DNA from: Candidatus Cloacimonadales bacterium
GTDB taxonomy: Bacteria; Cloacimonadota; Cloacimonadia; Cloacimonadales; JAFGVF01
Length of the DNA stretch: 64,000 bases
Assembly (NCBI GenBank): GCA_963662585.1
Contig: OY759729.1
Span: 1,316,947-1,380,946, forward strand
Direction of reading: 5' to 3'
Shown here: positions 1-64,000 of the stretch, one piece after another
How positions within the stretch are numbered: position 1 is the first letter of the stretch
How the letters are laid out: the number at the start of each line of letters is the position of its first letter
Translations under genes and position numbers: made by a program
Notes under the pieces: model-generated
What the model was told of the DNA's origin: nothing
Database searches by the model: none
The model's input: the letters and a program-made list of their open reading frames with translations, nothing else

Positions 1-2
1 AA

Positions 3-2225
3 TCCATATACACTGCTTCTGAACTTAATCTAGGGGTTTCTCAGATTAATAAAATAGCTTATCAATATAATGGTAACAGCTCTTGGACTGATGCTATCGT
101 TATTTACATGGGAAATACTACTAAAACTAGTTTTACTTCTACCTCTGACTGGGTCTCTTCTACTAACCTAACTCAAGTCTATAGTGGTTCTTTCACAGCT
201 CCAGCAACTGCTGGCTGGATTGAAATAGAATTAGATACTCCTTTTCTTTATGATGGAACAAGTAATTTGGTTACTGGCTTTGATGAGAATACCTCAGGAT
301 GGCATAATAGTAGTGACGAATTCTACTGTTATGCAGCAGGTTCAAATAGAAGTATCTATTATTATGATGATTCCACAAATCCTAATCCTGTTTATCCTGT
401 TTTAGGAACAGTATCAAGTAATAATCCGAATATGAGAATCTTTGCTTCAGCTTACTCTACTGCACCAACACTATCTCTAAATACAAACAATATTGATTTT
501 GGTGCAGTTGCTTTAGGTAATCCAGTTTTCGAGACTCTAATTATCACCAATCAAGGTGGAGAAACTCTAACTGGAACAATAAGAGCAAATAATAGTTTTT
601 CAATCCAAAGTTCTGATAATTTAAGATCAAAAAAACAAATTATTGAAAATATTGAATCCACAACATCTTTGAGAAATATTGACTTCTCTATCAACTCTCT
701 ACAATCTAAAAGCTACATTATAAGCCATTCAACAGCTGGTTTAGGAGTATTCAATGGTTCTCTTGCTATTACTTCTAATGATTCTAACAACCAAGATATT
801 GAAATTCCTATTCGTCTGGAAGTAATTAATCCCGCTTCTATCAGTGTTAATCCTCAAAACATTGAATTAACCTTGCAAGCTCAGCAAACAGCAAACAGAG
901 ATTTAACTATAAATAATACAGGTGATCTTGCTTTAACATGCTCGCTAACACTTCAAGCTAATGAAAACAGAGATGTAACTGAAATATTCTCTGCTAACTT
1001 TGATGATAATGATTTAGCAGACTGGAGCATTGATTATCTTTATTCTGCTGACCATACTTGGCATATTGCTGATAACTATAGTAGCTCAAGTATAGATGGA
1101 AGCTCTTTCTTATTTATAAATAGCGATGCTGCTGGTCAAAATACTGAATTAAATGACACAATCGAAACGCCATCATTTAATATCAGTGCTTATGAAGAAG
1201 TTACTATAGAATTTGATCATTATTTTAATAGATATAGTGAAGAAATTGCTGATGTTGACTTCTGGACTGGTTCTGAATGGATTAATATTGGTCAATGGAT
1301 AGGGGAAAGTATTGGATACTGGTCTGCACCAAGTCATTTCACCTATACTTTAACCAATGAAGGATATAGTGATGTGAAACTCAGATTCCACTACTATGAT
1401 GCCAATTGGGTCTGGTATTGGGCTATTGATAATTTACTTGTTTCTGGAGAAGGTACTCCTGCCCCACAATGGGTAAGTCTGGATTCTGAATTTAATAACT
1501 TCACAATTTCACCTAATTCTAATGAGCCTGTTACTCTTAATTTTAACACTTTTGAATTAGAAGTTGGTCAATATACTGCAACCTTAAATATTCAATCAAA
1601 CTCTGCTACTAATAGCAGTATTGACATCCCAATTACACTAACTATTAGTGAATTAGAGAATGAACCAACTTGGGAACCTGTTATCTATCCTAACAACAGT
1701 GTTACTATTTACGCTGAAGTTACCCATTTGAGTAATGAAATAGCTGAAGATGATATTGTTTCTGCTTGGGTTGGAGATGAATGCCGTGGAATTGGTTCAA
1801 TAGTTCTTTTTGATAGAAGTCAAGCTTTCACGACTATTATAGTGCAGTCTAATGGAACAACTGAAAATGTTTACTTCAAACTTTATGACAGAAGCCAAGA
1901 TATAGTTATTGAAGAATCTAATTCTACTACTATTGCTAGTGGTCAAGTTGTTGGTTCTGAAGAAACTCCATTTCCTATTAATATAGGAATCATTGAGCTT
2001 ATTGTTCCTAATAACTTAGATGTAGAAATTTCTAACAGTATAGCAACCATAAACTGGCTTGCTGTACCTAATGCTGATTTCTATAAAGTATTCTACTCTT
2101 CAGATTTAGAGAACTGGACAGAATTAAGTCAGGTAAGTGGTACATCTTATGAACATACCCAACCGCGTAGTGAGGTTCACCTCTATAAAGTTAAAGCATT
2201 TAGGAATGAAAGAAGAAGAAATTAA
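3..2225 (+). CDS. Secreted multidomain surface/adhesin-like protein, 5' end cut by window edge
   Basis: The frame of listed ORF 108..2225 stays open back to nt 3 (SIYTASELNLGVSQINKIAYQYNGNSSWTDAIVIYMGNTT...), so the Met at 108 is internal. The sequence is Ser/Thr/Asn-rich and beta-type. It has a MAM/choice-of-anchor-like block (FDDNDLADWSIDY...WHIADNY...WYWAIDNLLVSG) and an FN3-like C-terminus (VPNADFYKVFYSSDLENWTEL). Confidence 0.6.
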   Translation, partial: SIYTASELNLGVSQINKIAYQYNGNSSWTDAIVIYMGNTTKTSFTSTSDWVSSTNLTQVYSGSFTAPATAGWIEIELDTPFLYDGTSNLVTGFDENTSGWHNSSDEFYCYAAGSNRSIYYYDDSTNPNPVYPVLGTVSSNNPNMRIFASAYSTAPTLSLNTNNIDFGAVALGNPVFETLIITNQGGETLTGTIRANNSFSIQSSDNLRSKKQIIENIESTTSLRNIDFSINSLQSKSYIISHSTAGLGVFNGSLAITSNDSNNQDIEIPIRLEVINPASISVNPQNIELTLQAQQTANRDLTINNTGDLALTCSLTLQANENRDVTEIFSANFDDNDLADWSIDYLYSADHTWHIADNYSSSSIDGSSFLFINSDAAGQNTELNDTIETPSFNISAYEEVTIEFDHYFNRYSEEIADVDFWTGSEWINIGQWIGESIGYWSAPSHFTYTLTNEGYSDVKLRFHYYDANWVWYWAIDNLLVSGEGTPAPQWVSLDSEFNNFTISPNSNEPVTLNFNTFELEVGQYTATLNIQSNSATNSSIDIPITLTISELENEPTWEPVIYPNNSVTIYAEVTHLSNEIAEDDIVSAWVGDECRGIGSIVLFDRSQAFTTIIVQSNGTTENVYFKLYDRSQDIVIEESNSTTIASGQVVGSEETPFPINIGIIELIVPNNLDVEISNSIATINWLAVPNADFYKVFYSSDLENWTELSQVSGTSYEHTQPRSEVHLYKVKAFRNERRRN

Positions 2226-2240
2226 TCAAACAGATAGAAT

Positions 2241-2275
2241 AAAAACCCTGCTGTAAACAGCAGGGTTTTCTATAT
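2241..2275. terminator. Bidirectional hairpin terminator between convergent genes
   Basis: AAAACCCTGCTG-taaa-CAGCAGGGTTTT is a perfect 12-bp stem flanked by an A-run and a T-run. Confidence 0.75.
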
Positions 2276-2303
2276 TCTATATTATGCCTATTAAGGCAAT
2301 AAA

Positions 2304-3968
2304 CTATAATCTACCTAAGACATCTTTTTCAACTGTAAGAGCTAACTGATTAGTATTTTCCCATAATTCTTTAGCTTTAGCTGATATTTCTTTCTTGAAG
2401 TCTTCATCATTAATTCCTGCCATATTAATCATCACATTAAGGTAGGCAGCTTTTGCTCCTGCGTTAGCAGTAATAGCTGCAACACCAGCATCAGAAAGCG
2501 CATTTGTGTTTCCGATAACTGCAACTTTTTCAGCTAATTGCACAGCATCCCAGCAGATTTCTAAAGTCTTGAGAGGAATTAGAATAGCATCTTTAGTTGC
2601 TTCTTCCATTGCCTGATCTCTCAGTTCTTTCTCTTCATCACTCTTTTTAGGAAGTTTCATAGCATCCATCATAATATAGAAAGCTTGAGTATCCTCATCT
2701 ATAGCAGAAAGAGATCTCTCTTTAATAGCTTGACCTTCTTCCCCAAATTTTCTTGCTTCAGCTTGAACTTTATCATAACCTTTCTTATCAACAGTGAGGT
2801 TAGAGACCATAGCAGAGAGAGCACCTGACATTGCTACACAAACAGCAGCAACTGATCCACCACCTGGTGCAGGAGAATCGGAGGCTAACTCATCGTTGAA
2901 TTGAGTAATAGTCATATTGACTAAGTCATTAGGATTTGCGATAGCATATTCAATAACTTTTTTATCTAAATCAAAATCAGCTAAGTCATCTAATCCCATA
3001 GATTTTACAGCTGTTTCCATAATTTTTCTTTCTGAAATACCTGCAGTTTCACCCATTTTCTTAAGATAGTATTTACCTGCACTTATAAGAGCTTCTTTAG
3101 GGGTAAGTCCTACTAACTCGGAACCAGTAACAAAAATACCTTTTGCTAAAGCTAATTCTCTTACTTTATCTAACACTTCATGCACAGGAGTGATTTTATA
3201 ATTAGTTAAATTGATAGAAATCTGAGCTCTATCATATTCATCAATAAACCAACCTACAGCTTTGCATTCTTTAAAGATACCTGCTTGCATAACTTTGTTA
3301 CCATCTGCATCTTTGATTAATTTGCCTTTTGCATCACGAGCTGGACGGCCTTTTTCTCTAATATCAAGAGCGATATCATGAGCTTTGGCTTTATCGCGAG
3401 TATTTAAATTTATATTATAAGCAATTAAGAATTCTCTTACACCAATAGCAGTTGCACCTGATTTTGCATTAAATACTTGAGGACCAAAGTCTGGTTTCCA
3501 AGCTGGATCCTGCATTTTTTTAGGAAGGGCTTCATATTCACCTTTTCTGATATTGGCAAGATTTTTCCATTCAGGTTTAGAAGCAGAATATTCATAAAGA
3601 TAAATAGGAATACCTAATTCTTCCCCAACTCTTTTTCCTAATTTTTTAGAGTATTCAATACACTCTTCCATTGAAACATCAGAAATAGGAATAAGAGGGC
3701 AAACATCAGTAGCACCCATTCTTGAGTGAGTTCCATGATGTTTACTCATATCAATAAGTTCGCCTGCTTTTTTAATTGCTTGAAAAGCAGCTTCTATCAC
3801 TGCATCAGGAGTTCCAACGAAAGTAAATACTGTTCGATTAGTTTCTGCTCCTGGATCTACATCTAAGAGAGTAACATTATTAACAGAACATATTGAAGCA
3901 GAAATTGCATCTAATATCTTCTTATCACAACCTTCACTAAAATTAGGAACGCATTCGATAAGTTTCAT
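2304..3968 (-). CDS. ftcD: Bifunctional glutamate formimidoyltransferase / formimidoyltetrahydrofolate cyclodeaminase
   Basis: The N-terminus MKLIECVPNFSEG is typical of formimidoyltransferases. The C-terminal helical domain carries PAPGGGSVAA, typical of the cyclodeaminase domain. A GGAGGA RBS lies upstream. Confidence 0.85.
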   Translation of the reverse strand: MKLIECVPNFSEGCDKKILDAISASICSVNNVTLLDVDPGAETNRTVFTFVGTPDAVIEAAFQAIKKAGELIDMSKHHGTHSRMGATDVCPLIPISDVSMEECIEYSKKLGKRVGEELGIPIYLYEYSASKPEWKNLANIRKGEYEALPKKMQDPAWKPDFGPQVFNAKSGATAIGVREFLIAYNINLNTRDKAKAHDIALDIREKGRPARDAKGKLIKDADGNKVMQAGIFKECKAVGWFIDEYDRAQISINLTNYKITPVHEVLDKVRELALAKGIFVTGSELVGLTPKEALISAGKYYLKKMGETAGISERKIMETAVKSMGLDDLADFDLDKKVIEYAIANPNDLVNMTITQFNDELASDSPAPGGGSVAAVCVAMSGALSAMVSNLTVDKKGYDKVQAEARKFGEEGQAIKERSLSAIDEDTQAFYIMMDAMKLPKKSDEEKELRDQAMEEATKDAILIPLKTLEICWDAVQLAEKVAVIGNTNALSDAGVAAITANAGAKAAYLNVMINMAGINDEDFKKEISAKAKELWENTNQLALTVEKDVLGRL

Positions 3969-3998
3969 AAATTCCTCCGAATTATTTTGATTTTATAG

Positions 3999-5237
3999 TT
4001 ATTTTTTTAATTTCTTTAATTTAATTTTTTCTATTTTTCTTTCTGTTGCTTGAATAATCTGAATCCTAAATCCTTCGATATTAATATATTGACCTAGTTT
4101 AGGAATTCTCTCAATAGTATCAATTATTAGTCCTGCTAGAGTTTTGTAGTTTCCTTCAGGTAAATCAAGATCATATTCATCGTTAAGATCATCGACTTCA
4201 CAATCAGCATTAATGATATAAGTATCTTCACTTATTTTAACGACATCTGAAGAATCATCTTCGTGGTCATATTCATCTTCTATATCACCCACAATCTCTT
4301 CCATAATATCTTCAAAAGTAACTATTCCCGAAGTTCCTCCATAAGAGTCCACTACAATAGTCATACTCTTTTTCTGCTTTTGCATCTCTTGCATTAAGAA
4401 ATTTAAGCTAATATTCTCAGGAGAAAAATAGGGGTCTCTGATTAAGTCTTTTGCCACGGCATCTGGCTTTAAATCTCTCTTTAAGATATCATAGATAATT
4501 AGGATTCCAGTAATGTTATCAATTGTTTCAGAATAGACTGGATAGCGGGTAAAACCTTCTTCTCTTACGACTTCGATGATCTCGGCAATAGGAGTACTCT
4601 CTTCAAAACCAATAATATCTCTTCTAGGTACCATAATATCTTCGGCAGTAAGAGTATTAAATTCTAACATTTCTTCCAGCATCTCTTTTTGAGGATGAGT
4701 AATATTTTTATCCTCTTTAGTATTGGAGAGAAAGAGCGCTAAGTCGTCTTTTGTTAAATAAGAAAGGGAGTGAGGTCCGCTAATATTGAATCTTTTATAG
4801 AGCCAATCATTTAGCCAAGTAACTACTGCCACAAATGGTTTGAGGAGAAAGTAAGCTACCTTTAGAAAAGAGAAAGTTCTTGGTACTAATAAGTTTGAAT
4901 AATCTCTGAAAACTATCTTAGGTACTATCTCTCCAATCAGAAAGACTAATCCACCAATAAGCAATGAGACATATTCTTGTTTAAAGAAATTACTATTATG
5001 AGCAATAACTGTCGCTACTGCTGCTAAAAGTATGTTAACTATATTATTACCTATCAGAATAGTTCCAAAGAACTTATCAGGTTTAGAAACAAAATTCAAG
5101 AGTTCCCTCTTCCCTTTATGAGTTTTGGCATCTTTTTCTAAGCGAAGCATATCCAAAGAGACTATTCCTGTCTCTAAGCCTGAGAATAAAAATGAGAGCA
5201 GAAACAATACAATAAGTACTACAATATTCAGTAACAT
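3999..5237 (-). CDS. CNNM/CorC-family transporter (DUF21 - CBS pair - CorC_HlyC)
   Basis: There is an N-terminal multi-TM region, a central CBS-pair-like region (TAEDIMVPRRDIIGFE...) and a C-terminal transporter-associated domain (FRIQIIQATERKIEKIKL). Confidence 0.8.
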   Translation of the reverse strand: MLLNIVVLIVLFLLSFLFSGLETGIVSLDMLRLEKDAKTHKGKRELLNFVSKPDKFFGTILIGNNIVNILLAAVATVIAHNSNFFKQEYVSLLIGGLVFLIGEIVPKIVFRDYSNLLVPRTFSFLKVAYFLLKPFVAVVTWLNDWLYKRFNISGPHSLSYLTKDDLALFLSNTKEDKNITHPQKEMLEEMLEFNTLTAEDIMVPRRDIIGFEESTPIAEIIEVVREEGFTRYPVYSETIDNITGILIIYDILKRDLKPDAVAKDLIRDPYFSPENISLNFLMQEMQKQKKSMTIVVDSYGGTSGIVTFEDIMEEIVGDIEDEYDHEDDSSDVVKISEDTYIINADCEVDDLNDEYDLDLPEGNYKTLAGLIIDTIERIPKLGQYINIEGFRIQIIQATERKIEKIKLKKLKK

Positions 5238-5261
5238 TTTCCTACTTCTTAATTATTATTG

Positions 5262-6329
5262 TTAGCTATTAATTTGTTCATTTTTGTAAGCAATTTTAAG
5301 TGCTTCAATGAACTCGTTAATATCTCCTGCCATTATTTGATCGAACTTATATGATGTCAAATTAATTCTGTGATCTGTCACTCTAGATTGAGGAAAATTA
5401 TAGGTTCTAATCTTGGCACTTCTATCACCGGTACCAACTTGAGACTTTCTAGTTGCAGAAATTTCAGCTTCTTGCTTAGCAATTTCCATATCAAGTAATC
5501 TTGATCTAAGTACTTTCATTGCTTTATCTTTATTTTTAATCTGAGATTTCTCATCTTGACAGGTAATGACTAAGCCTGTAGGTAAATGAGTAATTCTCAC
5601 AGCTGAATCTGTAGTGTTAACACTCTGACCACCATTTCCTGATGATCTATAAACATCTATTTTCAAATCATTTTGATTAACTTCTACATCCACATCATCA
5701 GCTTCTGGGAGAACTGCCACTGAGATTGCTGAAGTGTGAATTCTGCCACTTGCTTCTGTCTCTGGAACTCTCTGAACACGGTGAACACCAGACTCAAATC
5801 TCATTGTCCCAAAAACATTCTCACCTCTCAACATAAAGGTTACTTCTTTATAACCACCTTTATCAGTCATGTTAGAAGTTAATACTTCCTGCTTCCAACC
5901 CTGATTTCCAGCAAAATAACTATACATTCTAAAGAGGTCTGCTGCAAAAAGAGCAGCTTCATCTCCACCTGTTCCTGCTCGGATTTCAACGATAACATCC
6001 TTGTCATCATTAGGGTCTCTAGGAGCTAGCATCTCTTTAAGAGTCTCTGATAATTCTTCTAATTTTTCTTCCGACTCCTCAATATCCATCTTGGCTAACT
6101 CTTGCATCTCTTTATCTTTTTCGTGAGCTAATAGTCCTTTGGAATCTTTAATATTCTGTTCGACTTCTAAATACTCTCTATTAACTGCTAAAATCTCTTC
6201 TAGTTCTTTAAATCTCTTAGAAATTTTTCCATAGATTCTTCTATCTGACATGATTTTTTGGTCATATACTTGTTCTCTTAATTGGCTATGTTCTTCTATG
6301 AGAGCTTCCAATTTATCTTGCGGTATCAT
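5262..6329 (-). CDS. prfA: Peptide chain release factor 1
   Basis: GGQ motif ([23 protein letters not shown]) and RF1-type PxT region ([17 protein letters not shown]). Confidence 0.9.
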
Positions 6330-6343
6330 TCAATACTCCTAAA

Positions 6344-7291
6344 TTATTTATCTAAGATTGTTAAATTTTCGTAATCTGTTACATCTATATCTAAGGCTGA
6401 TTTCATAGCCACAACTGCACATTCAATCATTTCATCACTAGGTGCTTGGGTAGTTATCCTCTGCAAAGCTAATCCAGGGAAAGTAAATAATTTAACCAAA
6501 GGGTTGTTAATATTTTTTCCTGAGAATTTTAATACTTCATAAGATATACCTGACACTAAAGGAATTAGTGGAAAATGTATAAGTAATCTCTGCCACCACA
6601 TTATTTTCTCAATCCAGTACATTTGAACTAATGTATCAACTATGGAAAACAGCAAAATAGCAATTAACATTACTAAGAAGATAAAGCTTGTTCCACAGCG
6701 AGGATGAAGAGTAGTGAACTTTTGGACACTTGCAGAATCTAAATCAGACTGCTTCTCCCAGGCATGAACACTCTTATGTTCTGCCCCATGGTATTGAAAC
6801 ACCCGTTTTACATCTTTTAATTTACTAATAGCCCACACATATCCGATAAAAAATGTTATTCTAATCGAACCTGCTAAAAGATTAAATAGAGCATTATTAT
6901 CCATTTTCTGACTTAAGAAATAAGGTACTACCCCAAAGAGAAGAATTGCAAATCCAAAGGCAAAAACATAAGAAAAAAACTCTTCACTCTTCTTTCTGAA
7001 ATCAGACTTGGCTGCTTCTTTCTCATCAACAAAATCTAATTCATATCTTGAAGCAGAAAAAGTTAAAGTCTTTACTCCGATTATCATCATCTCTATCAAA
7101 GATGCGAATCCACGAATTAAGGGGATCCCTAATATTTTAACTCTTTTAGTTATACTATCAAATTTCTCTTTCTTTAATTCTAAAGAACCATCTTTCCTTC
7201 TTACACAGGTTGCTATATGCTCAGGACCTCGCATCATTACGCCTTCTATGACAGCTTGACCACCAATGGCAATCTCTTTCACTTTACCCAT
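6344..7291 (-). CDS. DUF1385-family membrane protein
   Basis: N-terminal GGQAVIEGVMMRG and HGAEHK motifs, multiple TM helices, and the typical neighbourhood between rpmE and prfA. Confidence 0.75.
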   Translation of the reverse strand: MGKVKEIAIGGQAVIEGVMMRGPEHIATCVRRKDGSLELKKEKFDSITKRVKILGIPLIRGFASLIEMMIIGVKTLTFSASRYELDFVDEKEAAKSDFRKKSEEFFSYVFAFGFAILLFGVVPYFLSQKMDNNALFNLLAGSIRITFFIGYVWAISKLKDVKRVFQYHGAEHKSVHAWEKQSDLDSASVQKFTTLHPRCGTSFIFLVMLIAILLFSIVDTLVQMYWIEKIMWWQRLLIHFPLIPLVSGISYEVLKFSGKNINNPLVKLFTFPGLALQRITTQAPSDEMIECAVVAMKSALDIDVTDYENLTILDK

Positions 7292-7364
7292 TTTTCAATC
7301 CTTTTGCTATTATAAAAAAAACACCACAGGCGTAACGCTACTGTGGTGCAAAATTGTAAAAAAT

Positions 7365-7571
7365 CTACTTTTTGTCTTTGCTATATTTTTGTTTGAACTT
7401 CTCTACACGACCTGCGGTATCAAGAAGTTTTTCTTTTCCGGTATAGAATGGATGGCATTCATTACAGATTGATACATTGATATCACCTGTTGTAGATTTA
7501 GTTTCAAAAATGTTTCCACACATACATGTAACTTTAACTTTTTTATAGTTAGGATGGATTCCTTCTTTCAT
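7365..7571 (-). CDS. rpmE: 50S ribosomal protein L31
   Basis: [20 protein letters not shown]...CHPFYTGK. The second ATG (7571) has better spacing to the AGGAG RBS than the listed 7574. Confidence 0.9.
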
Positions 7572-7905
7572 CATTTACTCCTATTTATTATCATTAATTA
7601 TTATTCTATTGCTTCTTACAATTTCGTAGTTAACATAAAATTCTTTCCCCATGAATATGTCAATATTTTTTATTAAGTTTTTATGGATTTACTTATTTTC
7701 CCTTAAGTTTCCGCACTCAAAATTTCTTAAATCCTAGACTTGTTACGAGTTTAAGTGGAGTATGTTCTTTTTCTTTAATCTCATTTCACTTAGCCCTTCA
7801 CAACAATTATTCACTAAGTTAGCTACTACAAATTACCCAGTTGGGTATATTGAAAGAAAACATAGATTTAAAGTTCCAAAGTCAGTAGATGCAGGATGTT
7901 TCAAT

Positions 7906-8151
7906 CTAACTAATTCTTTTTATTTTAACAATCGTTATAGTAATAATTATAACAGCTAAAAAAGCTCCTATACTAGTTCCCAGTTTATTTTCAGGACTTC
8001 CTTTTAGTAGAACTATTGTTAAAACTATGAGTGAACTAACTGAAGTTAATACAATTTCTTTGATAGATGCTTTATTATTAATATATAATCTATAGTTGAT
8101 TAGTGAAACTACTATAAAGGCAATCGGGATAATTAATATTCTGTACCACAT
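7906..8151 (-). CDS. Small hydrophobic membrane protein (2-3 TM), unknown function
   Basis: 81-aa ORF, almost entirely hydrophobic helices, only 3 nt downstream of the preceding small gene. Confidence 0.4.
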   Translation of the reverse strand: MWYRILIIPIAFIVVSLINYRLYINNKASIKEIVLTSVSSLIVLTIVLLKGSPENKLGTSIGAFLAVIIITITIVKIKRIS

Positions 8152-8154
8152 AAC

Positions 8155-8430
8155 TTAATCTTCTATCAGTGCATATCCTGCAACAGCCATTTCTACGGCA
8201 AATTGTACTTTCCAGTGACAAGAGCCAGTAACCCCTCCTACAACGACACCAATTACAGCCCCAACAGGTCCTGCAATTGCGGTTCCTGTAAGACCTCCAA
8301 TAATTGCACCTCTCAAATCATTCATCCACGAAATTCGTAAATTATTATAATCATACGGATTAACAACTCCAATGTAGATATCGTCTATTAAAACATCCCA
8401 TTTAGACGAATTTATCTTCCAATATAACAT
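8155..8430 (-). CDS. Small glycine-zipper protein, unknown function
   Basis: 91-aa ORF with an extended GxxxG-type glycine-zipper segment (RGAIIGGLTGTAIAGPVGAVIGVVVGGVTGS). Confidence 0.4.
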   Translation of the reverse strand: MLYWKINSSKWDVLIDDIYIGVVNPYDYNNLRISWMNDLRGAIIGGLTGTAIAGPVGAVIGVVVGGVTGSCHWKVQFAVEMAVAGYALIED

Positions 8431-8452
8431 AGATGAGTGAGCAAGATCAAGA

Positions 8453-8644
8453 TTATTGAAATAAATCTGAATAATCTCTCTTTAGAGAATTATATATCTC
8501 ATCTAAACACTGCTTATACTGTTCGCCAGCCGACAGTTTCGAACTGCTAGTTGGTGTTATCTGAATTTTAGAAATTGCAGATTGGTTATCACATGACATG
8601 CATATAGTTAAAGCGACTGTAACAACAATTAACATAATAATCAT
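8453..8644 (-). CDS. Small putative lipoprotein/secreted peptide
   Basis: 63-aa ORF with a signal-like N-terminus ending in a lipobox-like ...ALTICMSC. Confidence 0.35.
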   Translation of the reverse strand: MIIMLIVVTVALTICMSCDNQSAISKIQITPTSSSKLSAGEQYKQCLDEIYNSLKRDYSDLFQ

Positions 8645-8864
8645 CTTTTTTATAAGATTTCCTTTATTTCATATTCCGAAATACTAGAGATAATGTCTAG
8701 TAATATTTTATTCATATGAGCTCCAAAACACAATTTTATTTTTTCTTGTCAAAAACTAATTTGCTTTTTTTTATAAACATGATTTAGTGTGCTGGGAAAT
8801 ATTTTCGGGAACTAAAGAAATTAACATTATTGTCTTCGTTAAGACCAAGAACTTGAGTATTAGA

Positions 8865-8896
8865 GATGGAGTGACAAAGAGATGGAATGACAAAGA
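8865..8896. repeat. Two tandem 16-bp repeats
   Basis: GATGGAGTGACAAAGA followed directly by GATGGAATGACAAAGA. Confidence 0.8.
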
Positions 8897-9204
8897 TAAG
8901 GGTATTTTCACACCAATAAACGCGAACTAAAAGAAGAGAAGAGTAAAGACTTCTTCTGTCGGACGGTGGAGATTCTCTCCGCCTCATTGCAAGGCAATGA
9001 CAATCTTAATTCTTCTCTTCTGTCGGACGGTGAACATCTTGTCCGTCTTATATTGTTGACTAACTTATAAATAGATTAGAAACTGAGTATATCTTCTTAT
9101 ATACCTTTTCAAGAGGGGAACTTAGTTGGGTGTTTCTTCTAAGATGGCGAATAATGATTAGCCCCTATAATTCGCAATAGAATAGAAGGCTATGAAGGAA
9201 GAAT

Positions 9205-9330
9205 TAAGATTCACGGACTAAAGGTCCGTAACCCCAGAAAAGAAGATTCACGGACTAAAGGTCCGTAACCCCAGAAAAGAAGATTCACGGACTAAAAGTC
9301 CGTAAACCCAGATAAGAAGATTCATAGACC
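9205..9330. repeat. 37-bp tandem repeat, about 3.3 copies, each with a small hairpin
   Basis: The TCACGGAC motif recurs at 9211, 9248 and 9285, with a degenerate copy at 9322 (period 37). The unit ATTCACGGACTAAAGGTCCGTAACCCCAGAAAAGAAG contains the inverted repeat ACGGAC-taaag-GTCCGT. Confidence 0.85.
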
Positions 9331-9568
9331 CTCTTTTTTTCTAAAGAAAATTATAACTTATCCTTATACTCTAACTTATCAGGTGTAATATTCTTAAGCT
9401 TTGTTTCATGAATTAGGTGTTTAATTACTCCTCCAAGCCTATATTAAATGAACTTCAGGTATGGGCCTACTGCATCATCTGTATTAAACAAAAAAAATAT
9501 TGCCTAATTATGACATTTAAATTAATTTGATTTAAAATATAATTTTACACTCAAAAGAGGAAAAAGCA

Positions 9569-9847
9569 ATGTATAAATTAGATGACAAACATTTAGAAAT
9601 GGCAAAGGAAATAGTCCTATCAGCACGCAAGAAAAAGAATTGCAAAGTGTGTTATGATAGGGGATATATTGGCGTAAATCAGCAAAATATGGTAGTAATT
9701 TGCCATAAATGTGTTGATGCAGATAAGGCGACAGAAGAGTGGAAAAAATATGTTCAAGCAAATGAAGATTTGATGGAACATTATGAAGAGTTCTTCGAGG
9801 AAGAAGCAGATAATCAAGAAGAAGAAGCTTCAGTAGAAGAGAAGTAA
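9569..9847 (+). CDS. Small zinc-ribbon-like protein with acidic tail, unknown function
   Basis: Two CxxC pairs (CKVC...CHKC), a C-terminal Glu-rich tail, and an AGAGGAAAAAGCA-ATG RBS. Confidence 0.45.
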   Translation: MYKLDDKHLEMAKEIVLSARKKKNCKVCYDRGYIGVNQQNMVVICHKCVDADKATEEWKKYVQANEDLMEHYEEFFEEEADNQEEEASVEEK

Positions 9848-9886
9848 TTATTAAAAAATAGTTTTATTTAGATAAAAGGAAAACAG

Positions 9887-12800
9887 ATGTATAAAAGTAT
9901 AGATTTAAAAGAGTCACCTGCTCTTCTTGAAGAGAGAGTCAGGAATTATTGGCAGGAAAAAAATACCCATAAGAAAAGTATAGATAATAGAGAAGGGGCA
10001 GAGCAATTTGTTTTCTTCGAAGGACCTCCTACAGCTAATGGAAAACCAGGAATCCACCATGTAATGGCCAGAACCTTGAAAGATTCAGTATGTCGTTACA
10101 AGACAATGCAAGGGTTTCAGGTAAAGCGTAAAGCTGGTTGGGATACTCATGGTTTACCAGTAGAAATTGAAGTTGAAAAAAGTCTTGGTTTAGATGGAAA
10201 ACCTGAAATAGAAAAATATGGTATCGAAGCATTTAATAAAAAATGTAAAGAATCTGTCTTTACTTACGAAGGTTTATGGCGTAAAATGACAGAACAAATG
10301 GGGTATTGGGTCGATTTAGACAATCCTTATATCACACTTGATAATAATTATATCGAGACAGTTTGGTGGATTCTTAATGACTTCTTTAAAAGAGATTTAC
10401 TCTATAAGGGACACAAGATTGTTCCTTATTGCCCAAAATGTGGCACTCCCCTCTCTTCCCACGAGGTTGCTCAAGGTTATAAAGATGTAAATGATCCTTC
10501 TGTCTTTGTTAAATTCAAAGCTAAAGAAATGGAAAACACCTACTTCTTAGCTTGGACAACAACTCCTTGGACACTTCTCTCAAATGTAGCTTTGGTAGTA
10601 AATCCTAAAGAAACTTATGTTAAAATCAAATTAACAGAAACTCAAGAAAACTTAATTTTAGCTAAAGCCAGACTTTCAGTAGTCGCAGAAGATTATGAGA
10701 TAGTAGAAGAGTATCTTGGTCAAGATTTAGAGCATAAGAGATATGAAAGACTCTATGATTTCTTAGGTGTAGAAGAAGATGGTTGGTTTATCGGAATCGC
10801 TGATTATGTGACTATGGATGATGGTACCGGTGTAGTTCATACAGCTCCTGCTTTTGGTGCTGATGACTATAATATTGGAATGAAATATAAATTACCATTC
10901 ATTAATTTAGTGGATGGAGAAGGTAAATTTATTGAGGCAGTAGAGCCTTGGCAAGGTATCTTTGTAAAAGATGCTGATAAGGGCATCATCAAAGATATGA
11001 AAGAGAGAGAAGTTCTTTATAGAAGAGAACAGATCAACCACAGTTACCCTCACTGCTGGCGTTGTTCATCTCCTCTTATCTATTACGGTAGAGAGTCTTG
11101 GTTTATCAGAACTTCTCAATTTAGAGAAGAGTTAATGAAAAATAACGACACTGTGAATTGGTATCCTGGCTTTGTTGGTGAGAAGAGATTTGGAGAGTGG
11201 CTTAAGAATAATATCGACTGGGCTCTATCCCGCGATAGATTCTGGGGAACTCCTCTAAATGTCTGGGTGTGCGATGATTGTGGAAAATTAGATTCTGTAG
11301 GTTCTATCGAAGAACTTAGAGAAAGAGGATATTATAAAGATGGCTCAAAAGTAGCTGAAGATATAGAATTACACAGACCTTATGTTGATGATATTCATCT
11401 AAAATGTTCTTGTGGTCATGATATGCTCAGAACTCCAGAAGTTATAGATTGCTGGTTTGATTCAGGCGCTATGCCTTTTGCTCAATGGCACTATCCTTTT
11501 GAAAATAAAGATAAATTTGATGGTGAATTATTCCCAGCAGACTTTATCTCTGAAGGTATAGATCAGACTCGTGGCTGGTTCTACTCTCTGCTCGCTATTT
11601 CCACTATTCTTAAAGGAAAAGCTCCTTACAAGAATGTTCTAGTGAATGATTTGATTCTTGACGCTAATGGTATCAAAATGAGTAAATCAAAAGGAAACAC
11701 AGCTGACCCATTCGAATTAATGAAGCAATATGGTGCTGATGTGATTCGTTGGTACTTGCTTTATGTAAGTCCACCTTGGGTTCCTACCAAATTCAATGAA
11801 AAAGGTGTTGCTGAGATTCTAGGTAAGTTCATGGGAACTCTTAAGAATGTCTATTCCTTCTATACTACTTATGCCAACATTGATAAATTCAATGCAAGCG
11901 ACTATGATTTCGATCAGAAAAAAACTGCAGAAATTGATAGATGGATTATCTCTAGAACAAACACCTTAATCAAAGATGTTACTGCTTTTAATGATAGTTA
12001 TGACTTTACTAAGAGTGTAAGAGCTATTCAAGAATTTGTGCTTGATGAAGTTTCAAACTGGTTTGTTAGAAGATCAAGAAGAAGGTTCTGGTCTTTTGAA
12101 CTCAATGATGATAAAAAAGATGCTTACGCCACTCTCAACTTTGTCTTAGAGACTATTGCTAAGCTGATAGCTCCTTTCGCTCCTTACATGGCTGAGGATA
12201 TCTATACTAACTTAACAGGTAAAGAATCTGTTCATTTAGAGAAATACCCTCTTTGTAATGAAGCTGTTATCGATGAGAAATTAGAAGCTGAAATGCAGAC
12301 TATTATTACTCTCGTGGGCTTAGGTCGTTCAGCTCGTAATACCTGTCAAATTAAAGTTAGACAGACATTGCAGACAATCTTTGTTCCTGCTTCCACTCAA
12401 GATGTAGTTGAAAGAATGACAGACCTGCTTGTTGAAGAAATAAATATTAAAGAGATAAAATATATCTCCCGTGATGATGATTTTGTTCATTATGATATGA
12501 AACCAAACTTCAAAGTTATGGGTCCTAAATTCGGTAAAAGTATGAAGCTAATTGCTCAAGCTCTTCCTAAAGAAGATGCTTCTGAAATCATCTCTGCTTT
12601 CAACAAAGGTGAGAGTTATAACTTAGTAATCAATGGTGAAACTTTCCCTATCACTGAAGAGGATGTGGCAATCTCTATTCAACAGAGAGAAGGCTATACT
12701 TTTGAATCTCACAAAGATATGTGGGTAGCTTTAGATACAAGCCTCACTCCTGAGTTAATCAAAGAAGGTTATGCTCGTGAAATCAATAATAAGATTCAAT

Positions 12801-13012
12801 TTACTCGAAAAGAAAATAACTTTGATATCATGGATCGCATAGATGTATTCTATTATGCTGATGAAGAACTTGCTGAAGTATTTACTACTTTTGCAGACTT
12901 CATTGCTTCTGATACTCTTACCGATAACTTCCTAAGAGAAGATAGTAATTCTCAAATGGAAGAGTATGATATTAATGGTAAAAGTCTCTTTATGAGATTA
13001 GTACAAAAATAA
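9887..13012 (+). CDS. ileS: Isoleucine--tRNA ligase (type 2)
   Basis: 1041 aa with a HIGH-region variant (PGIHHVMAR), an exact KMSKS motif and a CP1 editing insertion. Confidence 0.95.
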   Translation: MYKSIDLKESPALLEERVRNYWQEKNTHKKSIDNREGAEQFVFFEGPPTANGKPGIHHVMARTLKDSVCRYKTMQGFQVKRKAGWDTHGLPVEIEVEKSLGLDGKPEIEKYGIEAFNKKCKESVFTYEGLWRKMTEQMGYWVDLDNPYITLDNNYIETVWWILNDFFKRDLLYKGHKIVPYCPKCGTPLSSHEVAQGYKDVNDPSVFVKFKAKEMENTYFLAWTTTPWTLLSNVALVVNPKETYVKIKLTETQENLILAKARLSVVAEDYEIVEEYLGQDLEHKRYERLYDFLGVEEDGWFIGIADYVTMDDGTGVVHTAPAFGADDYNIGMKYKLPFINLVDGEGKFIEAVEPWQGIFVKDADKGIIKDMKEREVLYRREQINHSYPHCWRCSSPLIYYGRESWFIRTSQFREELMKNNDTVNWYPGFVGEKRFGEWLKNNIDWALSRDRFWGTPLNVWVCDDCGKLDSVGSIEELRERGYYKDGSKVAEDIELHRPYVDDIHLKCSCGHDMLRTPEVIDCWFDSGAMPFAQWHYPFENKDKFDGELFPADFISEGIDQTRGWFYSLLAISTILKGKAPYKNVLVNDLILDANGIKMSKSKGNTADPFELMKQYGADVIRWYLLYVSPPWVPTKFNEKGVAEILGKFMGTLKNVYSFYTTYANIDKFNASDYDFDQKKTAEIDRWIISRTNTLIKDVTAFNDSYDFTKSVRAIQEFVLDEVSNWFVRRSRRRFWSFELNDDKKDAYATLNFVLETIAKLIAPFAPYMAEDIYTNLTGKESVHLEKYPLCNEAVIDEKLEAEMQTIITLVGLGRSARNTCQIKVRQTLQTIFVPASTQDVVERMTDLLVEEINIKEIKYISRDDDFVHYDMKPNFKVMGPKFGKSMKLIAQALPKEDASEIISAFNKGESYNLVINGETFPITEEDVAISIQQREGYTFESHKDMWVALDTSLTPELIKEGYAREINNKIQFTRKENNFDIMDRIDVFYYADEELAEVFTTFADFIASDTLTDNFLREDSNSQMEEYDINGKSLFMRLVQK

Positions 13013-13030
13013 AAGATAGTAATATAAATT

Positions 13031-13062
13031 AAAGGGACTGAATAATCAGTCCCTTTTGTTTA
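13031..13062. terminator. Hairpin terminator after ileS (between convergent genes)
   Basis: AAAGGGACTGA-ataa-TCAGTCCCTTT followed by TGTTTATT. Confidence 0.75.
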
Positions 13063-13098
13063 TTATCAGAAAAGATGTTTTTTGTTAAACTTATCTTC

Positions 13099-16000
13099 TT
13101 ACTTCTTGACTTCGCTAGTTACTAAAGTAGCTATTAAATCATTAACTTTTTTTATACCACTTTCGTAATTACATTTAGTAAATACAGCTAGGGCTTCATT
13201 AAGTTTTGTTTTAGCCTCTGCAATTCTTTTTAATTCCAAATCACAGGTAGCCCAATTAAATAAAGCAATTCCTTCACTATGCTTGCTACCTAAGCTATTT
13301 AGTATTTTGAATTCATCAGCAAAGTTTTGCGCTGCATCAGAGTATTTTTTCTGTTCTTTATTCAATATTCCAAGTAATCCATAAGAGTTAGCAACACCCT
13401 CTAAGTCATCAATACTATTTTGATGAGAAATATTCTCCTTAATTAAGTCGTAAGCTAAAAGATATTTTCCGCTTTTTATGTAGATTTGAGCAATAATATT
13501 ATTAACAAAACTCTGAGTTCTTAAATTATTCATTAAGACACCAATATCCCGACACTCTAAAGCATAGTTGAGAGCCTTTTCATTTTCATTTTTAGAGATA
13601 TGGATTAGTGCTAAATTATAAAGAATACGAGATACCTGATTAGTATTCAAACTAAGTCGAGCTATTTCTAAAGCTTCAAGAAGAAGTGATAAGGATTCGG
13701 AGACATTCTTCTCATTATACTCTAACATAGCTAAATCAGACATAATCCTACATTTGGTAATTCTGTTACCGGTCTCTTCTGAGTATTTTAATGCTTTAAG
13801 ATAATAACTTTTTGCTTGATATTTATCTCCCAGATGATAGGTCATAACACCAATATTGTGAGCTCCACTTGCCATAAGATCAGAAGTATTCAAACTTTCA
13901 ATTAGGTTTAAATTCAACTTAAAATAGTGAAGAGCATCATAATATTTTGATTTCTCCATAAAATAAACACCTAACAAATTCGCTATTCTACTAATATAGA
14001 GGTCATTATCAGAATCTAGATACTTATCTAATAACTCTATGGATATCTTTTCAAACTCTTCTCCTCGGTTAAGATATCTGAGTGAATCTAAGTAATAGAT
14101 AGTCAAATGAATTTTGTATTCCGAACCTTCATAAAGCTCAATAATTTCTTGAGTGAAAGCTACTAATTCCTTATACTTCTCTTGCACAAAAAGTGCTTTC
14201 GCTTTTAGATAATTTAGTTTAAACCAGTGAACAGTATTAGGTTTAATAATTGCCTCTAATTCTTCAATACCCTGATTGGATATATCTAACCTACTCTCCT
14301 CTAGATTGACCTCAACTATTTTCAATTTTGTATCAATCATTATTTCCTCATCATTTATGTTATTTGCTTTTATATATTCAAGAAGTTGCAGACAGTATTT
14401 TAGTGCTGCACCATATTTATGATATTTAATAGAATCATCAATTGCTAATCTCAAATAGTGAATTGATTTTTCTAATAGCTCTCCATTTATGGAGTTGTAA
14501 ATCAATTCTTCAAAGTGGTTATGAATATTATCTTGATAAATTTTTTCCATTGATATTACAGCTTTCTTATGAATATTTACACTTTGACTTACTAATAGCA
14601 ACTTATAAATGCAATCACGATATATAGTATTTCTAAAAACATAATTAAATTCTAGAGCAGGATACCAGAGGTTTTCAATCTCGCCCTCGGCAAGAAATCG
14701 AGAAATATCATTCCCACCCATCATCTCTTGCAAAATTCTCTTATCAAACTTGTTTCCTAGAACAGTAGCAACCTTTACTACTTTTTTCAAGATATCGTCT
14801 AACTTATCTATCCTCTCAATAATCATTGCTTCTATAGTATCAGGAATTGAGAATGTATCTTCTAAAAGATATTTATCTTCATTAAGTAATTTTCCCCGCT
14901 TGATATAACTTACAATTTGCTCTATATAAAAAGGATTACCTTTAGATTGTTCTATTATTCTAGTTAGAAGTTTATCTGTGATTTTAATGTTATCTTCTAA
15001 GTCATCATAAAGAAATGATTTAACCATCTTTATTGAATCATTTTGATTCAGATTAGATAATTCAAAGCACTTATTTTCTTGTGAAATCCCTAAATCATCA
15101 AATAAATTAATTTGTTGGTTTCGACTTAAGATAATTATCGTTATAGGATAATCCTTGATGAGTGGATAGAAATAGCGCAGGAAGTTATAACTTTCAGGAT
15201 CGATAGAATCGAAATTATCTATAATCATGACTGTCGGAAGATTTAAAGAAAGAAGTCTAAAAATGTTTGTCACTGCATATAGAGTATTTTCATACCTATT
15301 TTTAATTATTTCGCTATCTACATTATCTGCGAGAAATTCCTTAATCCCCAATAAATTCTCAAACAAACTTATGCCACTATTCAACTCATGAATCAAAGTC
15401 TTATTACTTACATTCTGAGCTAAGGAATCAATTATTTTGACAATTTTATTTCTATTAACTTGATAATCATCAGAATCAATTATCTTAAAATAGTATTTAA
15501 AAAAGGATAATAAAGGATTGTAATTTTGCCTTAGAACCGAATCACATTCCATATAAACCCAGGAGTAATTCGTTTTTCCTAACAGATTCACTAACTCTGC
15601 AACAATTCTTGTTTTACCTATTCCTTCATCTCCGTATATATTTAGGATTTTTGAGACTACTTTAGATGTAGAGTCATTTATTTTATTACTTATGGAGACA
15701 AGTTGCTCTTCCCTACCTACAAATTTGTTATTGAAAGAGAGAAACTCACTTATATATTTTGGTGCGGTTAGTACATAAGTTGGGACTTTTGCCTGGAATC
15801 CTTTATAATTCCTATAACCTTTCATTATAATTTTAAAGTTCTTACGAGCTTTATTATAAATATATTTATCTACCAATATTTCATTATTGCTTGCCTGTAT
15901 AGCCATCTGAGCAGAAAGATTAACAGACATCCCCAATACTGTGTATTCTCCCCGAGTATTGCTACCCACAAAACCTGCATAAGCTTCTCCATAACTAATG

Positions 16001-16887
16001 CCTATTCTAGAGACATTGGCATGATAATTTCTTACTTCCAGGGCAAAATTACAAGCTCTAATTGAGGCGTTATGAAAAGCCTTAGGAGCGCCAAAAATTA
16101 CTAAAATAACCATTCCTTTATCAGAGTAATCTACTTTATTGAAGTAACCTCCATAGCGCAGAGATAAATCCATAACCCTTATTATAAATCTATCCTTATC
16201 TTCTGAATCTTCAAAAGCAATAAAGCAACTAACTACTTTTCTAAACTCACCTATTTTATCATGATTTCTTAAAATTGGAGGTAAAAACAAATCATAATTT
16301 TTATAAATAACATCCTTATACTCAATGCTCTTCTGATCTGTTTCATGCCCCTTATTACTTACAGGAAAAGAGTAGTTTACTTCCCCTCTACTAGCTTTCA
16401 TTATAGCTTGAATAGCTGAATCAACACCACAACCTGAGAAAAGATAGGTTGAATAATAATCAGACTTAAAAATATCAAGACAGACCTCTCCAAAGCCAAC
16501 CCCGACTTTGATAGAGATAAGAAAAGAAAGTTCAAAATTGTTCTCAGAATTATAGTCATCTACTGAAGTGATTATTTGAGAAGTTAGTTTGGGAAAATCA
16601 ATATGAGCAATTTCATTATCCGGGAAAATTGCTATAAAAGAATCACCTGCGAATGATGAAATAAATCCGTGATGTTCTTCAATAATTGTGATTAGAGGTT
16701 CAAAGAGTTTTCTAATTATCTTAGCAAGTTCTTCTGCCCCTGCAGAGCCCCTATCCATTAAGAGTTGGGTTAATTCAGTAAATCCTGAAATATCAATAAT
16801 CAAGATATGGGCGAATAACTCTTTTCTATACTTACCCTTTATAAATTCATTTAATACAAAATCTGGAACAAAACTTTTATATTTCAT
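13099..16887 (-). CDS. Signal-transduction STAND protein: tandem class III cyclase-homology domains - AAA/NACHT-like ATPase - TPR array
   Basis: The first cyclase-homology domain (CHD) has ILIIDISGFTELTQ...AGDSFIAIF...VGVGFGEV. The second, degenerate CHD has VILVIFGAPKAF...GISYGEAYAGFVGSNTRGEYTVLGMSVNLSAQMA. Walker A is YGDEGIGKTRI. The C-terminal ~450 aa are TPR-like repeats. Confidence 0.7.
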   Translation of the reverse strand: MKYKSFVPDFVLNEFIKGKYRKELFAHILIIDISGFTELTQLLMDRGSAGAEELAKIIRKLFEPLITIIEEHHGFISSFAGDSFIAIFPDNEIAHIDFPKLTSQIITSVDDYNSENNFELSFLISIKVGVGFGEVCLDIFKSDYYSTYLFSGCGVDSAIQAIMKASRGEVNYSFPVSNKGHETDQKSIEYKDVIYKNYDLFLPPILRNHDKIGEFRKVVSCFIAFEDSEDKDRFIIRVMDLSLRYGGYFNKVDYSDKGMVILVIFGAPKAFHNASIRACNFALEVRNYHANVSRIGISYGEAYAGFVGSNTRGEYTVLGMSVNLSAQMAIQASNNEILVDKYIYNKARKNFKIIMKGYRNYKGFQAKVPTYVLTAPKYISEFLSFNNKFVGREEQLVSISNKINDSTSKVVSKILNIYGDEGIGKTRIVAELVNLLGKTNYSWVYMECDSVLRQNYNPLLSFFKYYFKIIDSDDYQVNRNKIVKIIDSLAQNVSNKTLIHELNSGISLFENLLGIKEFLADNVDSEIIKNRYENTLYAVTNIFRLLSLNLPTVMIIDNFDSIDPESYNFLRYFYPLIKDYPITIIILSRNQQINLFDDLGISQENKCFELSNLNQNDSIKMVKSFLYDDLEDNIKITDKLLTRIIEQSKGNPFYIEQIVSYIKRGKLLNEDKYLLEDTFSIPDTIEAMIIERIDKLDDILKKVVKVATVLGNKFDKRILQEMMGGNDISRFLAEGEIENLWYPALEFNYVFRNTIYRDCIYKLLLVSQSVNIHKKAVISMEKIYQDNIHNHFEELIYNSINGELLEKSIHYLRLAIDDSIKYHKYGAALKYCLQLLEYIKANNINDEEIMIDTKLKIVEVNLEESRLDISNQGIEELEAIIKPNTVHWFKLNYLKAKALFVQEKYKELVAFTQEIIELYEGSEYKIHLTIYYLDSLRYLNRGEEFEKISIELLDKYLDSDNDLYISRIANLLGVYFMEKSKYYDALHYFKLNLNLIESLNTSDLMASGAHNIGVMTYHLGDKYQAKSYYLKALKYSEETGNRITKCRIMSDLAMLEYNEKNVSESLSLLLEALEIARLSLNTNQVSRILYNLALIHISKNENEKALNYALECRDIGVLMNNLRTQSFVNNIIAQIYIKSGKYLLAYDLIKENISHQNSIDDLEGVANSYGLLGILNKEQKKYSDAAQNFADEFKILNSLGSKHSEGIALFNWATCDLELKRIAEAKTKLNEALAVFTKCNYESGIKKVNDLIATLVTSEVKK

Positions 16888-16921
16888 CTATCTCCCAAGT
16901 ATTTAGTCTTTCATTAATCTT

Positions 16922-16953
16922 GTGTAAAATACAACCCTCGGCTGAGGGTTGTT
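16922..16953 (-). terminator. Hairpin terminator after the T9SS repeat protein
   Basis: ACAACCCTC-ggct-GAGGGTTGT. On the minus strand it is followed by ATTTTAC. Confidence 0.6.
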
Positions 16954-16987
16954 TATTACACATATATGCTTTATTATGGAGAGAAGA

Positions 16988-19969
16988 TTATTTAGTCAAT
17001 ATAATTTTTCTTGTAATATGAATATTCTTTTGTTCCAATCTAACAAAATAGATACCTGAAGCAACTCTAGAGCCTCTATTGTTATCTCCATTCCAGATAA
17101 CACTATGACTTCCTATAGCTCTCTTTTCATTAAGTAAAGATTTAACAACTTGTCCTTTTAAGTTATATATTTTAACATTAACAATACCTTCTTCTGCAAC
17201 ATTGAAAAGAATATTAGTTGTAGGATTGAAAGGATTAGGATAGTTACTCAAGCAAACTTCAGAATTTACTGCAGGAGTATAATCTTTATTTCCAACAAAT
17301 TCAAATACCCCAAGATCTGGTATTGTACCATCACTATCTGGTGTTTCTACAGGATCACCTGCATCAATACAAGGAGATGAAGGATTTAATTGATACTCAG
17401 CAAATTTATCTATAAAATCGCTCTTATCGGCATCATCATCAATATTACCTACAAAGTCTGGAACTTCGTTTATGTTAGCAATACCAGGATATATCTCGCC
17501 ATCAGGTAATGAAATATTGTTATAACGAGCATCAATATAATCGTAATTTTGGACAATGTTATTACCAGGATTTTCTTTCCAAATAATGTTATTAACCAAT
17601 TCTGATGGTGTATAACGGGAAGATAAACCTTTATCGTAATTAACTATAGTATTATGCTTCATAATATTGTTATCAATATTAGTAACATCAACACCTTTAG
17701 AGTTATTCTTGTGATAAGTGATGAATACTAGATTTCTGTTAATTGTACTTACAGAATTTGTACCACTAACTGCTATCGCAGGATCACATGATTTTACAAC
17801 ATTATTATTAATGATAGCATCAATTTTACCTGTAAAATCAATACCTTTATAATTACCTCTTCTTGCTTCTGTTTGATAGATTTCAGTATGTTCAACTTTT
17901 GCTTCAACTGAGGTATTATAGTTATTTTTCAAGTAGATTGATTTATCAAAATCTGTGATGTGCCCATTATCTACAAAGAGATTAACTGCTCCTTTAAAGT
18001 AGAGAGCTTTTGAATTTGCTCTTTCATTATTATTATCATTACTTATAACTGCGTTTAAAATATTTGCATTAACAGGTGTTGATCCTGAAACGAAATATAT
18101 AGCATTATCGTAATTTTGGATATTTATAGTATCAATATTTATAGAGTTATCACCTTTTGATTTAATTCCATAATTATTTCTAGCAGATACATTGTTAGGT
18201 AATAAGATATCAGTTAAAGTTTGTTCACCTTCAGATTTGAATTCAAATCCTATATCATAGTTTTCAACTTCAATGTTATTAGCAGTAAGGCTAATTTTAC
18301 CATCTATGGTGATACCATTAGTATTACCTCTTACATTGTTTTTCCAGCTATCTGGTGAGTAATAAATTCTTATTACATCCATAGTTGGAGTTGTTGGTTC
18401 GTGTCCGTCGTCCTCATCACCATCACCATCTGCATCTGCTTTGATTGTTATACCTTCATCATAGTTTTCAATTTCAACATCTGTAAAGGCAGGATTAATT
18501 TTACCATCTACAACAATAGCTTTTGTAGTAACACTTCTATTACTTTTCCAGCTATCTGGTGAGTAATAAATTCTTATAACATCCATAGTAGGGGTAGTTG
18601 GTTCGTGCCCGTCGTCCTCATCGCCATCACCATCTGCATCAACTTTGATTGTGATACCTTCATCATAGTTTTCTATTTCAACATCTGTAAAGGCAGGATT
18701 AATTTTACCATCTACAACAATAGCTTTTGTAGTAACACTTCTATTACTTTTCCAGCTATCTGGTGAGTAATAAATTCTTATAACATCCATAGTAGGGGTA
18801 GTTGGTTCGTGTCCGTCGTCCTCATCACCATCACCATCTGCATCAACTTTGATTGTGATACCTTCATCATAGTTTTCTATTTCAACATCTGTAAAGGCAG
18901 GATTTACTTCACCTTCAACATAGATTCCTTTAGTAGTAACTGTTCGGTCACTTTTCCAGCTATCTGGTGAGTAATAAATTCTTATAACATCCATTGTAGG
19001 AGTAGTTGGTTCGTGTCCGTCGTCCTCATCACCATCACCATCTGTATCAGCTTTAATAGTGATACCTTCATCATAGTTTTCTATTTCAATATTAGTAAAT
19101 ACAGGATTTACTTCACCTTCAACATAGATTCCTTTAGTAGTAACTGTTCGGTCATCTTTCCAGCTATCTGGTGAGTAATAAATTCTTATAACATCCATAG
19201 TTGGTGTAGTTGGTTCGTGTCCGTCGTCCTCATCCCCGTCACCATCTGTATCAGCTTTAATAGTGATACCTTCATCATAGTTTTCTATTTCAATATTAGT
19301 AAGAGTTGGCTCAACCTTAGTATCCATATAGATACCTTTTGTAGTAACAGTTCTATTATTCTTCCAACTATCTGGTGAATAATATATTCTTATAACATCC
19401 ATAGTAGGGGTAGTAGGTTCATGTCCGTCATCTTCATCACCATCACCACCTGTATCAGCTTTAATGGTAACACCAGTCATATATCCATAGATATCTACAT
19501 GATTAATTTCAGATTGATTTCCATCACCAATATAGAGTCCTTCTTCAAAATCATTTGTTCCATAACCAATAATATTAGTATAATCAACATAATTTGTTTT
19601 GTAAAGGGATAATCCTTTACCAGCACCGATGATATTTGTAAAAGTGAAATTACTACCTTCAGAGTGGACTTCAATTCCTTGCCAAATTGTTGTTTCAGAG
19701 AGACCTTGAATATAGACAAGATTATCTTCAACACCATTAACACTTAAAATTCCGTAAGCAGTAATACTTGCATCTTCAATAACTAATACTGTGACTCCAG
19801 GATCAATTGTTAATGTTTCTCCTTGAGGAATTTCAATATCAGTAGTGATAATGTAAGGACTGCCCTCTTCATTCCAATTACCATAATTAGAATTTTCTTC
19901 AATTAAAGTTTCGGAGAAGAGCCCTAAAGTTAAAAGTAAAAGACTAAATAATAATAAAAACTTTTTCAT
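16988..19969 (-). CDS. Secreted beta-helix-like surface protein with six 68-aa acidic repeats and a T9SS-type C-terminal sorting domain
   Basis: Signal peptide (MKKFLLLFSLLLLTLGLFSE). Six copies of ...ITIKADTDGDGDEDDGHEPTTPTMDVIRIYYSPDSWK.... The C-terminal ~80 aa (YPNPFNPTTNILFNV...IYNLKGQVV...SGIYFVRLE) are typical of Por/T9SS secretion tails. Confidence 0.8.
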   Translation of the reverse strand: MKKFLLLFSLLLLTLGLFSETLIEENSNYGNWNEEGSPYIITTDIEIPQGETLTIDPGVTVLVIEDASITAYGILSVNGVEDNLVYIQGLSETTIWQGIEVHSEGSNFTFTNIIGAGKGLSLYKTNYVDYTNIIGYGTNDFEEGLYIGDGNQSEINHVDIYGYMTGVTIKADTGGDGDEDDGHEPTTPTMDVIRIYYSPDSWKNNRTVTTKGIYMDTKVEPTLTNIEIENYDEGITIKADTDGDGDEDDGHEPTTPTMDVIRIYYSPDSWKDDRTVTTKGIYVEGEVNPVFTNIEIENYDEGITIKADTDGDGDEDDGHEPTTPTMDVIRIYYSPDSWKSDRTVTTKGIYVEGEVNPAFTDVEIENYDEGITIKVDADGDGDEDDGHEPTTPTMDVIRIYYSPDSWKSNRSVTTKAIVVDGKINPAFTDVEIENYDEGITIKVDADGDGDEDDGHEPTTPTMDVIRIYYSPDSWKSNRSVTTKAIVVDGKINPAFTDVEIENYDEGITIKADADGDGDEDDGHEPTTPTMDVIRIYYSPDSWKNNVRGNTNGITIDGKISLTANNIEVENYDIGFEFKSEGEQTLTDILLPNNVSARNNYGIKSKGDNSINIDTINIQNYDNAIYFVSGSTPVNANILNAVISNDNNNERANSKALYFKGAVNLFVDNGHITDFDKSIYLKNNYNTSVEAKVEHTEIYQTEARRGNYKGIDFTGKIDAIINNNVVKSCDPAIAVSGTNSVSTINRNLVFITYHKNNSKGVDVTNIDNNIMKHNTIVNYDKGLSSRYTPSELVNNIIWKENPGNNIVQNYDYIDARYNNISLPDGEIYPGIANINEVPDFVGNIDDDADKSDFIDKFAEYQLNPSSPCIDAGDPVETPDSDGTIPDLGVFEFVGNKDYTPAVNSEVCLSNYPNPFNPTTNILFNVAEEGIVNVKIYNLKGQVVKSLLNEKRAIGSHSVIWNGDNNRGSRVASGIYFVRLEQKNIHITRKIILTK
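18254..19477 (-). repeat. 204-bp in-frame tandem repeat, 6 copies
   Basis: GGTTCGTG(T/C)CCGTCGTCCTCATC recurs at 18397, 18601, 18805, 19009 and 19213, with a diverged copy at 19417. This is an exact 204-bp period. Copies 4 and 5 encode identical 68-aa units. Confidence 0.9.
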
Positions 19970-20026
19970 AATATCCTCATTTATAGGTTTATTTTTTTAA
20001 TTTTTCGATTTCATAGTTTATTATAA

Positions 20027-20042
20027 TGCAAGATAGCTTCCA
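20027..20042 (-). promoter_or_regulatory. Candidate sigma-54 (-24/-12) promoter for the T9SS repeat protein
   Basis: The minus strand reads TGGAAG-ctatc-TTGCA, with the canonical GG-N10-GC spacing. It lies about 58 nt upstream of the ATG at 19969 and immediately downstream of an NtrC-type activator gene. Confidence 0.45.
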
Positions 20043-20178
20043 TAAGTTTTTCTAATAACATATATTTTTTAAATTAATATATTCTAGAAACTTACAGTAT
20101 TTTTTTATGAAATTAACAGTCTAAATTTTCTTCTCAAAACATAATAATGAGGCAATTTTGAGAAGTTTCACACATTTG

Positions 20179-21537
20179 TCACAGTTCGACAATATTCAAC
20201 TCAGACATCTTACGATAGAGTGTCTTTCTATTTATTTTTAGTTCTTTAGCAGTTTCACTTTTGTTATGGTTACACTTATCTAAAGTTTCTAAAATCAATC
20301 TTTTTTCAGTTTCTTTTAGGACCTCGTACAATCCGGCATCATCACTTAAAAGAGTATTTTTTCTTTGGTAATAATTCTTTATGGAAAGATGTTCGGGGAG
20401 AATAGTTGTTCCTGGACAGTATAAAACAGCAGTAAATATGATATGATTAAATTCTCTAATATTTCCTTTCCAATAATAAGAATTAAGCACTTCCACAGCT
20501 ACTGGTGAGATAGCTGATACATTTTTATTGAGTTCTTTATTTGCCTTATTAATAAAATACAAGGAAAGTTTTTCAAAATCTTCATTTCTATCATTTAGTT
20601 CAGGAATTTCTAGTAGTACTTCATTCAATCGATAGTAAAGGTCTTCTCTAAATAAGCCTTTTTTAATTAAGGGTTCAACCTGTTCATTAGTAGTAGCTAT
20701 GATTCTAAAATCAGCATGAACCTCTTTATTACTACCTATTGGATAGAATTTCTTCTCTTGGATAGCTCTGAGCAATTTAGCTTGACTACTAAGGGGAAGA
20801 TTTGTTATTTCATCTAAAAGAATAGTTCCTTGATCAGCTAATTCGAATTTGCCTTTATGTCCATTTGCTCCAGTAAAAGCACCTTTAGCACTACCAAAGA
20901 GTTCATTTTCAATCAAGTTTTCTGGGATAGCACCACAATCTACAGCAACAAAGGGCTTATCAGCTCTTTTACTATGCTGGAAGAGCATTTTAGAAAAAAC
21001 TTCTTTTCCTGTACCACTTTTCCCAGTAATAAAGACATTAAGATTGGTAGGAGCAAGCACTTTTATCCTTCTTACTAATTCATTAATAATAGTACTTTCT
21101 CCTATGTAGATATCATCTGCATCATCTGTGAGTAAATAGTTGTTCTTACTACCGATTAATTTATCTATCAGTTGTAAAAGCTTATTTTTTTTGACTGGCT
21201 TTAATAAAAAGTCAGCTATTCCATATCTCATCACTTTAATAACATCAGTTATCCTAGAAGTTCCTGATATAACAACAATCTCTGTATTAAGCGAAATCTC
21301 CCTACACACAGGTATTAAATCAATCCCTGAGTCTTGTCCCATATATATATCTAACAACATGACATCGATCTCTTCACTCTCGAGAAAAGATCTCGCCTCA
21401 TAGTTGTTAGAAGCACAAAATATAGAGAAATTACTATTGGAGAGAAAGTCCGTGAAGAGTTTTAGAATAACTACTTCATCATCTACTATTAATATATTTG
21501 CTCTACTATTCTCTTTAATGTTTTTATTCATATTCAT
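20179..21537 (-). CDS. Sigma-54-dependent response regulator (NtrC family)
   Basis: Receiver domain (ILIVDDE...DVMLLDIYM), AAA+ sigma-54 activator core (GKSGTGKEVFSK, GAFTGA loop, ILLDEI, REDLYYRLN) and a C-terminal Fis-type HTH (ETAKELKINRKTLYRKM). Confidence 0.85.
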   Translation of the reverse strand: MNMNKNIKENSRANILIVDDEVVILKLFTDFLSNSNFSIFCASNNYEARSFLESEEIDVMLLDIYMGQDSGIDLIPVCREISLNTEIVVISGTSRITDVIKVMRYGIADFLLKPVKKNKLLQLIDKLIGSKNNYLLTDDADDIYIGESTIINELVRRIKVLAPTNLNVFITGKSGTGKEVFSKMLFQHSKRADKPFVAVDCGAIPENLIENELFGSAKGAFTGANGHKGKFELADQGTILLDEITNLPLSSQAKLLRAIQEKKFYPIGSNKEVHADFRIIATTNEQVEPLIKKGLFREDLYYRLNEVLLEIPELNDRNEDFEKLSLYFINKANKELNKNVSAISPVAVEVLNSYYWKGNIREFNHIIFTAVLYCPGTTILPEHLSIKNYYQRKNTLLSDDAGLYEVLKETEKRLILETLDKCNHNKSETAKELKINRKTLYRKMSELNIVEL

Positions 21538-21635
21538 ATTTTCCGATTATAAGTTTTTATTGTCAAGATAATATTTTACCCAATGTAATTTTAGTAAATA
21601 TTTTACTCATTAAATAATTACGATTTAGCAAGTTA

Positions 21636-24230
21636 TTAAATCATTTTAATTAAGTTTTTTGCTACTTTAATTGCTTCAGGAATCTTTGCAAGATCTTTAC
21701 CACCTGCCATTGCTGAGTCTGCTCTTCCTCCACCTTTTCCACCCAGAATAGCAGCTAATTGCCCAACAATTTTACCAGCATGATAGCTCTTGGTTAAATT
21801 AGGAGTAACTACTGTAAGCAGAGATACTTTATCTTCAAATCTAGCAATTAGCACACCAATACCAGATTTCAGTTTATCTTTTAATTGATCCCCAAGAGTT
21901 CTTAAATCATTAGGGTTATCTACTTTAACTTCGCTAACAACAAGTGTTATATCATCAATTATTTCAGCTTTTGCAATTAGATCGTTGATTATAGACGAAC
22001 CCTCTTTTGCTTTTAATTCTTCAATTTCTCTTTTTAATTCTCGACTCTCATCTAAGAGCTTTTCTATTTTTTCTTCTATATTTTTATCATTTGCATTAAC
22101 AAGTGCTTTTATAGTGTCTAGTTTTCCTTCTTGATTGCGTAGATATTCCATAACTTTATCACCTGTTATGGCTTCAATTCTTCTAATACCTGCAGCAGAA
22201 GAAGATTCAGTCAGTATTTTGAAAGAAGCAATTTCACCTGTTGATTTAACATGAGTTCCCCCACAAAGTTCCATGGAGAAATCTGCAACTGAAACAACTC
22301 TCACTTCATCACCATATTTTTCTCCAAAGAGAGCCATTGCTCCTGATTCTTTTGCTTCTTCAATCGACTTAACTTCAACTGAGACTTTGTTATTGCTTCT
22401 AATTTGAGCATTAACAATATCTTCTACTTGAGTTATCTCTTGAGGGGTTAAACCATTAAAATGAGTAAAATCAAATCTTAAGCCTTTGTTATCAACTAAA
22501 GAACCTTTTTGTTGCACATGAGAGCCCAAAACGCTTCTAAGAGCTGAATGAAGTAGATGAGTTGCAGTATGGTTAGAGGCAATATCTCTGCGAAGGCTTT
22601 GAGTAACACTTGCTTGAACTTTCCCTCCAATTATCATCCCAGAAATAAGTTTTCCGATATGAATCCAAGCTCCTGAGACTTTCTTAACATCGAATACTTT
22701 TACCAAGAAGTCCTTGTTCTTAATTTCGCCTTTATCACCAGTTTGTCCGCCTGATTCAGCATAGAATGGAGTTTTATCCAGCACTATTTTAACTATCTTC
22801 TTTTCATCAATAGCGTAGCGTAAGATGGTGCTTTCAGAGGTTAATGATTCATAGCCGATAAAATCAGTTTGTTGATTTTTTTCCACAAACACCCATTCAG
22901 TGTCATCAACATCCATAGAAAATTTAGAGTTTTGTCTAGCTCTTTCTTTCTGTTCTTCCATTGCCAGATTAAAGCCTTGCATATCAACAAATAGTCCTCT
23001 CTCCTCAGCTAAAATAGTTGTTAAATCTACTGGAAAGCCAAAAGTATCATATAAGGTAAAAGCTTCTTTACCTGGAATTATCTTATTTTCTAAGTTATTA
23101 GCAATGTCTTCAAATCTCTCTAACCCCTTATCTAAAGTCTGATTAAATCTCTCTTCTTCAGCCTTGATAATCATTATTATATAGTCTCTCTTATCGTTAA
23201 GTTCACTAAAATGATCACCCATAACATCGATAACAGAATCAACTAATTTATATAAGAAAGGTTCTTTAAGACCAATTTTTCTACCATATCGGGCAGCTCT
23301 TCTGAGAATTCTTCTGAGAACATAACCTCTTCCCTCATTAGAAGGCATTCCACCATCTCCCAAGGCAAAAGTTAAACATCTGATATGATCTGCTATAACC
23401 CTATGTGGAATTGAGGTTTCAGGATCGTAAGCAACCTTAGAAATCCTACTAATCTCATTAATAATTGGCATAAAGAGATCAGTATGATAATTTGAATCTT
23501 TGCCTTGAAGAATCTGACAAATTCTCTCGAAACCTGAACCAGTATCAACATGAGTCTTCTTTAGAGGTGTTAAACTACCATCAAGCTCACGATAATATTG
23601 CATAAAGACGAGATTCCAAATTTCCATATAGCGATGGCAATCACCATTTACATCGCACTTATGTTCACCTTCAACACCACAGAAATCTGTGCCACGATCA
23701 TAATGAATTTCTGAACATGGTCCGCAAGGTCCTGTTTCACCCATCTCCCAAAAGTTGTCTTTATCGCCATGATAAGAAATATGAGAAGGGTCAATATCTG
23801 TTAACTCTTTCCAGAGGTCATAAGCTTCTTGGTCAGAATCATGAACAGAAGCATAAAGTCTTGATTTATCTAATTTCCAAACATCGGTTATTAGTTCCCA
23901 GGCCCAAGTAATAGCCTCTTTTTTGTAATAATCACCAAAAGACCAATTTCCTAACATTTCAAAGAAAGTATGATGATATCCATCTTTTCCCACTTCATCC
24001 AAGTCGTTATGTTTTCCACCTGCTCTAATACACTTTTGAGAATTAACAGCCCGCAAATATTTTGCTTCTACTTTATCTAAAAATATATCTTTAAATTGAT
24101 TCATCCCTGCATTAATAAATAGAAGGGTTGGATCATCTTGAGGAATCACCGGTGATGATGGAACAAAGGTATGACCCTTGGACTTAAAAAAATCTATAAA
24201 TTGAGCTCTGATTTCGCTACTCTTTTTCAT
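21636..24230 (-). CDS. alaS: Alanine--tRNA ligase
   Basis: 864 aa with a typical N-terminus (IRAQFIDFFKSKGHTFVPSS), an editing-domain HxxxH (HTATHLLH) and CGGTH motifs, and a C-terminal DHHA1-like domain. Confidence 0.95.
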   Translation of the reverse strand: MKKSSEIRAQFIDFFKSKGHTFVPSSPVIPQDDPTLLFINAGMNQFKDIFLDKVEAKYLRAVNSQKCIRAGGKHNDLDEVGKDGYHHTFFEMLGNWSFGDYYKKEAITWAWELITDVWKLDKSRLYASVHDSDQEAYDLWKELTDIDPSHISYHGDKDNFWEMGETGPCGPCSEIHYDRGTDFCGVEGEHKCDVNGDCHRYMEIWNLVFMQYYRELDGSLTPLKKTHVDTGSGFERICQILQGKDSNYHTDLFMPIINEISRISKVAYDPETSIPHRVIADHIRCLTFALGDGGMPSNEGRGYVLRRILRRAARYGRKIGLKEPFLYKLVDSVIDVMGDHFSELNDKRDYIIMIIKAEEERFNQTLDKGLERFEDIANNLENKIIPGKEAFTLYDTFGFPVDLTTILAEERGLFVDMQGFNLAMEEQKERARQNSKFSMDVDDTEWVFVEKNQQTDFIGYESLTSESTILRYAIDEKKIVKIVLDKTPFYAESGGQTGDKGEIKNKDFLVKVFDVKKVSGAWIHIGKLISGMIIGGKVQASVTQSLRRDIASNHTATHLLHSALRSVLGSHVQQKGSLVDNKGLRFDFTHFNGLTPQEITQVEDIVNAQIRSNNKVSVEVKSIEEAKESGAMALFGEKYGDEVRVVSVADFSMELCGGTHVKSTGEIASFKILTESSSAAGIRRIEAITGDKVMEYLRNQEGKLDTIKALVNANDKNIEEKIEKLLDESRELKREIEELKAKEGSSIINDLIAKAEIIDDITLVVSEVKVDNPNDLRTLGDQLKDKLKSGIGVLIARFEDKVSLLTVVTPNLTKSYHAGKIVGQLAAILGGKGGGRADSAMAGGKDLAKIPEAIKVAKNLIKMI

Positions 24231-24817
24231 AATTTAGTCTCCGTAAAGTTATTAATATTAATCTATTGTAACAAGGAAGAAAAAGCCCTAATTGTGTCAA
24301 GGAAAAAGGAGATTTACATCTCGATTATGCTTCTTAACTTCCATCAAATTCAATCATAATCTAGAGGAATTACCAAAACTAACATTCTGACATATCCAAG
24401 TTTGTTAAATCAAAAAAACTTTTCATGTTACTTTATAGACTAGTTATTTTTCTAATTAAAACCATAGAGAATTGTGATTCAGTAAATTGTTAAAATGCTT
24501 CCGTAGTAGTTATAAATCCATTGCATATGGAGAATGATACTAATCTAGAAAATAAAATAAAATAAAAAAAATAAAATAGAAGAGATAGTATTTATATTAA
24601 GATCATGTATATAATTCAAAAAATAATATCCTAACACTATTATTATTATTATGTTAGAGAAACATAGAAGTGCATTATTTAATCAATGTTTCCATTTATA
24701 ATACTCAGCAGAAACTAGGAACAAGACGCACACTTACGTTTTTTTGAGCTGGTATTAACTCCCCGCAACTCTTGTTTTCTATCATAATGCAGTAAGATTT
24801 CTTAACATTACTAATGA

Positions 24818-25447
24818 TTAGTTATTAGAAAATATATTCTCAATGACTTTAGGTAACTTAGGGATAATTCTTACTTCTATCCTTCTGTCATTTTGGCTAT
24901 AATAGCTTTCACTATCTTTATTTGAGTCTTTTTTAGGTTTTTCCGATCCGTATGAAGCTTGAACAATATCTACATTCTTTTTTAACTGATCATCTAAATT
25001 AAGTTTTATCTGTTTAACGAAAGATCTTGCCCTATTTAAACCCAATTTGTAATTATCATAACCAAATTCATCTCCAGACCTATCGGTATGCCCTTCAACA
25101 ATTATACAATACTTTTTATATCTATCATTATTTATAAGAAAATCATTCAATGCTTTGGAGAACTTTACCGCAAATGCTATCCCTTCATCATTCAACTCAG
25201 ATTTAGATATACTGAATAAAATAGATTCATTAATAATAATCTTATTCTCCATTTTTACATATTCAATGTTAGGTATATTTTCCAATAAATAACTAATATC
25301 ATTAAACTCTTTTAACTCTTCGTCTTCAAATTGTTTTATTGTAAAAAAAAATATATAAAATAGAACTAAGAAAATAAAAAACAATGAAAGAAAAATATCA
25401 ACAAAAGAAGCCCAATAATTGATATCATTTTCAGATTCGTACATCAT
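24818..25447 (-). CDS. MotB/ZorB-like protein: single TM with conserved Asp plus OmpA-like peptidoglycan-binding domain
   Basis: The TM helix WASFVDIFLSLFFIFLVLF has an embedded Asp as in MotB/ZorB. The OmpA-family motif is IIVEGHTDRSGDEFGYDNYKLGLNRARSFV. The start overlaps the upstream stop (ATGA). Confidence 0.75.
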   Translation of the reverse strand: MMYESENDINYWASFVDIFLSLFFIFLVLFYIFFFTIKQFEDEELKEFNDISYLLENIPNIEYVKMENKIIINESILFSISKSELNDEGIAFAVKFSKALNDFLINNDRYKKYCIIVEGHTDRSGDEFGYDNYKLGLNRARSFVKQIKLNLDDQLKKNVDIVQASYGSEKPKKDSNKDSESYYSQNDRRIEVRIIPKLPKVIENIFSNN

Positions 25448-27018
25448 AATCTCTTTCCGAATAAATGGCCCATAATACCCTTATTTTTGGTTGTATCAGG
25501 ACTACTTACCTTATCTTCTGATGTATGTTTATTGGATACGACATCTCTAATATTCTCTTCTAATTTCACTAATTGGTTAGAAATCTTTTTGTTAAGATTT
25601 TCATAATTTTCTATTAGATGGTTATCATCCCTAGATAATTTTAATAATTTCGTTATTTCGTCAGTATTAACTATATTAACAGATACATTTTCTTGACTTT
25701 TTATAAAACCAAAAAGATCATAAATATTTTTCTCAAATTTCTCTAGGTTCTGAGTTAATTCACTACTGAACTGAATGCTATGGTTACTGTAATCTTCCAT
25801 AATTTTGGTAGTAATTCTTGTAATATCATCAAATGCTATTTTTGCATCAATAGTTCGAATACTTACATCAGATATTTCGTTAAAATATTTCCCTAAATTT
25901 CCAACAAGTTTATCAATATTTTCAACATAATTGGGGATATCCACCATGTTTTCTAAAGATTTTGCTGATTTCACAAATGACTCAAGAGTATTATCTAATT
26001 TTAACATAGAATTTAGTGTTTGATCTGTCCTAGAATGAAATAAATTAGAAGACTGTAAAATATTCTCTATTTCTGGTAAAAGGGAATCTATGGCTGTCAA
26101 GTTGTTATTGCTTACAATATTATTTTTCAGAGCTAAAGAAGAATTTTCATCCATCCCTTGGTTTAACTTATTAAGATCACCAAAAATGGTTGTAAATTCT
26201 TGTTTTTGATTGATTAATATATCTTCATACTTCCTTAAATGCTTATCATTAATTTCAGTAAATGATTTAGTAAAATTTATAATTGTATTATTGATCAATG
26301 ACATTATACTTTCAATTCTATCAATACTCATTGCAGTTGTTTCATATTTACTTTCAATAAACGCTTTATTTTCTTCTCGATAATCTAACAAAAAATTTCC
26401 TAAAGCTACTTCTAAATTTTCGACAGAAGAGATTAATCTATTATCGAATTTAGATATGTAAGTTTTGGGCAAAAACATGGTTGAAAAGATTGTTTCAACA
26501 TCATGGATTCTACGAACAATTTCAGATTTTACTAAGGACCAAATTATACGAATAATTATTGTTGTAAATAGAGCAATAAGCGAAGTTATAAATCCAAACT
26601 TAGCTGAATCAATTAATGATAACATGATTTTCTGAGTTTCATAATCACTACCAAATGAAGAGATTCCAATTATTATTCCCAAAAATGTTCCCAATAAACC
26701 AACAATTGGTAAAATATTGGTTATTAGATTTATTTTCCTATCTGTTTTATTCAAATCATAATATATGAAATTTTTAAATATCTCAATTTTAATCTCACTT
26801 TTATTTTTGATAGAATTATACACATATAATAAATGTGGCTCTTGTCTAATAAAATCTAAATTTAACTTCATAAAGTCAGTAATACTGGAATTACTAAATA
26901 ACTCATTATTACTTTCGATGTCTTCTATTCTTTCCAATTGATGATATATAGATAGTAGCAAAACTGTTAACCCAACGATAACAATTAGAGCTGACACGAT
27001 CATTGCTCCAATAAACAT
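25444..27018 (-). CDS. MotA/ExbB/ZorA-like proton-channel protein with ~350-aa helical C-terminal tail
   Basis: Three TM helices with a MotA_ExbB-type signature (NILPIVGLLGTFLGIIIGI...FGFITSLIALFTTIIIRI). The remaining ~350 aa are low-complexity alpha-helical/coiled-coil sequence. An AAGAGG RBS lies upstream. Confidence 0.7.
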   Translation of the reverse strand: MFIGAMIVSALIVIVGLTVLLLSIYHQLERIEDIESNNELFSNSSITDFMKLNLDFIRQEPHLLYVYNSIKNKSEIKIEIFKNFIYYDLNKTDRKINLITNILPIVGLLGTFLGIIIGISSFGSDYETQKIMLSLIDSAKFGFITSLIALFTTIIIRIIWSLVKSEIVRRIHDVETIFSTMFLPKTYISKFDNRLISSVENLEVALGNFLLDYREENKAFIESKYETTAMSIDRIESIMSLINNTIINFTKSFTEINDKHLRKYEDILINQKQEFTTIFGDLNKLNQGMDENSSLALKNNIVSNNNLTAIDSLLPEIENILQSSNLFHSRTDQTLNSMLKLDNTLESFVKSAKSLENMVDIPNYVENIDKLVGNLGKYFNEISDVSIRTIDAKIAFDDITRITTKIMEDYSNHSIQFSSELTQNLEKFEKNIYDLFGFIKSQENVSVNIVNTDEITKLLKLSRDDNHLIENYENLNKKISNQLVKLEENIRDVVSNKHTSEDKVSSPDTTKNKGIMGHLFGKRL

Positions 27019-27029
27019 ATTTAACCTCT

Positions 27030-27935
27030 TTATTCTAAAATAATTTTACCTTTCTGCTGAATTATGAATGTCCCTTGAGAACTCTTAGTGTATGTAGGGT
27101 TTGAAACAATTTTAAAGTCTTTCTTTTGCACTGTTTCATTATTAATAACTGGATATTCAAAGGCATCACTATACCTTGAAAAAAAACTGTTATAATTATT
27201 GATATTAATTTTCATTTGAATTGTTAGTACATATTCATTGTCTTCAAGTTCTTCTAAAAACATATTTGAGTCAGCAGAATCAGTTTCTAATTCCTTAGAA
27301 AATGTTTTAAAAGTTACCCATATCTTTTCTTTTACAATCTCCGGTATATCATCTTTAGTAACTTCTGGTTTCTTATTACTTTCGGTAGCAGAATATTGAA
27401 CTAGATTATTGTTAGAAAGTTCTTTAGATGAATGATTACTTACACCATCTTTTTTTTTTTGGTTTTCTCCTTGGTTTGTCTCTCTGTTATTAATTCTATT
27501 ATTAATGATTAATTCTTTAGGTCTTTGAGGAACTTCTTTCTCTTTCTCCTCTTCTACATTTGTTTTTATATCATTAGTTTTTAGTTTTACTCTTTCTTCT
27601 AGTAAAGAGATGTCCCTTTTTAGTGTATTTAATTTATAATTTAAGTCATCTTTTTTTGTTTCAAGATGTTCAAATAATGAACGATAATCTCTACGATAAT
27701 CTCTAAATGATAAATTATATTTTATGTCTATAGTATAAATTATAACATCTATCAATACTAATAAAGAAGCAATAATGAATACAAAGATATAAGCATAATA
27801 TTTCTTGAAGCTTATTAAATTCAACTGGTTTAAGGGTTTAAAAAACATAAGAAGAATAGTTACAATAAAAATCACTGTTATTATATAAAAGGTAATTCTC
27901 AATGTTATTATTCTATTAGAATATTTACTTTTCAT
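27030..27935 (-). CDS. Two-TM coiled-coil protein, unknown function
   Basis: Two N-terminal TM helices, a coiled-coil segment (LNYKLNTLKRDISLLEERVKLK), a polar low-complexity linker and a ~100-aa C-terminal domain. The gene is tightly packed in the operon. Confidence 0.6.
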   Translation of the reverse strand: MKSKYSNRIITLRITFYIITVIFIVTILLMFFKPLNQLNLISFKKYYAYIFVFIIASLLVLIDVIIYTIDIKYNLSFRDYRRDYRSLFEHLETKKDDLNYKLNTLKRDISLLEERVKLKTNDIKTNVEEEKEKEVPQRPKELIINNRINNRETNQGENQKKKDGVSNHSSKELSNNNLVQYSATESNKKPEVTKDDIPEIVKEKIWVTFKTFSKELETDSADSNMFLEELEDNEYVLTIQMKININNYNSFFSRYSDAFEYPVINNETVQKKDFKIVSNPTYTKSSQGTFIIQQKGKIILE

Positions 27936-27939
27936 TAGA

Positions 27940-30900
27940 CTACTCCATTAGTAAATGATTTAGTTTTTTGATTAAATCCTGCATTCCGATAATAAAGATA
28001 GAACTAGACAAAGTTTGATATTTTTGATAATTATCAGTCATTGAAGTTCTAATTTTTCCCTCAATTTTCCCCCAATCATCAAATAAATCAAATAATAATT
28101 GATCCATATTCTTTAATTTTTCATCTTTGCTAAATATGTCTTTATACAGCTTACTTTCCTTGACAACATTAAAGAAATAAACATTAAATTTATATAAGTT
28201 TGTCTCTTCTTTGATTAAATTTAACTCAGATAATTTATTATCTTTTTCATTAAATATCTCATCAAATTCTGATATTTCTACAGAACATTCCTTAACGTTT
28301 CCATTAACATAAAGATTTTCATTAATCACAGGTGTATAAACTGAGTTCATGTCAGAGAATTTTTTATCCATATTGCACAATCCATATACAACTTCAGATT
28401 TATTTGAACTTGAAACTATGAAGTCAATATCCTTATCAACTTTTTCATCTGAATGTCTTAGACTGAAATTAATGATAGTTTTGTAAATTTCCAATTCATC
28501 CTCTAGAATTTTATTCTCTACTGGACTTGTCCAAGTAATTGATCTTATTCCATTTCCTGCTAAACAGACATCAATTTTGGTGTAATCATTAACATAATTT
28601 TTCATTTGTGAGCCAATTTCAAAAAATAGAGCACTATAAAAATATAACAATATTAAGCGAGGTCTATTAAATTTATCTTGAGTTGTCATTTTTTTCATAG
28701 ACTGAGTACTGATCTTTGAAACCATGATATTATAAATTGTTTTGAAATCTCCAGAATATGAATTCAATTCATTCTCGTTAACTTTATTGTCATATAGATA
28801 TCTTTCTTTAATTATATCATATAAAGGAGAAATTATTTTCATATTGCTATCTTTATAACCAATAACATTGTTACCTGCCCATAAATGACTAAATAGCATC
28901 AAAATTCCACCATTTTTCCAAATTGAAATATCTGATGATCCCCCTCCAACATCTATTACAATTGAGAGATTTGATGAGTTTTTTTCAATTTTACCAATAT
29001 GATTAAAGTACATTAAGCTTGCTTTACTTTCATCATAAGATTCAATATTCGGGTTGTTTAATATGTTACTCCACATGATATTATAATTTCTAATCTGTTC
29101 ACTAGAGAAGGCTTTCGGATAAGCCCATCTAAATAAAGTACTTTCGAGATTAACACGTTTTTTAATAAGCTCTGCATAAACTAAAAAGAATATAGTTTTG
29201 AGAAATGCTTCAGACCTTACTTGATTTTCATTATTAATATGCCATTTTAAGTTATAATATTCTTCTAGATTTATTCTCAAAATATTTAAATTTTTCACAT
29301 AGGAAATTACAGAGTCACGTATTGGTATCGGATGTTCATTTCTTTTATCTATATAAATCCTAGTATTAAATGGCATATTTACAGAATAATCTTTACTATT
29401 ATCATTTAAAAAAACGTTAGGTAAAAACCAATTAGTTATATTTTTCCAAAAATCTGTAATTATTGGATTTGCTTTTATTTCTTTATCTGTTGGAGATATA
29501 GATGATATAAATTCATGTTTGTTAATATTTATCTCATCAAATAAAGAATTATACTTCAACAATTCACAATTAGTATCATTTTGATGATCATCAATCAATA
29601 TTGCTACATTAGTGTGGGAAGTCCCAAAATCAAAACCAACAATTGCATTGTTTTTACAATTCTCAACATCAGTTAAATTGCTTAAATTCAGTATCAAATA
29701 ATTATAATTTTTGGATGTCTTTTCAATAAGCTTAATATATACTGGAAGTTTTTTTAAAGCCGCTACTTCAATTTGAGTTACATCTTGCTCCCCTGTTTTT
29801 CGAGAAGGATCATAAATTATAGGTGTAAATTTTGAATCATAAAATTCAACATTTAAATCAAATTTATCATTCAAACTCTTAGATACTAGCAAATAATATG
29901 GAAGTCGCCATTGTTTAGAATTTATTTTAGGCCATATAAGTACATTGGGTACAGGAGTTTCTTCATTAACAAATTTCAACAATATATTTTCTTCATTACT
30001 ATTAACACCTTGATGATAATATTTATTAATATTGATAATTCCATTCTTAGTAGGTATATCTAAACTAACTTTAATACCTTTACTACCTGCATCTGAGATA
30101 GACAGATATTTTTCAACATCAGCATAGTCAAAGTAGGTGAAATACAAATCAGTCAGTGGTATTGTATATTTTGATAGAGAGCTTTCTTCCCCTAGAACAA
30201 AATTATTTTTATTGAAATCTACATTGTTTTGAATAATAAACGGAGTAAAAAAATCGTGGAAAGGACTTATCCAAGGATATTTTACTTGTTCACCTGGAAG
30301 AACAAATCTATTCTTATTTTTTAATTCCGATAGTTTATAATTTTTATACCATTTATAACTATCATAAATAACACTATTTACCATATTATGGTCAGGATTT
30401 ATTATCAATGGTAGTATCCTTTGGTCACTTTTACTAGGATTAATTATTAAACCAGAGCTTAAAATACCACCTTTATAGATTCTTAATTTATCAAGCATTC
30501 CTTCTTCATTATTGAAAAGAGGGTCATTTTCATCTGGCAATTTAGAAAAACTAATATTACAATTTTCACAAATACCTTTGTCTTCCAGAAGAGCATTATA
30601 AAGTACCTTATAATCTGGGTTACTCTTTAGTTCAGGCAACAGATAATACATAATATATATTTGAAACCGCTCAGGTCTGTCTTTTAATAAAACAGGTTTT
30701 CTAAAGTACCTCTTTAAGTATCGATTCTCTGTTATTTCCTGTGAAATGAAAAATAAGGAATTGGGACATGTGCCTCCTAAAACAATCTCTCGATTACTTA
30801 GTGTTTTAATTGTTAAAATATTGATTTTCTTTATTTCTGGGCCAAAAGGAAACAGCTCAAAAATCTCTCTAATAATACTATCTTTATTATTTTCAAAAGT

Positions 30901-31200
30901 TACTTCATGTCTAATGATTTCAAATTCAAATCTATCACGGAAAAATAACATTTCTAATAAATCAAGTAAATAGGACATATAAACTATATGTAATGGGTTT
31001 TTATGATCTTCAATAATATTTATAAAATGAATCATTCTTTCCCAGGGAGATGGAACAGAATATCCTTGGCTGGAACTTTCACTACTATTTTGTTCAATCA
31101 TGTTATAAAAATTCTCAAAATCTTTGCTAAAGTCAATCCATTTACCAGGTGCTGGATTAGACATCTGGTTCTTATTCTTAGGTAGTAAGTGCCTTGGCAT
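27940..31200 (-). CDS. 1086-aa protein: unknown N-terminal half fused to an Hsp70/actin-fold (ASKHA) ATPase-like C-terminal half
   Basis: Phosphate-1-like VGFDFGTSHTNVA (aa 521-533), phosphate-2-like VIDVGGGSSDISIW (aa 748-761), adenosine-like DVCLAGNGIRS (aa 877-887) and KSEVVYGLC (aa 934-942) appear in the canonical order. There is no Walker A or DEAD/H box. A strong AAGGAGA RBS lies upstream. Confidence 0.65.
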   Translation of the reverse strand: MPRHLLPKNKNQMSNPAPGKWIDFSKDFENFYNMIEQNSSESSSQGYSVPSPWERMIHFINIIEDHKNPLHIVYMSYLLDLLEMLFFRDRFEFEIIRHEVTFENNKDSIIREIFELFPFGPEIKKINILTIKTLSNREIVLGGTCPNSLFFISQEITENRYLKRYFRKPVLLKDRPERFQIYIMYYLLPELKSNPDYKVLYNALLEDKGICENCNISFSKLPDENDPLFNNEEGMLDKLRIYKGGILSSGLIINPSKSDQRILPLIINPDHNMVNSVIYDSYKWYKNYKLSELKNKNRFVLPGEQVKYPWISPFHDFFTPFIIQNNVDFNKNNFVLGEESSLSKYTIPLTDLYFTYFDYADVEKYLSISDAGSKGIKVSLDIPTKNGIININKYYHQGVNSNEENILLKFVNEETPVPNVLIWPKINSKQWRLPYYLLVSKSLNDKFDLNVEFYDSKFTPIIYDPSRKTGEQDVTQIEVAALKKLPVYIKLIEKTSKNYNYLILNLSNLTDVENCKNNAIVGFDFGTSHTNVAILIDDHQNDTNCELLKYNSLFDEININKHEFISSISPTDKEIKANPIITDFWKNITNWFLPNVFLNDNSKDYSVNMPFNTRIYIDKRNEHPIPIRDSVISYVKNLNILRINLEEYYNLKWHINNENQVRSEAFLKTIFFLVYAELIKKRVNLESTLFRWAYPKAFSSEQIRNYNIMWSNILNNPNIESYDESKASLMYFNHIGKIEKNSSNLSIVIDVGGGSSDISIWKNGGILMLFSHLWAGNNVIGYKDSNMKIISPLYDIIKERYLYDNKVNENELNSYSGDFKTIYNIMVSKISTQSMKKMTTQDKFNRPRLILLYFYSALFFEIGSQMKNYVNDYTKIDVCLAGNGIRSITWTSPVENKILEDELEIYKTIINFSLRHSDEKVDKDIDFIVSSSNKSEVVYGLCNMDKKFSDMNSVYTPVINENLYVNGNVKECSVEISEFDEIFNEKDNKLSELNLIKEETNLYKFNVYFFNVVKESKLYKDIFSKDEKLKNMDQLLFDLFDDWGKIEGKIRTSMTDNYQKYQTLSSSIFIIGMQDLIKKLNHLLME

Positions 31201-31209
31201 CTTGTCTCC

Positions 31210-32580
31210 TTACAAAATATTGTTTAAGTTTTTTATGATTTTATCAATAAAGTCACCCGTAAGATCAATATCATCAAATAATATTTTATCAAAGTATGAA
31301 GAATCTTTCTTTCTGTATTTATCTTTGTTATTAAATAATAATGTAGATAAATTTAGCTCTGAATCAATGATCTTCAAAGCAGGCGCATTATTACTCATTT
31401 GCCAAATCCAGATTTTGAACAATTCCATAAATTCAATTAGTTTTTTAAACTCGTTAGAATTTTCTATAAATGTAGGATAAGTAATATCTAATTTTCTTAA
31501 CCAACCAATTCTATTTATTATTTTCTTGTTTTTGCTAATTAGTAATCCATTCAAATCAATCAAGTAATTGTATATTAATCCCATTTTTTCAAATGGCTCA
31601 TTCTTCTTTTTATGGGGTAGGTCTTCAGACATTAGCGAATAGTCATCAATATTTTCAGTGGGATTACTCGCACCAATTCTCATAAATGATGAATATTTTT
31701 TGTTTTCCCAAAAATTAATAGCTGAATATCCTGCAAGTAATTCTATAAAATGAGAATCATTGATCTGAGTTTTATTACCAATAGAATAATTATCAATTAT
31801 TTTTGTATTTGCAAAATCTTCTCCGATGATATAAACACTGTCAAAATTCTCATACTTCTCTTTATAGTACTGACAGGAAGAAATAGTATTACCAATGAAG
31901 TTAGCAGAATCTGGCAATATTTCATCTTTATCATTAGTATGTAAGTTTTTGTTAAGATGAAAATATGGAAGAATCAGAGATCCGCCAACAGAAGTTTTCG
32001 GCGATTGATTCTTTATCATTCGCGATATAACAGGAAAACCTGAAGCTCCTGTACCTCCAAATACTGAACTAAACAGAAACACTTTATCATCTTCATTTTT
32101 TTTAAGTTTCTGGATTATTAAATCCCATGGAAATAATTTACTATTATTTATAAAGTTTGACATTAACAACGAACCTATCGATGGCCTAGCCCTATAACCA
32201 AAAGTTAGATCTAAATTAAGTTCCTTTTTTGAATATAAAAGGTCTAATAATGCTTGTTCATCTTCGTTTAAACCGTTATAATTTACTATTTTTTTTAGAT
32301 TATTGTTTTCATTATTAATATTAACATGAGGATTTATCCTTTTAATTAAAGATATTGAAGTAAAAAATAATGAACCTTTGCTTGGTTCCTTTAAATGTTG
32401 ACGGATTTCCTGATAATGTTTAGCAAGATCTTCAGCCCTATTTGCATTACCATTCCCAGCATCTGGATCAATAATATATATATCTACTTCACTTGGACCT
32501 AATCCCATAGCACAGAGAAATATAAAAGATTCAAGACATCTTGTTCCTGTCCCACCAACTGCAAAAATATGATAAGTCAC
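31210..32580 (-). CDS. Tubulin/FtsZ-superfamily-like GTPase (Tubulin_2 / FtsZ-like type)
   Basis: An N-terminal Gly loop IFAVGGTGTR (aa 5-14) and a tubulin-signature-like FGGTGASGFPV (aa 174-184) follow a beta-strand (KVFLFSSVF). The GTG start overlaps the upstream TAG stop (TAGTG). Confidence 0.6.
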   Translation of the reverse strand: MTYHIFAVGGTGTRCLESFIFLCAMGLGPSEVDIYIIDPDAGNGNANRAEDLAKHYQEIRQHLKEPSKGSLFFTSISLIKRINPHVNINNENNNLKKIVNYNGLNEDEQALLDLLYSKKELNLDLTFGYRARPSIGSLLMSNFINNSKLFPWDLIIQKLKKNEDDKVFLFSSVFGGTGASGFPVISRMIKNQSPKTSVGGSLILPYFHLNKNLHTNDKDEILPDSANFIGNTISSCQYYKEKYENFDSVYIIGEDFANTKIIDNYSIGNKTQINDSHFIELLAGYSAINFWENKKYSSFMRIGASNPTENIDDYSLMSEDLPHKKKNEPFEKMGLIYNYLIDLNGLLISKNKKIINRIGWLRKLDITYPTFIENSNEFKKLIEFMELFKIWIWQMSNNAPALKIIDSELNLSTLLFNNKDKYRKKDSSYFDKILFDDIDLTGDFIDKIIKNLNNIL

Positions 32581-32999
32581 TAAAAGCTCCTTTTATCGAA
32601 GATTCTTGTTATATATATCTTTTCTTTAAAAACACCTATTTCATTTAAAATCGTTATAATAATAATATAAACTAAAGCATTAACAATAAAGTGATTAATC
32701 ACAAACATAAATATCATTGATGTTATATCTATTGTATCAAGAATAGCTAACTTTTTTATTGAAAGATAGATAGTATATATAGTATTCACACAAATATCAA
32801 TCACAAAAAACAACCAAAAATAATATCTACCTTTTATCCTACTATAAGGAATAAAATAGTAACCAATAATTAAAAAAATTATAGTTCCCAAACCAACTAA
32901 CATTGCCCGATCCATAGTAGTCATCCATGTATTGAGATTATCGGTTCCTAGTTTTGTAAGTTCTCCATATAATAAAAAATATACTATTTTATAAAGCAT
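32580..32999 (-). CDS. Small 4-TM membrane protein, unknown function
   Basis: 139 aa with about four hydrophobic helices. It starts 1 nt after the upstream stop and its own stop overlaps the next start. Confidence 0.55.
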   Translation of the reverse strand: MLYKIVYFLLYGELTKLGTDNLNTWMTTMDRAMLVGLGTIIFLIIGYYFIPYSRIKGRYYFWLFFVIDICVNTIYTIYLSIKKLAILDTIDITSMIFMFVINHFIVNALVYIIIITILNEIGVFKEKIYITRIFDKRSF

Positions 33000-33000
33000 T

Positions 33001-34281
33001 CTATTTCCTTTTATTAATTTTTAAGTAATACTCACTATTGCATAATTGCCCACTAACTAGCATTTTTTCATTAATTGCTTCAATTAATGAACTGATTTTA
33101 TATGTCTTTTCTTTATTTTCTAAAATACTATCATCTTCAGTGTTATTCAGATAAACCCATTTATATTTATCAATACTATCCCGAAAAGTTAATCTACATA
33201 AATACTCTCCAATCGAAGAATCCCCAAAAGGTAACAAAAAAGTTATCTTTTTTCCCTGATTACCAGAAATCACATTCTGAGAATTAAGATTAATCGACCC
33301 ACTATATTTGGAATTTACTGAAACTAATGAATCTGTTATGTTTATTATTTTATAATCAATAACATTTCCTATATCATAAGTAAAGTTTTTCAAAGTTATT
33401 CGTAAAGAATCAGCATTTTCATTCAAATTATACTCAGTCAATGGGATATTTTCAAATTGTTTATTCATATAAAAGGTAGGTGGAAAATTATAGCCATCAA
33501 TATTATCAGAATATTTTAGATTGTTTGTCATTTTCTCACTAAATCTAATTGAAAAATCGAAAATATTTTTTACTTTCTTATTAATGAGATATTCGCTATT
33601 ACTTCTACCTATGAATAACCCATAAATAGGTCTTTTTATTTGTAATACTTTAGGAAGATATTGCTTCTTTGCTTCTGAATAATAGTTTCCTAAAAAATCA
33701 ATTTTTTTCATATAAATATTTAAGAAACCTTTTTTTGCAACCAGATCCGAAAGTTTAGCTGGAAATAATTGAGAATCGATTTCTGAGTATTCAGTTGATA
33801 GGATAAGATCTGTTAAAATTAAGTAGACAGAGTTAAAGTCATCTTTTTCAATAAAATCTATAACTTTTAAAAAATTGGTATATTGGTCATCATATTTCAA
33901 ATGTTTCTCATTGTTTTTATCAGGCTTGATGTAATAAATTGATTCCGCAATATCACCTTCAATTTCTTTAATACTAGATCCAAAAGTATATAATTTAATA
34001 TCTTCATTGCTAAAATTGCTACATATTGAAGAAATTAATCCTACCATACTACTATTACCAGTTGTATATCCTTTCATTGTTGCACTTACATCAATGAAAA
34101 TCTTCATACTCTTTAATGAGTCAGAAGTTGAAGGTTGATAAACTCCGAAATATTCATTTAACACTGATAAATTTTCTTTTTTATCTTCAAATAAATTACT
34201 ATCGTTAATTCCAGTATACTTATTACAACTAATGAGCAATGCCAATAAACATAACATAAAAATGAATGATTTCACAGTCAT
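33001..34281 (-). CDS. vWA-like lipoprotein (start revised to internal ATG)
   Basis: The lipoprotein signal MTVKSFIFMLCLLALLISC starts at the ATG at 34281, preceded by a GGAGA RBS. A candidate promoter lies inside the longer listed ORF. vWA/MIDAS-like motifs occur in order: KIFIDVSATMKG (DxSxT), IKLYTFGSS, YTNFLKVIDFI, VYLILTDL. Confidence 0.55.
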   Translation of the reverse strand: MTVKSFIFMLCLLALLISCNKYTGINDSNLFEDKKENLSVLNEYFGVYQPSTSDSLKSMKIFIDVSATMKGYTTGNSSMVGLISSICSNFSNEDIKLYTFGSSIKEIEGDIAESIYYIKPDKNNEKHLKYDDQYTNFLKVIDFIEKDDFNSVYLILTDLILSTEYSEIDSQLFPAKLSDLVAKKGFLNIYMKKIDFLGNYYSEAKKQYLPKVLQIKRPIYGLFIGRSNSEYLINKKVKNIFDFSIRFSEKMTNNLKYSDNIDGYNFPPTFYMNKQFENIPLTEYNLNENADSLRITLKNFTYDIGNVIDYKIINITDSLVSVNSKYSGSINLNSQNVISGNQGKKITFLLPFGDSSIGEYLCRLTFRDSIDKYKWVYLNNTEDDSILENKEKTYKISSLIEAINEKMLVSGQLCNSEYYLKINKRK

Positions 34282-34309
34282 TATAATCTCCATTTTACTT
34301 AGTATACAA

Positions 34310-34338
34310 ATTAATAAAGGCATATCTTTTTTTGTCAA
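34310..34338 (-). promoter_or_regulatory. Candidate sigma-70 promoter of the seven-gene operon
   Basis: The minus strand reads TTGACA (34338-34333), 17 nt, then ATTAAT (34315-34310), about 25-30 nt upstream of the ATG at 34281. Confidence 0.4.
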
Positions 34339-34450
34339 GAGTTTATTTATTAGTAATAAAAATTTGGCATCATAATTGAATCATAACAATATAACTATCT
34401 ATATTAACAATGAAGATTTATTAACTAAGCTAACATTTAACACAAATCGA

Positions 34451-36556
34451 GTAGGGTGGTGCGTTAGCACCATCCCTCTCACAGAACCGTGCGTACGGGA
34501 CTCGTACACGGCTCCTGATAAACCTTGTAATTATTCATAATAATTAAATAAAACACTTGTAGGTTTCGATAGTAAGTCATATAGCCCTAATTGCTCAAAC
34601 CATTCATTAGGTAAAGCTCTATGAATATGATAACAACCAGAATTCCTCCAATGTGTCATAGATATTTTCGGAAAATCACTTTTATGCCCAACTCTTCTAA
34701 GTTGTTGGTGAAAAGCTTTCCAACTTTTCCATTCCCGCATTTTCTTCATTCTTAGTCGCCGCCTTATCCATGATAATAGAGACTGAAAGACTCCTTTGCA
34801 ATTTGCCACCCTAAAGTAATTCGACCAACCTCTCAATATCGGATTAAGTCTTTTAATCATTGTCTGGACATTAATTCCGCTATTCCGTGGAGTCAGTGAC
34901 CGAATCTTATCTTTGAACGCTTTTACTCTTTTATCCTCTATCTTTACATATGATTCATGTATTTCGAAGCCAAGATACTTGACTCCTTTAAATACACTCG
35001 CAATATGTGTCTTTTCTTCATTTACGATGAGATAAATTGAGTTTAGATATTCTACCGCAATTCGTTGATATTGTTCTGCTTTTTTCTTAGTCTTAGCAAA
35101 AAGTAAAATGTCATCAGCATAGCGTACTATCTCGATTCCTCGACTTTTCATTTCTTGGTCAAAACTATCAAGATATATGTTCATAAGAAGTGGAGAGATT
35201 ACCCCTCCTTGTGGACTTCCTACTTCAGTTTCGCTATACTTCCCTTCTTGCATAACACCAGACTTTAAGATTTTCTCTATCAACTTTAATAATGTTCCGT
35301 CACTTATTTTCCTATTTAATGATTGCATTATGAATTTATGATTTAATGTATCAAAACATTTTGATAAATCCATATCCACTACAAAAGGAAGCTCTTCCTG
35401 AACCATTAATATATGTGCTTTAGCCACTGCCTTTTGACAACTTTTGTTGGGACGGTAGCCATAGCTTTGTGGATGAAAATCAGGTTCAAAAATTGGTTGG
35501 ATGATGTTATTTATTGCCTGCTGTACGATTCTATCTTTTACAGTAGGTATTCCTAATGGCCTCATCTTACCATTTCCTTTAGGTATCTCTACCCGTTTCA
35601 CAGGTGATGGGATATACTTCCCACTTTTCAATTCTAAATGAATCTGCTCTAAGTTCTCTTGTAGAGTCTCACCAAACTTAGATATAGTAATATTATCTAT
35701 ACCTTCTGCACCTCTATTTTTCTTTACCTTTAGGAAAGATTCATAGAGATTACCTTTTGAGTAAACTTTATCAATTAAACTGTACCACTTTTTCATTTAG
35801 TTTCTCCTTTTTCACAATAAACAATGTTTAAATTATACTTTCAAATGACAGTTAATTCAATGAAGACCTTCGAAGTTTTTAGCATAAAGCAATCTATCAA
35901 AGATTTTATAGGTTTTGACTATTATCCTTTTTTTAACTTCATCTACTCAGTCTCGTAAGGTCATGATAGAAAGAAGGTACTCACCACCGTCTATCCGAGC
36001 CTTGAATCTTTCGATTCTCTTCGTTTCCTACTTTTAAGAAAATATCTCTTTAATTATGTTTATTCTTTGGTTTATCTTCATCCCTTCACATGAGATATTT
36101 CCTTTTGAAAAATATCCCCCAATATTACTAAGAATATTGTCCCCTCTGTTTTATCCTCCAGTCTGTCACCAGCTTTCATAGGCAAAGGGTTAGTCACTAC
36201 TACGGAATCATCTGCCACCTGCTTATGCTTAATACAACTCTTGCCTTTCAGCTTGTAGTCATAGTTACTCTATTAGAGACATTAACAGGCTTCCCCAGTT
36301 AAGCTATCCTGCCTGAATGTAAATCCATCTGTTGTAATCCATGTAATCGACTGACTTTTGGGCGTTCTCACTTTTCGAAGAGTTACCCACTACATGAACC
36401 AAAATCAGTTTACTTTCGCTATGTTCCACATTCTTCCTGCGTCTTACTTCAGACCCTGCCGTTGCCAGCAACGCCCTTGACCTCAGATTGACTTCCTGTC
36501 AGTTGGGTGTCAGGACTTCTTTCAGTCCATCGGCTCAGATAACATTCTGGGCAAAC
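34451..36556 (-). mobile_element. Group II intron (full length, ORF in domain IV)
   Basis: On the minus strand, domain V GAGCCGUGUACGAGUCCCGUACGCACGGUUC (AGC triad) and a domain VI-like hairpin ending ...CACCACCCUAC at about 34451 directly follow the RT ORF. The GC-richer structured 5' part runs to about 36556 (GUUUGCCCAGA..., resembling the GUGCGCCCAGA-type 5' end). The 5' boundary is uncertain by about 10 nt. Confidence 0.8.
34531..35796 (-). CDS. Group II intron reverse transcriptase/maturase (no endonuclease domain)
   Basis: RT motifs including YADD (VRYADDILLF), RPLGIPTVKDRIVQQA and a maturase X motif (RGWSNYFR). At 421 aa there is no C-terminal HNH domain. Confidence 0.9.
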   Translation of the reverse strand: MKKWYSLIDKVYSKGNLYESFLKVKKNRGAEGIDNITISKFGETLQENLEQIHLELKSGKYIPSPVKRVEIPKGNGKMRPLGIPTVKDRIVQQAINNIIQPIFEPDFHPQSYGYRPNKSCQKAVAKAHILMVQEELPFVVDMDLSKCFDTLNHKFIMQSLNRKISDGTLLKLIEKILKSGVMQEGKYSETEVGSPQGGVISPLLMNIYLDSFDQEMKSRGIEIVRYADDILLFAKTKKKAEQYQRIAVEYLNSIYLIVNEEKTHIASVFKGVKYLGFEIHESYVKIEDKRVKAFKDKIRSLTPRNSGINVQTMIKRLNPILRGWSNYFRVANCKGVFQSLLSWIRRRLRMKKMREWKSWKAFHQQLRRVGHKSDFPKISMTHWRNSGCYHIHRALPNEWFEQLGLYDLLSKPTSVLFNYYE

Positions 36557-36583
36557 AACAAAGGCACGATTTCTCGTGCCTTT
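36557..36583 (-). terminator. Rho-independent terminator of buk; group II intron insertion site
   Basis: The minus strand reads AAAGGCACGA-gaaa-TCGTGCCTTTGTTGTTT. The intron 5' end begins in or just after the T-tract. Confidence 0.75.
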
Positions 36584-36610
36584 ATCATTCTATCTAATTT
36601 TTAATAAATA

Positions 36611-37690
36611 TTACTTTCCGTAGATTTTAGCTTCTTCTAAACCTTTAAGAACTCTAATTCCACCTTGACATAAAGCTTCCATCTCTTTTTCACCAGGGAA
36701 AAGCTCGATTGGAGCAATGAATTTAACTCTATCAGAAATAGTTTCTACAATCATATCATTATATACTAAGCCACCGGACATAAAGATAAGATCAACTTTT
36801 CCCTTAAGAACAGTAGCACAAGAACCAACTTCTTTAGCTACTTGATAGCACATTGCATCCTGAATTAATTTAGCTTTTTTATCGCCATTTTTAATCATTT
36901 CTGCAACATCTCTACCATCATCGGTACCTAAATAAGCAAGATATCCAGCTTTTTTAGATAAGTAGCCTAGTAATTCTTTCTTTGTATATTCACCAGAATA
37001 ACACATTTCAATAAGATCACCTATTGGTAAAGCACCTGCTCTCTGAGGAGAGAAAGGTCCCATTCCGAGAAGAGCATTATTAACATCCACAACTCTACCA
37101 TCTTTGATAGCAGCAACAGAAACACCACCACCCATGTGAATACCAATCATATTGCATTCAGAAAGAGGCTTGCCTAATTTTTCAGCTAATAAACGAGCTA
37201 TATATCTAATATTTAAAGCGTGAAAAAGTGATTGTCTTTTAATTTCAGGAATACCAGAAACTCGAGCAATTTCATCAAATTCATCAACCACAACAGGGTC
37301 AACGATATAAGCAGGAATACCATAATCGTTAGCTATTGATTCAGAGATAAAAGCTCCTAGATTAGAAGCGTGAATTCTTCCCCATAAAGCAGGGTCACTA
37401 AGATCTTTCTTCATCTCTTCATTAACAGTATAAGTTCCACCAGCTATAGCCTTCATTAGACCACCTCGGCCTACTACAGCAACTAAGCTTTTTGGATCTA
37501 CGCTGTTCTCTGCCATTGCTTCTAAAACTAACTTCTTTCTGTAATCATACTGCTCAATTATGCCACCAAAATTGTCTAATACTTCAGCATCATGTCTTAA
37601 TGTTTTAGTAAAAACTTCTTTGTGATCATCATAAACTGCGATTTTTGTTGATGTTGAACCAGGATTAATTGCTAATACGCGATTTTCCAT
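36611..37690 (-). CDS. buk: Butyrate kinase
   Basis: MENRVLAINPGSTSTKIAVYDD... and the overall acetate/butyrate kinase pattern. The start is revised to the ATG at 37690 with a GGAGGA RBS. The listed 56-aa extension is low-complexity read-through of the upstream region. Confidence 0.85.
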   Translation of the reverse strand: MENRVLAINPGSTSTKIAVYDDHKEVFTKTLRHDAEVLDNFGGIIEQYDYRKKLVLEAMAENSVDPKSLVAVVGRGGLMKAIAGGTYTVNEEMKKDLSDPALWGRIHASNLGAFISESIANDYGIPAYIVDPVVVDEFDEIARVSGIPEIKRQSLFHALNIRYIARLLAEKLGKPLSECNMIGIHMGGGVSVAAIKDGRVVDVNNALLGMGPFSPQRAGALPIGDLIEMCYSGEYTKKELLGYLSKKAGYLAYLGTDDGRDVAEMIKNGDKKAKLIQDAMCYQVAKEVGSCATVLKGKVDLIFMSGGLVYNDMIVETISDRVKFIAPIELFPGEKEMEALCQGGIRVLKGLEEAKIYGK

Positions 37691-37786
37691 AATTCCTCCA
37701 TTATTTAATTTTATCTTTTCCCAAAAAAATAGATACAGGGAAATATGGTCAAGAAGTAATTGAATAAAATTTTTATCTTGATGTAA

Positions 37787-37821
37787 GAGAATTGAGAATT
37801 TAGAATTGAGAATTGAGAATT
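37787..37821. repeat. Five tandem heptamers GAGAATT (one TAGAATT)
   Basis: Read directly: GAGAATT GAGAATT TAGAATT GAGAATT GAGAATT, located 97-131 nt upstream of the buk ATG. Confidence 0.85.
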
Positions 37822-37859
37822 CACACGAATTATCGCTTATTAAAACAAATTTCACCAAT

Positions 37860-38170
37860 CTTGGGGCTTATTGCTTTACACCCTTCTGGGAAACCACCCC
37901 GTCAGAGAAATACACTGCCACACTTCCAAAGAGGGGAATTAAAAACCCATAAAACCGCCAGGGATAAGCTACACCAACCCAGGCGACTGAAGAAAATCTC
38001 CCGAAGCGATTTAGACAGTACAACACAATCACCTAGTGTACATGTACCAGCCTTCAAGCTTTATCTTTCTTTGGTCATCAACTCCTCCTTCACACTCATC
38101 TTAAATAATATTCGGATTCTAATTAGGAGGAGTGAGAAGGAGCACCCAAAGAGCTTAAAGAGATGACCTT
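37860..38170. other. GC-enriched, hairpin-rich noncoding island; candidate structured RNA of unknown class
   Basis: The composition is clearly less AT-rich than the surrounding intergenic DNA. Several stems are visible: CGCCUGGG...CCCUGGCG (minus sense), CTCCTTCACACTC/GAGTGAGAAGGAG (38085-38142) and AAATC-GCTTCGGGA-GATTT. The only ORF (37813..38166) has no protein-like features. Confidence 0.35.
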
Positions 38171-38393
38171 TGATAGATTCAAGAAGATAGTATCCTAACA
38201 AAATTTAAGGGCAAAAGAGGTTTTTCCCTACTTTAAGGTCTTTTCTTCATTCGTGTAATTCGTGTATAGATTTTTCTTTATTAACTCTGTTATCTCTAGC
38301 TCCTGCCTTCTATTCTTCTCCAAAAGCAAAAAAATGCTAGCATTAAGCAGTTTATTACTTATATTAATAAAAAAAAATCGAATAGGAAGCCAC

Positions 38394-39764
38394 ATGAGGA
38401 TAGAAGAAGATTTAATTGGTGATTATGAGATAGAAAAAGATAGATTGTATGGAATAAATACTGCGAGGGCATTGGATAATTTCAGGATATCGAATTTAAG
38501 AATGCCAGCAATATTTATTAAAGCATTAGCTCAGGTAAAGTTAGCTTCAGCAAGAACTAATTTCCAGCTAGCTTATCTTGATGATGAGAAATATGAAGCT
38601 ATGTTCTCCGCTTTGGATGAAATTATTTCAGGTAAGCATGATGGTGAGTTTGTTACCGATGCTCTACAAGGTGGTGCGGGTACTTCCACAAATATGAATA
38701 TGAATGAAGTTGTTGCTAATTTGGCTAACAAATATTTAGGTCATGAAATTGGCAGTTATCAGGAAGTAAAGCCTCTTGCCGATGTAAATATGCATCAATC
38801 AACTAATGATGTATATCCTAGTGCAGTAAGAATTGCCATTCTCTATCTTCTTAAAGATTTAGAGAAAGATCTAGCAGATTTACAAGAAGCCTTTCAAGCA
38901 AAAGAACAAGAATTTCATGATATTGTCAAGATTGGTAGAACTCAACTTCAAGAGGCTGTCCCAATGACTTTAGGTATGGAATTCTCAGCTTATGCAGAGG
39001 CTATTTCCCGGGATAGATGGAGAATCTTTAAATGTCGTGAAAGAATAAAAGTTTTAAATCTAGGTGGAACAGCTATTGGAACTGGTGTTGGTGCTCCTCA
39101 AAAGTATATTTTCAAAGTAGTGGAGAATCTGAAAGAAATTACTGGATTAGTGATTGCTCGCTCTGAGAACTTAGTGGAAACAACCCAAAATCTTGATCCT
39201 TTCGTAGAGATTTCTGGGATGATCAAGACTGTAGCTGTAAATCTTTTTAAGATTAGTAATGATTTAAGGCTTCTTTCAAGTGATATGGGCGAGATTAATC
39301 TTCCTGCCTTGCAAAGTGGTTCTACAATAATGCCGACAAAGATAAATCCCGTAATGCCTGAAGCTGTTTCCCAGGTTGCCTTAAAGGTTATTGCCAATGA
39401 CTCAATTGTGACCAATGCTGCAGCTCTTGGAAACTTAGAGTTGAATCAATTCATGCCTCTCATAGCTTATAGTATGCTGGAATCTTTAGAGATTTTACAT
39501 AGTGTAATACCACTTTTCCAAGACAAGTGTATTAAGGGAATAACAGCTAATCCTCAAGTGTGCAAAGATAAGCTTTTTAGAAGTAGAACTATCGCAACTA
39601 TTTTCGTGCCAATCCTAGGATATTCAAAAGTTGAAGAGTTAATCAAAGAATCTCTTGCCAAAAAAGTTAATATAAAAGATTTGATTATTGCAGAGAAGCT
39701 TCTTAATGAAGCAGAAATAGATGAATTATTGAGTCCTAATAGAATGTATAAATTAGGATTTTAG
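38394..39764 (+). CDS. Aspartate ammonia-lyase/fumarase-family lyase (Hyd-cluster associated)
   Basis: Class II fumarase/aspartase signature region SGSTIMPTKINPVMPE and the N-terminal MRIEEDLIGDYEIEKDRLYGINTARA. The start is revised to the ATG at 38394. The listed extension is hydrophobic junk. Confidence 0.75.
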   Translation: MRIEEDLIGDYEIEKDRLYGINTARALDNFRISNLRMPAIFIKALAQVKLASARTNFQLAYLDDEKYEAMFSALDEIISGKHDGEFVTDALQGGAGTSTNMNMNEVVANLANKYLGHEIGSYQEVKPLADVNMHQSTNDVYPSAVRIAILYLLKDLEKDLADLQEAFQAKEQEFHDIVKIGRTQLQEAVPMTLGMEFSAYAEAISRDRWRIFKCRERIKVLNLGGTAIGTGVGAPQKYIFKVVENLKEITGLVIARSENLVETTQNLDPFVEISGMIKTVAVNLFKISNDLRLLSSDMGEINLPALQSGSTIMPTKINPVMPEAVSQVALKVIANDSIVTNAAALGNLELNQFMPLIAYSMLESLEILHSVIPLFQDKCIKGITANPQVCKDKLFRSRTIATIFVPILGYSKVEELIKESLAKKVNIKDLIIAEKLLNEAEIDELLSPNRMYKLGF

Positions 39765-39772
39765 GAGAAATA

Positions 39773-40843
39773 ATGAAAACTTATAATTGGGATAATTTAT
39801 CCAAAAATGATATGATAGAATTAATATCCACTAATGATAAGCTTTTACTTCAAAAGATGTATGACGAAGCTTACAAAGTGAAATTAAGATATGTAGGAAA
39901 TACTGTTTATTTCCGTGGTTTAGTAGAGTTTAGTAATATCTGTACCAAAGATTGCCTTTACTGTGGAATTAGAAAAGGTAATGATAGAGTTGATAGATAC
40001 TGTCTTTCCAAAGAAGATATTTTACAGTCTGCAAAATGGGCTCATGACCATAACTATGCCTCCTTTGTTTTGCAATCTGGTGAAAGAACAGATGAAGAAT
40101 TTGTTTCTTTTGTAGAAGAGGTATTATACGAAATTAAAGATAAATATGGATTAGGTGTAACTCTTTCTCTAGGGGAAGAGAGTCGAGAGACTTACCGTAG
40201 ATGGAGAAAAGCAGGGGCAAGTAGATATCTACTTAGAATTGAAAGCTCTAATCCTGAAATTTACAAACTAATTCATCCAGAAGAGTGTGATTTCCAGGCC
40301 AGACTTCAAGCAATAGAAGATTTGAGAGCTGAAGATTATCAGGTTGGAACTGGAGTTATGATAGGCCTACCAACTCAGACTGCTGAAGATTTAGTCAATG
40401 ATATTCTCTTTTTCAAAGAACATGACATTGATATGATAGGTATGGGACCTTATATTGTACATCATGATACCCCAATGGCTGCCATGATGAAAGATTATGA
40501 TCCTGCTCATCAATTGGAATTAGGACTTAAAATGATAGCTTTAACTAGACTTTATCTCAAGGATGTTAATATTGCTTCTACAACAGCTTTACAAACTTTA
40601 GATTCCCTTGGTAGAGAACGAGGTATCTTGGCTGGAGCTAATATTTGTATGCCAGTTGTTTATGAATCTGTCAATAGAAAGAACTATCTGCTTTATGATA
40701 ATAAACCTGCTCTTACAGAAACCAGTGAAGAAAATATGAAAGCTTTTGAGAAATCTATTCATCGCATTGGGGAAAATATCGGTTACGGGGTAATGGGTAA
40801 TTCTCCTCACTATAAAAAGAGAAAGGAAGCGAATAATGGCTAA
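39773..40843 (+). CDS. hydE: [FeFe]-hydrogenase maturase HydE (radical SAM)
   Basis: EFSNICTKDCLYCGIRKGN (CX3CX2C), VTLSLGE, RYLLRIESSNPEIY and FFKEHDIDMIGMGPYI match the HydE pattern. Confidence 0.85.
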   Translation: MKTYNWDNLSKNDMIELISTNDKLLLQKMYDEAYKVKLRYVGNTVYFRGLVEFSNICTKDCLYCGIRKGNDRVDRYCLSKEDILQSAKWAHDHNYASFVLQSGERTDEEFVSFVEEVLYEIKDKYGLGVTLSLGEESRETYRRWRKAGASRYLLRIESSNPEIYKLIHPEECDFQARLQAIEDLRAEDYQVGTGVMIGLPTQTAEDLVNDILFFKEHDIDMIGMGPYIVHHDTPMAAMMKDYDPAHQLELGLKMIALTRLYLKDVNIASTTALQTLDSLGRERGILAGANICMPVVYESVNRKNYLLYDNKPALTETSEENMKAFEKSIHRIGENIGYGVMGNSPHYKKRKEANNG

Positions 40844-42044
40844 AGTTCCACGCGGTGAAAGGTTAGTTCTTACTCTAATAGGTAAAAGAAATGCTGGTAA
40901 ATCGTCCCTGATTAACGCCATGACTGGTCAAGAAATCTCCATTGTTTCAGATACTCCAGGAACCACAACAGATCCAGTTGCAAAAGCTTATGAATTGCTT
41001 CCTCTTGGTGCTGTTACTATCTATGATACAGCAGGTATCGATGATGTGGGAGATTTAGGTGAGCAAAGAGTCAAGAAAACCCGTAAGATTCTCTTCAGAA
41101 CAGATGTGGCAATTGTTGTTACTGATAGCACAGAAGTTGATAATGATTTACAGAAGATTATTGTTGATCTCCAAGTAATGAAAGTTCCTTTTATTGTTGC
41201 CTTTAACAAGAATGACCTTAACCCTCTTCCTAAAACAACCAGAGAATTTTGTAAAAGTAATAATATTCCCTTTACTTCTGTTTCCGGAACTAGCGGAGAT
41301 GGGGTGAAAATGCTGAAGGAGAAACTTGTTACTTTAGTACCGTCTTCTCTCACTCATGAAAATAACTTAGTTTCAGATTTACTTCGTCCTGGCCAACTTG
41401 TAGTCTTGGTTGTTCCTATAGATTTGGCAGCTCCTAAAGGGAGATTAATTCTTCCTCAAGTGCAAGTACTTAGAGAAGTTTTAGACTCTGATGCGGTAGG
41501 TATTATCGTTAAGGAGAGAGAATTAGAGAAAGCTTTGGCAGGATTAAGTAGAAAACCTGACCTAGTAATAACCGATTCTCAAGTAGTTCTAAAAGTAGTG
41601 GGAGATATTCCTCCTGATGTAAGATTCACTACTTTTTCCACTCTTTTTGCTCGTTATAAAGGTGATTTTGAAACACTTATCAATGGTGCCAAGGCTATCG
41701 ACAAACTCAAAGATGGTTCTAAGATTCTTATTGCCGAAGCATGTTCTCATCATACTCAAGCTGATGATATTGGGACTGTAAAAATTCCCCGTTGGATGAG
41801 ACAGTTTACCGGCAAAGAACTTATCTTTGAAAAGAGTGCTGGAAATGACTTTCCTGAGAATTTGGAAGAATATGACTTAGTCCTTCATTGTGGTTCATGT
41901 ATGCTTAATCAGATTGAGATGAAACGCAGGATTATGGAGTGCGAACGCAGAGGTGTGCCAATCTCTAACTATGGAATAACAATCTCTAAGCTTCACGGAG
42001 TCTTAGATAGAGTCATCGAACCTTTCTTTATGAGAAGCAAATAA
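40836..42044 (+). CDS. hydF: [FeFe]-hydrogenase maturation GTPase HydF
   Basis: G1 GKRNAGKSSLINA, G3 DTAG, G4 NKND, and C-terminal cluster-binding Cys motifs (EACSHH...HCGSCMLN). It overlaps the hydE stop by 8 nt. Confidence 0.85.
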   Translation: MAKVPRGERLVLTLIGKRNAGKSSLINAMTGQEISIVSDTPGTTTDPVAKAYELLPLGAVTIYDTAGIDDVGDLGEQRVKKTRKILFRTDVAIVVTDSTEVDNDLQKIIVDLQVMKVPFIVAFNKNDLNPLPKTTREFCKSNNIPFTSVSGTSGDGVKMLKEKLVTLVPSSLTHENNLVSDLLRPGQLVVLVVPIDLAAPKGRLILPQVQVLREVLDSDAVGIIVKERELEKALAGLSRKPDLVITDSQVVLKVVGDIPPDVRFTTFSTLFARYKGDFETLINGAKAIDKLKDGSKILIAEACSHHTQADDIGTVKIPRWMRQFTGKELIFEKSAGNDFPENLEEYDLVLHCGSCMLNQIEMKRRIMECERRGVPISNYGITISKLHGVLDRVIEPFFMRSK

Positions 42045-42075
42045 TTCCTAGGTTAAGCAAATAATTGAAGGGCTA

Positions 42076-42345
42076 ATGGGGAATATTGCGTTTTGGATTC
42101 TAATTCTACAGATATCTTTATTATCTGCTGTTCAGGATAATCAATCTAAGTTAAATATAAATAACATTACAAAAGATTACTTAGAAAATACTCAAGAAGA
42201 TCATGGCTCAAGTAATAAGAAAATATCTTTCTTTAATAATAACAAAGTTGATAGTTACTTTGCTGTCACCTTTGGTTTAAATAAATCTTTTCTTTATTCA
42301 TCAACGAATGATAAAGAGCTTATTCTTGAAATTATAGCACCATAA
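42076..42345 (+). CDS. Small hypothetical secreted protein
   Basis: 89-aa ORF with a hydrophobic N-terminus, immediately upstream of the MORN-repeat gene. Confidence 0.3.
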   Translation: MGNIAFWILILQISLLSAVQDNQSKLNINNITKDYLENTQEDHGSSNKKISFFNNNKVDSYFAVTFGLNKSFLYSSTNDKELILEIIAP

Positions 42346-42355
42346 GGAGATAATT

Positions 42356-44239
42356 ATGGATACTAAAATGTTTCTAACACTGCTTCTCGTCTTGCTGACT
42401 GCAAGTTGCTTAGCTAGTGAAAATTTAGACTATCATGACTTAGGAAAGATACACACTATTACTCAATACAAAAATAATAAACTTCATGGCCAACAAAAAC
42501 TTTATTATGTAAATGGTGATATAAAAGTAATCTCAAATTATAAGAATGGCAAAAAACATGGTGAGCATATGGAGTATCTCAGCAATGAGTACTTATACAG
42601 AAAAGGTCATTTCAAGAATGGTAAAAAGCATGGCGAGTTTCTTGAATATTTCGAAAACTATAAAAGTATGTATTCTTCAAGCACTATTCTTCATGTTGGT
42701 CTGAAATCTAAACGCTATTATAAAGATGATAAATTGCAAGGACCGCAAATAGATTACTCTGGAAATGATATAGCATACTCTAAAAGAGATCATGTTGATG
42801 GTATCGAGGATCGGGAAAGTATAGTGTACTATCAGAATGGAAATATAAGGTCAAAAATCCAATATAAAGATGGAAAGAAAAATGGCCAGACTATAGAATA
42901 TAATGAAGATGGCAACATAGACTATATAGCCCATTTTAAAGATAATATTCTAGATGGGGAGTATACAAAATATTCCTCAAGCGGAAATAAAATCTATACT
43001 TCTAACTATAAAGATGGTAATTTAGAAGGAAAGACTATCATCTACTTAGAAAATGGAGAAATAGACACTCGCAAAAATATTGAACTTATTGAATACCATA
43101 AGAATGGGAATATCGCTTCGAAAGTAAATTATGTAGATGGAATAGAAAATGGTGAATTCAGTGAATACGATAAAGATGGTAATATTAAAACAAAAGGTTA
43201 CCTAAAGAATCGAGCAAGACATGGAGAGTTTACAACATACAATAGAGAAGGAAAAATACTCTCCATAATAAGTTTCCTTAACGGGGTGGGAAACGGTCTC
43301 TGTACCTACTACTATCCTGATGGATCAGTAGCGAGTAAAGCTAATTATATAGGCTGTAAAAAGGATGGAGAGTATCTTGAATATGCTTATAATGGTAAGC
43401 TAACAGTTAAAGCGAATTATAAGAATGGAGAGAGACATGGCTTAAGCCAAGAGTATCATGATAATGGAGAAAAAAAGTATATATTTAATTATAAAGATGG
43501 GAAAAGGCATGGAGAATGTATAATATATAGCGAAAATGGTACTCTTATCAGTAAAACAAATTTCGTTGAAGATAAAATAGTTGGCAAATACAGATCATAC
43601 CATGACAATGGTAATAGAAATATGGAAGGACAATATATTGATGGTAAAGCGCATGGATTGTTTATAAATTACAGTTATTTTAGGGATAACAAAGTCTCTG
43701 AAACTAATTATATCGAGGGCAAAAAGCAAGGTATTCAGACAGAATACGATTATAATAATGGTAACAAAACAACTGAAGTTAATTATAAAAATGATAAAAA
43801 AGATGGTTGGATTATTGAGTTTGGAGAAAAGGGAAATATCAAGGAGAAAATTAATTATAAAGACGATCTTAAAAATGGAGAGAACATTCTCTATTATGAC
43901 TCTGGGGAGATCAAGTCAGTAAGCAATTATATCGATGATGAAAAGTGTGGTAAATATATAAAGTACTATAAAAATGGGAATAAGATGCTTGAATATAATT
44001 ATCAAAATGGAGCTTTAGAAGGTAAAATAATTTGCTATTTAGAAAATGGAGAAATAGACACAAGAAAAAAGATTGAATTTATTGAGTATTATGAAAATGG
44101 TCAAGTGATGCGAATTACCCATTTGGTCAATGGTAAAAGAGAAGGTGAATGTATTACTTTCTATGATAACGAAAAGAGAATTAGCATGAATTTTAGAAAC
44201 TTTGAACCAGTTTTTGAATCATCTCCTTTTTCATATTGA
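42356..44239 (+). CDS. MORN-variant (YwqK-like) repeat protein with signal/lipoprotein leader
   Basis: Leader FLTLLLVLLTASC, followed by more than 20 copies of the ~23-aa unit Y-x-NGxxxxxxxYKNGKKHGExxxY. Confidence 0.75.
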   Translation: MDTKMFLTLLLVLLTASCLASENLDYHDLGKIHTITQYKNNKLHGQQKLYYVNGDIKVISNYKNGKKHGEHMEYLSNEYLYRKGHFKNGKKHGEFLEYFENYKSMYSSSTILHVGLKSKRYYKDDKLQGPQIDYSGNDIAYSKRDHVDGIEDRESIVYYQNGNIRSKIQYKDGKKNGQTIEYNEDGNIDYIAHFKDNILDGEYTKYSSSGNKIYTSNYKDGNLEGKTIIYLENGEIDTRKNIELIEYHKNGNIASKVNYVDGIENGEFSEYDKDGNIKTKGYLKNRARHGEFTTYNREGKILSIISFLNGVGNGLCTYYYPDGSVASKANYIGCKKDGEYLEYAYNGKLTVKANYKNGERHGLSQEYHDNGEKKYIFNYKDGKRHGECIIYSENGTLISKTNFVEDKIVGKYRSYHDNGNRNMEGQYIDGKAHGLFINYSYFRDNKVSETNYIEGKKQGIQTEYDYNNGNKTTEVNYKNDKKDGWIIEFGEKGNIKEKINYKDDLKNGENILYYDSGEIKSVSNYIDDEKCGKYIKYYKNGNKMLEYNYQNGALEGKIICYLENGEIDTRKKIEFIEYYENGQVMRITHLVNGKREGECITFYDNEKRISMNFRNFEPVFESSPFSY

Positions 44240-44282
44240 TATTGCAGGAGCACTTCCACTTAGCCTTGATTATTATTTTGAT

Positions 44283-44306
44283 AAAAAAAAGCTCCCACAA
44301 GGGAGC
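44283..44306 (-). terminator. Rho-independent terminator (minus-strand sense)
   Basis: The minus strand reads GCTCCC-ttgt-GGGAGC followed by T8. Confidence 0.65.
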
Positions 44307-44557
44307 CTAACTCTTAAGAAATTCAATACTTGATTTAGTAATTTATATTATAAATCACTAAATTGGGAAAACACATTATCATATTTCTAAATCACACATG
44401 AATATAATATTCTATATTAAAAATTAGTCAAACTCTTTCAAGCTGAAAAGCTCTCCTATATATCCTAAATGCAATAGAATAGAATGAATTACTCTAGTGC
44501 AGTAATAATTGCTTTAAAGCAAGACTTTACTTATTGATTTCTTTCGGAAAAGAATCT

Positions 44558-45106
44558 CTAATCCTCAGGAACCCTATTTTTTCTTTGTCTATTAACTCTT
44601 AGTTTTCTTTCACTCCAGCCAGGTCTCATTTCTTCATTGCCTTCAGGAGGTCGCATTTCATTCATACCATCAGAATGTCTCATTCTTTTTTCCATCATTT
44701 GAATATGGTTATCAAAAAACTCTTTAGCTTGTTCAGGAGTTAGAGTTTTCCTCATTTCAATCATTTCCTTATAGAAATTCAAGCTAATCTCCTGAATAGT
44801 CTTATTGATTTGATCGTTTAACTTAGCTAAAGAATCGTAGTTAGGTTCGGCTTTAATTAGTTCTTCCATAAACTGGATTCTTAAATCTCTATTTTTTTCA
44901 TTTAAATTTCTGATATTTTTCCTATACTTAAGATGGATATCAGGTCTATGTTCTTTTAATCCTTGGAAACTTTCTCTAGTTTCTGGTAAAGCTTCTTCTC
45001 TCTCAAATCTCTCATGAATAACAAAATGATAAATACAAGATCCTACAACAGCAATATTAAAAGCTAAGGATATGAAGAGCAAAGCAAAGAGTAATTTTCT
45101 GTTCAT
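44558..45106 (-). CDS. Periplasmic LTXXQ-motif (Spy/CpxP-like) protein
   Basis: N-terminal TM/signal, a helical body and the LTPEQAKEF motif. It is the last gene of the ECF sigma operon. Confidence 0.55.
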   Translation of the reverse strand: MNRKLLFALLFISLAFNIAVVGSCIYHFVIHERFEREEALPETRESFQGLKEHRPDIHLKYRKNIRNLNEKNRDLRIQFMEELIKAEPNYDSLAKLNDQINKTIQEISLNFYKEMIEMRKTLTPEQAKEFFDNHIQMMEKRMRHSDGMNEMRPPEGNEEMRPGWSERKLRVNRQRKNRVPED

Positions 45107-45115
45107 TTCGTCCTC

Positions 45116-45523
45116 TTAATTATCGTAATAGTAGTTTATTACATCTTCAATTTCTAAAGTTGAGTATAAATCTGTGCTATATGTATTTTGGTTAGCTAAA
45201 TTATCATCTTGAGTCGTGAAAACAGAAGTAGTAAAGAATATTCCTAAAGCGAAACTCATTAAACTACCCACTAGGGCAGGAGCGTATCTAATAAAGAATG
45301 GTCTTGGCTTAGTCTGATATTTAACAGAATTAAGAACTCTTCTAGTTATGTCCTCAGGAACAAGGTTATTTTCGACTTTCTGAAGTAATTTTTCTACTTC
45401 TTCAAATCTATTAAATAAAGAAGCAAATTCTTGATCCTTAGCCAATCTCTCTTCTACTTCTTTTCTCTCTTGAGGATTTGCTTCTCCGTCAAGGTAGCGA
45501 TTAATCAATCTTTCAACTTTCAT
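45116..45523 (-). CDS. Anti-sigma factor (single-pass membrane)
   Basis: MKVERLINRYLDGEANPQERKEVEERLAKDQEF is a typical anti-sigma N-terminal domain, and there is one TM. The start is revised to the ATG at 45523 behind AGGAGGAAGT. Confidence 0.6.
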   Translation of the reverse strand: MKVERLINRYLDGEANPQERKEVEERLAKDQEFASLFNRFEEVEKLLQKVENNLVPEDITRRVLNSVKYQTKPRPFFIRYAPALVGSLMSFALGIFFTTSVFTTQDDNLANQNTYSTDLYSTLEIEDVINYYYDN

Positions 45524-45548
45524 ACTTCCTCCTAAGTTAAGAAGTAAT

Positions 45549-46058
45549 TTATAAAATGATTCCCAGATCATCTTTAACTCTTTTTTCTATTATCTTTCTA
45601 AGTTTTTTTTTGGCTCTTACTAACTGACTTTCAATTGCTTTGATAGAATATCCAGTCTCTTCTGAAATCTCTTTATAGCTCTTCTTTTGATAGATTTTTA
45701 GTTCAATTAAAAGAGACATCTTAGCTGGTAATTCAGCCATAGCATATTTAATTATGTCTTTGTATATATCTTCTTTTTCTTCACTACCTAAATCAGCTAT
45801 ATTACTGAAATCAAGATTGGGGAAGCTGATCTCTCTTTTTCTTTTCTTTAAATAATCCAAAGAATTATTATGACAAGCCCGATAGAGATAGGGAGACACT
45901 TTATCAGTATCAACTCCTTCCATTTTGTCATAAAAAGCTATGAAAACACTTTGTAAAACATCTTCAGCATCTTCCCTTTGTCCTACAAATTTCAGAATAT
46001 AGTTATATAATTTTGGAGTGAAGTCTTTTACTACTCTTTCGAAATTATCTCTTTTCAT
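45549..46058 (-). CDS. ECF-type RNA polymerase sigma factor
   Basis: Region 2 (DAEDVLQSVFIAFY...YLYRACHNNSLDYLKK) and region 4 HTH (KSYKEISEETGYSIKAIESQLVRAKKKL). Confidence 0.8.
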   Translation of the reverse strand: MKRDNFERVVKDFTPKLYNYILKFVGQREDAEDVLQSVFIAFYDKMEGVDTDKVSPYLYRACHNNSLDYLKKRKREISFPNLDFSNIADLGSEEKEDIYKDIIKYAMAELPAKMSLLIELKIYQKKSYKEISEETGYSIKAIESQLVRAKKKLRKIIEKRVKDDLGIIL

Positions 46059-46149
46059 CCACTCTCCTATCTCTTAAGACTATTTCAACAATGTTTTCCT
46101 GCAAAAAAAATAAATTTACTTTCATTTAAAGTTATCTAAGCACTCTGAT

Positions 46150-46183
46150 TAAATAAATATAGGGCGTACTTTATACGCCCTAT
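46150..46183 (-). terminator. Hairpin terminator after the response-regulator gene
   Basis: ATAGGGCGTA-cttta-TACGCCCTAT, T-rich on the minus-strand 3' side. Confidence 0.6.
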
Positions 46184-46285
46184 TCTTAAAACTCTATGAA
46201 TAGCCTCTTAAATTAAGAGTAAATTTGTAATAATGACCTCTTAATTAGTGTGTTAGAATTCAACACAGATTTCTAGATCCTTAAT

Positions 46286-46903
46286 CTATTCGTCTTCCTT
46301 TTCCAATTCAGGTTTAACTATTTTTTCATAACAACTAGGGCAGATACTATGACTAAACTGAGTATCTGAGTGGTCACTGATATATAGTTCTAAATCCTGC
46401 CAGACCTTATTATCTACTCTGACTTTTTTGCAATAGGAACAGATGGAAATCATTTTCTCTAAGTTTCTAATTCTATCTAAGCTTTCTTCTAATTGCTGTC
46501 TTTGGTATTCCATTTTCAGAGCAGATTTTACTCTAAGCATTAACTCAATATGATTAAAAGGCTTGCTAATATAGTCCATAGCTCCCAAATTAAAACTCTT
46601 CTTTAAGGGTTTCATTTCATCAGCAAGGGGAAGAGCTGTAATTACGATAACAGGAATATGTTTCCAAGCATTTCTTTGCTTAAGAATCTCTAAAATATCA
46701 TAACCACTTAACTCAGGCATCATAATGTCTAACAAAAGGATATCAGGTTTATTCTTTTCCATACCGGCAAGTAATTCATTACCATTATTGAGTAGGGTCA
46801 AATTATAGAATCCGTTTTGGTTCAAAATAGCCTTTATTAATCTAAGGTTAATCGGGTCATCATCAACGACATAGATCAACATATTTTCTAACTGTTTATC
46901 CAT
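46286..46903 (-). CDS. Response regulator: receiver domain plus C-terminal Cys-rich (zinc-ribbon-like) domain
   Basis: Receiver (YVVDDDPINL...DILLLDIMMPELSG...KPF), then ICSYCKKVRVDNKVWQDLELYISDHSDTQFSHSICPSCYEK. Confidence 0.8.
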   Translation of the reverse strand: MDKQLENMLIYVVDDDPINLRLIKAILNQNGFYNLTLLNNGNELLAGMEKNKPDILLLDIMMPELSGYDILEILKQRNAWKHIPVIVITALPLADEMKPLKKSFNLGAMDYISKPFNHIELMLRVKSALKMEYQRQQLEESLDRIRNLEKMISICSYCKKVRVDNKVWQDLELYISDHSDTQFSHSICPSCYEKIVKPELEKEDE

Positions 46904-46911
46904 AAAATCCT

Positions 46912-48672
46912 CTAACTTTTTTGAATGTTACTATGTTCAAACATCTCTTCTAAGGTTTGGTACTTATCAAAGAGGGATTTAGCTTCTTGAAGCTGGTTAT
47001 CCATTTGGATTCTAACCTTATATCCTTCCTGACTGCCAAATTTTTTCTCTATTATTTCTCCTGTCAATGTAAGTTTTATATAATCTTCAGATTGTTTAAG
47101 ATCTTCAGGAGAAGGATTAGTTAAATCAATTGGATTTGTAAATGTTGTTTTAGCTTTTGAATCATCTTCAGACTCTTCTGCTTTAGCATCTTTTTCAGTT
47201 TTTATCACATACTTTATAAAGTCGTTAAATACTTTGTCATTTACTTGGAAATCTAAATCAACATCATCGGAGTTCTTTAACATATATTTAACTGCATAGT
47301 CGAAGAAAAGATTTTTTCTGCGTAATTCTAATTCAAATCTTGATAAAGTGTCTGCTTCAACAACAATATCTGGAGTCACACCACCACCACCATAAACAGT
47401 TCTTCCTGAAGCTGTTTTATAGATATGTTCATGATTGAATTTATCGATATCTTCTTTTTCTTCTTCAGTAACTTTCTTACCTGTTAATAACTTATCATTG
47501 ATGATTTTATGAATACATCTTCCTGAATTGATATAGTAGTGAGAAGTTGTAATTTTAATTCCGCTACCATCTCTTAATGGGAATAGTTGTTGGACTGAAC
47601 CTTTACCAAAAGAAGTTTTACCCATAACTAATCCTCTGTCATAATCTTGCAATGAACCAGCGAATATCTCGGAAGCACTTGCAGAAGCTTCATTAATTAA
47701 GACAACGATAGGATAGTTTGGACGCATAATATCTTTAGTAGTGAAGTAGTCTTCATTAGCATATTCAATTCTGCCTTTAGTATAAACTACTCTTTTACCT
47801 TTTCCCACAAATTCATTAACTGTATTGATAGCTTCTGAGAGAAGTCCACCAGGATTAAATCTTAAATCAATAATTAAGCCTTTAATACCTTCAGCTTCTA
47901 AAGCATCTAAAGATTCACTTAGTTCTGTCGATGTGTTAGCATTGAACTGAGACATTCTTACATAACCAACACCATTATCAAGTTTGAAACTATAAGGAAT
48001 ACTATTAATTTTGATTATATCACGCTCGATAGTAAAATCTAAAGGTTGTTTAACACCAGGTCGAATTACAGTAATCACAACTTTTGAACCAACTTCTCCA
48101 CGCATCTTCTTAATTGAATTTTCTGTACTAATGCCTGTGATGTCTTCACCATCTACTTTCCAAATCATATCTCCAGCCATAATACCCATGCGGTAAGCAG
48201 GAGTTCCTTGAATAGGACTCACAACAGTTATATAATCACCTTTTTTATCAATTTGAATACCTAAACCACCAAATTCACCTTTTGTACTACTAGTGAAATT
48301 CTTAAATTCATCAGGTGAAAAATAACTAGTATGAGGATCTAATCCTTTTAACATTCCATTGATAGCATCTTCCATTAATTTTCCATAATCAACTTCATCA
48401 ACATAGATGGCATCTAATCTTTGAATAATCGTTACTATTTTTTCAATTAATTCTGTCATGGTAGGAGCTTTATCAGGTTCACTTGCTTCTCTTTTTTGAG
48501 AAAGTTGTTGAGCAATAAGATCTGTTTCTTCCATTGCAATAACATCATCTATAAATTCATCGCTATTTTCACTAATAGCTTGATTGTAAGCAATAAGACT
48601 TGATATTACCCAGAGAATACCGAAGATTAATATAATTATCTTATTAGAATTATTCAGTTTCATTTTTACCAT
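46912..48672 (-). CDS. ctpA: Carboxy-terminal processing protease (S41) with PDZ domain
   Basis: PDZ region (GGLGIQIDKKGDYITVVSPIQGTPAYRMGIMAGD) and S41 catalytic region (NEASASASEIFAGSLQD...GKTSFGKGSVQ). Confidence 0.85.
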   Translation of the reverse strand: MVKMKLNNSNKIIILIFGILWVISSLIAYNQAISENSDEFIDDVIAMEETDLIAQQLSQKREASEPDKAPTMTELIEKIVTIIQRLDAIYVDEVDYGKLMEDAINGMLKGLDPHTSYFSPDEFKNFTSSTKGEFGGLGIQIDKKGDYITVVSPIQGTPAYRMGIMAGDMIWKVDGEDITGISTENSIKKMRGEVGSKVVITVIRPGVKQPLDFTIERDIIKINSIPYSFKLDNGVGYVRMSQFNANTSTELSESLDALEAEGIKGLIIDLRFNPGGLLSEAINTVNEFVGKGKRVVYTKGRIEYANEDYFTTKDIMRPNYPIVVLINEASASASEIFAGSLQDYDRGLVMGKTSFGKGSVQQLFPLRDGSGIKITTSHYYINSGRCIHKIINDKLLTGKKVTEEEKEDIDKFNHEHIYKTASGRTVYGGGGVTPDIVVEADTLSRFELELRRKNLFFDYAVKYMLKNSDDVDLDFQVNDKVFNDFIKYVIKTEKDAKAEESEDDSKAKTTFTNPIDLTNPSPEDLKQSEDYIKLTLTGEIIEKKFGSQEGYKVRIQMDNQLQEAKSLFDKYQTLEEMFEHSNIQKS

Positions 48673-49288
48673 CCAATTTTTGTTTTATTTCATACTTGAT
48701 TTTTTCTGTAATTATTTCAGGACTTTGAGTACCATCAATGACAATATATCTATTATTATATTTTTTTGCAAGATTTAAAAATTCATTTCTAACTTTTTGA
48801 TGAAATTCTTTTGATTCTTGCTCCATTCTATCTTTTCCTCGATGACATATTCTTTGTTCACTCTCTTCAACAGTAATATCTAAAAGGAATGTAATATCTG
48901 GTGAAGTAGAATAAGTTGCAAAATCTATTAACAAGTCTATAAACTCAGTATCTAAAGAACGGGCAGCACCTTGATAAGCAAGGGTGGAATCGTAATATCT
49001 ATCACATATCACATGTTTCCCTTGATTTAAGGCTGGTATGATTTTTGTACCAGTATGTTGACTTCTACTTGCCATATAAAGGAGAAGTTCAGTTTCAGGG
49101 TTCATTTCATAGTTTGCATTATCTAAGAGGATTTCTCTTATCTTTTCAGATATAAACGAGCCACCTGGTTCTCTGGTTACTAAAAAAGAAAAATTATTTT
49201 CTTCAAAGTAATCAGCAAGTGCTTTTGTCTGGGTACTTTTACCACAACCTTCTATTCCTTCAAAGGTTATAAACAAGCCTTTTTTCAT
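48650..49288 (-). CDS. tmk: Thymidylate kinase
   Basis: FITFEGIEGCGKSTQ P-loop and a DRYYDST motif. Confidence 0.9.
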   Translation of the reverse strand: MKKGLFITFEGIEGCGKSTQTKALADYFEENNFSFLVTREPGGSFISEKIREILLDNANYEMNPETELLLYMASRSQHTGTKIIPALNQGKHVICDRYYDSTLAYQGAARSLDTEFIDLLIDFATYSTSPDITFLLDITVEESEQRICHRGKDRMEQESKEFHQKVRNEFLNLAKKYNNRYIVIDGTQSPEIITEKIKYEIKQKLDGKNETE

Positions 49289-49411
49289 ATATTTTGTCCT
49301 ATTTCTTTCTTTTAATTATAGAGTCTCTGTCCAATCCTAAATAATTTGAACAATTGTCTAGGTATTATCTCCACCCTTTTCTCTATCTCATTCTCCATTT
49401 TAAATGATCAA

Positions 49412-51010
49412 TTAGATTATTGTATCTTTCTTAAATTTAATATCATCTCTTTCAGGATAATCAATTACGAAGTGAGCTCCACGACTTTCTTTACGCATCA
49501 GAGCTGAAACAACAATAGTTTGAGCAATAATAGCTATATTTCTAGTTTCGATTACTTCTTTTCTAACAGAGTTATGTTGGTAGAAATTATTTATCTCTTT
49601 ATAGATATTTTCTAATCTGGATAGAGCATATTTTAAAAGCCTTCTAGATCTTATAATACCTACATATCCTTGCATAATGGTACCAATAATTTCTCGATTA
49701 TTAGCAATAATTACCCATTCATTCTCATTAAATTCTCCTAAATCATGCCATTCACTAAATTCAGGGAAATTTACATCATCCTTGATATCACGGCAGTTGG
49801 CAGCTCTATAAGCAATAACTAAACTTTCTAAGAGAGAATTTGATGCTAACCTGTTTGCACCGTGAAGTCCTGTACAAGCAACTTCTCCAGCAGCGTAGAG
49901 TCCTTTAATATCTGTTTGTCCATCAATAGAAGTTAATATTCCACCACAGAAATAGTGAGCAGCAGGAGCAATTGGAATTGCTTCTTTAGTAAAGTCTATT
50001 CCATATTTTAGGCATTTTTTGTTAATATAAGGGAAATGACTTTTGAGTTTTTCTGAATCTATTCCAGTGGCATCAAGAAGTAAATATTTATCTCCTGATA
50101 GTTTTAATTCTCTTTCTATAGCACGGGAAACAATATCTCTAGGAGCTAAGCAACCCATGGGATGGTATTTCTTCATAAAGGTTTCGCCATTAGGAAGTTT
50201 TAGGACTGCTCCTTCTCCGCGTAAGGCTTCACTTACTAAGAAGGTTTTACCAGAAGGAGAATAAAAAGCGGTAGGATGAAATTGAATAAATTCCATATTT
50301 GCTAATCTTGCACCAGCTAATTTAGCCATGGCCATTCCGTCTCCAGTTGTTACAGAGGGGTTTGTATTATGTTTATATACTTGACCTGCGCCACCTGTTG
50401 CAAGCATGGTCTTTTTTGCTCTAAAAATCTCTATTTTATTAGTTTTGGTGTCCATTACATAAGCACCCCAGCAGGTTATTTCAGCAATGAATTCATCTAA
50501 TTGAGGTATATGATGTTGGGTAATTAAATCAACAGCTAAGTGGTGCTCATAGAGGTCAATACTGTCATTTTGAATACAGTTTTCGATTAGGGCTTCCATG
50601 ATTAAATGTCCGGTAGAGTCTTTAGCATAAGCAACTCTTGGACGCGAATGACCACCTTCCCGAGTAAGTGATAAATTTTCTAAACTACTTGAGTGGTAAA
50701 TATCTTTAGAAGTGAATTTAGTTCCTATATCTATCAAATATTGGATTAATTTAGGACCATCCTCAACAATTGTTCTAATAATTTTCTTTTTACCTAGCTC
50801 TGCTCCAGCCTGGAAAGTATCATTAATGTGATCGTCAAAAGAATCTTGTTCATTTAAGACAGCTGCAATTCCACCTTGAGCATAGTCAGTATTGCAATCT
50901 CTAAGTTGTTTCTTAGTTATTACCGCGACTCTACCATATTTTGATGCTTCTAAAGCAAACACTAATCCGGCAATGCCACTACCAATAACTAAATAATCAT
51001 AATCTTTCAT
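49412..51010 (-). CDS. nadB: L-aspartate oxidase
   Basis: FAD dinucleotide fold (DYLVIGSGIAGL), AQGGIAA, HPTA and RGEGA motifs, and ~530 aa with a C-terminal helical domain. Confidence 0.85.
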   Translation of the reverse strand: MKDYDYLVIGSGIAGLVFALEASKYGRVAVITKKQLRDCNTDYAQGGIAAVLNEQDSFDDHINDTFQAGAELGKKKIIRTIVEDGPKLIQYLIDIGTKFTSKDIYHSSSLENLSLTREGGHSRPRVAYAKDSTGHLIMEALIENCIQNDSIDLYEHHLAVDLITQHHIPQLDEFIAEITCWGAYVMDTKTNKIEIFRAKKTMLATGGAGQVYKHNTNPSVTTGDGMAMAKLAGARLANMEFIQFHPTAFYSPSGKTFLVSEALRGEGAVLKLPNGETFMKKYHPMGCLAPRDIVSRAIERELKLSGDKYLLLDATGIDSEKLKSHFPYINKKCLKYGIDFTKEAIPIAPAAHYFCGGILTSIDGQTDIKGLYAAGEVACTGLHGANRLASNSLLESLVIAYRAANCRDIKDDVNFPEFSEWHDLGEFNENEWVIIANNREIIGTIMQGYVGIIRSRRLLKYALSRLENIYKEINNFYQHNSVRKEVIETRNIAIIAQTIVVSALMRKESRGAHFVIDYPERDDIKFKKDTII

Positions 51011-51061
51011 TTATGCCTTCTTATATTTAACTATGGATAAAATAATCTATAGCTACTTTTT

Positions 51062-51607
51062 TTACATCTTCAAAATTGATGTTAATAACTTATCCATCAT
51101 TGTTTCGTGATCTACTAGGTCTAATTTCATCACGATACCATCTTCCTCAGGATTCTGATAATATTTTTTTCTAAGTCCTATTCTTTCAAAGTTGAACTTT
51201 TCGTAAAGCTTTATAGCAGGAAGATTAGAAATTCGTACCTCTAAATAGATGGTAAAGCATTCTAATTCAATAGATTTTTCTATTAGACTATGCATAAGAT
51301 AAGAGGCAAATCCCAGCTTTTGGTATTTCTTTCTTACCCCAATATTCATAATTGAATACTCATCATAAATAGCCCAGCCTAGAAAGAAACCTACAATTTC
51401 TCCACAATATTCAAGCAGATAATTGTGCTTGCAATTAATATTTTCACCTTTAATTTGTTTAAAAAATGCTCCGACTTGCTCCAGTTCTTCATAGAATATA
51501 TCTGGAGACCACGGATCTGAAAATAACTCTTGCTCTATCTCTACTATAGTAGCTATATCAGCCTTAGTTATCTCTCTTAAACATAGATCCTCTTCTCTTA
51601 TATCCAT
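51062..51607 (-). CDS. GNAT acetyltransferase (RimI-like)
   Basis: GNAT motif A (IGVRKKYQKLGFASYLM). The listed start at 51628 is a TTG, so the ATG at 51607 (MDIREED...) is preferred. Confidence 0.6.
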   Translation of the reverse strand: MDIREEDLCLREITKADIATIVEIEQELFSDPWSPDIFYEELEQVGAFFKQIKGENINCKHNYLLEYCGEIVGFFLGWAIYDEYSIMNIGVRKKYQKLGFASYLMHSLIEKSIELECFTIYLEVRISNLPAIKLYEKFNFERIGLRKKYYQNPEEDGIVMKLDLVDHETMMDKLLTSILKM

Positions 51608-51750
51608 AGTTAATTTCCCAATTATCAATTTTAAATCAAATAATATAATTTTTCTATTCTGTCAATGGGAATAATTTTTTTGCAGTTAAAAGAATATTGG
51701 AAATGAAGAGGGGGTGATGATGAATATAACTAACTCATAACTTAATAATT

Positions 51751-51826
51751 CTCTCCTTATTCTTCTCACTCATTTCAATCAAACTATGATTAATTTTCAA
51801 AATGAGTGAGAAAGAGTAAGGGAGGA
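51751..51826. other. Long imperfect hairpin downstream of the B12-regulated operon
   Basis: CTCTCCTTATTCTTCTCACTCATTT...AAATGAGTGAGAAAGAGTAAGGGAG forms a ~22-bp stem with a ~28-nt AT-rich loop. Confidence 0.6.
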
Positions 51827-51857
51827 CTAATGATAGACTATTAAAAATCCTGTAATA

Positions 51858-53105
51858 TTATCTTAAAATAACAAACTTTCCACTAACACTTCTATGATTA
51901 TTAATGATTTTATAGAAGTAAATACCATTAGCAAATTTGTGGTTATTATTTGCTTGTCCATTCCATCTAAATTCTTGATTGTTAGAAGTGAAGCGTTCAA
52001 CTAATTGTCCTTTTAGATTATAAATCATCACCTGGTTTTCCCCTCTTGTATTACCTTCAATTGAGAAGTTAAGTCCTTTAGAAGTAGGATTTGGATAGGC
52101 ATTAACAGTGAAAGGAGCAAGTGGAGTATTATTATCGGAATTAGCAACAATTTGAGTGCTGAATATTACATCAGAAGGGGCAAGAGCAACTTCAAAGCTT
52201 TGACCATTTTCTAAGTTATTATCAGTAATCCAAAGAGTTCCGTTGGATCCCCAAGAAGCATTGACGAAGGCTAACTGATTACCATTACTTGCAATAGTTG
52301 AACCACCAGGAGTAAGAGGATTAGTGCTATCATGAACTACGGTCTCAGTTTCTGTATCAATAACATAAATACCAGCATTCATTGCGTCAGTAATATAACC
52401 ACGATTATTTACGAAAGCAGCTTTCCCTATATTTCCACCCACATTAAGAGTATTTGTAATTGTATCTGTTTCAGGGTCGATAACATTAATTTCTCCCATA
52501 ACATCACTCCAGTTTCCTGTACACATGACGAAGAGTTTGCCATTATAATGATGAATATATTGAGGATTGAGAGAAGTATCAATAGTTGTAAGAACTTCAA
52601 GATTATCTTCAGAAAGAACAGTTACTTTACTGCCCTCGTAATTATTAACATAGCCACCTGTGCAAGTAACGAAGATTTTGTCTTGATAGAATTCAATACC
52701 TTCAGGTGCTTCGCCGACTAGGGTTTGAGCAACAATCTCTTCTGTTGTTAAATCAATTTTGTAAAGTTTGTTAGTAAAAAATCCTGTAACAAAGAGATAT
52801 TCGCCCTTAACTTTAGCATACCAAGGATTTGCAGAATCTTCTACATAAATATTACTAATAGTGTTTCCTGTATTGAGGTCAATCTTTTGGATTGAATTAT
52901 CTCCTGAATTAACAACGAAAGCATAATTATCTACAATATCAATTAAATTAGGTGTAGTACCTAACTCTACAAAAGTGTTATTTACTAATCCTGTCTCTGT
53001 GTCAATTTTGGATAGGGTTCCACTTACTGAGTTAACTACGAAAACTGCTTCTCCAAACAAAGCAATTGTTGCGACCATAAAAATTAAGAATAAAAGCTTC
53101 TTCAT
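51858..53105 (-). CDS. Secreted YVTN/YncE-like beta-propeller protein with T9SS-type C-terminal domain
   Basis: Signal peptide and repeated blade motifs (VFVVNSVSGTLSKID, AFVVNSGDNSIQKID, LFVTGFFTNKLYKID, GYITDAMNAGIYVID). The C-terminal tail YPNPTSKGLNFSI...IYNLKGQLV...NGIYFYKI is T9SS-type. Confidence 0.65.
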   Translation of the reverse strand: MKKLLFLIFMVATIALFGEAVFVVNSVSGTLSKIDTETGLVNNTFVELGTTPNLIDIVDNYAFVVNSGDNSIQKIDLNTGNTISNIYVEDSANPWYAKVKGEYLFVTGFFTNKLYKIDLTTEEIVAQTLVGEAPEGIEFYQDKIFVTCTGGYVNNYEGSKVTVLSEDNLEVLTTIDTSLNPQYIHHYNGKLFVMCTGNWSDVMGEINVIDPETDTITNTLNVGGNIGKAAFVNNRGYITDAMNAGIYVIDTETETVVHDSTNPLTPGGSTIASNGNQLAFVNASWGSNGTLWITDNNLENGQSFEVALAPSDVIFSTQIVANSDNNTPLAPFTVNAYPNPTSKGLNFSIEGNTRGENQVMIYNLKGQLVERFTSNNQEFRWNGQANNNHKFANGIYFYKIINNHRSVSGKFVILR

Positions 53106-53124
53106 CTTATTTTCTCCTATATTA

Positions 53125-55281
53125 TTATATTTTATATTTTATTGCGTAACCTAGACTCCAATTAAAAGGAGCTTGGGGATTATATATCACTATATCATAG
53201 TAGTTATTAAGCAGATTGTTTAAAGATAAGTTGAAGTTGTGTTCAAATTTACCCAAAGAGAATGACCTCGAGATACTTGCATTGAGTAATTCATAGTCAG
53301 CAAGAGGTTTTCTAAGATTATCTTGTGTCGTCCACTGCTCTCCAGTATGGGTATATTCTAGCTTTACTTTATTATTGTAAAAAGTATAGTCGGCCCCCAT
53401 GTTAAAGATATATTCAGGGATATAAACTAATTCTTTACCGTAATAGCTTGAGGGAGATCCATCCTCTTTACGAGTCTTATTTTTGGTTTCAGAAAGCACC
53501 GTTTTTGAGAAGAGGGTAAGTTTAGGTAAAATCTCCCAATTGGCTTCAAATTCATAATTAGCTATATTACTGCTTCCAATGTTGACTGGTTTCCAGATTC
53601 CACCCTGCATTTGTACTTCAATCCACTGTATTAAATTATCAATTTCATTATAAGAATGGTTAAGCTTGAAAGAGAAGTTAGAATACTCTAATTTTACTCC
53701 GACTTGGTAACCTTTAGATTCTTCAGGGAAAAGATCAGGATTGCCAACAGCATGAGAATCGCCCTTCCAGTAGAGACTGTAAAAAGAGGGAACTGTAAAT
53801 CCTGTGCCATAACTAAACAAGAAGGTAGGTTTGATAAGATAATCATAACTCACATCCCCACTCAAACGATAGGTATAAAAATTGTTAAATCTGTTGTGTT
53901 TATCATAGCGCAATGAGGCAATAATATTATAGTTCATGAGTTCGAAGTTGTTTTTATACTGACTCACGATATTTGAGGCATAAGAATATTGGTAAGTCTT
54001 GGCTATATCACTACTTACTAGAAGCTTATTATTAAAAGAATAAGATTCTTCTAAGCTACTGTTTATGAGACTGATTTGAAGTTTATCATAAGCCAGAATA
54101 TTACTTAATTTAAGGCCTAACCTTCTATTATTAGAGCTGTTTTTAGCTCGATTCATTGTTATTGTGGGGCTTAAATTAGAATATTCTGACTCTTTATCAA
54201 TTAGATATAGCTCTAGAGAATTATTAACTTTAGCAAACTTCTTTTTAATTTTAAGATCATTGTAAAAATCATATCCTTCAATCTTTGCTCCATTATAGAG
54301 ATTTAGGAAATTTGTAGGACCTGGCAATTGATTCTCGTAATGAGTTAAGTTACCACTATAATAGATGTCAAACCATTTCAGTTTTGAGGATAGATTAAGC
54401 ATAGCGTTGTTACTTTGCTTAGAATTATTATCTCTAACTTGAGTTTTCCAATCATTCCCTTTTTTAATTTTATATTTAAAATCATTATCTGAGTATTGAT
54501 TAGAGAAAACAGCATAAAAGCTGGTATTGCCAAGATTAAAACCAGTCGAGAGAGTAACTTTTCTGAAATTATAACTACCGTAATTAGCACTCAGAGAAAA
54601 ATCTCTATTACTACTACTACTCTTCTTAGTCTTAATGTTTATAACACCAGCGATTCCACCTCCACCGGCTAAAGAACTGACATTATTCTTATAAATCTCT
54701 ACTTCATCCACCAACTCAACAGGGATTGAGGCTAAATCAAAATCTTCTCCATTGTTATTCAAAGGAACTCCATCTAACATAACTAGAGTATGCCTGCTAC
54801 TGTGTCCTAAGATAGACGCTGTCTGCCTTTCTCCTGGTAGTTTAGTCCCTTGTATTTTTATACTATTATCATTGGTTAAGACTTCAGCTAGATTAGTATT
54901 TTCACTTGCTTTATCTTTTAGAGAAATAGTTATTTTCTCCTCAGAACTGGGGAGCTGGTTATTACTCCTTTTGGCTGTGAAAGTTATAGCACTCAATTCC
55001 ATACTTAATGGCTTCATAGTAAAATACTTGGTTGAAGTGAAATCCCTACGATTAACTTTTATTATCTCATGAAAAGCATAATAGATAATTAAAGAATCTG
55101 CTTGAGATTCAGAGTTGAGTAAAAAATAACCATTCTCCTGAGAAAAAACAGAATTCTCTCCATGAATTATTAATACTTCTTCTAGGGGATTATCTTTTTC
55201 ATCAAGGACAAATCCACGGAAGGTCTCTGCTATTAATAAGACTGGAATTAGAATAATTAGGAAGGAAAGTATTTTCTTCAT
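53125..55281 (-). CDS. TonB-dependent outer-membrane receptor (BtuB-like by context)
   Basis: Signal peptide, plug-domain motifs (VMLDGVPLNN, VDEVEIYKN) and a long beta-barrel with aromatic-rich strands. It is downstream of a cobalamin riboswitch. Confidence 0.8.
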   Translation of the reverse strand: MKKILSFLIILIPVLLIAETFRGFVLDEKDNPLEEVLIIHGENSVFSQENGYFLLNSESQADSLIIYYAFHEIIKVNRRDFTSTKYFTMKPLSMELSAITFTAKRSNNQLPSSEEKITISLKDKASENTNLAEVLTNDNSIKIQGTKLPGERQTASILGHSSRHTLVMLDGVPLNNNGEDFDLASIPVELVDEVEIYKNNVSSLAGGGGIAGVINIKTKKSSSSNRDFSLSANYGSYNFRKVTLSTGFNLGNTSFYAVFSNQYSDNDFKYKIKKGNDWKTQVRDNNSKQSNNAMLNLSSKLKWFDIYYSGNLTHYENQLPGPTNFLNLYNGAKIEGYDFYNDLKIKKKFAKVNNSLELYLIDKESEYSNLSPTITMNRAKNSSNNRRLGLKLSNILAYDKLQISLINSSLEESYSFNNKLLVSSDIAKTYQYSYASNIVSQYKNNFELMNYNIIASLRYDKHNRFNNFYTYRLSGDVSYDYLIKPTFLFSYGTGFTVPSFYSLYWKGDSHAVGNPDLFPEESKGYQVGVKLEYSNFSFKLNHSYNEIDNLIQWIEVQMQGGIWKPVNIGSSNIANYEFEANWEILPKLTLFSKTVLSETKNKTRKEDGSPSSYYGKELVYIPEYIFNMGADYTFYNNKVKLEYTHTGEQWTTQDNLRKPLADYELLNASISRSFSLGKFEHNFNLSLNNLLNNYYDIVIYNPQAPFNWSLGYAIKYKI

Positions 55282-56045
55282 GGATAGATTATATTTGGTT
55301 TCAGAGTTAAGGGATTAGTTACTACACCTAGCTCAATATCAAAAAGCCGAGCTAGGTTCTTAGTTGTTATTACTTCTTCTGGATTTCCATCTGCGATTAA
55401 TTCACCACCCTTTAAAGCAATCATTCTCTGAGAATAGTTAGCTGATAAATTAATATTATGAGAGACCATTATGATAGATTTACCTTTTTCAGTATGCAGG
55501 GATTTCATAATGTTTAGTATCTCTACTTGATGATTTATATCTAAATGGGAAAATGTTTCATCTAAGAGAATATAGTCTGAATCCTGAGCAATAGCTCTGG
55601 CTATTAGAGTTCTTTGTTTTTCTCCACCACTTAATTGATTAATGTATTTGTGGCGAAGCTGCTGTAAATCTAAATCTTGGATTATCTTCTCTACAATTTC
55701 TCTATCTTTGGTGGAGTAGTTTTGCCAAAGGGAAATAAAAGGAAACCTACCCATGAGAATTATTTCTTCTACAGTGAAGTTATACTGAATAAAATTCTCT
55801 TGAGGGATGTAGGTAACAATCTTGGCTAACTCTTGTTGTGACCATTTATCCACTCTCTTTCCTGAAATGGTGATTTCTCCACTTTCAGCCTTCATAAAAC
55901 CGTTGATGAGCTTTAAAAGTGTAGATTTACCTGCTCCATTAGGCCCTAAAATAGACACAAATTCTGCTGGTGAGAAGTCTAAACTGAGATTTTTAAAGAT
56001 CTCTTTATCTGAGTATCCTGCTTTAAGATTCTTAATGTGTATCAT
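55278..56045 (-). CDS. ABC transporter ATP-binding protein (FepC/BtuD-like)
   Basis: Walker A GPNGAGKST, signature LSGGEKQR, Walker B ILLDE. The listed start at 56078 is a TTG, so the ATG at 56045 (MIHIKNLKAGY) behind AGAGG is preferred. Confidence 0.85.
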   Translation of the reverse strand: MIHIKNLKAGYSDKEIFKNLSLDFSPAEFVSILGPNGAGKSTLLKLINGFMKAESGEITISGKRVDKWSQQELAKIVTYIPQENFIQYNFTVEEIILMGRFPFISLWQNYSTKDREIVEKIIQDLDLQQLRHKYINQLSGGEKQRTLIARAIAQDSDYILLDETFSHLDINHQVEILNIMKSLHTEKGKSIIMVSHNINLSANYSQRMIALKGGELIADGNPEEVITTKNLARLFDIELGVVTNPLTLKPNIIYP

Positions 56046-56139
56046 TCTTCCTCTGATATTTTTACTTGTGTAACTCAAATAGTTTAGTTGTAGTTTTTCT
56101 TTATTCTTTTATTGAAGAATCTCCGTTATATTTGATCGT

Positions 56140-56325
56140 ACTTCGCAATCATTACGGACTCATTGGCAGGTTTCCTGACTTGTAGCGAGTAATATTTATA
56201 AGTGCCTTCCCGGGTAATTATCCAGTGACTCTTAATACTCATAATTGCTACTTACAGTGGCGAAGACCGTTCCCGATTCTAACGGGATTCCCTTTTACTC
56301 TTGCACCAGTGAGTTACACATTTTA
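56140..56325 (-). promoter_or_regulatory. Cobalamin (B12) riboswitch
   Basis: The minus strand reads ...GGTGCAAGAGTAAAAGGGAATCCCGTTAGAATCGGGAACGGTCTTCGCCACTGT...AGTCAGGAAACCTGCC. It contains the conserved core and B12-box of the cobalamin riboswitch family and lies in the 5' leader of the ABC/TonB operon. Confidence 0.85.
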
Positions 56326-56432
56326 CTACTAAGTTATTTTTTAGAGCTTTACTGTCAATAGAATTTGAAAAAAAAATTGTTAAATAGAACAATATAGTTA
56401 TTATTTATCTAACAAAGTAAGAGGTATTAATT

Positions 56433-57497
56433 ATGCAAAATGAATTCAATCAAGAGTTAAAGAGACTAATTGATGATATGAATAGCAGTTTAAGATCTGT
56501 GATTTTGGATAAACAGTTTGAGATTGCACCTTATACTAAAAGTGCAAATTCAGAAAAACGGCGTGAAGCAAGTTTGAAAGATATAGGCTATAATCTATCT
56601 TACCTAGCTCAGGCAATTGAATTAAATTCACCTGCACCATTTATCTCTTACTCCAAATGGTTGAAAGGCCTAATGCTAGATTTAGGATTTTCAATAACTT
56701 CTATTGTTGAAAATTTCGAAGCAATGAAGATTGTTCTTTTAGAAACTTTCCCAGTAGACTATCATCATATTATTGGAGAATATATAGATAAGGGACTTGA
56801 GGAGTTAATGAGAGAATATGTACCTGAATCAAGTTATATTGACCCTTCAAATCCTTATGGTAAATATGCTCTGGACTTTCTTTCTTTTGCATTAGCAGGC
56901 AAGAGACATGAAGCATCTAAATTGATTCTCTCCTTAGTGAAAAAGAGAATACCTATTAAGACTATATATTTAGATATTTTGCAAAAAGTTCAATATGAGG
57001 TCGGGCACTTGTGGCATACAAACAAAGTAAGTATAGCCCAAGAACATTATATTACCAGTTTAATTCAATTAGTTATTTCCCAATTATACCCTTATATTCT
57101 TAATCAAAACCCTAGCAATAAGACTTTAGTTGCAGCCTGTGTTAGTGGAGAATTACATGAAATAGGCATAAGAATGTTGGCTGATATCTTTGAAATTGAG
57201 GGCTGGAATACTTGGTATTTAGGCTCTAATTTACCAGACAAAGAAATTGTTAATATGATTAAAGAAAAAAAACCAGATGTTATCGCCCTATCTGTTACCA
57301 TAATGTTCCATTTAGATAAGCTAACAAAACTAATCAAGCAAATTAGAGATGCAGGTATCATGACACCTATTATGGTAGGTGGCTATCCTTTTAATCATGA
57401 CGAGAATTTGTGGAAAAAAGTTGGTGCTGATGGTTGGGCAATGGACCCTGAACATGCTCTCGAATATGCAGATCATTTAAAAACTTTAGTAGGATAA
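56433..57497 (+). CDS. Standalone cobalamin-binding-domain protein (B12-binding_2 + B12-binding), copy 1
   Basis: ExHxxG lower-ligand motif (SGELHEIG), followed by ALSVT and MVGGYPF in canonical spacing. The preceding helical bundle has LWHTNKVSIAQEHY. There is an extra ~130-aa N-terminal domain. Confidence 0.7.
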   Translation: MQNEFNQELKRLIDDMNSSLRSVILDKQFEIAPYTKSANSEKRREASLKDIGYNLSYLAQAIELNSPAPFISYSKWLKGLMLDLGFSITSIVENFEAMKIVLLETFPVDYHHIIGEYIDKGLEELMREYVPESSYIDPSNPYGKYALDFLSFALAGKRHEASKLILSLVKKRIPIKTIYLDILQKVQYEVGHLWHTNKVSIAQEHYITSLIQLVISQLYPYILNQNPSNKTLVAACVSGELHEIGIRMLADIFEIEGWNTWYLGSNLPDKEIVNMIKEKKPDVIALSVTIMFHLDKLTKLIKQIRDAGIMTPIMVGGYPFNHDENLWKKVGADGWAMDPEHALEYADHLKTLVG

Positions 57498-57507
57498 AAC
57501 AACTATA

Positions 57508-58596
57508 ATGAGAAAAGCAATATTTGCCCTAAAATGTACAACTTTAGGTGTTATAGATAAGATTATTTTTAACAATTCCAATAAGATAGATATTCATCCA
57601 GGACAGAAATTTGTTGAACTTTTCGATGAAGCAACTTATGAGAAAGCCCAAGCTTTCTTTCTACAGTCTAAAAAAACCGATGAATGCAGTTATTCTGAAT
57701 ATGAACTATTCGTTCCTACTAAGGAAGAATTTTGTTTGTTATATTTTAAAAGCCTGGCCGTTGATGACTACTACCTTATCATTGCTGAAGAAGAAGAGAA
57801 TGATTATTATCAACTATTTGGTAGTTTGACAAGTATTAATAATGAGTTAATTCTCACCCAAAAAGCACTGAATAAAAAGAATAAAGAGCTTTTAGAAGTT
57901 AATGAATTAAAGAACCGTTTAGTAGGTGTGGCAGCTCATGACTTGAGAAATCCCATCTCTGTAATTTATAGCTATAGTCAGTTACTGCTTGAAGATTGTA
58001 GAGATAAAGTAGAAGAAGATAATTATGAATTTATCGATAATATTAATTCTACAGCAAAATTCATGTTAAGTCTTGTAGAAGAATTATTGGATTTGACTTA
58101 TTTAGAATCTGGTAAGGTAAGTCTAAAAACTGAGAATGTTGATTTCTGTGATCTTTTCGATGAAAATATAAAATATGCAATTACTTTAAGTGCAAAAAAG
58201 AATATTAAGATTGAGGCAAAAAAGCCAGAGTATGAAATATCGGTAAAAATAGATAGAAATAAGATTCAGCAGGTAATTAGCAATTTTATCAGCAATGCAA
58301 TTAAATATTCTGATCAGAACTCAAAAATAGTCATTGCCTGTGAAATAGTTAATAATAATGTAATATTTTCATGTAAAGATGAAGGTTACGGCATTGATGA
58401 TAAAGAATTTGACCTAATCTTCGAACCTTTCAAAAAAGCTAATTCAAGTCAGTATATACAAGAGCAGTCAACAGGTTTAGGCCTAACAATATCCAAGCAA
58501 ATCATTAAAGCCCATAATGGGAGTATCTGGTTAGAGAGTCAAGTTAATAAAGGCTCTACTTTCTATTTTTCTTTGCCCTTGTTAATGATTCCCTAG
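57508..58596 (+). CDS. Soluble sensor histidine kinase, copy 1
   Basis: H-box VGVAAHDLRNPIS; HATPase_c N/G boxes (NFISNAIKYS, DEGYGI, GLGLTISKQII). There are no TM helices. Confidence 0.85.
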   Translation: MRKAIFALKCTTLGVIDKIIFNNSNKIDIHPGQKFVELFDEATYEKAQAFFLQSKKTDECSYSEYELFVPTKEEFCLLYFKSLAVDDYYLIIAEEEENDYYQLFGSLTSINNELILTQKALNKKNKELLEVNELKNRLVGVAAHDLRNPISVIYSYSQLLLEDCRDKVEEDNYEFIDNINSTAKFMLSLVEELLDLTYLESGKVSLKTENVDFCDLFDENIKYAITLSAKKNIKIEAKKPEYEISVKIDRNKIQQVISNFISNAIKYSDQNSKIVIACEIVNNNVIFSCKDEGYGIDDKEFDLIFEPFKKANSSQYIQEQSTGLGLTISKQIIKAHNGSIWLESQVNKGSTFYFSLPLLMIP

Positions 58597-58734
58597 GCTA
58601 TTTAAAAACATTTTACAATGAAATTACTTAAGAAGTGTATAATCAAAATTTACTTTCGGAGAACAAGAAAAATATTGACACAGAATTAGTTTAACTTATT
58701 ATTATATTAAAAGAAACATATTGGTGGAATAGAT

Positions 58735-59805
58735 ATGGATAAAGATTTATATCATGAATTAAAAGTATTATTAGATCTAAATAATTTTAAATTACGATCA
58801 CTTATCTTAAAAAAACATTTTGAAATGTCTCCGGAGCTAACAATAAAGTACTCCGAAAAGCAAAAAAATTATTATTTAAGAGATATTGGGTTTAACTTAT
58901 CTTATTTAGCCCAAGCAATTAATCTACAGTCACCTAATTTATTTAGTTCTTATTCTAAATGGTTGAAGAATTTAATGCAAAACTTGGGTGTTTCTCTTCC
59001 CACCTTAATTGCCAACTTTCAAGCAATGTCAGAAGTATTGAAAAATGAGTTTCCCTCCTGTTATCATGAAATAATTTCATCTTATATTGAAGAAGGGACT
59101 CAGATGTTAACTCAAGAGATTATGGAAAAATCCACTTTGATAGATCCAACTAACCATTATAGTAAGTATGCTGAAGAATTTCTCCTTTATGTGCTAAATG
59201 GTAGGAAGTCAAATGCTTCAGAGCTTATACTATCTTTAGTTAAGAATGGTGTATCTATCAAGAAAATATATATCGATATATTACAACAAGTTCAATATGA
59301 AATTGGTCATCTATGGCAAACAAATAAAATTAGTATTGCCCAAGAACATTATGCCACTAGTGTAACACAATTAGTAATTTCCCAAATGTACCCTTATCTT
59401 TTTACTGGGAAACATAAGAATAAAGTTCTTTTAACTTCTTGTGTTAGTGGAGAATTACATGAAATAGGATTAAGAATGCTTACAGATATTTTTGAGATCG
59501 AGGGCTGGGATACTTGGTATTTGGGGGCAAATCTACCTGATGAATCAATTATTGAAATGGTTAAAGAAAAGAAACCAGATATTATCGCCTTATCTGTTAC
59601 TGTAATGTTCTATTTAGAAAAGCTTAAGAGTTTGATTGAAGAAATCAGAAAAGCAGGAATTACTACTCCAATAATGGTAGGAGGATATCCATTTATCAAT
59701 GATAAGCATTTATGGAAAAAGATTGGAGCAGATGGCTGGGCAATAGATCCCGAAAGAGCACTTAATGTTGCAGATAAATTAATCAAAACTGCAGGAAGTG
59801 AATAA
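58735..59805 (+). CDS. Standalone cobalamin-binding-domain protein, copy 2 (paralog of 56433..57497)
   Basis: It is collinear with copy 1 (roughly 60 percent identity by eye) and has the same SGELHEIG, ALSVT and MVGGYPF motifs. Confidence 0.7.
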   Translation: MDKDLYHELKVLLDLNNFKLRSLILKKHFEMSPELTIKYSEKQKNYYLRDIGFNLSYLAQAINLQSPNLFSSYSKWLKNLMQNLGVSLPTLIANFQAMSEVLKNEFPSCYHEIISSYIEEGTQMLTQEIMEKSTLIDPTNHYSKYAEEFLLYVLNGRKSNASELILSLVKNGVSIKKIYIDILQQVQYEIGHLWQTNKISIAQEHYATSVTQLVISQMYPYLFTGKHKNKVLLTSCVSGELHEIGLRMLTDIFEIEGWDTWYLGANLPDESIIEMVKEKKPDIIALSVTVMFYLEKLKSLIEEIRKAGITTPIMVGGYPFINDKHLWKKIGADGWAIDPERALNVADKLIKTAGSE

Positions 59806-60997
59806 TATGAGAAAAATCTTACTAGCCTTAAATTGTGATCTCACAGGAGTAATAACAGAAGTAGTTATTAATAAAATATCAAATTATCAAATCAAGATAG
59901 GGACTACTTTTGTGGAATTGTTTGATAAAGCAAATTACGAAAAAGCTCAGATATTTTTTCTTCAATCAGTCAAGTTAGAGGATAGTTTATATGATGAACA
60001 AGAATTATTACTACCAACAAGAAATGATACTTTTTTATTATATTTTAAAGGACTCTTAATTGGTGAGCAGAATTTAATTATTGCTGAAAGTGAAGAGAAA
60101 GATTATTTAAATCTTTTTGGAACATTAACCAGCATAAATAATGAGTTAAACAATGTTCTAAGAAGTTTGTATAAAACTACTCTTGATAGTCAATCCAGTA
60201 GCTTGAAAAGCGATAAAATGCTCTCAGATTTTTCCAAATTAAACAATGAATTAATTGAAACTCAAAATATTCTAAAAGTTAAGAATCTTGAGTTATCTAA
60301 AATCAATGATTTAAAGAACAAGTTAGTTGGTGTAGCAGCACATGATTTGAGAAATCCCATTTCTTTAGTCTATAGCTATAGCCAGTTGCTTCTAGAAGAT
60401 TACCTTGATAAAGAAAATGAAGAAGCCCAAGAGTTTATAGGAATAATTAATTCAACATCAAAATTCATGTTATCTTTAGTTGAAGATCTGCTTGATTTAT
60501 CCTATTTAGAATCAGGTGAAGTTATTTTAAAACTAGAAGTTTGTGATTTTAAAGCCATTTTCTGTGAGAATATAAATTTTGCTAGTACTTTAGGAGCTAA
60601 AAAAGGAATTAGAATTGTCTCAGAAAATCCTATAGCAAGTATTTATGTGAACATCGACAAAAACAAGATTCAACAAGTAATAAATAATTTTGTTAGTAAT
60701 GCAATAAAATATTCACACCCTAATTCTACTATTTATATTTCTTGTTATCTAAAAAATGATGAGTTAATTTTCTGCTGTAGAGATGAAGGTTTTGGTATAA
60801 GCTCAAATGAGTTTGAAATAGTATTCGAACCTTTCAAAAAAGCAAAGTCGAGTCAATACATCAAAGAACAATCAACAGGTTTAGGTTTAGCAATTTCCAA
60901 ACAAATCATTAAAGCCCATAATGGTAAAATTTGGTTAGAGAGTCAAGTTGATAAAGGCTCTACTTTCTATTTTTCACTACCATTACATAAAGAATAA
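59798..60997 (+). CDS. Soluble sensor histidine kinase, copy 2 (paralog of 57508..58596)
   Basis: H-box VGVAAHDLRNPIS and HATPase_c motifs. It has a ~37-aa insertion before the H-box relative to copy 1 and overlaps the upstream gene by 8 nt. Confidence 0.85.
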   Translation: MNNMRKILLALNCDLTGVITEVVINKISNYQIKIGTTFVELFDKANYEKAQIFFLQSVKLEDSLYDEQELLLPTRNDTFLLYFKGLLIGEQNLIIAESEEKDYLNLFGTLTSINNELNNVLRSLYKTTLDSQSSSLKSDKMLSDFSKLNNELIETQNILKVKNLELSKINDLKNKLVGVAAHDLRNPISLVYSYSQLLLEDYLDKENEEAQEFIGIINSTSKFMLSLVEDLLDLSYLESGEVILKLEVCDFKAIFCENINFASTLGAKKGIRIVSENPIASIYVNIDKNKIQQVINNFVSNAIKYSHPNSTIYISCYLKNDELIFCCRDEGFGISSNEFEIVFEPFKKAKSSQYIKEQSTGLGLAISKQIIKAHNGKIWLESQVDKGSTFYFSLPLHKE

Positions 60998-61022
60998 CTT
61001 ATTTTTGAATTTTTGCAGAATG

Positions 61023-61060
61023 AAATCAAGCCCTACTCTTGCAGGGCTTGATTTATATTT
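61023..61060. terminator. Bidirectional hairpin terminator between convergent genes
   Basis: AAATCAAGCCCT-actcttgc-AGGGCTTGATTT followed by ATATTT. Confidence 0.7.
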
Positions 61061-61115
61061 ATTAGTAACTTATCTCTAAATACTTCATTTTTTTGCACTT
61101 TATTAAGGTAAAAGT

Positions 61116-62375
61116 TTATTCTCCTCCCATACCAAAACTAAAGGTGAGAATTGTCTGTTCATTAGTGAAGTTATAGGCTACTCCGAATCCCAAAGCAGGA
61201 ATAGCTACTTTATCAAAATATATTTTTAGTTCACTTCCAATCCCGTGATATTTCTCATTAAGTCCGTCATTATGATAATATCCTCCTTCATAGTAGTAGG
61301 AAAGAGTAGGATTTAGTTTATGTTGACTAATTAAAGTGTGTTCTACAATAAAAGCTCCATTGATCCAATCATCAGCCCAAATTTTCATATTAGGAAGAGA
61401 TTTTGTCCCATGATAGGTGCTTAAGACATCTTCAGCATTATCAGGTCTATCGAATAAGCCAATAGTGTTTTTGACTTTAAAATTAATCTTGGAATCGTAA
61501 GTTTGGGAATAAGATAATTTGGTGTAAGAACGGAAGAAATCATCATAATTATCATCTAAAGAAAAAACTCGAGAAGTTAGAGATTCGGCTTGAAATCCAT
61601 CTCTAAAGAGAAAGTTCTGGCTAGTATTATCATACTTTACTAATAAACCAGGGTAGAGTAAATTTGCGTCTTTTTCCAAATTACCCTCTTCATTATCCAT
61701 TTTGATTTTTTGCCACTCCATATCAGGCCCAATAGTAAGTTTCTTATCAAGGAATTTCTTCCCAATGCTTGCCCCAAAATTTATTGTTTTCTGCTTACTC
61801 TCATAATAGGCAGGGTTTTCAAAAATATCGCTCATTTCAATTTCATTAGTACGATAATTAATTATTAATTTACCTGAATATTCATTATTGAGCATTTCGT
61901 CTTGAGTTAGAAGGATGAAAGTTGTAATATCATTTTTACCAAAAGCTCCAACTCCAAGCAAGGTTGCCCCGTATCCCCAGAAATTACTATCTAAGGCAGC
62001 TCCACCATACATTTTATCTCCATCAACCGAATTAAAGAAAGGAACAGCAAAGAGGGAGAATTTTTCTGCTACAGTAATTATCATAACTGCTTCATTTTCA
62101 GTTGGGAAAAATTCAACTACCTTATCTAAGGCAAAAATCTTTTTATCATCAATTCTTTTATAGATATTTTGCACATCATATTCTGATATGAAATTATCAT
62201 TACTTATTCCTATCCATTTGATGAATGTTTTTTCTGTAGTTCTTCTAAGTCCATTTACTGTTATTTCAGTTACTTTCCTATCTCCATATTGTTCAATAAA
62301 TTGTTTTTGTTCAAGAGCAAAATTACTTATTGCAATTAAGGATAGCAGTAACATTAAAATTATCTTTTTTGACAT
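61116..62375 (-). CDS. Omp85/BamA-family-like outer-membrane beta-barrel protein with one POTRA-like domain
   Basis: Signal peptide, a POTRA-like segment (VTEITVNGLRRTTEKTFIKWIGI), and alternating aromatic beta-strands ending ...ILTFSFGMGGE. Confidence 0.5.
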   Translation of the reverse strand: MSKKIILMLLLSLIAISNFALEQKQFIEQYGDRKVTEITVNGLRRTTEKTFIKWIGISNDNFISEYDVQNIYKRIDDKKIFALDKVVEFFPTENEAVMIITVAEKFSLFAVPFFNSVDGDKMYGGAALDSNFWGYGATLLGVGAFGKNDITTFILLTQDEMLNNEYSGKLIINYRTNEIEMSDIFENPAYYESKQKTINFGASIGKKFLDKKLTIGPDMEWQKIKMDNEEGNLEKDANLLYPGLLVKYDNTSQNFLFRDGFQAESLTSRVFSLDDNYDDFFRSYTKLSYSQTYDSKINFKVKNTIGLFDRPDNAEDVLSTYHGTKSLPNMKIWADDWINGAFIVEHTLISQHKLNPTLSYYYEGGYYHNDGLNEKYHGIGSELKIYFDKVAIPALGFGVAYNFTNEQTILTFSFGMGGE

Positions 62376-62729
62376 TTAAACCTCTTTTATTAATAATTTC
62401 GTCATATTTTTTTGTTATTCATTACCGTCAAGATTTTGTTAAACCTACAATATAAAATAATAAAGCATTAGTATCAGTTTCCAAATTATTATTGATATAT
62501 TTTTTAATTGACATATTATACATCGATTTTAAATTTATAAAAAACATATTTTAACCTGAATGCTGCAGTAGAGCTTTACAGAAGAGTGCAGATTCTTTTA
62601 GATAAAGGTTTTACAGAATTTATCAGCCTATAATATATATACTCTGAGAAATTATGTAAAATGCTTTAGCAAATGAATATAGTGCTATTCTAAAAGATCT
62701 ACTGCATTATTTGGGTTTAAAGGGATATT

Positions 62730-64000
62730 ATGAAAAAAGTGCTGATTATTGATGATAACAGAGATATTCATACTGTTTTAGAAGGCTTATTAAGTTCTAA
62801 TAAGAACTTAAGTTTTTTTCATGCTTATAACGGTATGGAAGGATATCATAAATTACAGCAAATAGAACCTGACTTAGCAATTCTAGACAACCAGATGCCA
62901 GTAATGTCGGGCTTTGAACTATTAGAAAAATTGCAAAGGGAGAATAAGAAATTCCCTATTATAATGCTAACTGCCTTTGGTCAGATTTCTGATGCTGTTC
63001 AGGCAATTAAATTAGGAGCAATTGATTATCTTACTAAGCCTTTTAATGATGAACAATTTAATCTCATTATTAATAAAGCCCTTAAAATCGGTAGTCTTAA
63101 AATTAAATCAAAACAGGTTAATAACTATAATTCAGTCCAGCAAGCTAATCACACTAAATATAATATTATCGGTGAAAGTAGAGTCTTTAAAGAACTACTT
63201 AAGAATGCTCAACTAGTGGCTCCTACAGATATTACAGTTATTGTTAATGGAAGTAATGGTACAGGGAAAGAGGAGATAGCTAAGTATATTCACTATAATA
63301 GTGAGAGGAGTAATAGACCATTTATAGCAATAGATTGTGGAGCAATTCCTGAGAATCTGTTTGAAAGAGAGATGTTTGGCGCTGTTAAAGGTGCTTATAC
63401 AGGAGCAGACTCAGATTCTACGGGTTTCTTTGAAGCTGCTAATGGTGGAACAATCTTTATGGATGAAATTGGTAATCTGCCAACTTCGGCTCAATCTTCT
63501 TTGCTAAGAGTATTACAGAATAAAGTTTTTCGCCGAGTAGGTGGATTAGAAGAGCTTACTGCTGATGTTAGATTAATTTCAGCGACCAATGCTAAGCTCC
63601 TTGATGAAGTAAGTAAAGGACATTTTAGGGAAGATCTCTTTCACAGAATTAACGGTTTTGATTTAACTATTCCTGATTTAAAAGATAGAAAAGAAGATAT
63701 CCCCCTTTTGGTAAATTATTTTATTACTAAATTCAATGCAGAATTAAAACGCAATGTTCAGCAAATTTCCCCTGAAGCTAGTGAGATATTAAAGAATCAT
63801 GCTTGGACTGGTAATATCAGAGAGCTTATTAATACTATTCAAAAAGCTGTATTACTTTGCTCTAATTCAACCCTTAAACCAAAACATCTTAATATTACTC
63901 CTTCAGAAGAAATAAAAGATTTTAAAAAAGAGAGCGATTTTATCAATGATATCATCAATAAACCTATCTCCATTGCAAAGAAGATAGAAATCTTTGAGAA
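62730..64000 (+). CDS. Sigma-54-dependent response regulator (NtrC family), 3' end cut by window edge; absent from the ORF track
   Basis: I translated from the ATG at 62730 by hand and found no stop to nt 64000. Receiver (MKKVLIIDDNRDIH...LDNQMPVMSG...TKPF), AAA+ core (GSNGTGKEEIAK, GAYTGA, IFMDEIG, REDLFHRIN). Confidence 0.8.
   Translation, partial: MKKVLIIDDNRDIHTVLEGLLSSNKNLSFFHAYNGMEGYHKLQQIEPDLAILDNQMPVMSGFELLEKLQRENKKFPIIMLTAFGQISDAVQAIKLGAIDYLTKPFNDEQFNLIINKALKIGSLKIKSKQVNNYNSVQQANHTKYNIIGESRVFKELLKNAQLVAPTDITVIVNGSNGTGKEEIAKYIHYNSERSNRPFIAIDCGAIPENLFEREMFGAVKGAYTGADSDSTGFFEAANGGTIFMDEIGNLPTSAQSSLLRVLQNKVFRRVGGLEELTADVRLISATNAKLLDEVSKGHFREDLFHRINGFDLTIPDLKDRKEDIPLLVNYFITKFNAELKRNVQQISPEASEILKNHAWTGNIRELINTIQKAVLLCSNSTLKPKHLNITPSEEIKDFKKESDFINDIINKPISIAKKIEIFE

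Follow-up and report, generated by a model that had tools for sequence, protein, structure and literature searches.

Two collinear gene pairs in a 64,000 nt stretch of DNA (hereafter the window) from a Cloacimonadales anaerobe each encode a photocobilin with an N-terminal globin domain followed by a soluble histidine kinase. The pairs are an uncharacterized member of a predicted light-sensing family and not a new kind of system.

The gene pairs and their sensor proteins

The four open reading frames are on the + strand and form pairs at positions 56433–58596 and 58735–60997. The locus displays the following features:

56148..56325, − strand: cobalamin riboswitch aptamer (Rfam RF00174, 86.6 bits, E = 5.6e-20)
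56433..57497, + strand: photocobilin 1, 354 aa; photoglobin at ~1–127 (nt 56433–56813), B12-binding_2 four-helix bundle at ~146–222, Rossmann B12-binding domain at ~223–354
57508..58596, + strand: kinase 1, 362 aa; PAS fold at 1–98 (nt 57508–57801), short coiled-coil linker at 99–134, DHp/HisKA at 135–205 with phospho-acceptor H144, HATPase_c at 206–362
58675..58702, + strand: suggestive sigma-70-like promoter match, TTGACA-16-TATTAT, in the 138-bp spacer ahead of pair 2
58735..59805, + strand: photocobilin 2, 356 aa; paralogue of photocobilin 1 with the three domains in common
59807..60997, + strand: kinase 2, 396 aa from ATG 59807, or 399 aa from GTG 59798; PAS, long coiled-coil linker, DHp, catalytic domain
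61023..61054, + strand: intrinsic-terminator-like hairpin 3′ of kinase 2; 12-bp stem with 5 G-C pairs, then a T-rich tail
62730..64000, + strand: NtrC-type response regulator (REC and sigma-54 activator AAA+), truncated by the window end

An earlier sequence-only reading had described two collinear pairs of B12-binding protein and kinase, about 60 percent identical and divergent from a B12 riboswitch, and this description holds. The sensors are 60% identical across 354 aa with no gap, the kinases are 58% identical with a single 35-aa gap, and the riboswitch is on the opposite strand. The same reading had the start of kinase 2 overlap the upstream gene by 8 nt, which is correct if translation begins at GTG 59798. 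However, ATG 59807 is the probable start: it has AGGAAG upstream at 59793–59798, it gives an N-terminus resembling that of kinase 1 (MRK...), and the resulting 396 aa is the length of database entry P0126. These features suggest that the true spacing is probably 1 nt. The genes of pair 2 are tightly coupled whichever start applies. The promoter match ahead of pair 2 agrees at 11 of 12 positions and is the top-scoring site of the region, but is suggestive only, because the overall site count does not exceed the shuffled expectation.

Both ~355-aa proteins display the Pfam domains B12-binding_2 (PF02607) and B12-binding (PF02310), and the motifs G239-E-L-H242-E-I-G, ALSVT and MVGGYPF, which had been quoted before, are confirmed. 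An extra N-terminal domain of ~130 aa had also been noted correctly, but its identity was missed. It is a photoglobin, i.e. a phycobiliprotein-like globin. Photocobilin 1 has a weak match to PF00502, an entry matched by 19 of 22 members of the photocobilin family, and a family-profile search with the globin region recovers the SasPcob globin and allophycocyanins. Because the extra domain is a photoglobin, the ~355-aa proteins are photocobilins with an N-terminal globin. Sequence and fold searches of the PDB both top out at photocobilins 8J2W, 8J2X and 8J2Y; for photocobilin 1 the closest sequence matches are 8J2W/8J2X (E = 7e-31), and the best Foldseek match of its AF2 model (pLDDT 89.8) is 8J2W (E = 3.4e-11).

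The residues that bind adenosylcobalamin or contact biliverdin in the SasPcob crystal structure are kept in both sensors. The key residues of photocobilin 1 are D50, W76, W194, E204-H205, H242 and G264/P268, and photocobilin 2 has the same set. With a SasPcob numbering offset of +6, anchored on His108, Trp61 and Glu71-His72, SasPcob Asp270 and Trp296 correspond to D50 and W76. Residues D50, W76, W194, E204, H205 and H242 are invariant among 22 diverse homologues. All four SignatureFinder elements of light-responsive CBDs (GxxW, EH, GxxH and GxxxP) are found, in line with the likeness to CarH/LitR-type regulators proposed earlier. A Cys at D-3, present in most family members, is missing from both paralogues. 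Position 47 is Ser in photocobilin 1, Tyr in photocobilin 2 and Cys in type-2 orthologues.

The kinases and their gene linkage to the sensors

Both kinases display HisKA and HATPase_c domains (1.1e-13 and 6.7e-26 for kinase 1, Pfam). No transmembrane segment is predicted in the sensors or kinases (Kyte-Doolittle 19-residue mean, maximum 1.6 or less), so that the earlier assignment as TM-less histidine kinases stands. Residues 1–136 of kinase 1 have no Pfam match; the N-terminal domain thus lies outside Pfam, but the earlier label “unknown” no longer applies. The AF2 model of residues 1–135 runs from strands through helices to further strands and ends in a long helix. Its top Foldseek matches are the PAS domains ARNT PAS-B, RpfR and FixL, and the AppA-PpsR2 complex 4HH3 is among the PAS fold matches. 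The N-terminal domain is thus a PAS fold that Pfam does not recognize. A conserved coiled coil joins this domain to the kinase core. The kinase 2 linker exceeds that of kinase 1 by exactly 35 residues, or five heptads, and has the length typical of the wider family.

Across many phyla, 67 of 79 usable loci have the same PAS module immediately 3′ of the photocobilin gene, often with a gap or overlap of only a few nt, and a photocobilin gene is upstream in all four loci selected by kinase sequence. The two genes thus co-occur across genomes. These counts, the CarH-type signature and the many fusions favor the earlier proposal that a standalone B12 sensor would feed a soluble kinase. Other outputs fused to the PAS-linker module are GGDEF, HisKA_3, HisKA_2 and hybrid ones. 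Many fusions join photocobilin to kinase or to kinase and REC; the one examined (L023) belongs to the same kinase subfamily and has no PAS, and the remaining fusions are too short for one. From this difference between split and fused forms we infer that the photocobilin docks on the PAS domain.

The riboswitch faces genes for an ABC ATPase (ABC_tran) and a TonB-dependent receptor (Plug/TonB_dep_Rec), away from the pairs. It heads a divergent B12 uptake-like operon and is context, outside the sensor-kinase module. The same riboswitch is upstream in relatives L002, L006, L007 and L008, is absent upstream of the pair in L010 and L012, and its adjacency is conserved within close Cloacimonadales relatives only. 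HydF and a radical-SAM gene are also near the pairs.

The gene at 62730, named earlier as a candidate partner, displays Response_reg (4.3e-28) and Sigma54_activat (3.1e-63) domains. The same gene follows the pair at a distance of 1.5–1.7 kb in L001/L008, L002, L006 and L007; this synteny is limited to one clade, and other neighbors are found elsewhere. On the basis of synteny, both kinases probably signal to this regulator as the candidate phospho-acceptor.

Proposed mechanism and other readings

It is fairly probable that each pair divides a photoreceptor and its kinase between two genes: the photocobilin, on docking to the PAS domain, would modulate the kinase in response to light, with the NtrC-type regulator as output. 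The photocobilin would bind adenosylcobalamin base-off/His-on via H242, W194 and E204-H205 would cap its adenosyl group, and the globin would hold a biliverdin-like bilin at D50 and W76. If SasPcob and AbPcob are a guide, light would cleave the Co-C bond and alter the conformation or oligomeric state of the sensor, directly in the case of green light and via the bilin in the case of red. The sensor would dock on the PAS domain of the kinase that the next gene encodes, and through the coiled coil, with its heptad register, the change would reach the DHp and catalytic domains, altering autophosphorylation at H144. The phosphoryl group would then most likely go to the syntenic NtrC-type sigma-54 activator. 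A precedent for such coupling is that standalone photocobilins acted in trans on a separate enzyme in a light-dependent manner (PMC10979010). Points counted against the mechanism are the anaerobic host, the failure to find bilin-synthesis genes nearby, the absent D-3 Cys, the synteny of the regulator in one clade, and a sigma-54 promoter scan around the locus that gave nothing convincing.

Light is the likeliest signal of the pairs. A reading with the same architecture and coupling, where the signal is the supply or form of corrinoid (apo versus holo, or Ado- versus OH-cobalamin, possibly linked to the neighboring uptake operon) or redox/O2 exposure in a dark anaerobic habitat, is less probable but has to be taken seriously. 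AdoCbl binding alone already reduces AbDPcob enzyme activity relative to the apo form (PMC10979010). The host lives anaerobically. The family has a wide distribution among Cloacimonadota, Anaerolineae, Syntrophaceae, Desulfomonile and methanogens, and relatives are mostly MAGs from lineages usually considered anaerobic. Canonical biliverdin synthesis requires O2, and no heme oxygenase or bilin reductase is found among the annotated genes of the window (about 21.6–64 kb) or in eight Pfam-listed neighborhoods. In four related genomes, as in the window, the pair is also divergent from an uptake operon under riboswitch control; however, the next Cloacimonadota clade (L003/L010, L012) keeps the pair and loses the riboswitch adjacency. 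Against this reading, the residues of the adenosyl pocket and of the light signature do not vary across phyla, nor do the two biliverdin contacts, and a simple B12-availability sensor would have no need of them. One close relative is on a Tara Oceans water-column scaffold, and one distant locus has homologues of KaiB and KaiC as neighbors, as would suit a light input. A metabolic role of the ~355-aa proteins as corrinoid methyl carriers (MtbC/MtaC/MttC-like), with unrelated kinase neighbors, is hardly credible. Many homologues carry the JGI label “methanogenic corrinoid protein MtbC1”, and there are weak partial NCBIfam matches to the MtgC, MtbC and MetH B12 domains, but all scores are far under the cut-offs, e.g. 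57 versus 370 bits. Methyltransferase genes were not found in any neighborhood examined, the CarH-type W-x9-EH cap and globin domain are present, and coupling with signaling genes is strict and includes fusions.

The two pairs are collinear with identical architecture, as would be expected of a recent redundant tandem duplicate or an assembly artefact without separate meaning; this explanation is nevertheless very unlikely, the identity being just 58–60%. Sensor and kinase trees are congruent and show two clades, each with orthologues from other genomes. The type 1 pair occurs alone in L002, L006 and L007, type 2 alone in L001/L008, and MAG JAEKNW01 carries both. The duplication is old and Cloacimonadales-specific. 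Identity between sensor paralogues is 50% in the globin, 66% in the four-helix bundle and 67% in the Rossmann domain; between kinases it is 50% in the PAS and 76% in the DHp domain. Since divergence is mostly in the globin, PAS and linker heptads (five heptads' difference) and the DHp is kept, the two pairs may be differently tuned inputs to a single regulator.

Comparison with known systems

In AerR-CrtJ and AppA-PpsR, a standalone B12-binding or B12-like (SCHIC) sensor docks on a PAS-containing partner. By analogy these are the closest precedent for the proposed split sensor-to-PAS contact; the likeness drawn is one of arrangement and not of PAS sequence. Their partner is a transcription repressor and not a kinase, and they have no globin domain. 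CarH and LitR, MerR-type AdoCbl photoreceptor repressors, share the type of CBD (GxxW, EH, GxxH, GxxxP) and are structurally similar (5C8A, 8C31, 3WHP), but the proteins described here have no MerR helix-turn-helix, have an extra globin, and would act through a separate kinase rather than by DNA binding. Sensors of the bacteriophytochrome/Cph1 type likewise combine tetrapyrrole light input, a helical linker, a HisKA kinase and a response regulator. Those, however, have a covalently fused PAS-GAF-PHY module with a Cys-linked bilin, whereas here the globin-B12 protein is separate and the PAS has no recognized cofactor site.

The closest likeness in domains is to SasPcob and AbPcob/AbDPcob, which have the four-helix bundle, the Rossmann cobalamin-binding domain and the bilin-binding globin (PMC10979010). 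The Co-ligand His, the W-x9-EH adenosyl cap and the biliverdin contacts Asp270 and Trp296 of SasPcob are conserved here. Identity to the published photocobilins is about 25–29%, and a further difference is that the host here is an anaerobic Cloacimonadales. The globin is C-terminal in the crystallized photocobilins and N-terminal here, i.e. the order is permuted; the N-terminal order is one of three predicted photocobilin groups (PMC10979010). Here the photocobilin is partnered by a PAS histidine kinase, in contrast to the diguanylate cyclase or STAS/SpoIIE proteins of the published cases.

The association of photoglobins with two-component genes was published in 2022 (Schneider et al., PMC8717448) and photocobilin photochemistry in 2024 (Zhang et al., PMC10979010; PDB 8J2W, 8J2X, 8J2Y). 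In the 2022 survey, the commonest architecture is photoglobin with B12-binding_2 and B12-binding, the globin being before or after; such genes adjoin histidine kinases, PAS and S-helix domains and response regulators, and a coupled light sensor is predicted. The accessible text of that survey singles out no dedicated PAS-linker module as constant downstream partner, unlike the case here, nor the presence of the PAS when split and its absence when fused, nor tandem paralogous pairs, and it does not mention Cloacimonadota. As the N-terminal domain is the published photoglobin, the family and its two-component link are already described (PMC8717448, PMC10979010).

Sensor proteins of the two gene pairs

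Four collinear open reading frames, all on the plus strand, are found where a reading of the sequence alone had placed a tandem two-gene module. These form pair 1 (photocobilin 1 and kinase 1) and pair 2 (photocobilin 2 and kinase 2):

56433–57497, plus strand: photocobilin 1, open reading frame of 354 aa
57508–58596, plus strand: kinase 1, open reading frame of 362 aa
58735–59805, plus strand: photocobilin 2, open reading frame of 356 aa
59798–60997 (GTG start, 399 aa) or from the ATG at 59807 (396 aa), plus strand: kinase 2, open reading frame

The two photocobilins are 60% identical in a gapless alignment, which agrees with the value first estimated by eye, and the paralogous kinases display 58% identity with one 35-residue gap. 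Pfam bears out the domain content proposed earlier. The ~355-aa proteins have B12-binding_2 (PF02607, E 2.3e-11 and 5.5e-13) and B12-binding (PF02310, E 1.8e-21 and 2.3e-20), and the partner genes encode HisKA (E 1.1e-13 and 3.5e-14) and HATPase_c (E 6.7e-26 and 5.3e-25). In agreement with the TM-less kinases first described, zero transmembrane segments are predicted across all four proteins. An 8-nt gene overlap described for pair 2 exists only with the GTG start of kinase 2, and the ATG at 59807 is the likelier start. It displays an AGGAAG Shine-Dalgarno-like sequence 8 nt to its 5′ side and lines up with the MRK start of kinase 1, and translation from it yields the 396 aa of database entry P0126. 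Sensor and kinase genes are likely 1 nt apart in pair 2, and 10 nt apart in pair 1.

The pairs are divergent from a full-length cobalamin riboswitch (Rfam) at positions 56148–56325 on the minus strand, as first read. The aptamer heads genes for an ABC ATPase and a TonB-dependent receptor and the pairs are on the opposite, plus strand, thus the riboswitch does not control them. Promoter and terminator scans (sigma-70 sites, hairpins) gave site counts not above shuffled expectation. The best sigma-70-like site precedes pair 2 and a hairpin is located 3′ of kinase 2, both weak annotations.

On sequence and modeled structure, the ~355-aa proteins are photocobilins. The extra N-terminal domain of ~130 aa mentioned in the sequence-only reading is present, and its identity, which that reading missed, is the photoglobin of Schneider et al. 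2022. In the AF2 model of the photocobilin (mean pLDDT 89.8), residues 1–126 are all-helical with high pLDDT. The fold matches 8J2W, 8J2Y and 8JBS; the best PDB match by fold is 8J2W (E 3.4e-11) and the best by sequence are the photocobilin structures (E 7e-31). The Phycobilisome family PF00502 is weak in the single sequences (E 1.9e-3 and 3.3e-4, under the gathering score), but is detected in 19 of the 22 family members aligned, with E 7e-11 at best, and is also recorded for many homologues. A family profile matches allophycocyanin and phycocyanin chains over residues 7–125, with E values down to 2.6e-8 (allophycocyanin), as well as the cobalamin domain and the globin domain of 8J2W/8J2X (SasPcob globin i-E 4e-4).

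The globin is N-terminal in the window proteins, whereas crystallised members have the cobalamin domain first and the globin last. The globin-first order is compatible with family membership, since both source papers count permuted domain orders within the family (PMC8717448; PMC10979010), and Schneider et al. 2022 (PMC8717448) give photoglobin, B12-binding_2 and B12-binding as the commonest architecture, with the globin before or after. A CarH/LitR-type MerR helix-turn-helix is not present, as Pfam finds no HTH domain in the ~355-aa proteins, and with the NCBIfam CarH model the score is 48.8 bits (cut-off 400 bits), from a match that extends over the cobalamin-binding domain (CBD) only. The reading as a methyltransferase corrinoid carrier (MtbC/MtaC/MttC/MtgC) is rejected on two grounds: NCBIfam scores are at best 57–67 bits against cut-offs of 310–450, and no cognate methyltransferase gene is found at the window locus or in eight related neighbourhoods.

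The numbering of SasPcob, a characterised photocobilin, is offset by +6 between the published account and the phmmer alignment to 8J2W. This offset is fixed independently by three sites, His108, Trp61 and Glu71-His72.

Cofactor residues of SasPcob and their counterparts in the window protein (photocobilin 1 numbering)
His108: Co ligand (lower axial); H242
Trp61, Glu71-His72: adenosyl cap; W194, E204-H205
Asp270: biliverdin contact; D50
Trp296: biliverdin contact; W76

The sequence E240-L-H242-E-I-G245 is an E/DxHxxG loop and aligns to SasPcob His108. Residues D50, W76, W194, E204, H205 and H242 are invariant in 22 homologues of 38–77% identity. The light-responsive CBD signature, GxxW, EH, GxxH and GxxxP (PMC11796333), is complete (4/4 elements) in both paralogues, which display G191-H-L-W194-x9-E204-H205, G239xxH242 and G264xxxP268.

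The CXQD-type motif has a Cys three residues before the Asp (Rockwell et al. 2023). Most family members have Cys at this D-3 position and the type-2 orthologues (those of pair 2) keep it; in the window proteins the residue is Ser in paralogue 1 and Tyr in paralogue 2. By alignment the SasPcob residue is Thr, and PMC10979010 describes its biliverdin as bound non-covalently. By analogy, non-covalent bilin binding is plausible here.

Kinases and the PAS-linker module

Judged by their sequences, both window kinases are class I (HisKA) sensor histidine kinases. The catalytic boxes (H-box; N, G1, F, G2) are all intact, and across the family alignment AAHDLRNP, NAIKYS, DxGxGI, FxPF and TGLGL show little or no variation.

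The N-terminal ~120 aa had been described as an unknown domain. This holds in that residues 1 to ~135 match no Pfam family, PAS included, even at E 10; the fold is nevertheless recognisable. An AF2 model of kinase 1 residues 1–135, built on a 44-sequence alignment, displays the order β-β-α-α-β-β-β followed by a long helix, with pLDDT of ~90 over residues 1–50 and 70–95 up to residue 100. Foldseek matches it to ARNT PAS-B, RpfR and FixL with probability 1.0 and E values down to 1.9e-4. The domain is thus predicted to be a PAS fold by structure, and sequence profiles give no PAS match. Between it and the DHp lies a coiled coil that is conserved and contains the motif NNE(L/Q) twice. In kinase 1 and its orthologues this linker is exactly 35 residues shorter than in kinase 2 and the wider family. 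This is five heptads, therefore the heptad register is kept.

Co-occurrence of the two genes in other genomes had been proposed as a check on the pairing, and it is widespread. A survey of one genome per species gave at least 585 loci, and the best 80 are from Cloacimonadota, Chloroflexota, Acidobacteriota, Desulfobacterota, Bacteroidota, Thiotrichaceae and methanogenic archaea. In 67 of 79 loci with enough sequence, the open reading frame directly 3′ of the photocobilin gene is matched by an HMM built on the PAS domain only, and the gap between photocobilin gene and PAS module is mostly −6 to +40 nt. In the reverse direction, all four kinases picked by a kinase search have a photocobilin gene immediately upstream, as does the protein P0143.

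The PAS-linker module is not confined to one output. In the open reading frame directly 3′ of the photocobilin gene it is fused to GGDEF (loci L078, L019 and L037; fusions of this type have GGDEF, PAS-PAS-GGDEF or GAF-GGDEF outputs). In the same position it is fused to HisKA_3 (L076) or HisKA_2 (L072), and all these outputs take the place of the HisKA kinase. It is also joined to another kinase class (L035, L055, L057, L071) or part of hybrid kinase-REC proteins (L050, L056). Searched against 1.84 billion representatives, the module matches 290 clusters, where it is almost always at the extreme N-terminus, mostly of ~400-aa proteins. Its behaviour is that of a portable photocobilin-associated input module.

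Locus L023 (775–2724) has a photocobilin in-frame with linker and kinase core, and the PAS is missing; L017 has a downstream kinase without PAS. Photocobilin-kinase fusions (~645–670 aa) and photocobilin-kinase-REC fusions (~790–805 aa) make up dozens of diverse clusters, and most of these fusions are too short for a PAS domain. Their kinase core is of the same subfamily as the window kinases: the HKcore HMM gives 1e-106 for L023, whereas unrelated kinases of these loci reach about 1e-50. Proteins of the L023/L017 kind include P0389–P0503, and many related fusions (~650 aa, or ~795 aa with a REC) are in Acidobacteriota and Planctomycetota. Since the PAS is present when sensor and kinase are split and absent when they are fused, the simplest reading is that it would be a docking adaptor for a separate sensor.

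In locus L085 (2915–8186; GCA_964484125.1, CAZAEK010000005.1) a photocobilin and a PAS-kinase are directly followed by a REC-PAS protein, a KaiB homologue and a KaiC-like double ATPase, and then a REC-PAS-kinase. Light may here be fed into a Kai-type timing system outside the cyanobacteria.

Duplication and chromosomal setting

In close Cloacimonadales relatives (loci L001/L008, L002, L006 and L007) one pair occupies this locus, and its flanks are those of the window: the riboswitch-led ABC/TonB operon on the upstream side, and downstream an opposite-strand protein of 419–420 aa without Pfam match, then the NtrC-type regulator. In a more distant clade of Cloacimonadota the pair is retained without these neighbours. 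The window copy of the opposite-strand protein (61116–62375, minus strand, 419 aa) has an N-terminal signal-peptide-like sequence, and its place between the kinase gene and the NtrC-type gene is kept in L001 (420 aa) and L002 (419 aa). An outer-membrane location is conceivable, and the protein could be among the targets of the regulator.

Neighbor-joining trees of sensors and kinases are congruent, with two clades each.

The two types of photocobilin-kinase pair
Type 1: short linker; photocobilin position 47 is Ser; window pair 1, L002, L005, L006, L007
Type 2: long linker; photocobilin position 47 is Cys or Tyr; window pair 2, L001/L008, L009

Types 1 and 2 occupy the same chromosomal site in different genomes, and both occur together only in the window genome and the MAG JAEKNW01 (L005 and L009). 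No second full-length photocobilin is found within the fetched flank in the 84 other loci L001–L084. Such a distribution is as expected if the whole module had been duplicated in tandem long ago in this Cloacimonadales lineage and was then differentially lost. In JAEKNW01, the two small contigs with the type-1 and type-2 pairs, L005 (~2480–2590) and L009 (~10–105), share a repeat of ~90 bp, which lies at the end of one contig and the start of the other, and the head of L005 matches window positions 62550–62717 in inverted orientation. Either the locus is arranged differently or the assembly is broken at the repeat.

Identity between the paralogues is 50% in the globin and in the PAS, 64% in the linker, 66% in the four-helix bundle, 67% in the Rossmann and catalytic domains and 76% in the DHp. 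It is lowest in globin and PAS and highest in the DHp. The pattern suggests diverged sensing and partner recognition, and a downstream regulator common to both paralogous kinases.

At positions 39773–42044 (plus strand) the window has a radical-SAM protein gene and then HydF. These are hydrogenase maturation genes, presumably for an [FeFe]-hydrogenase, and point to a strictly anaerobic, H2-metabolising host. A group II intron (34446–36471, minus strand; Rfam) is just downstream of an acetate-kinase-like gene (36611–37858), with D1–D4 at 36304–36471, the 3′ catalytic domains at 34446–34516 and a reverse transcriptase/maturase open reading frame at 34531–35796. The minus-strand stretch ~24000–34400 has a GC content of 25–28%, against ~32% elsewhere, and contains five large open reading frames (524, 301, 1086, 456 and 445 aa) without Pfam match. 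It adjoins an OmpA-like gene and may be an island or a surface-protein cluster.

Regulator, signal and relation to known photocobilins

The NtrC-type gene at 62730 and the response regulator at 46286 had been named as the nearest candidates. Synteny supports the NtrC-type gene, but in one clade only. REC-containing neighbors vary among phyla (single REC, hybrid kinases, NtrC type or none), which rules out a universal cognate regulator; thus only the clade-specific NtrC synteny is usable. In L001 and L002, the 10 kb flanking the pair contain no REC-containing gene on the upstream side. The response regulator at 46286–46903 (minus strand) has a REC domain and a short Cys-rich tail (CxxC ... CxxC, zinc-ribbon-like) with no recognised output domain, and adjoins S41 protease and ECF sigma genes. 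Sigma-54 promoters (TGGCAC-N5-TTGCW, two mismatches at most) are absent from the intergenic regions around the locus; the scan gave 23 matches against 14.5 expected and carries no regulon information.

A split pathway would lead from the photocobilin through the PAS-kinase to the NtrC-type regulator, with light as the likeliest signal, and this we consider reasonably probable. The same architecture might instead serve dark corrinoid or redox sensing, an unlikely role given that the adenosyl-pocket and bilin residues are invariant across phyla, that one relative is from Tara Oceans and that one locus lies beside KaiB/KaiC homologues. Some weight is left to a dark role because the host is an anaerobe (HydF and the radical-SAM gene are nearby), many carriers are from lineages generally considered anaerobic, no bilin-synthesis genes are seen among the annotated window genes or the neighborhoods with Pfam listings, the regulator is clade-limited and the sigma-54 scan is uninformative. 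In its fuller form, which we likewise think improbable, the photocobilin in this host and in the many other anaerobic lineages with the pair would sense corrinoid form, bilin or redox/O2 exposure in the dark and act via the dedicated PAS docking module. The paralogous pairs, whose linkers differ by five heptads, would then feed one sigma-54 regulator beside a B12 uptake operon with inputs of opposite sign or different tuning. Given how abundant the family is in anaerobes and methanogens, it may be asked whether light is always what B12-bilin sensors respond to.

With two natural, diverged sensor-kinase pairs, this one genome offers a test bed for partner specificity, spectral tuning and linker length. 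The comparison of loci also suggests a way in which standalone photocobilins might locate their targets, i.e. by a dedicated downstream PAS-linker module which is replaced by the sensor itself in fusions. If the coupling of light-driven photocobilin to kinase holds, the pairs could be green- and red-responsive two-component optogenetic parts.

In Zhang et al. 2024 (PMC10979010) a photocobilin binds AdoCbl and biliverdin, crystal structures were solved and photochemistry was demonstrated for two members; a diguanylate cyclase is activated by light, also in trans by standalone photocobilins. Photocobilin biochemistry in the literature searched concerns diguanylate cyclase output only, and no experimental study of a photocobilin-kinase pair was found there. 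The family, its permuted domain orders and its link to PAS, S-helix, kinase and REC genes are already published (PMC8717448; PMC10979010). The available text of these accounts does not describe one dedicated partner module made up of PAS and linker, a PAS domain present in split but absent from fused systems, paralogous pairs in tandem whose linkers differ by five heptads, or hosts in the Cloacimonadota. These four additions are refinements within the published photocobilin/photoglobin family.
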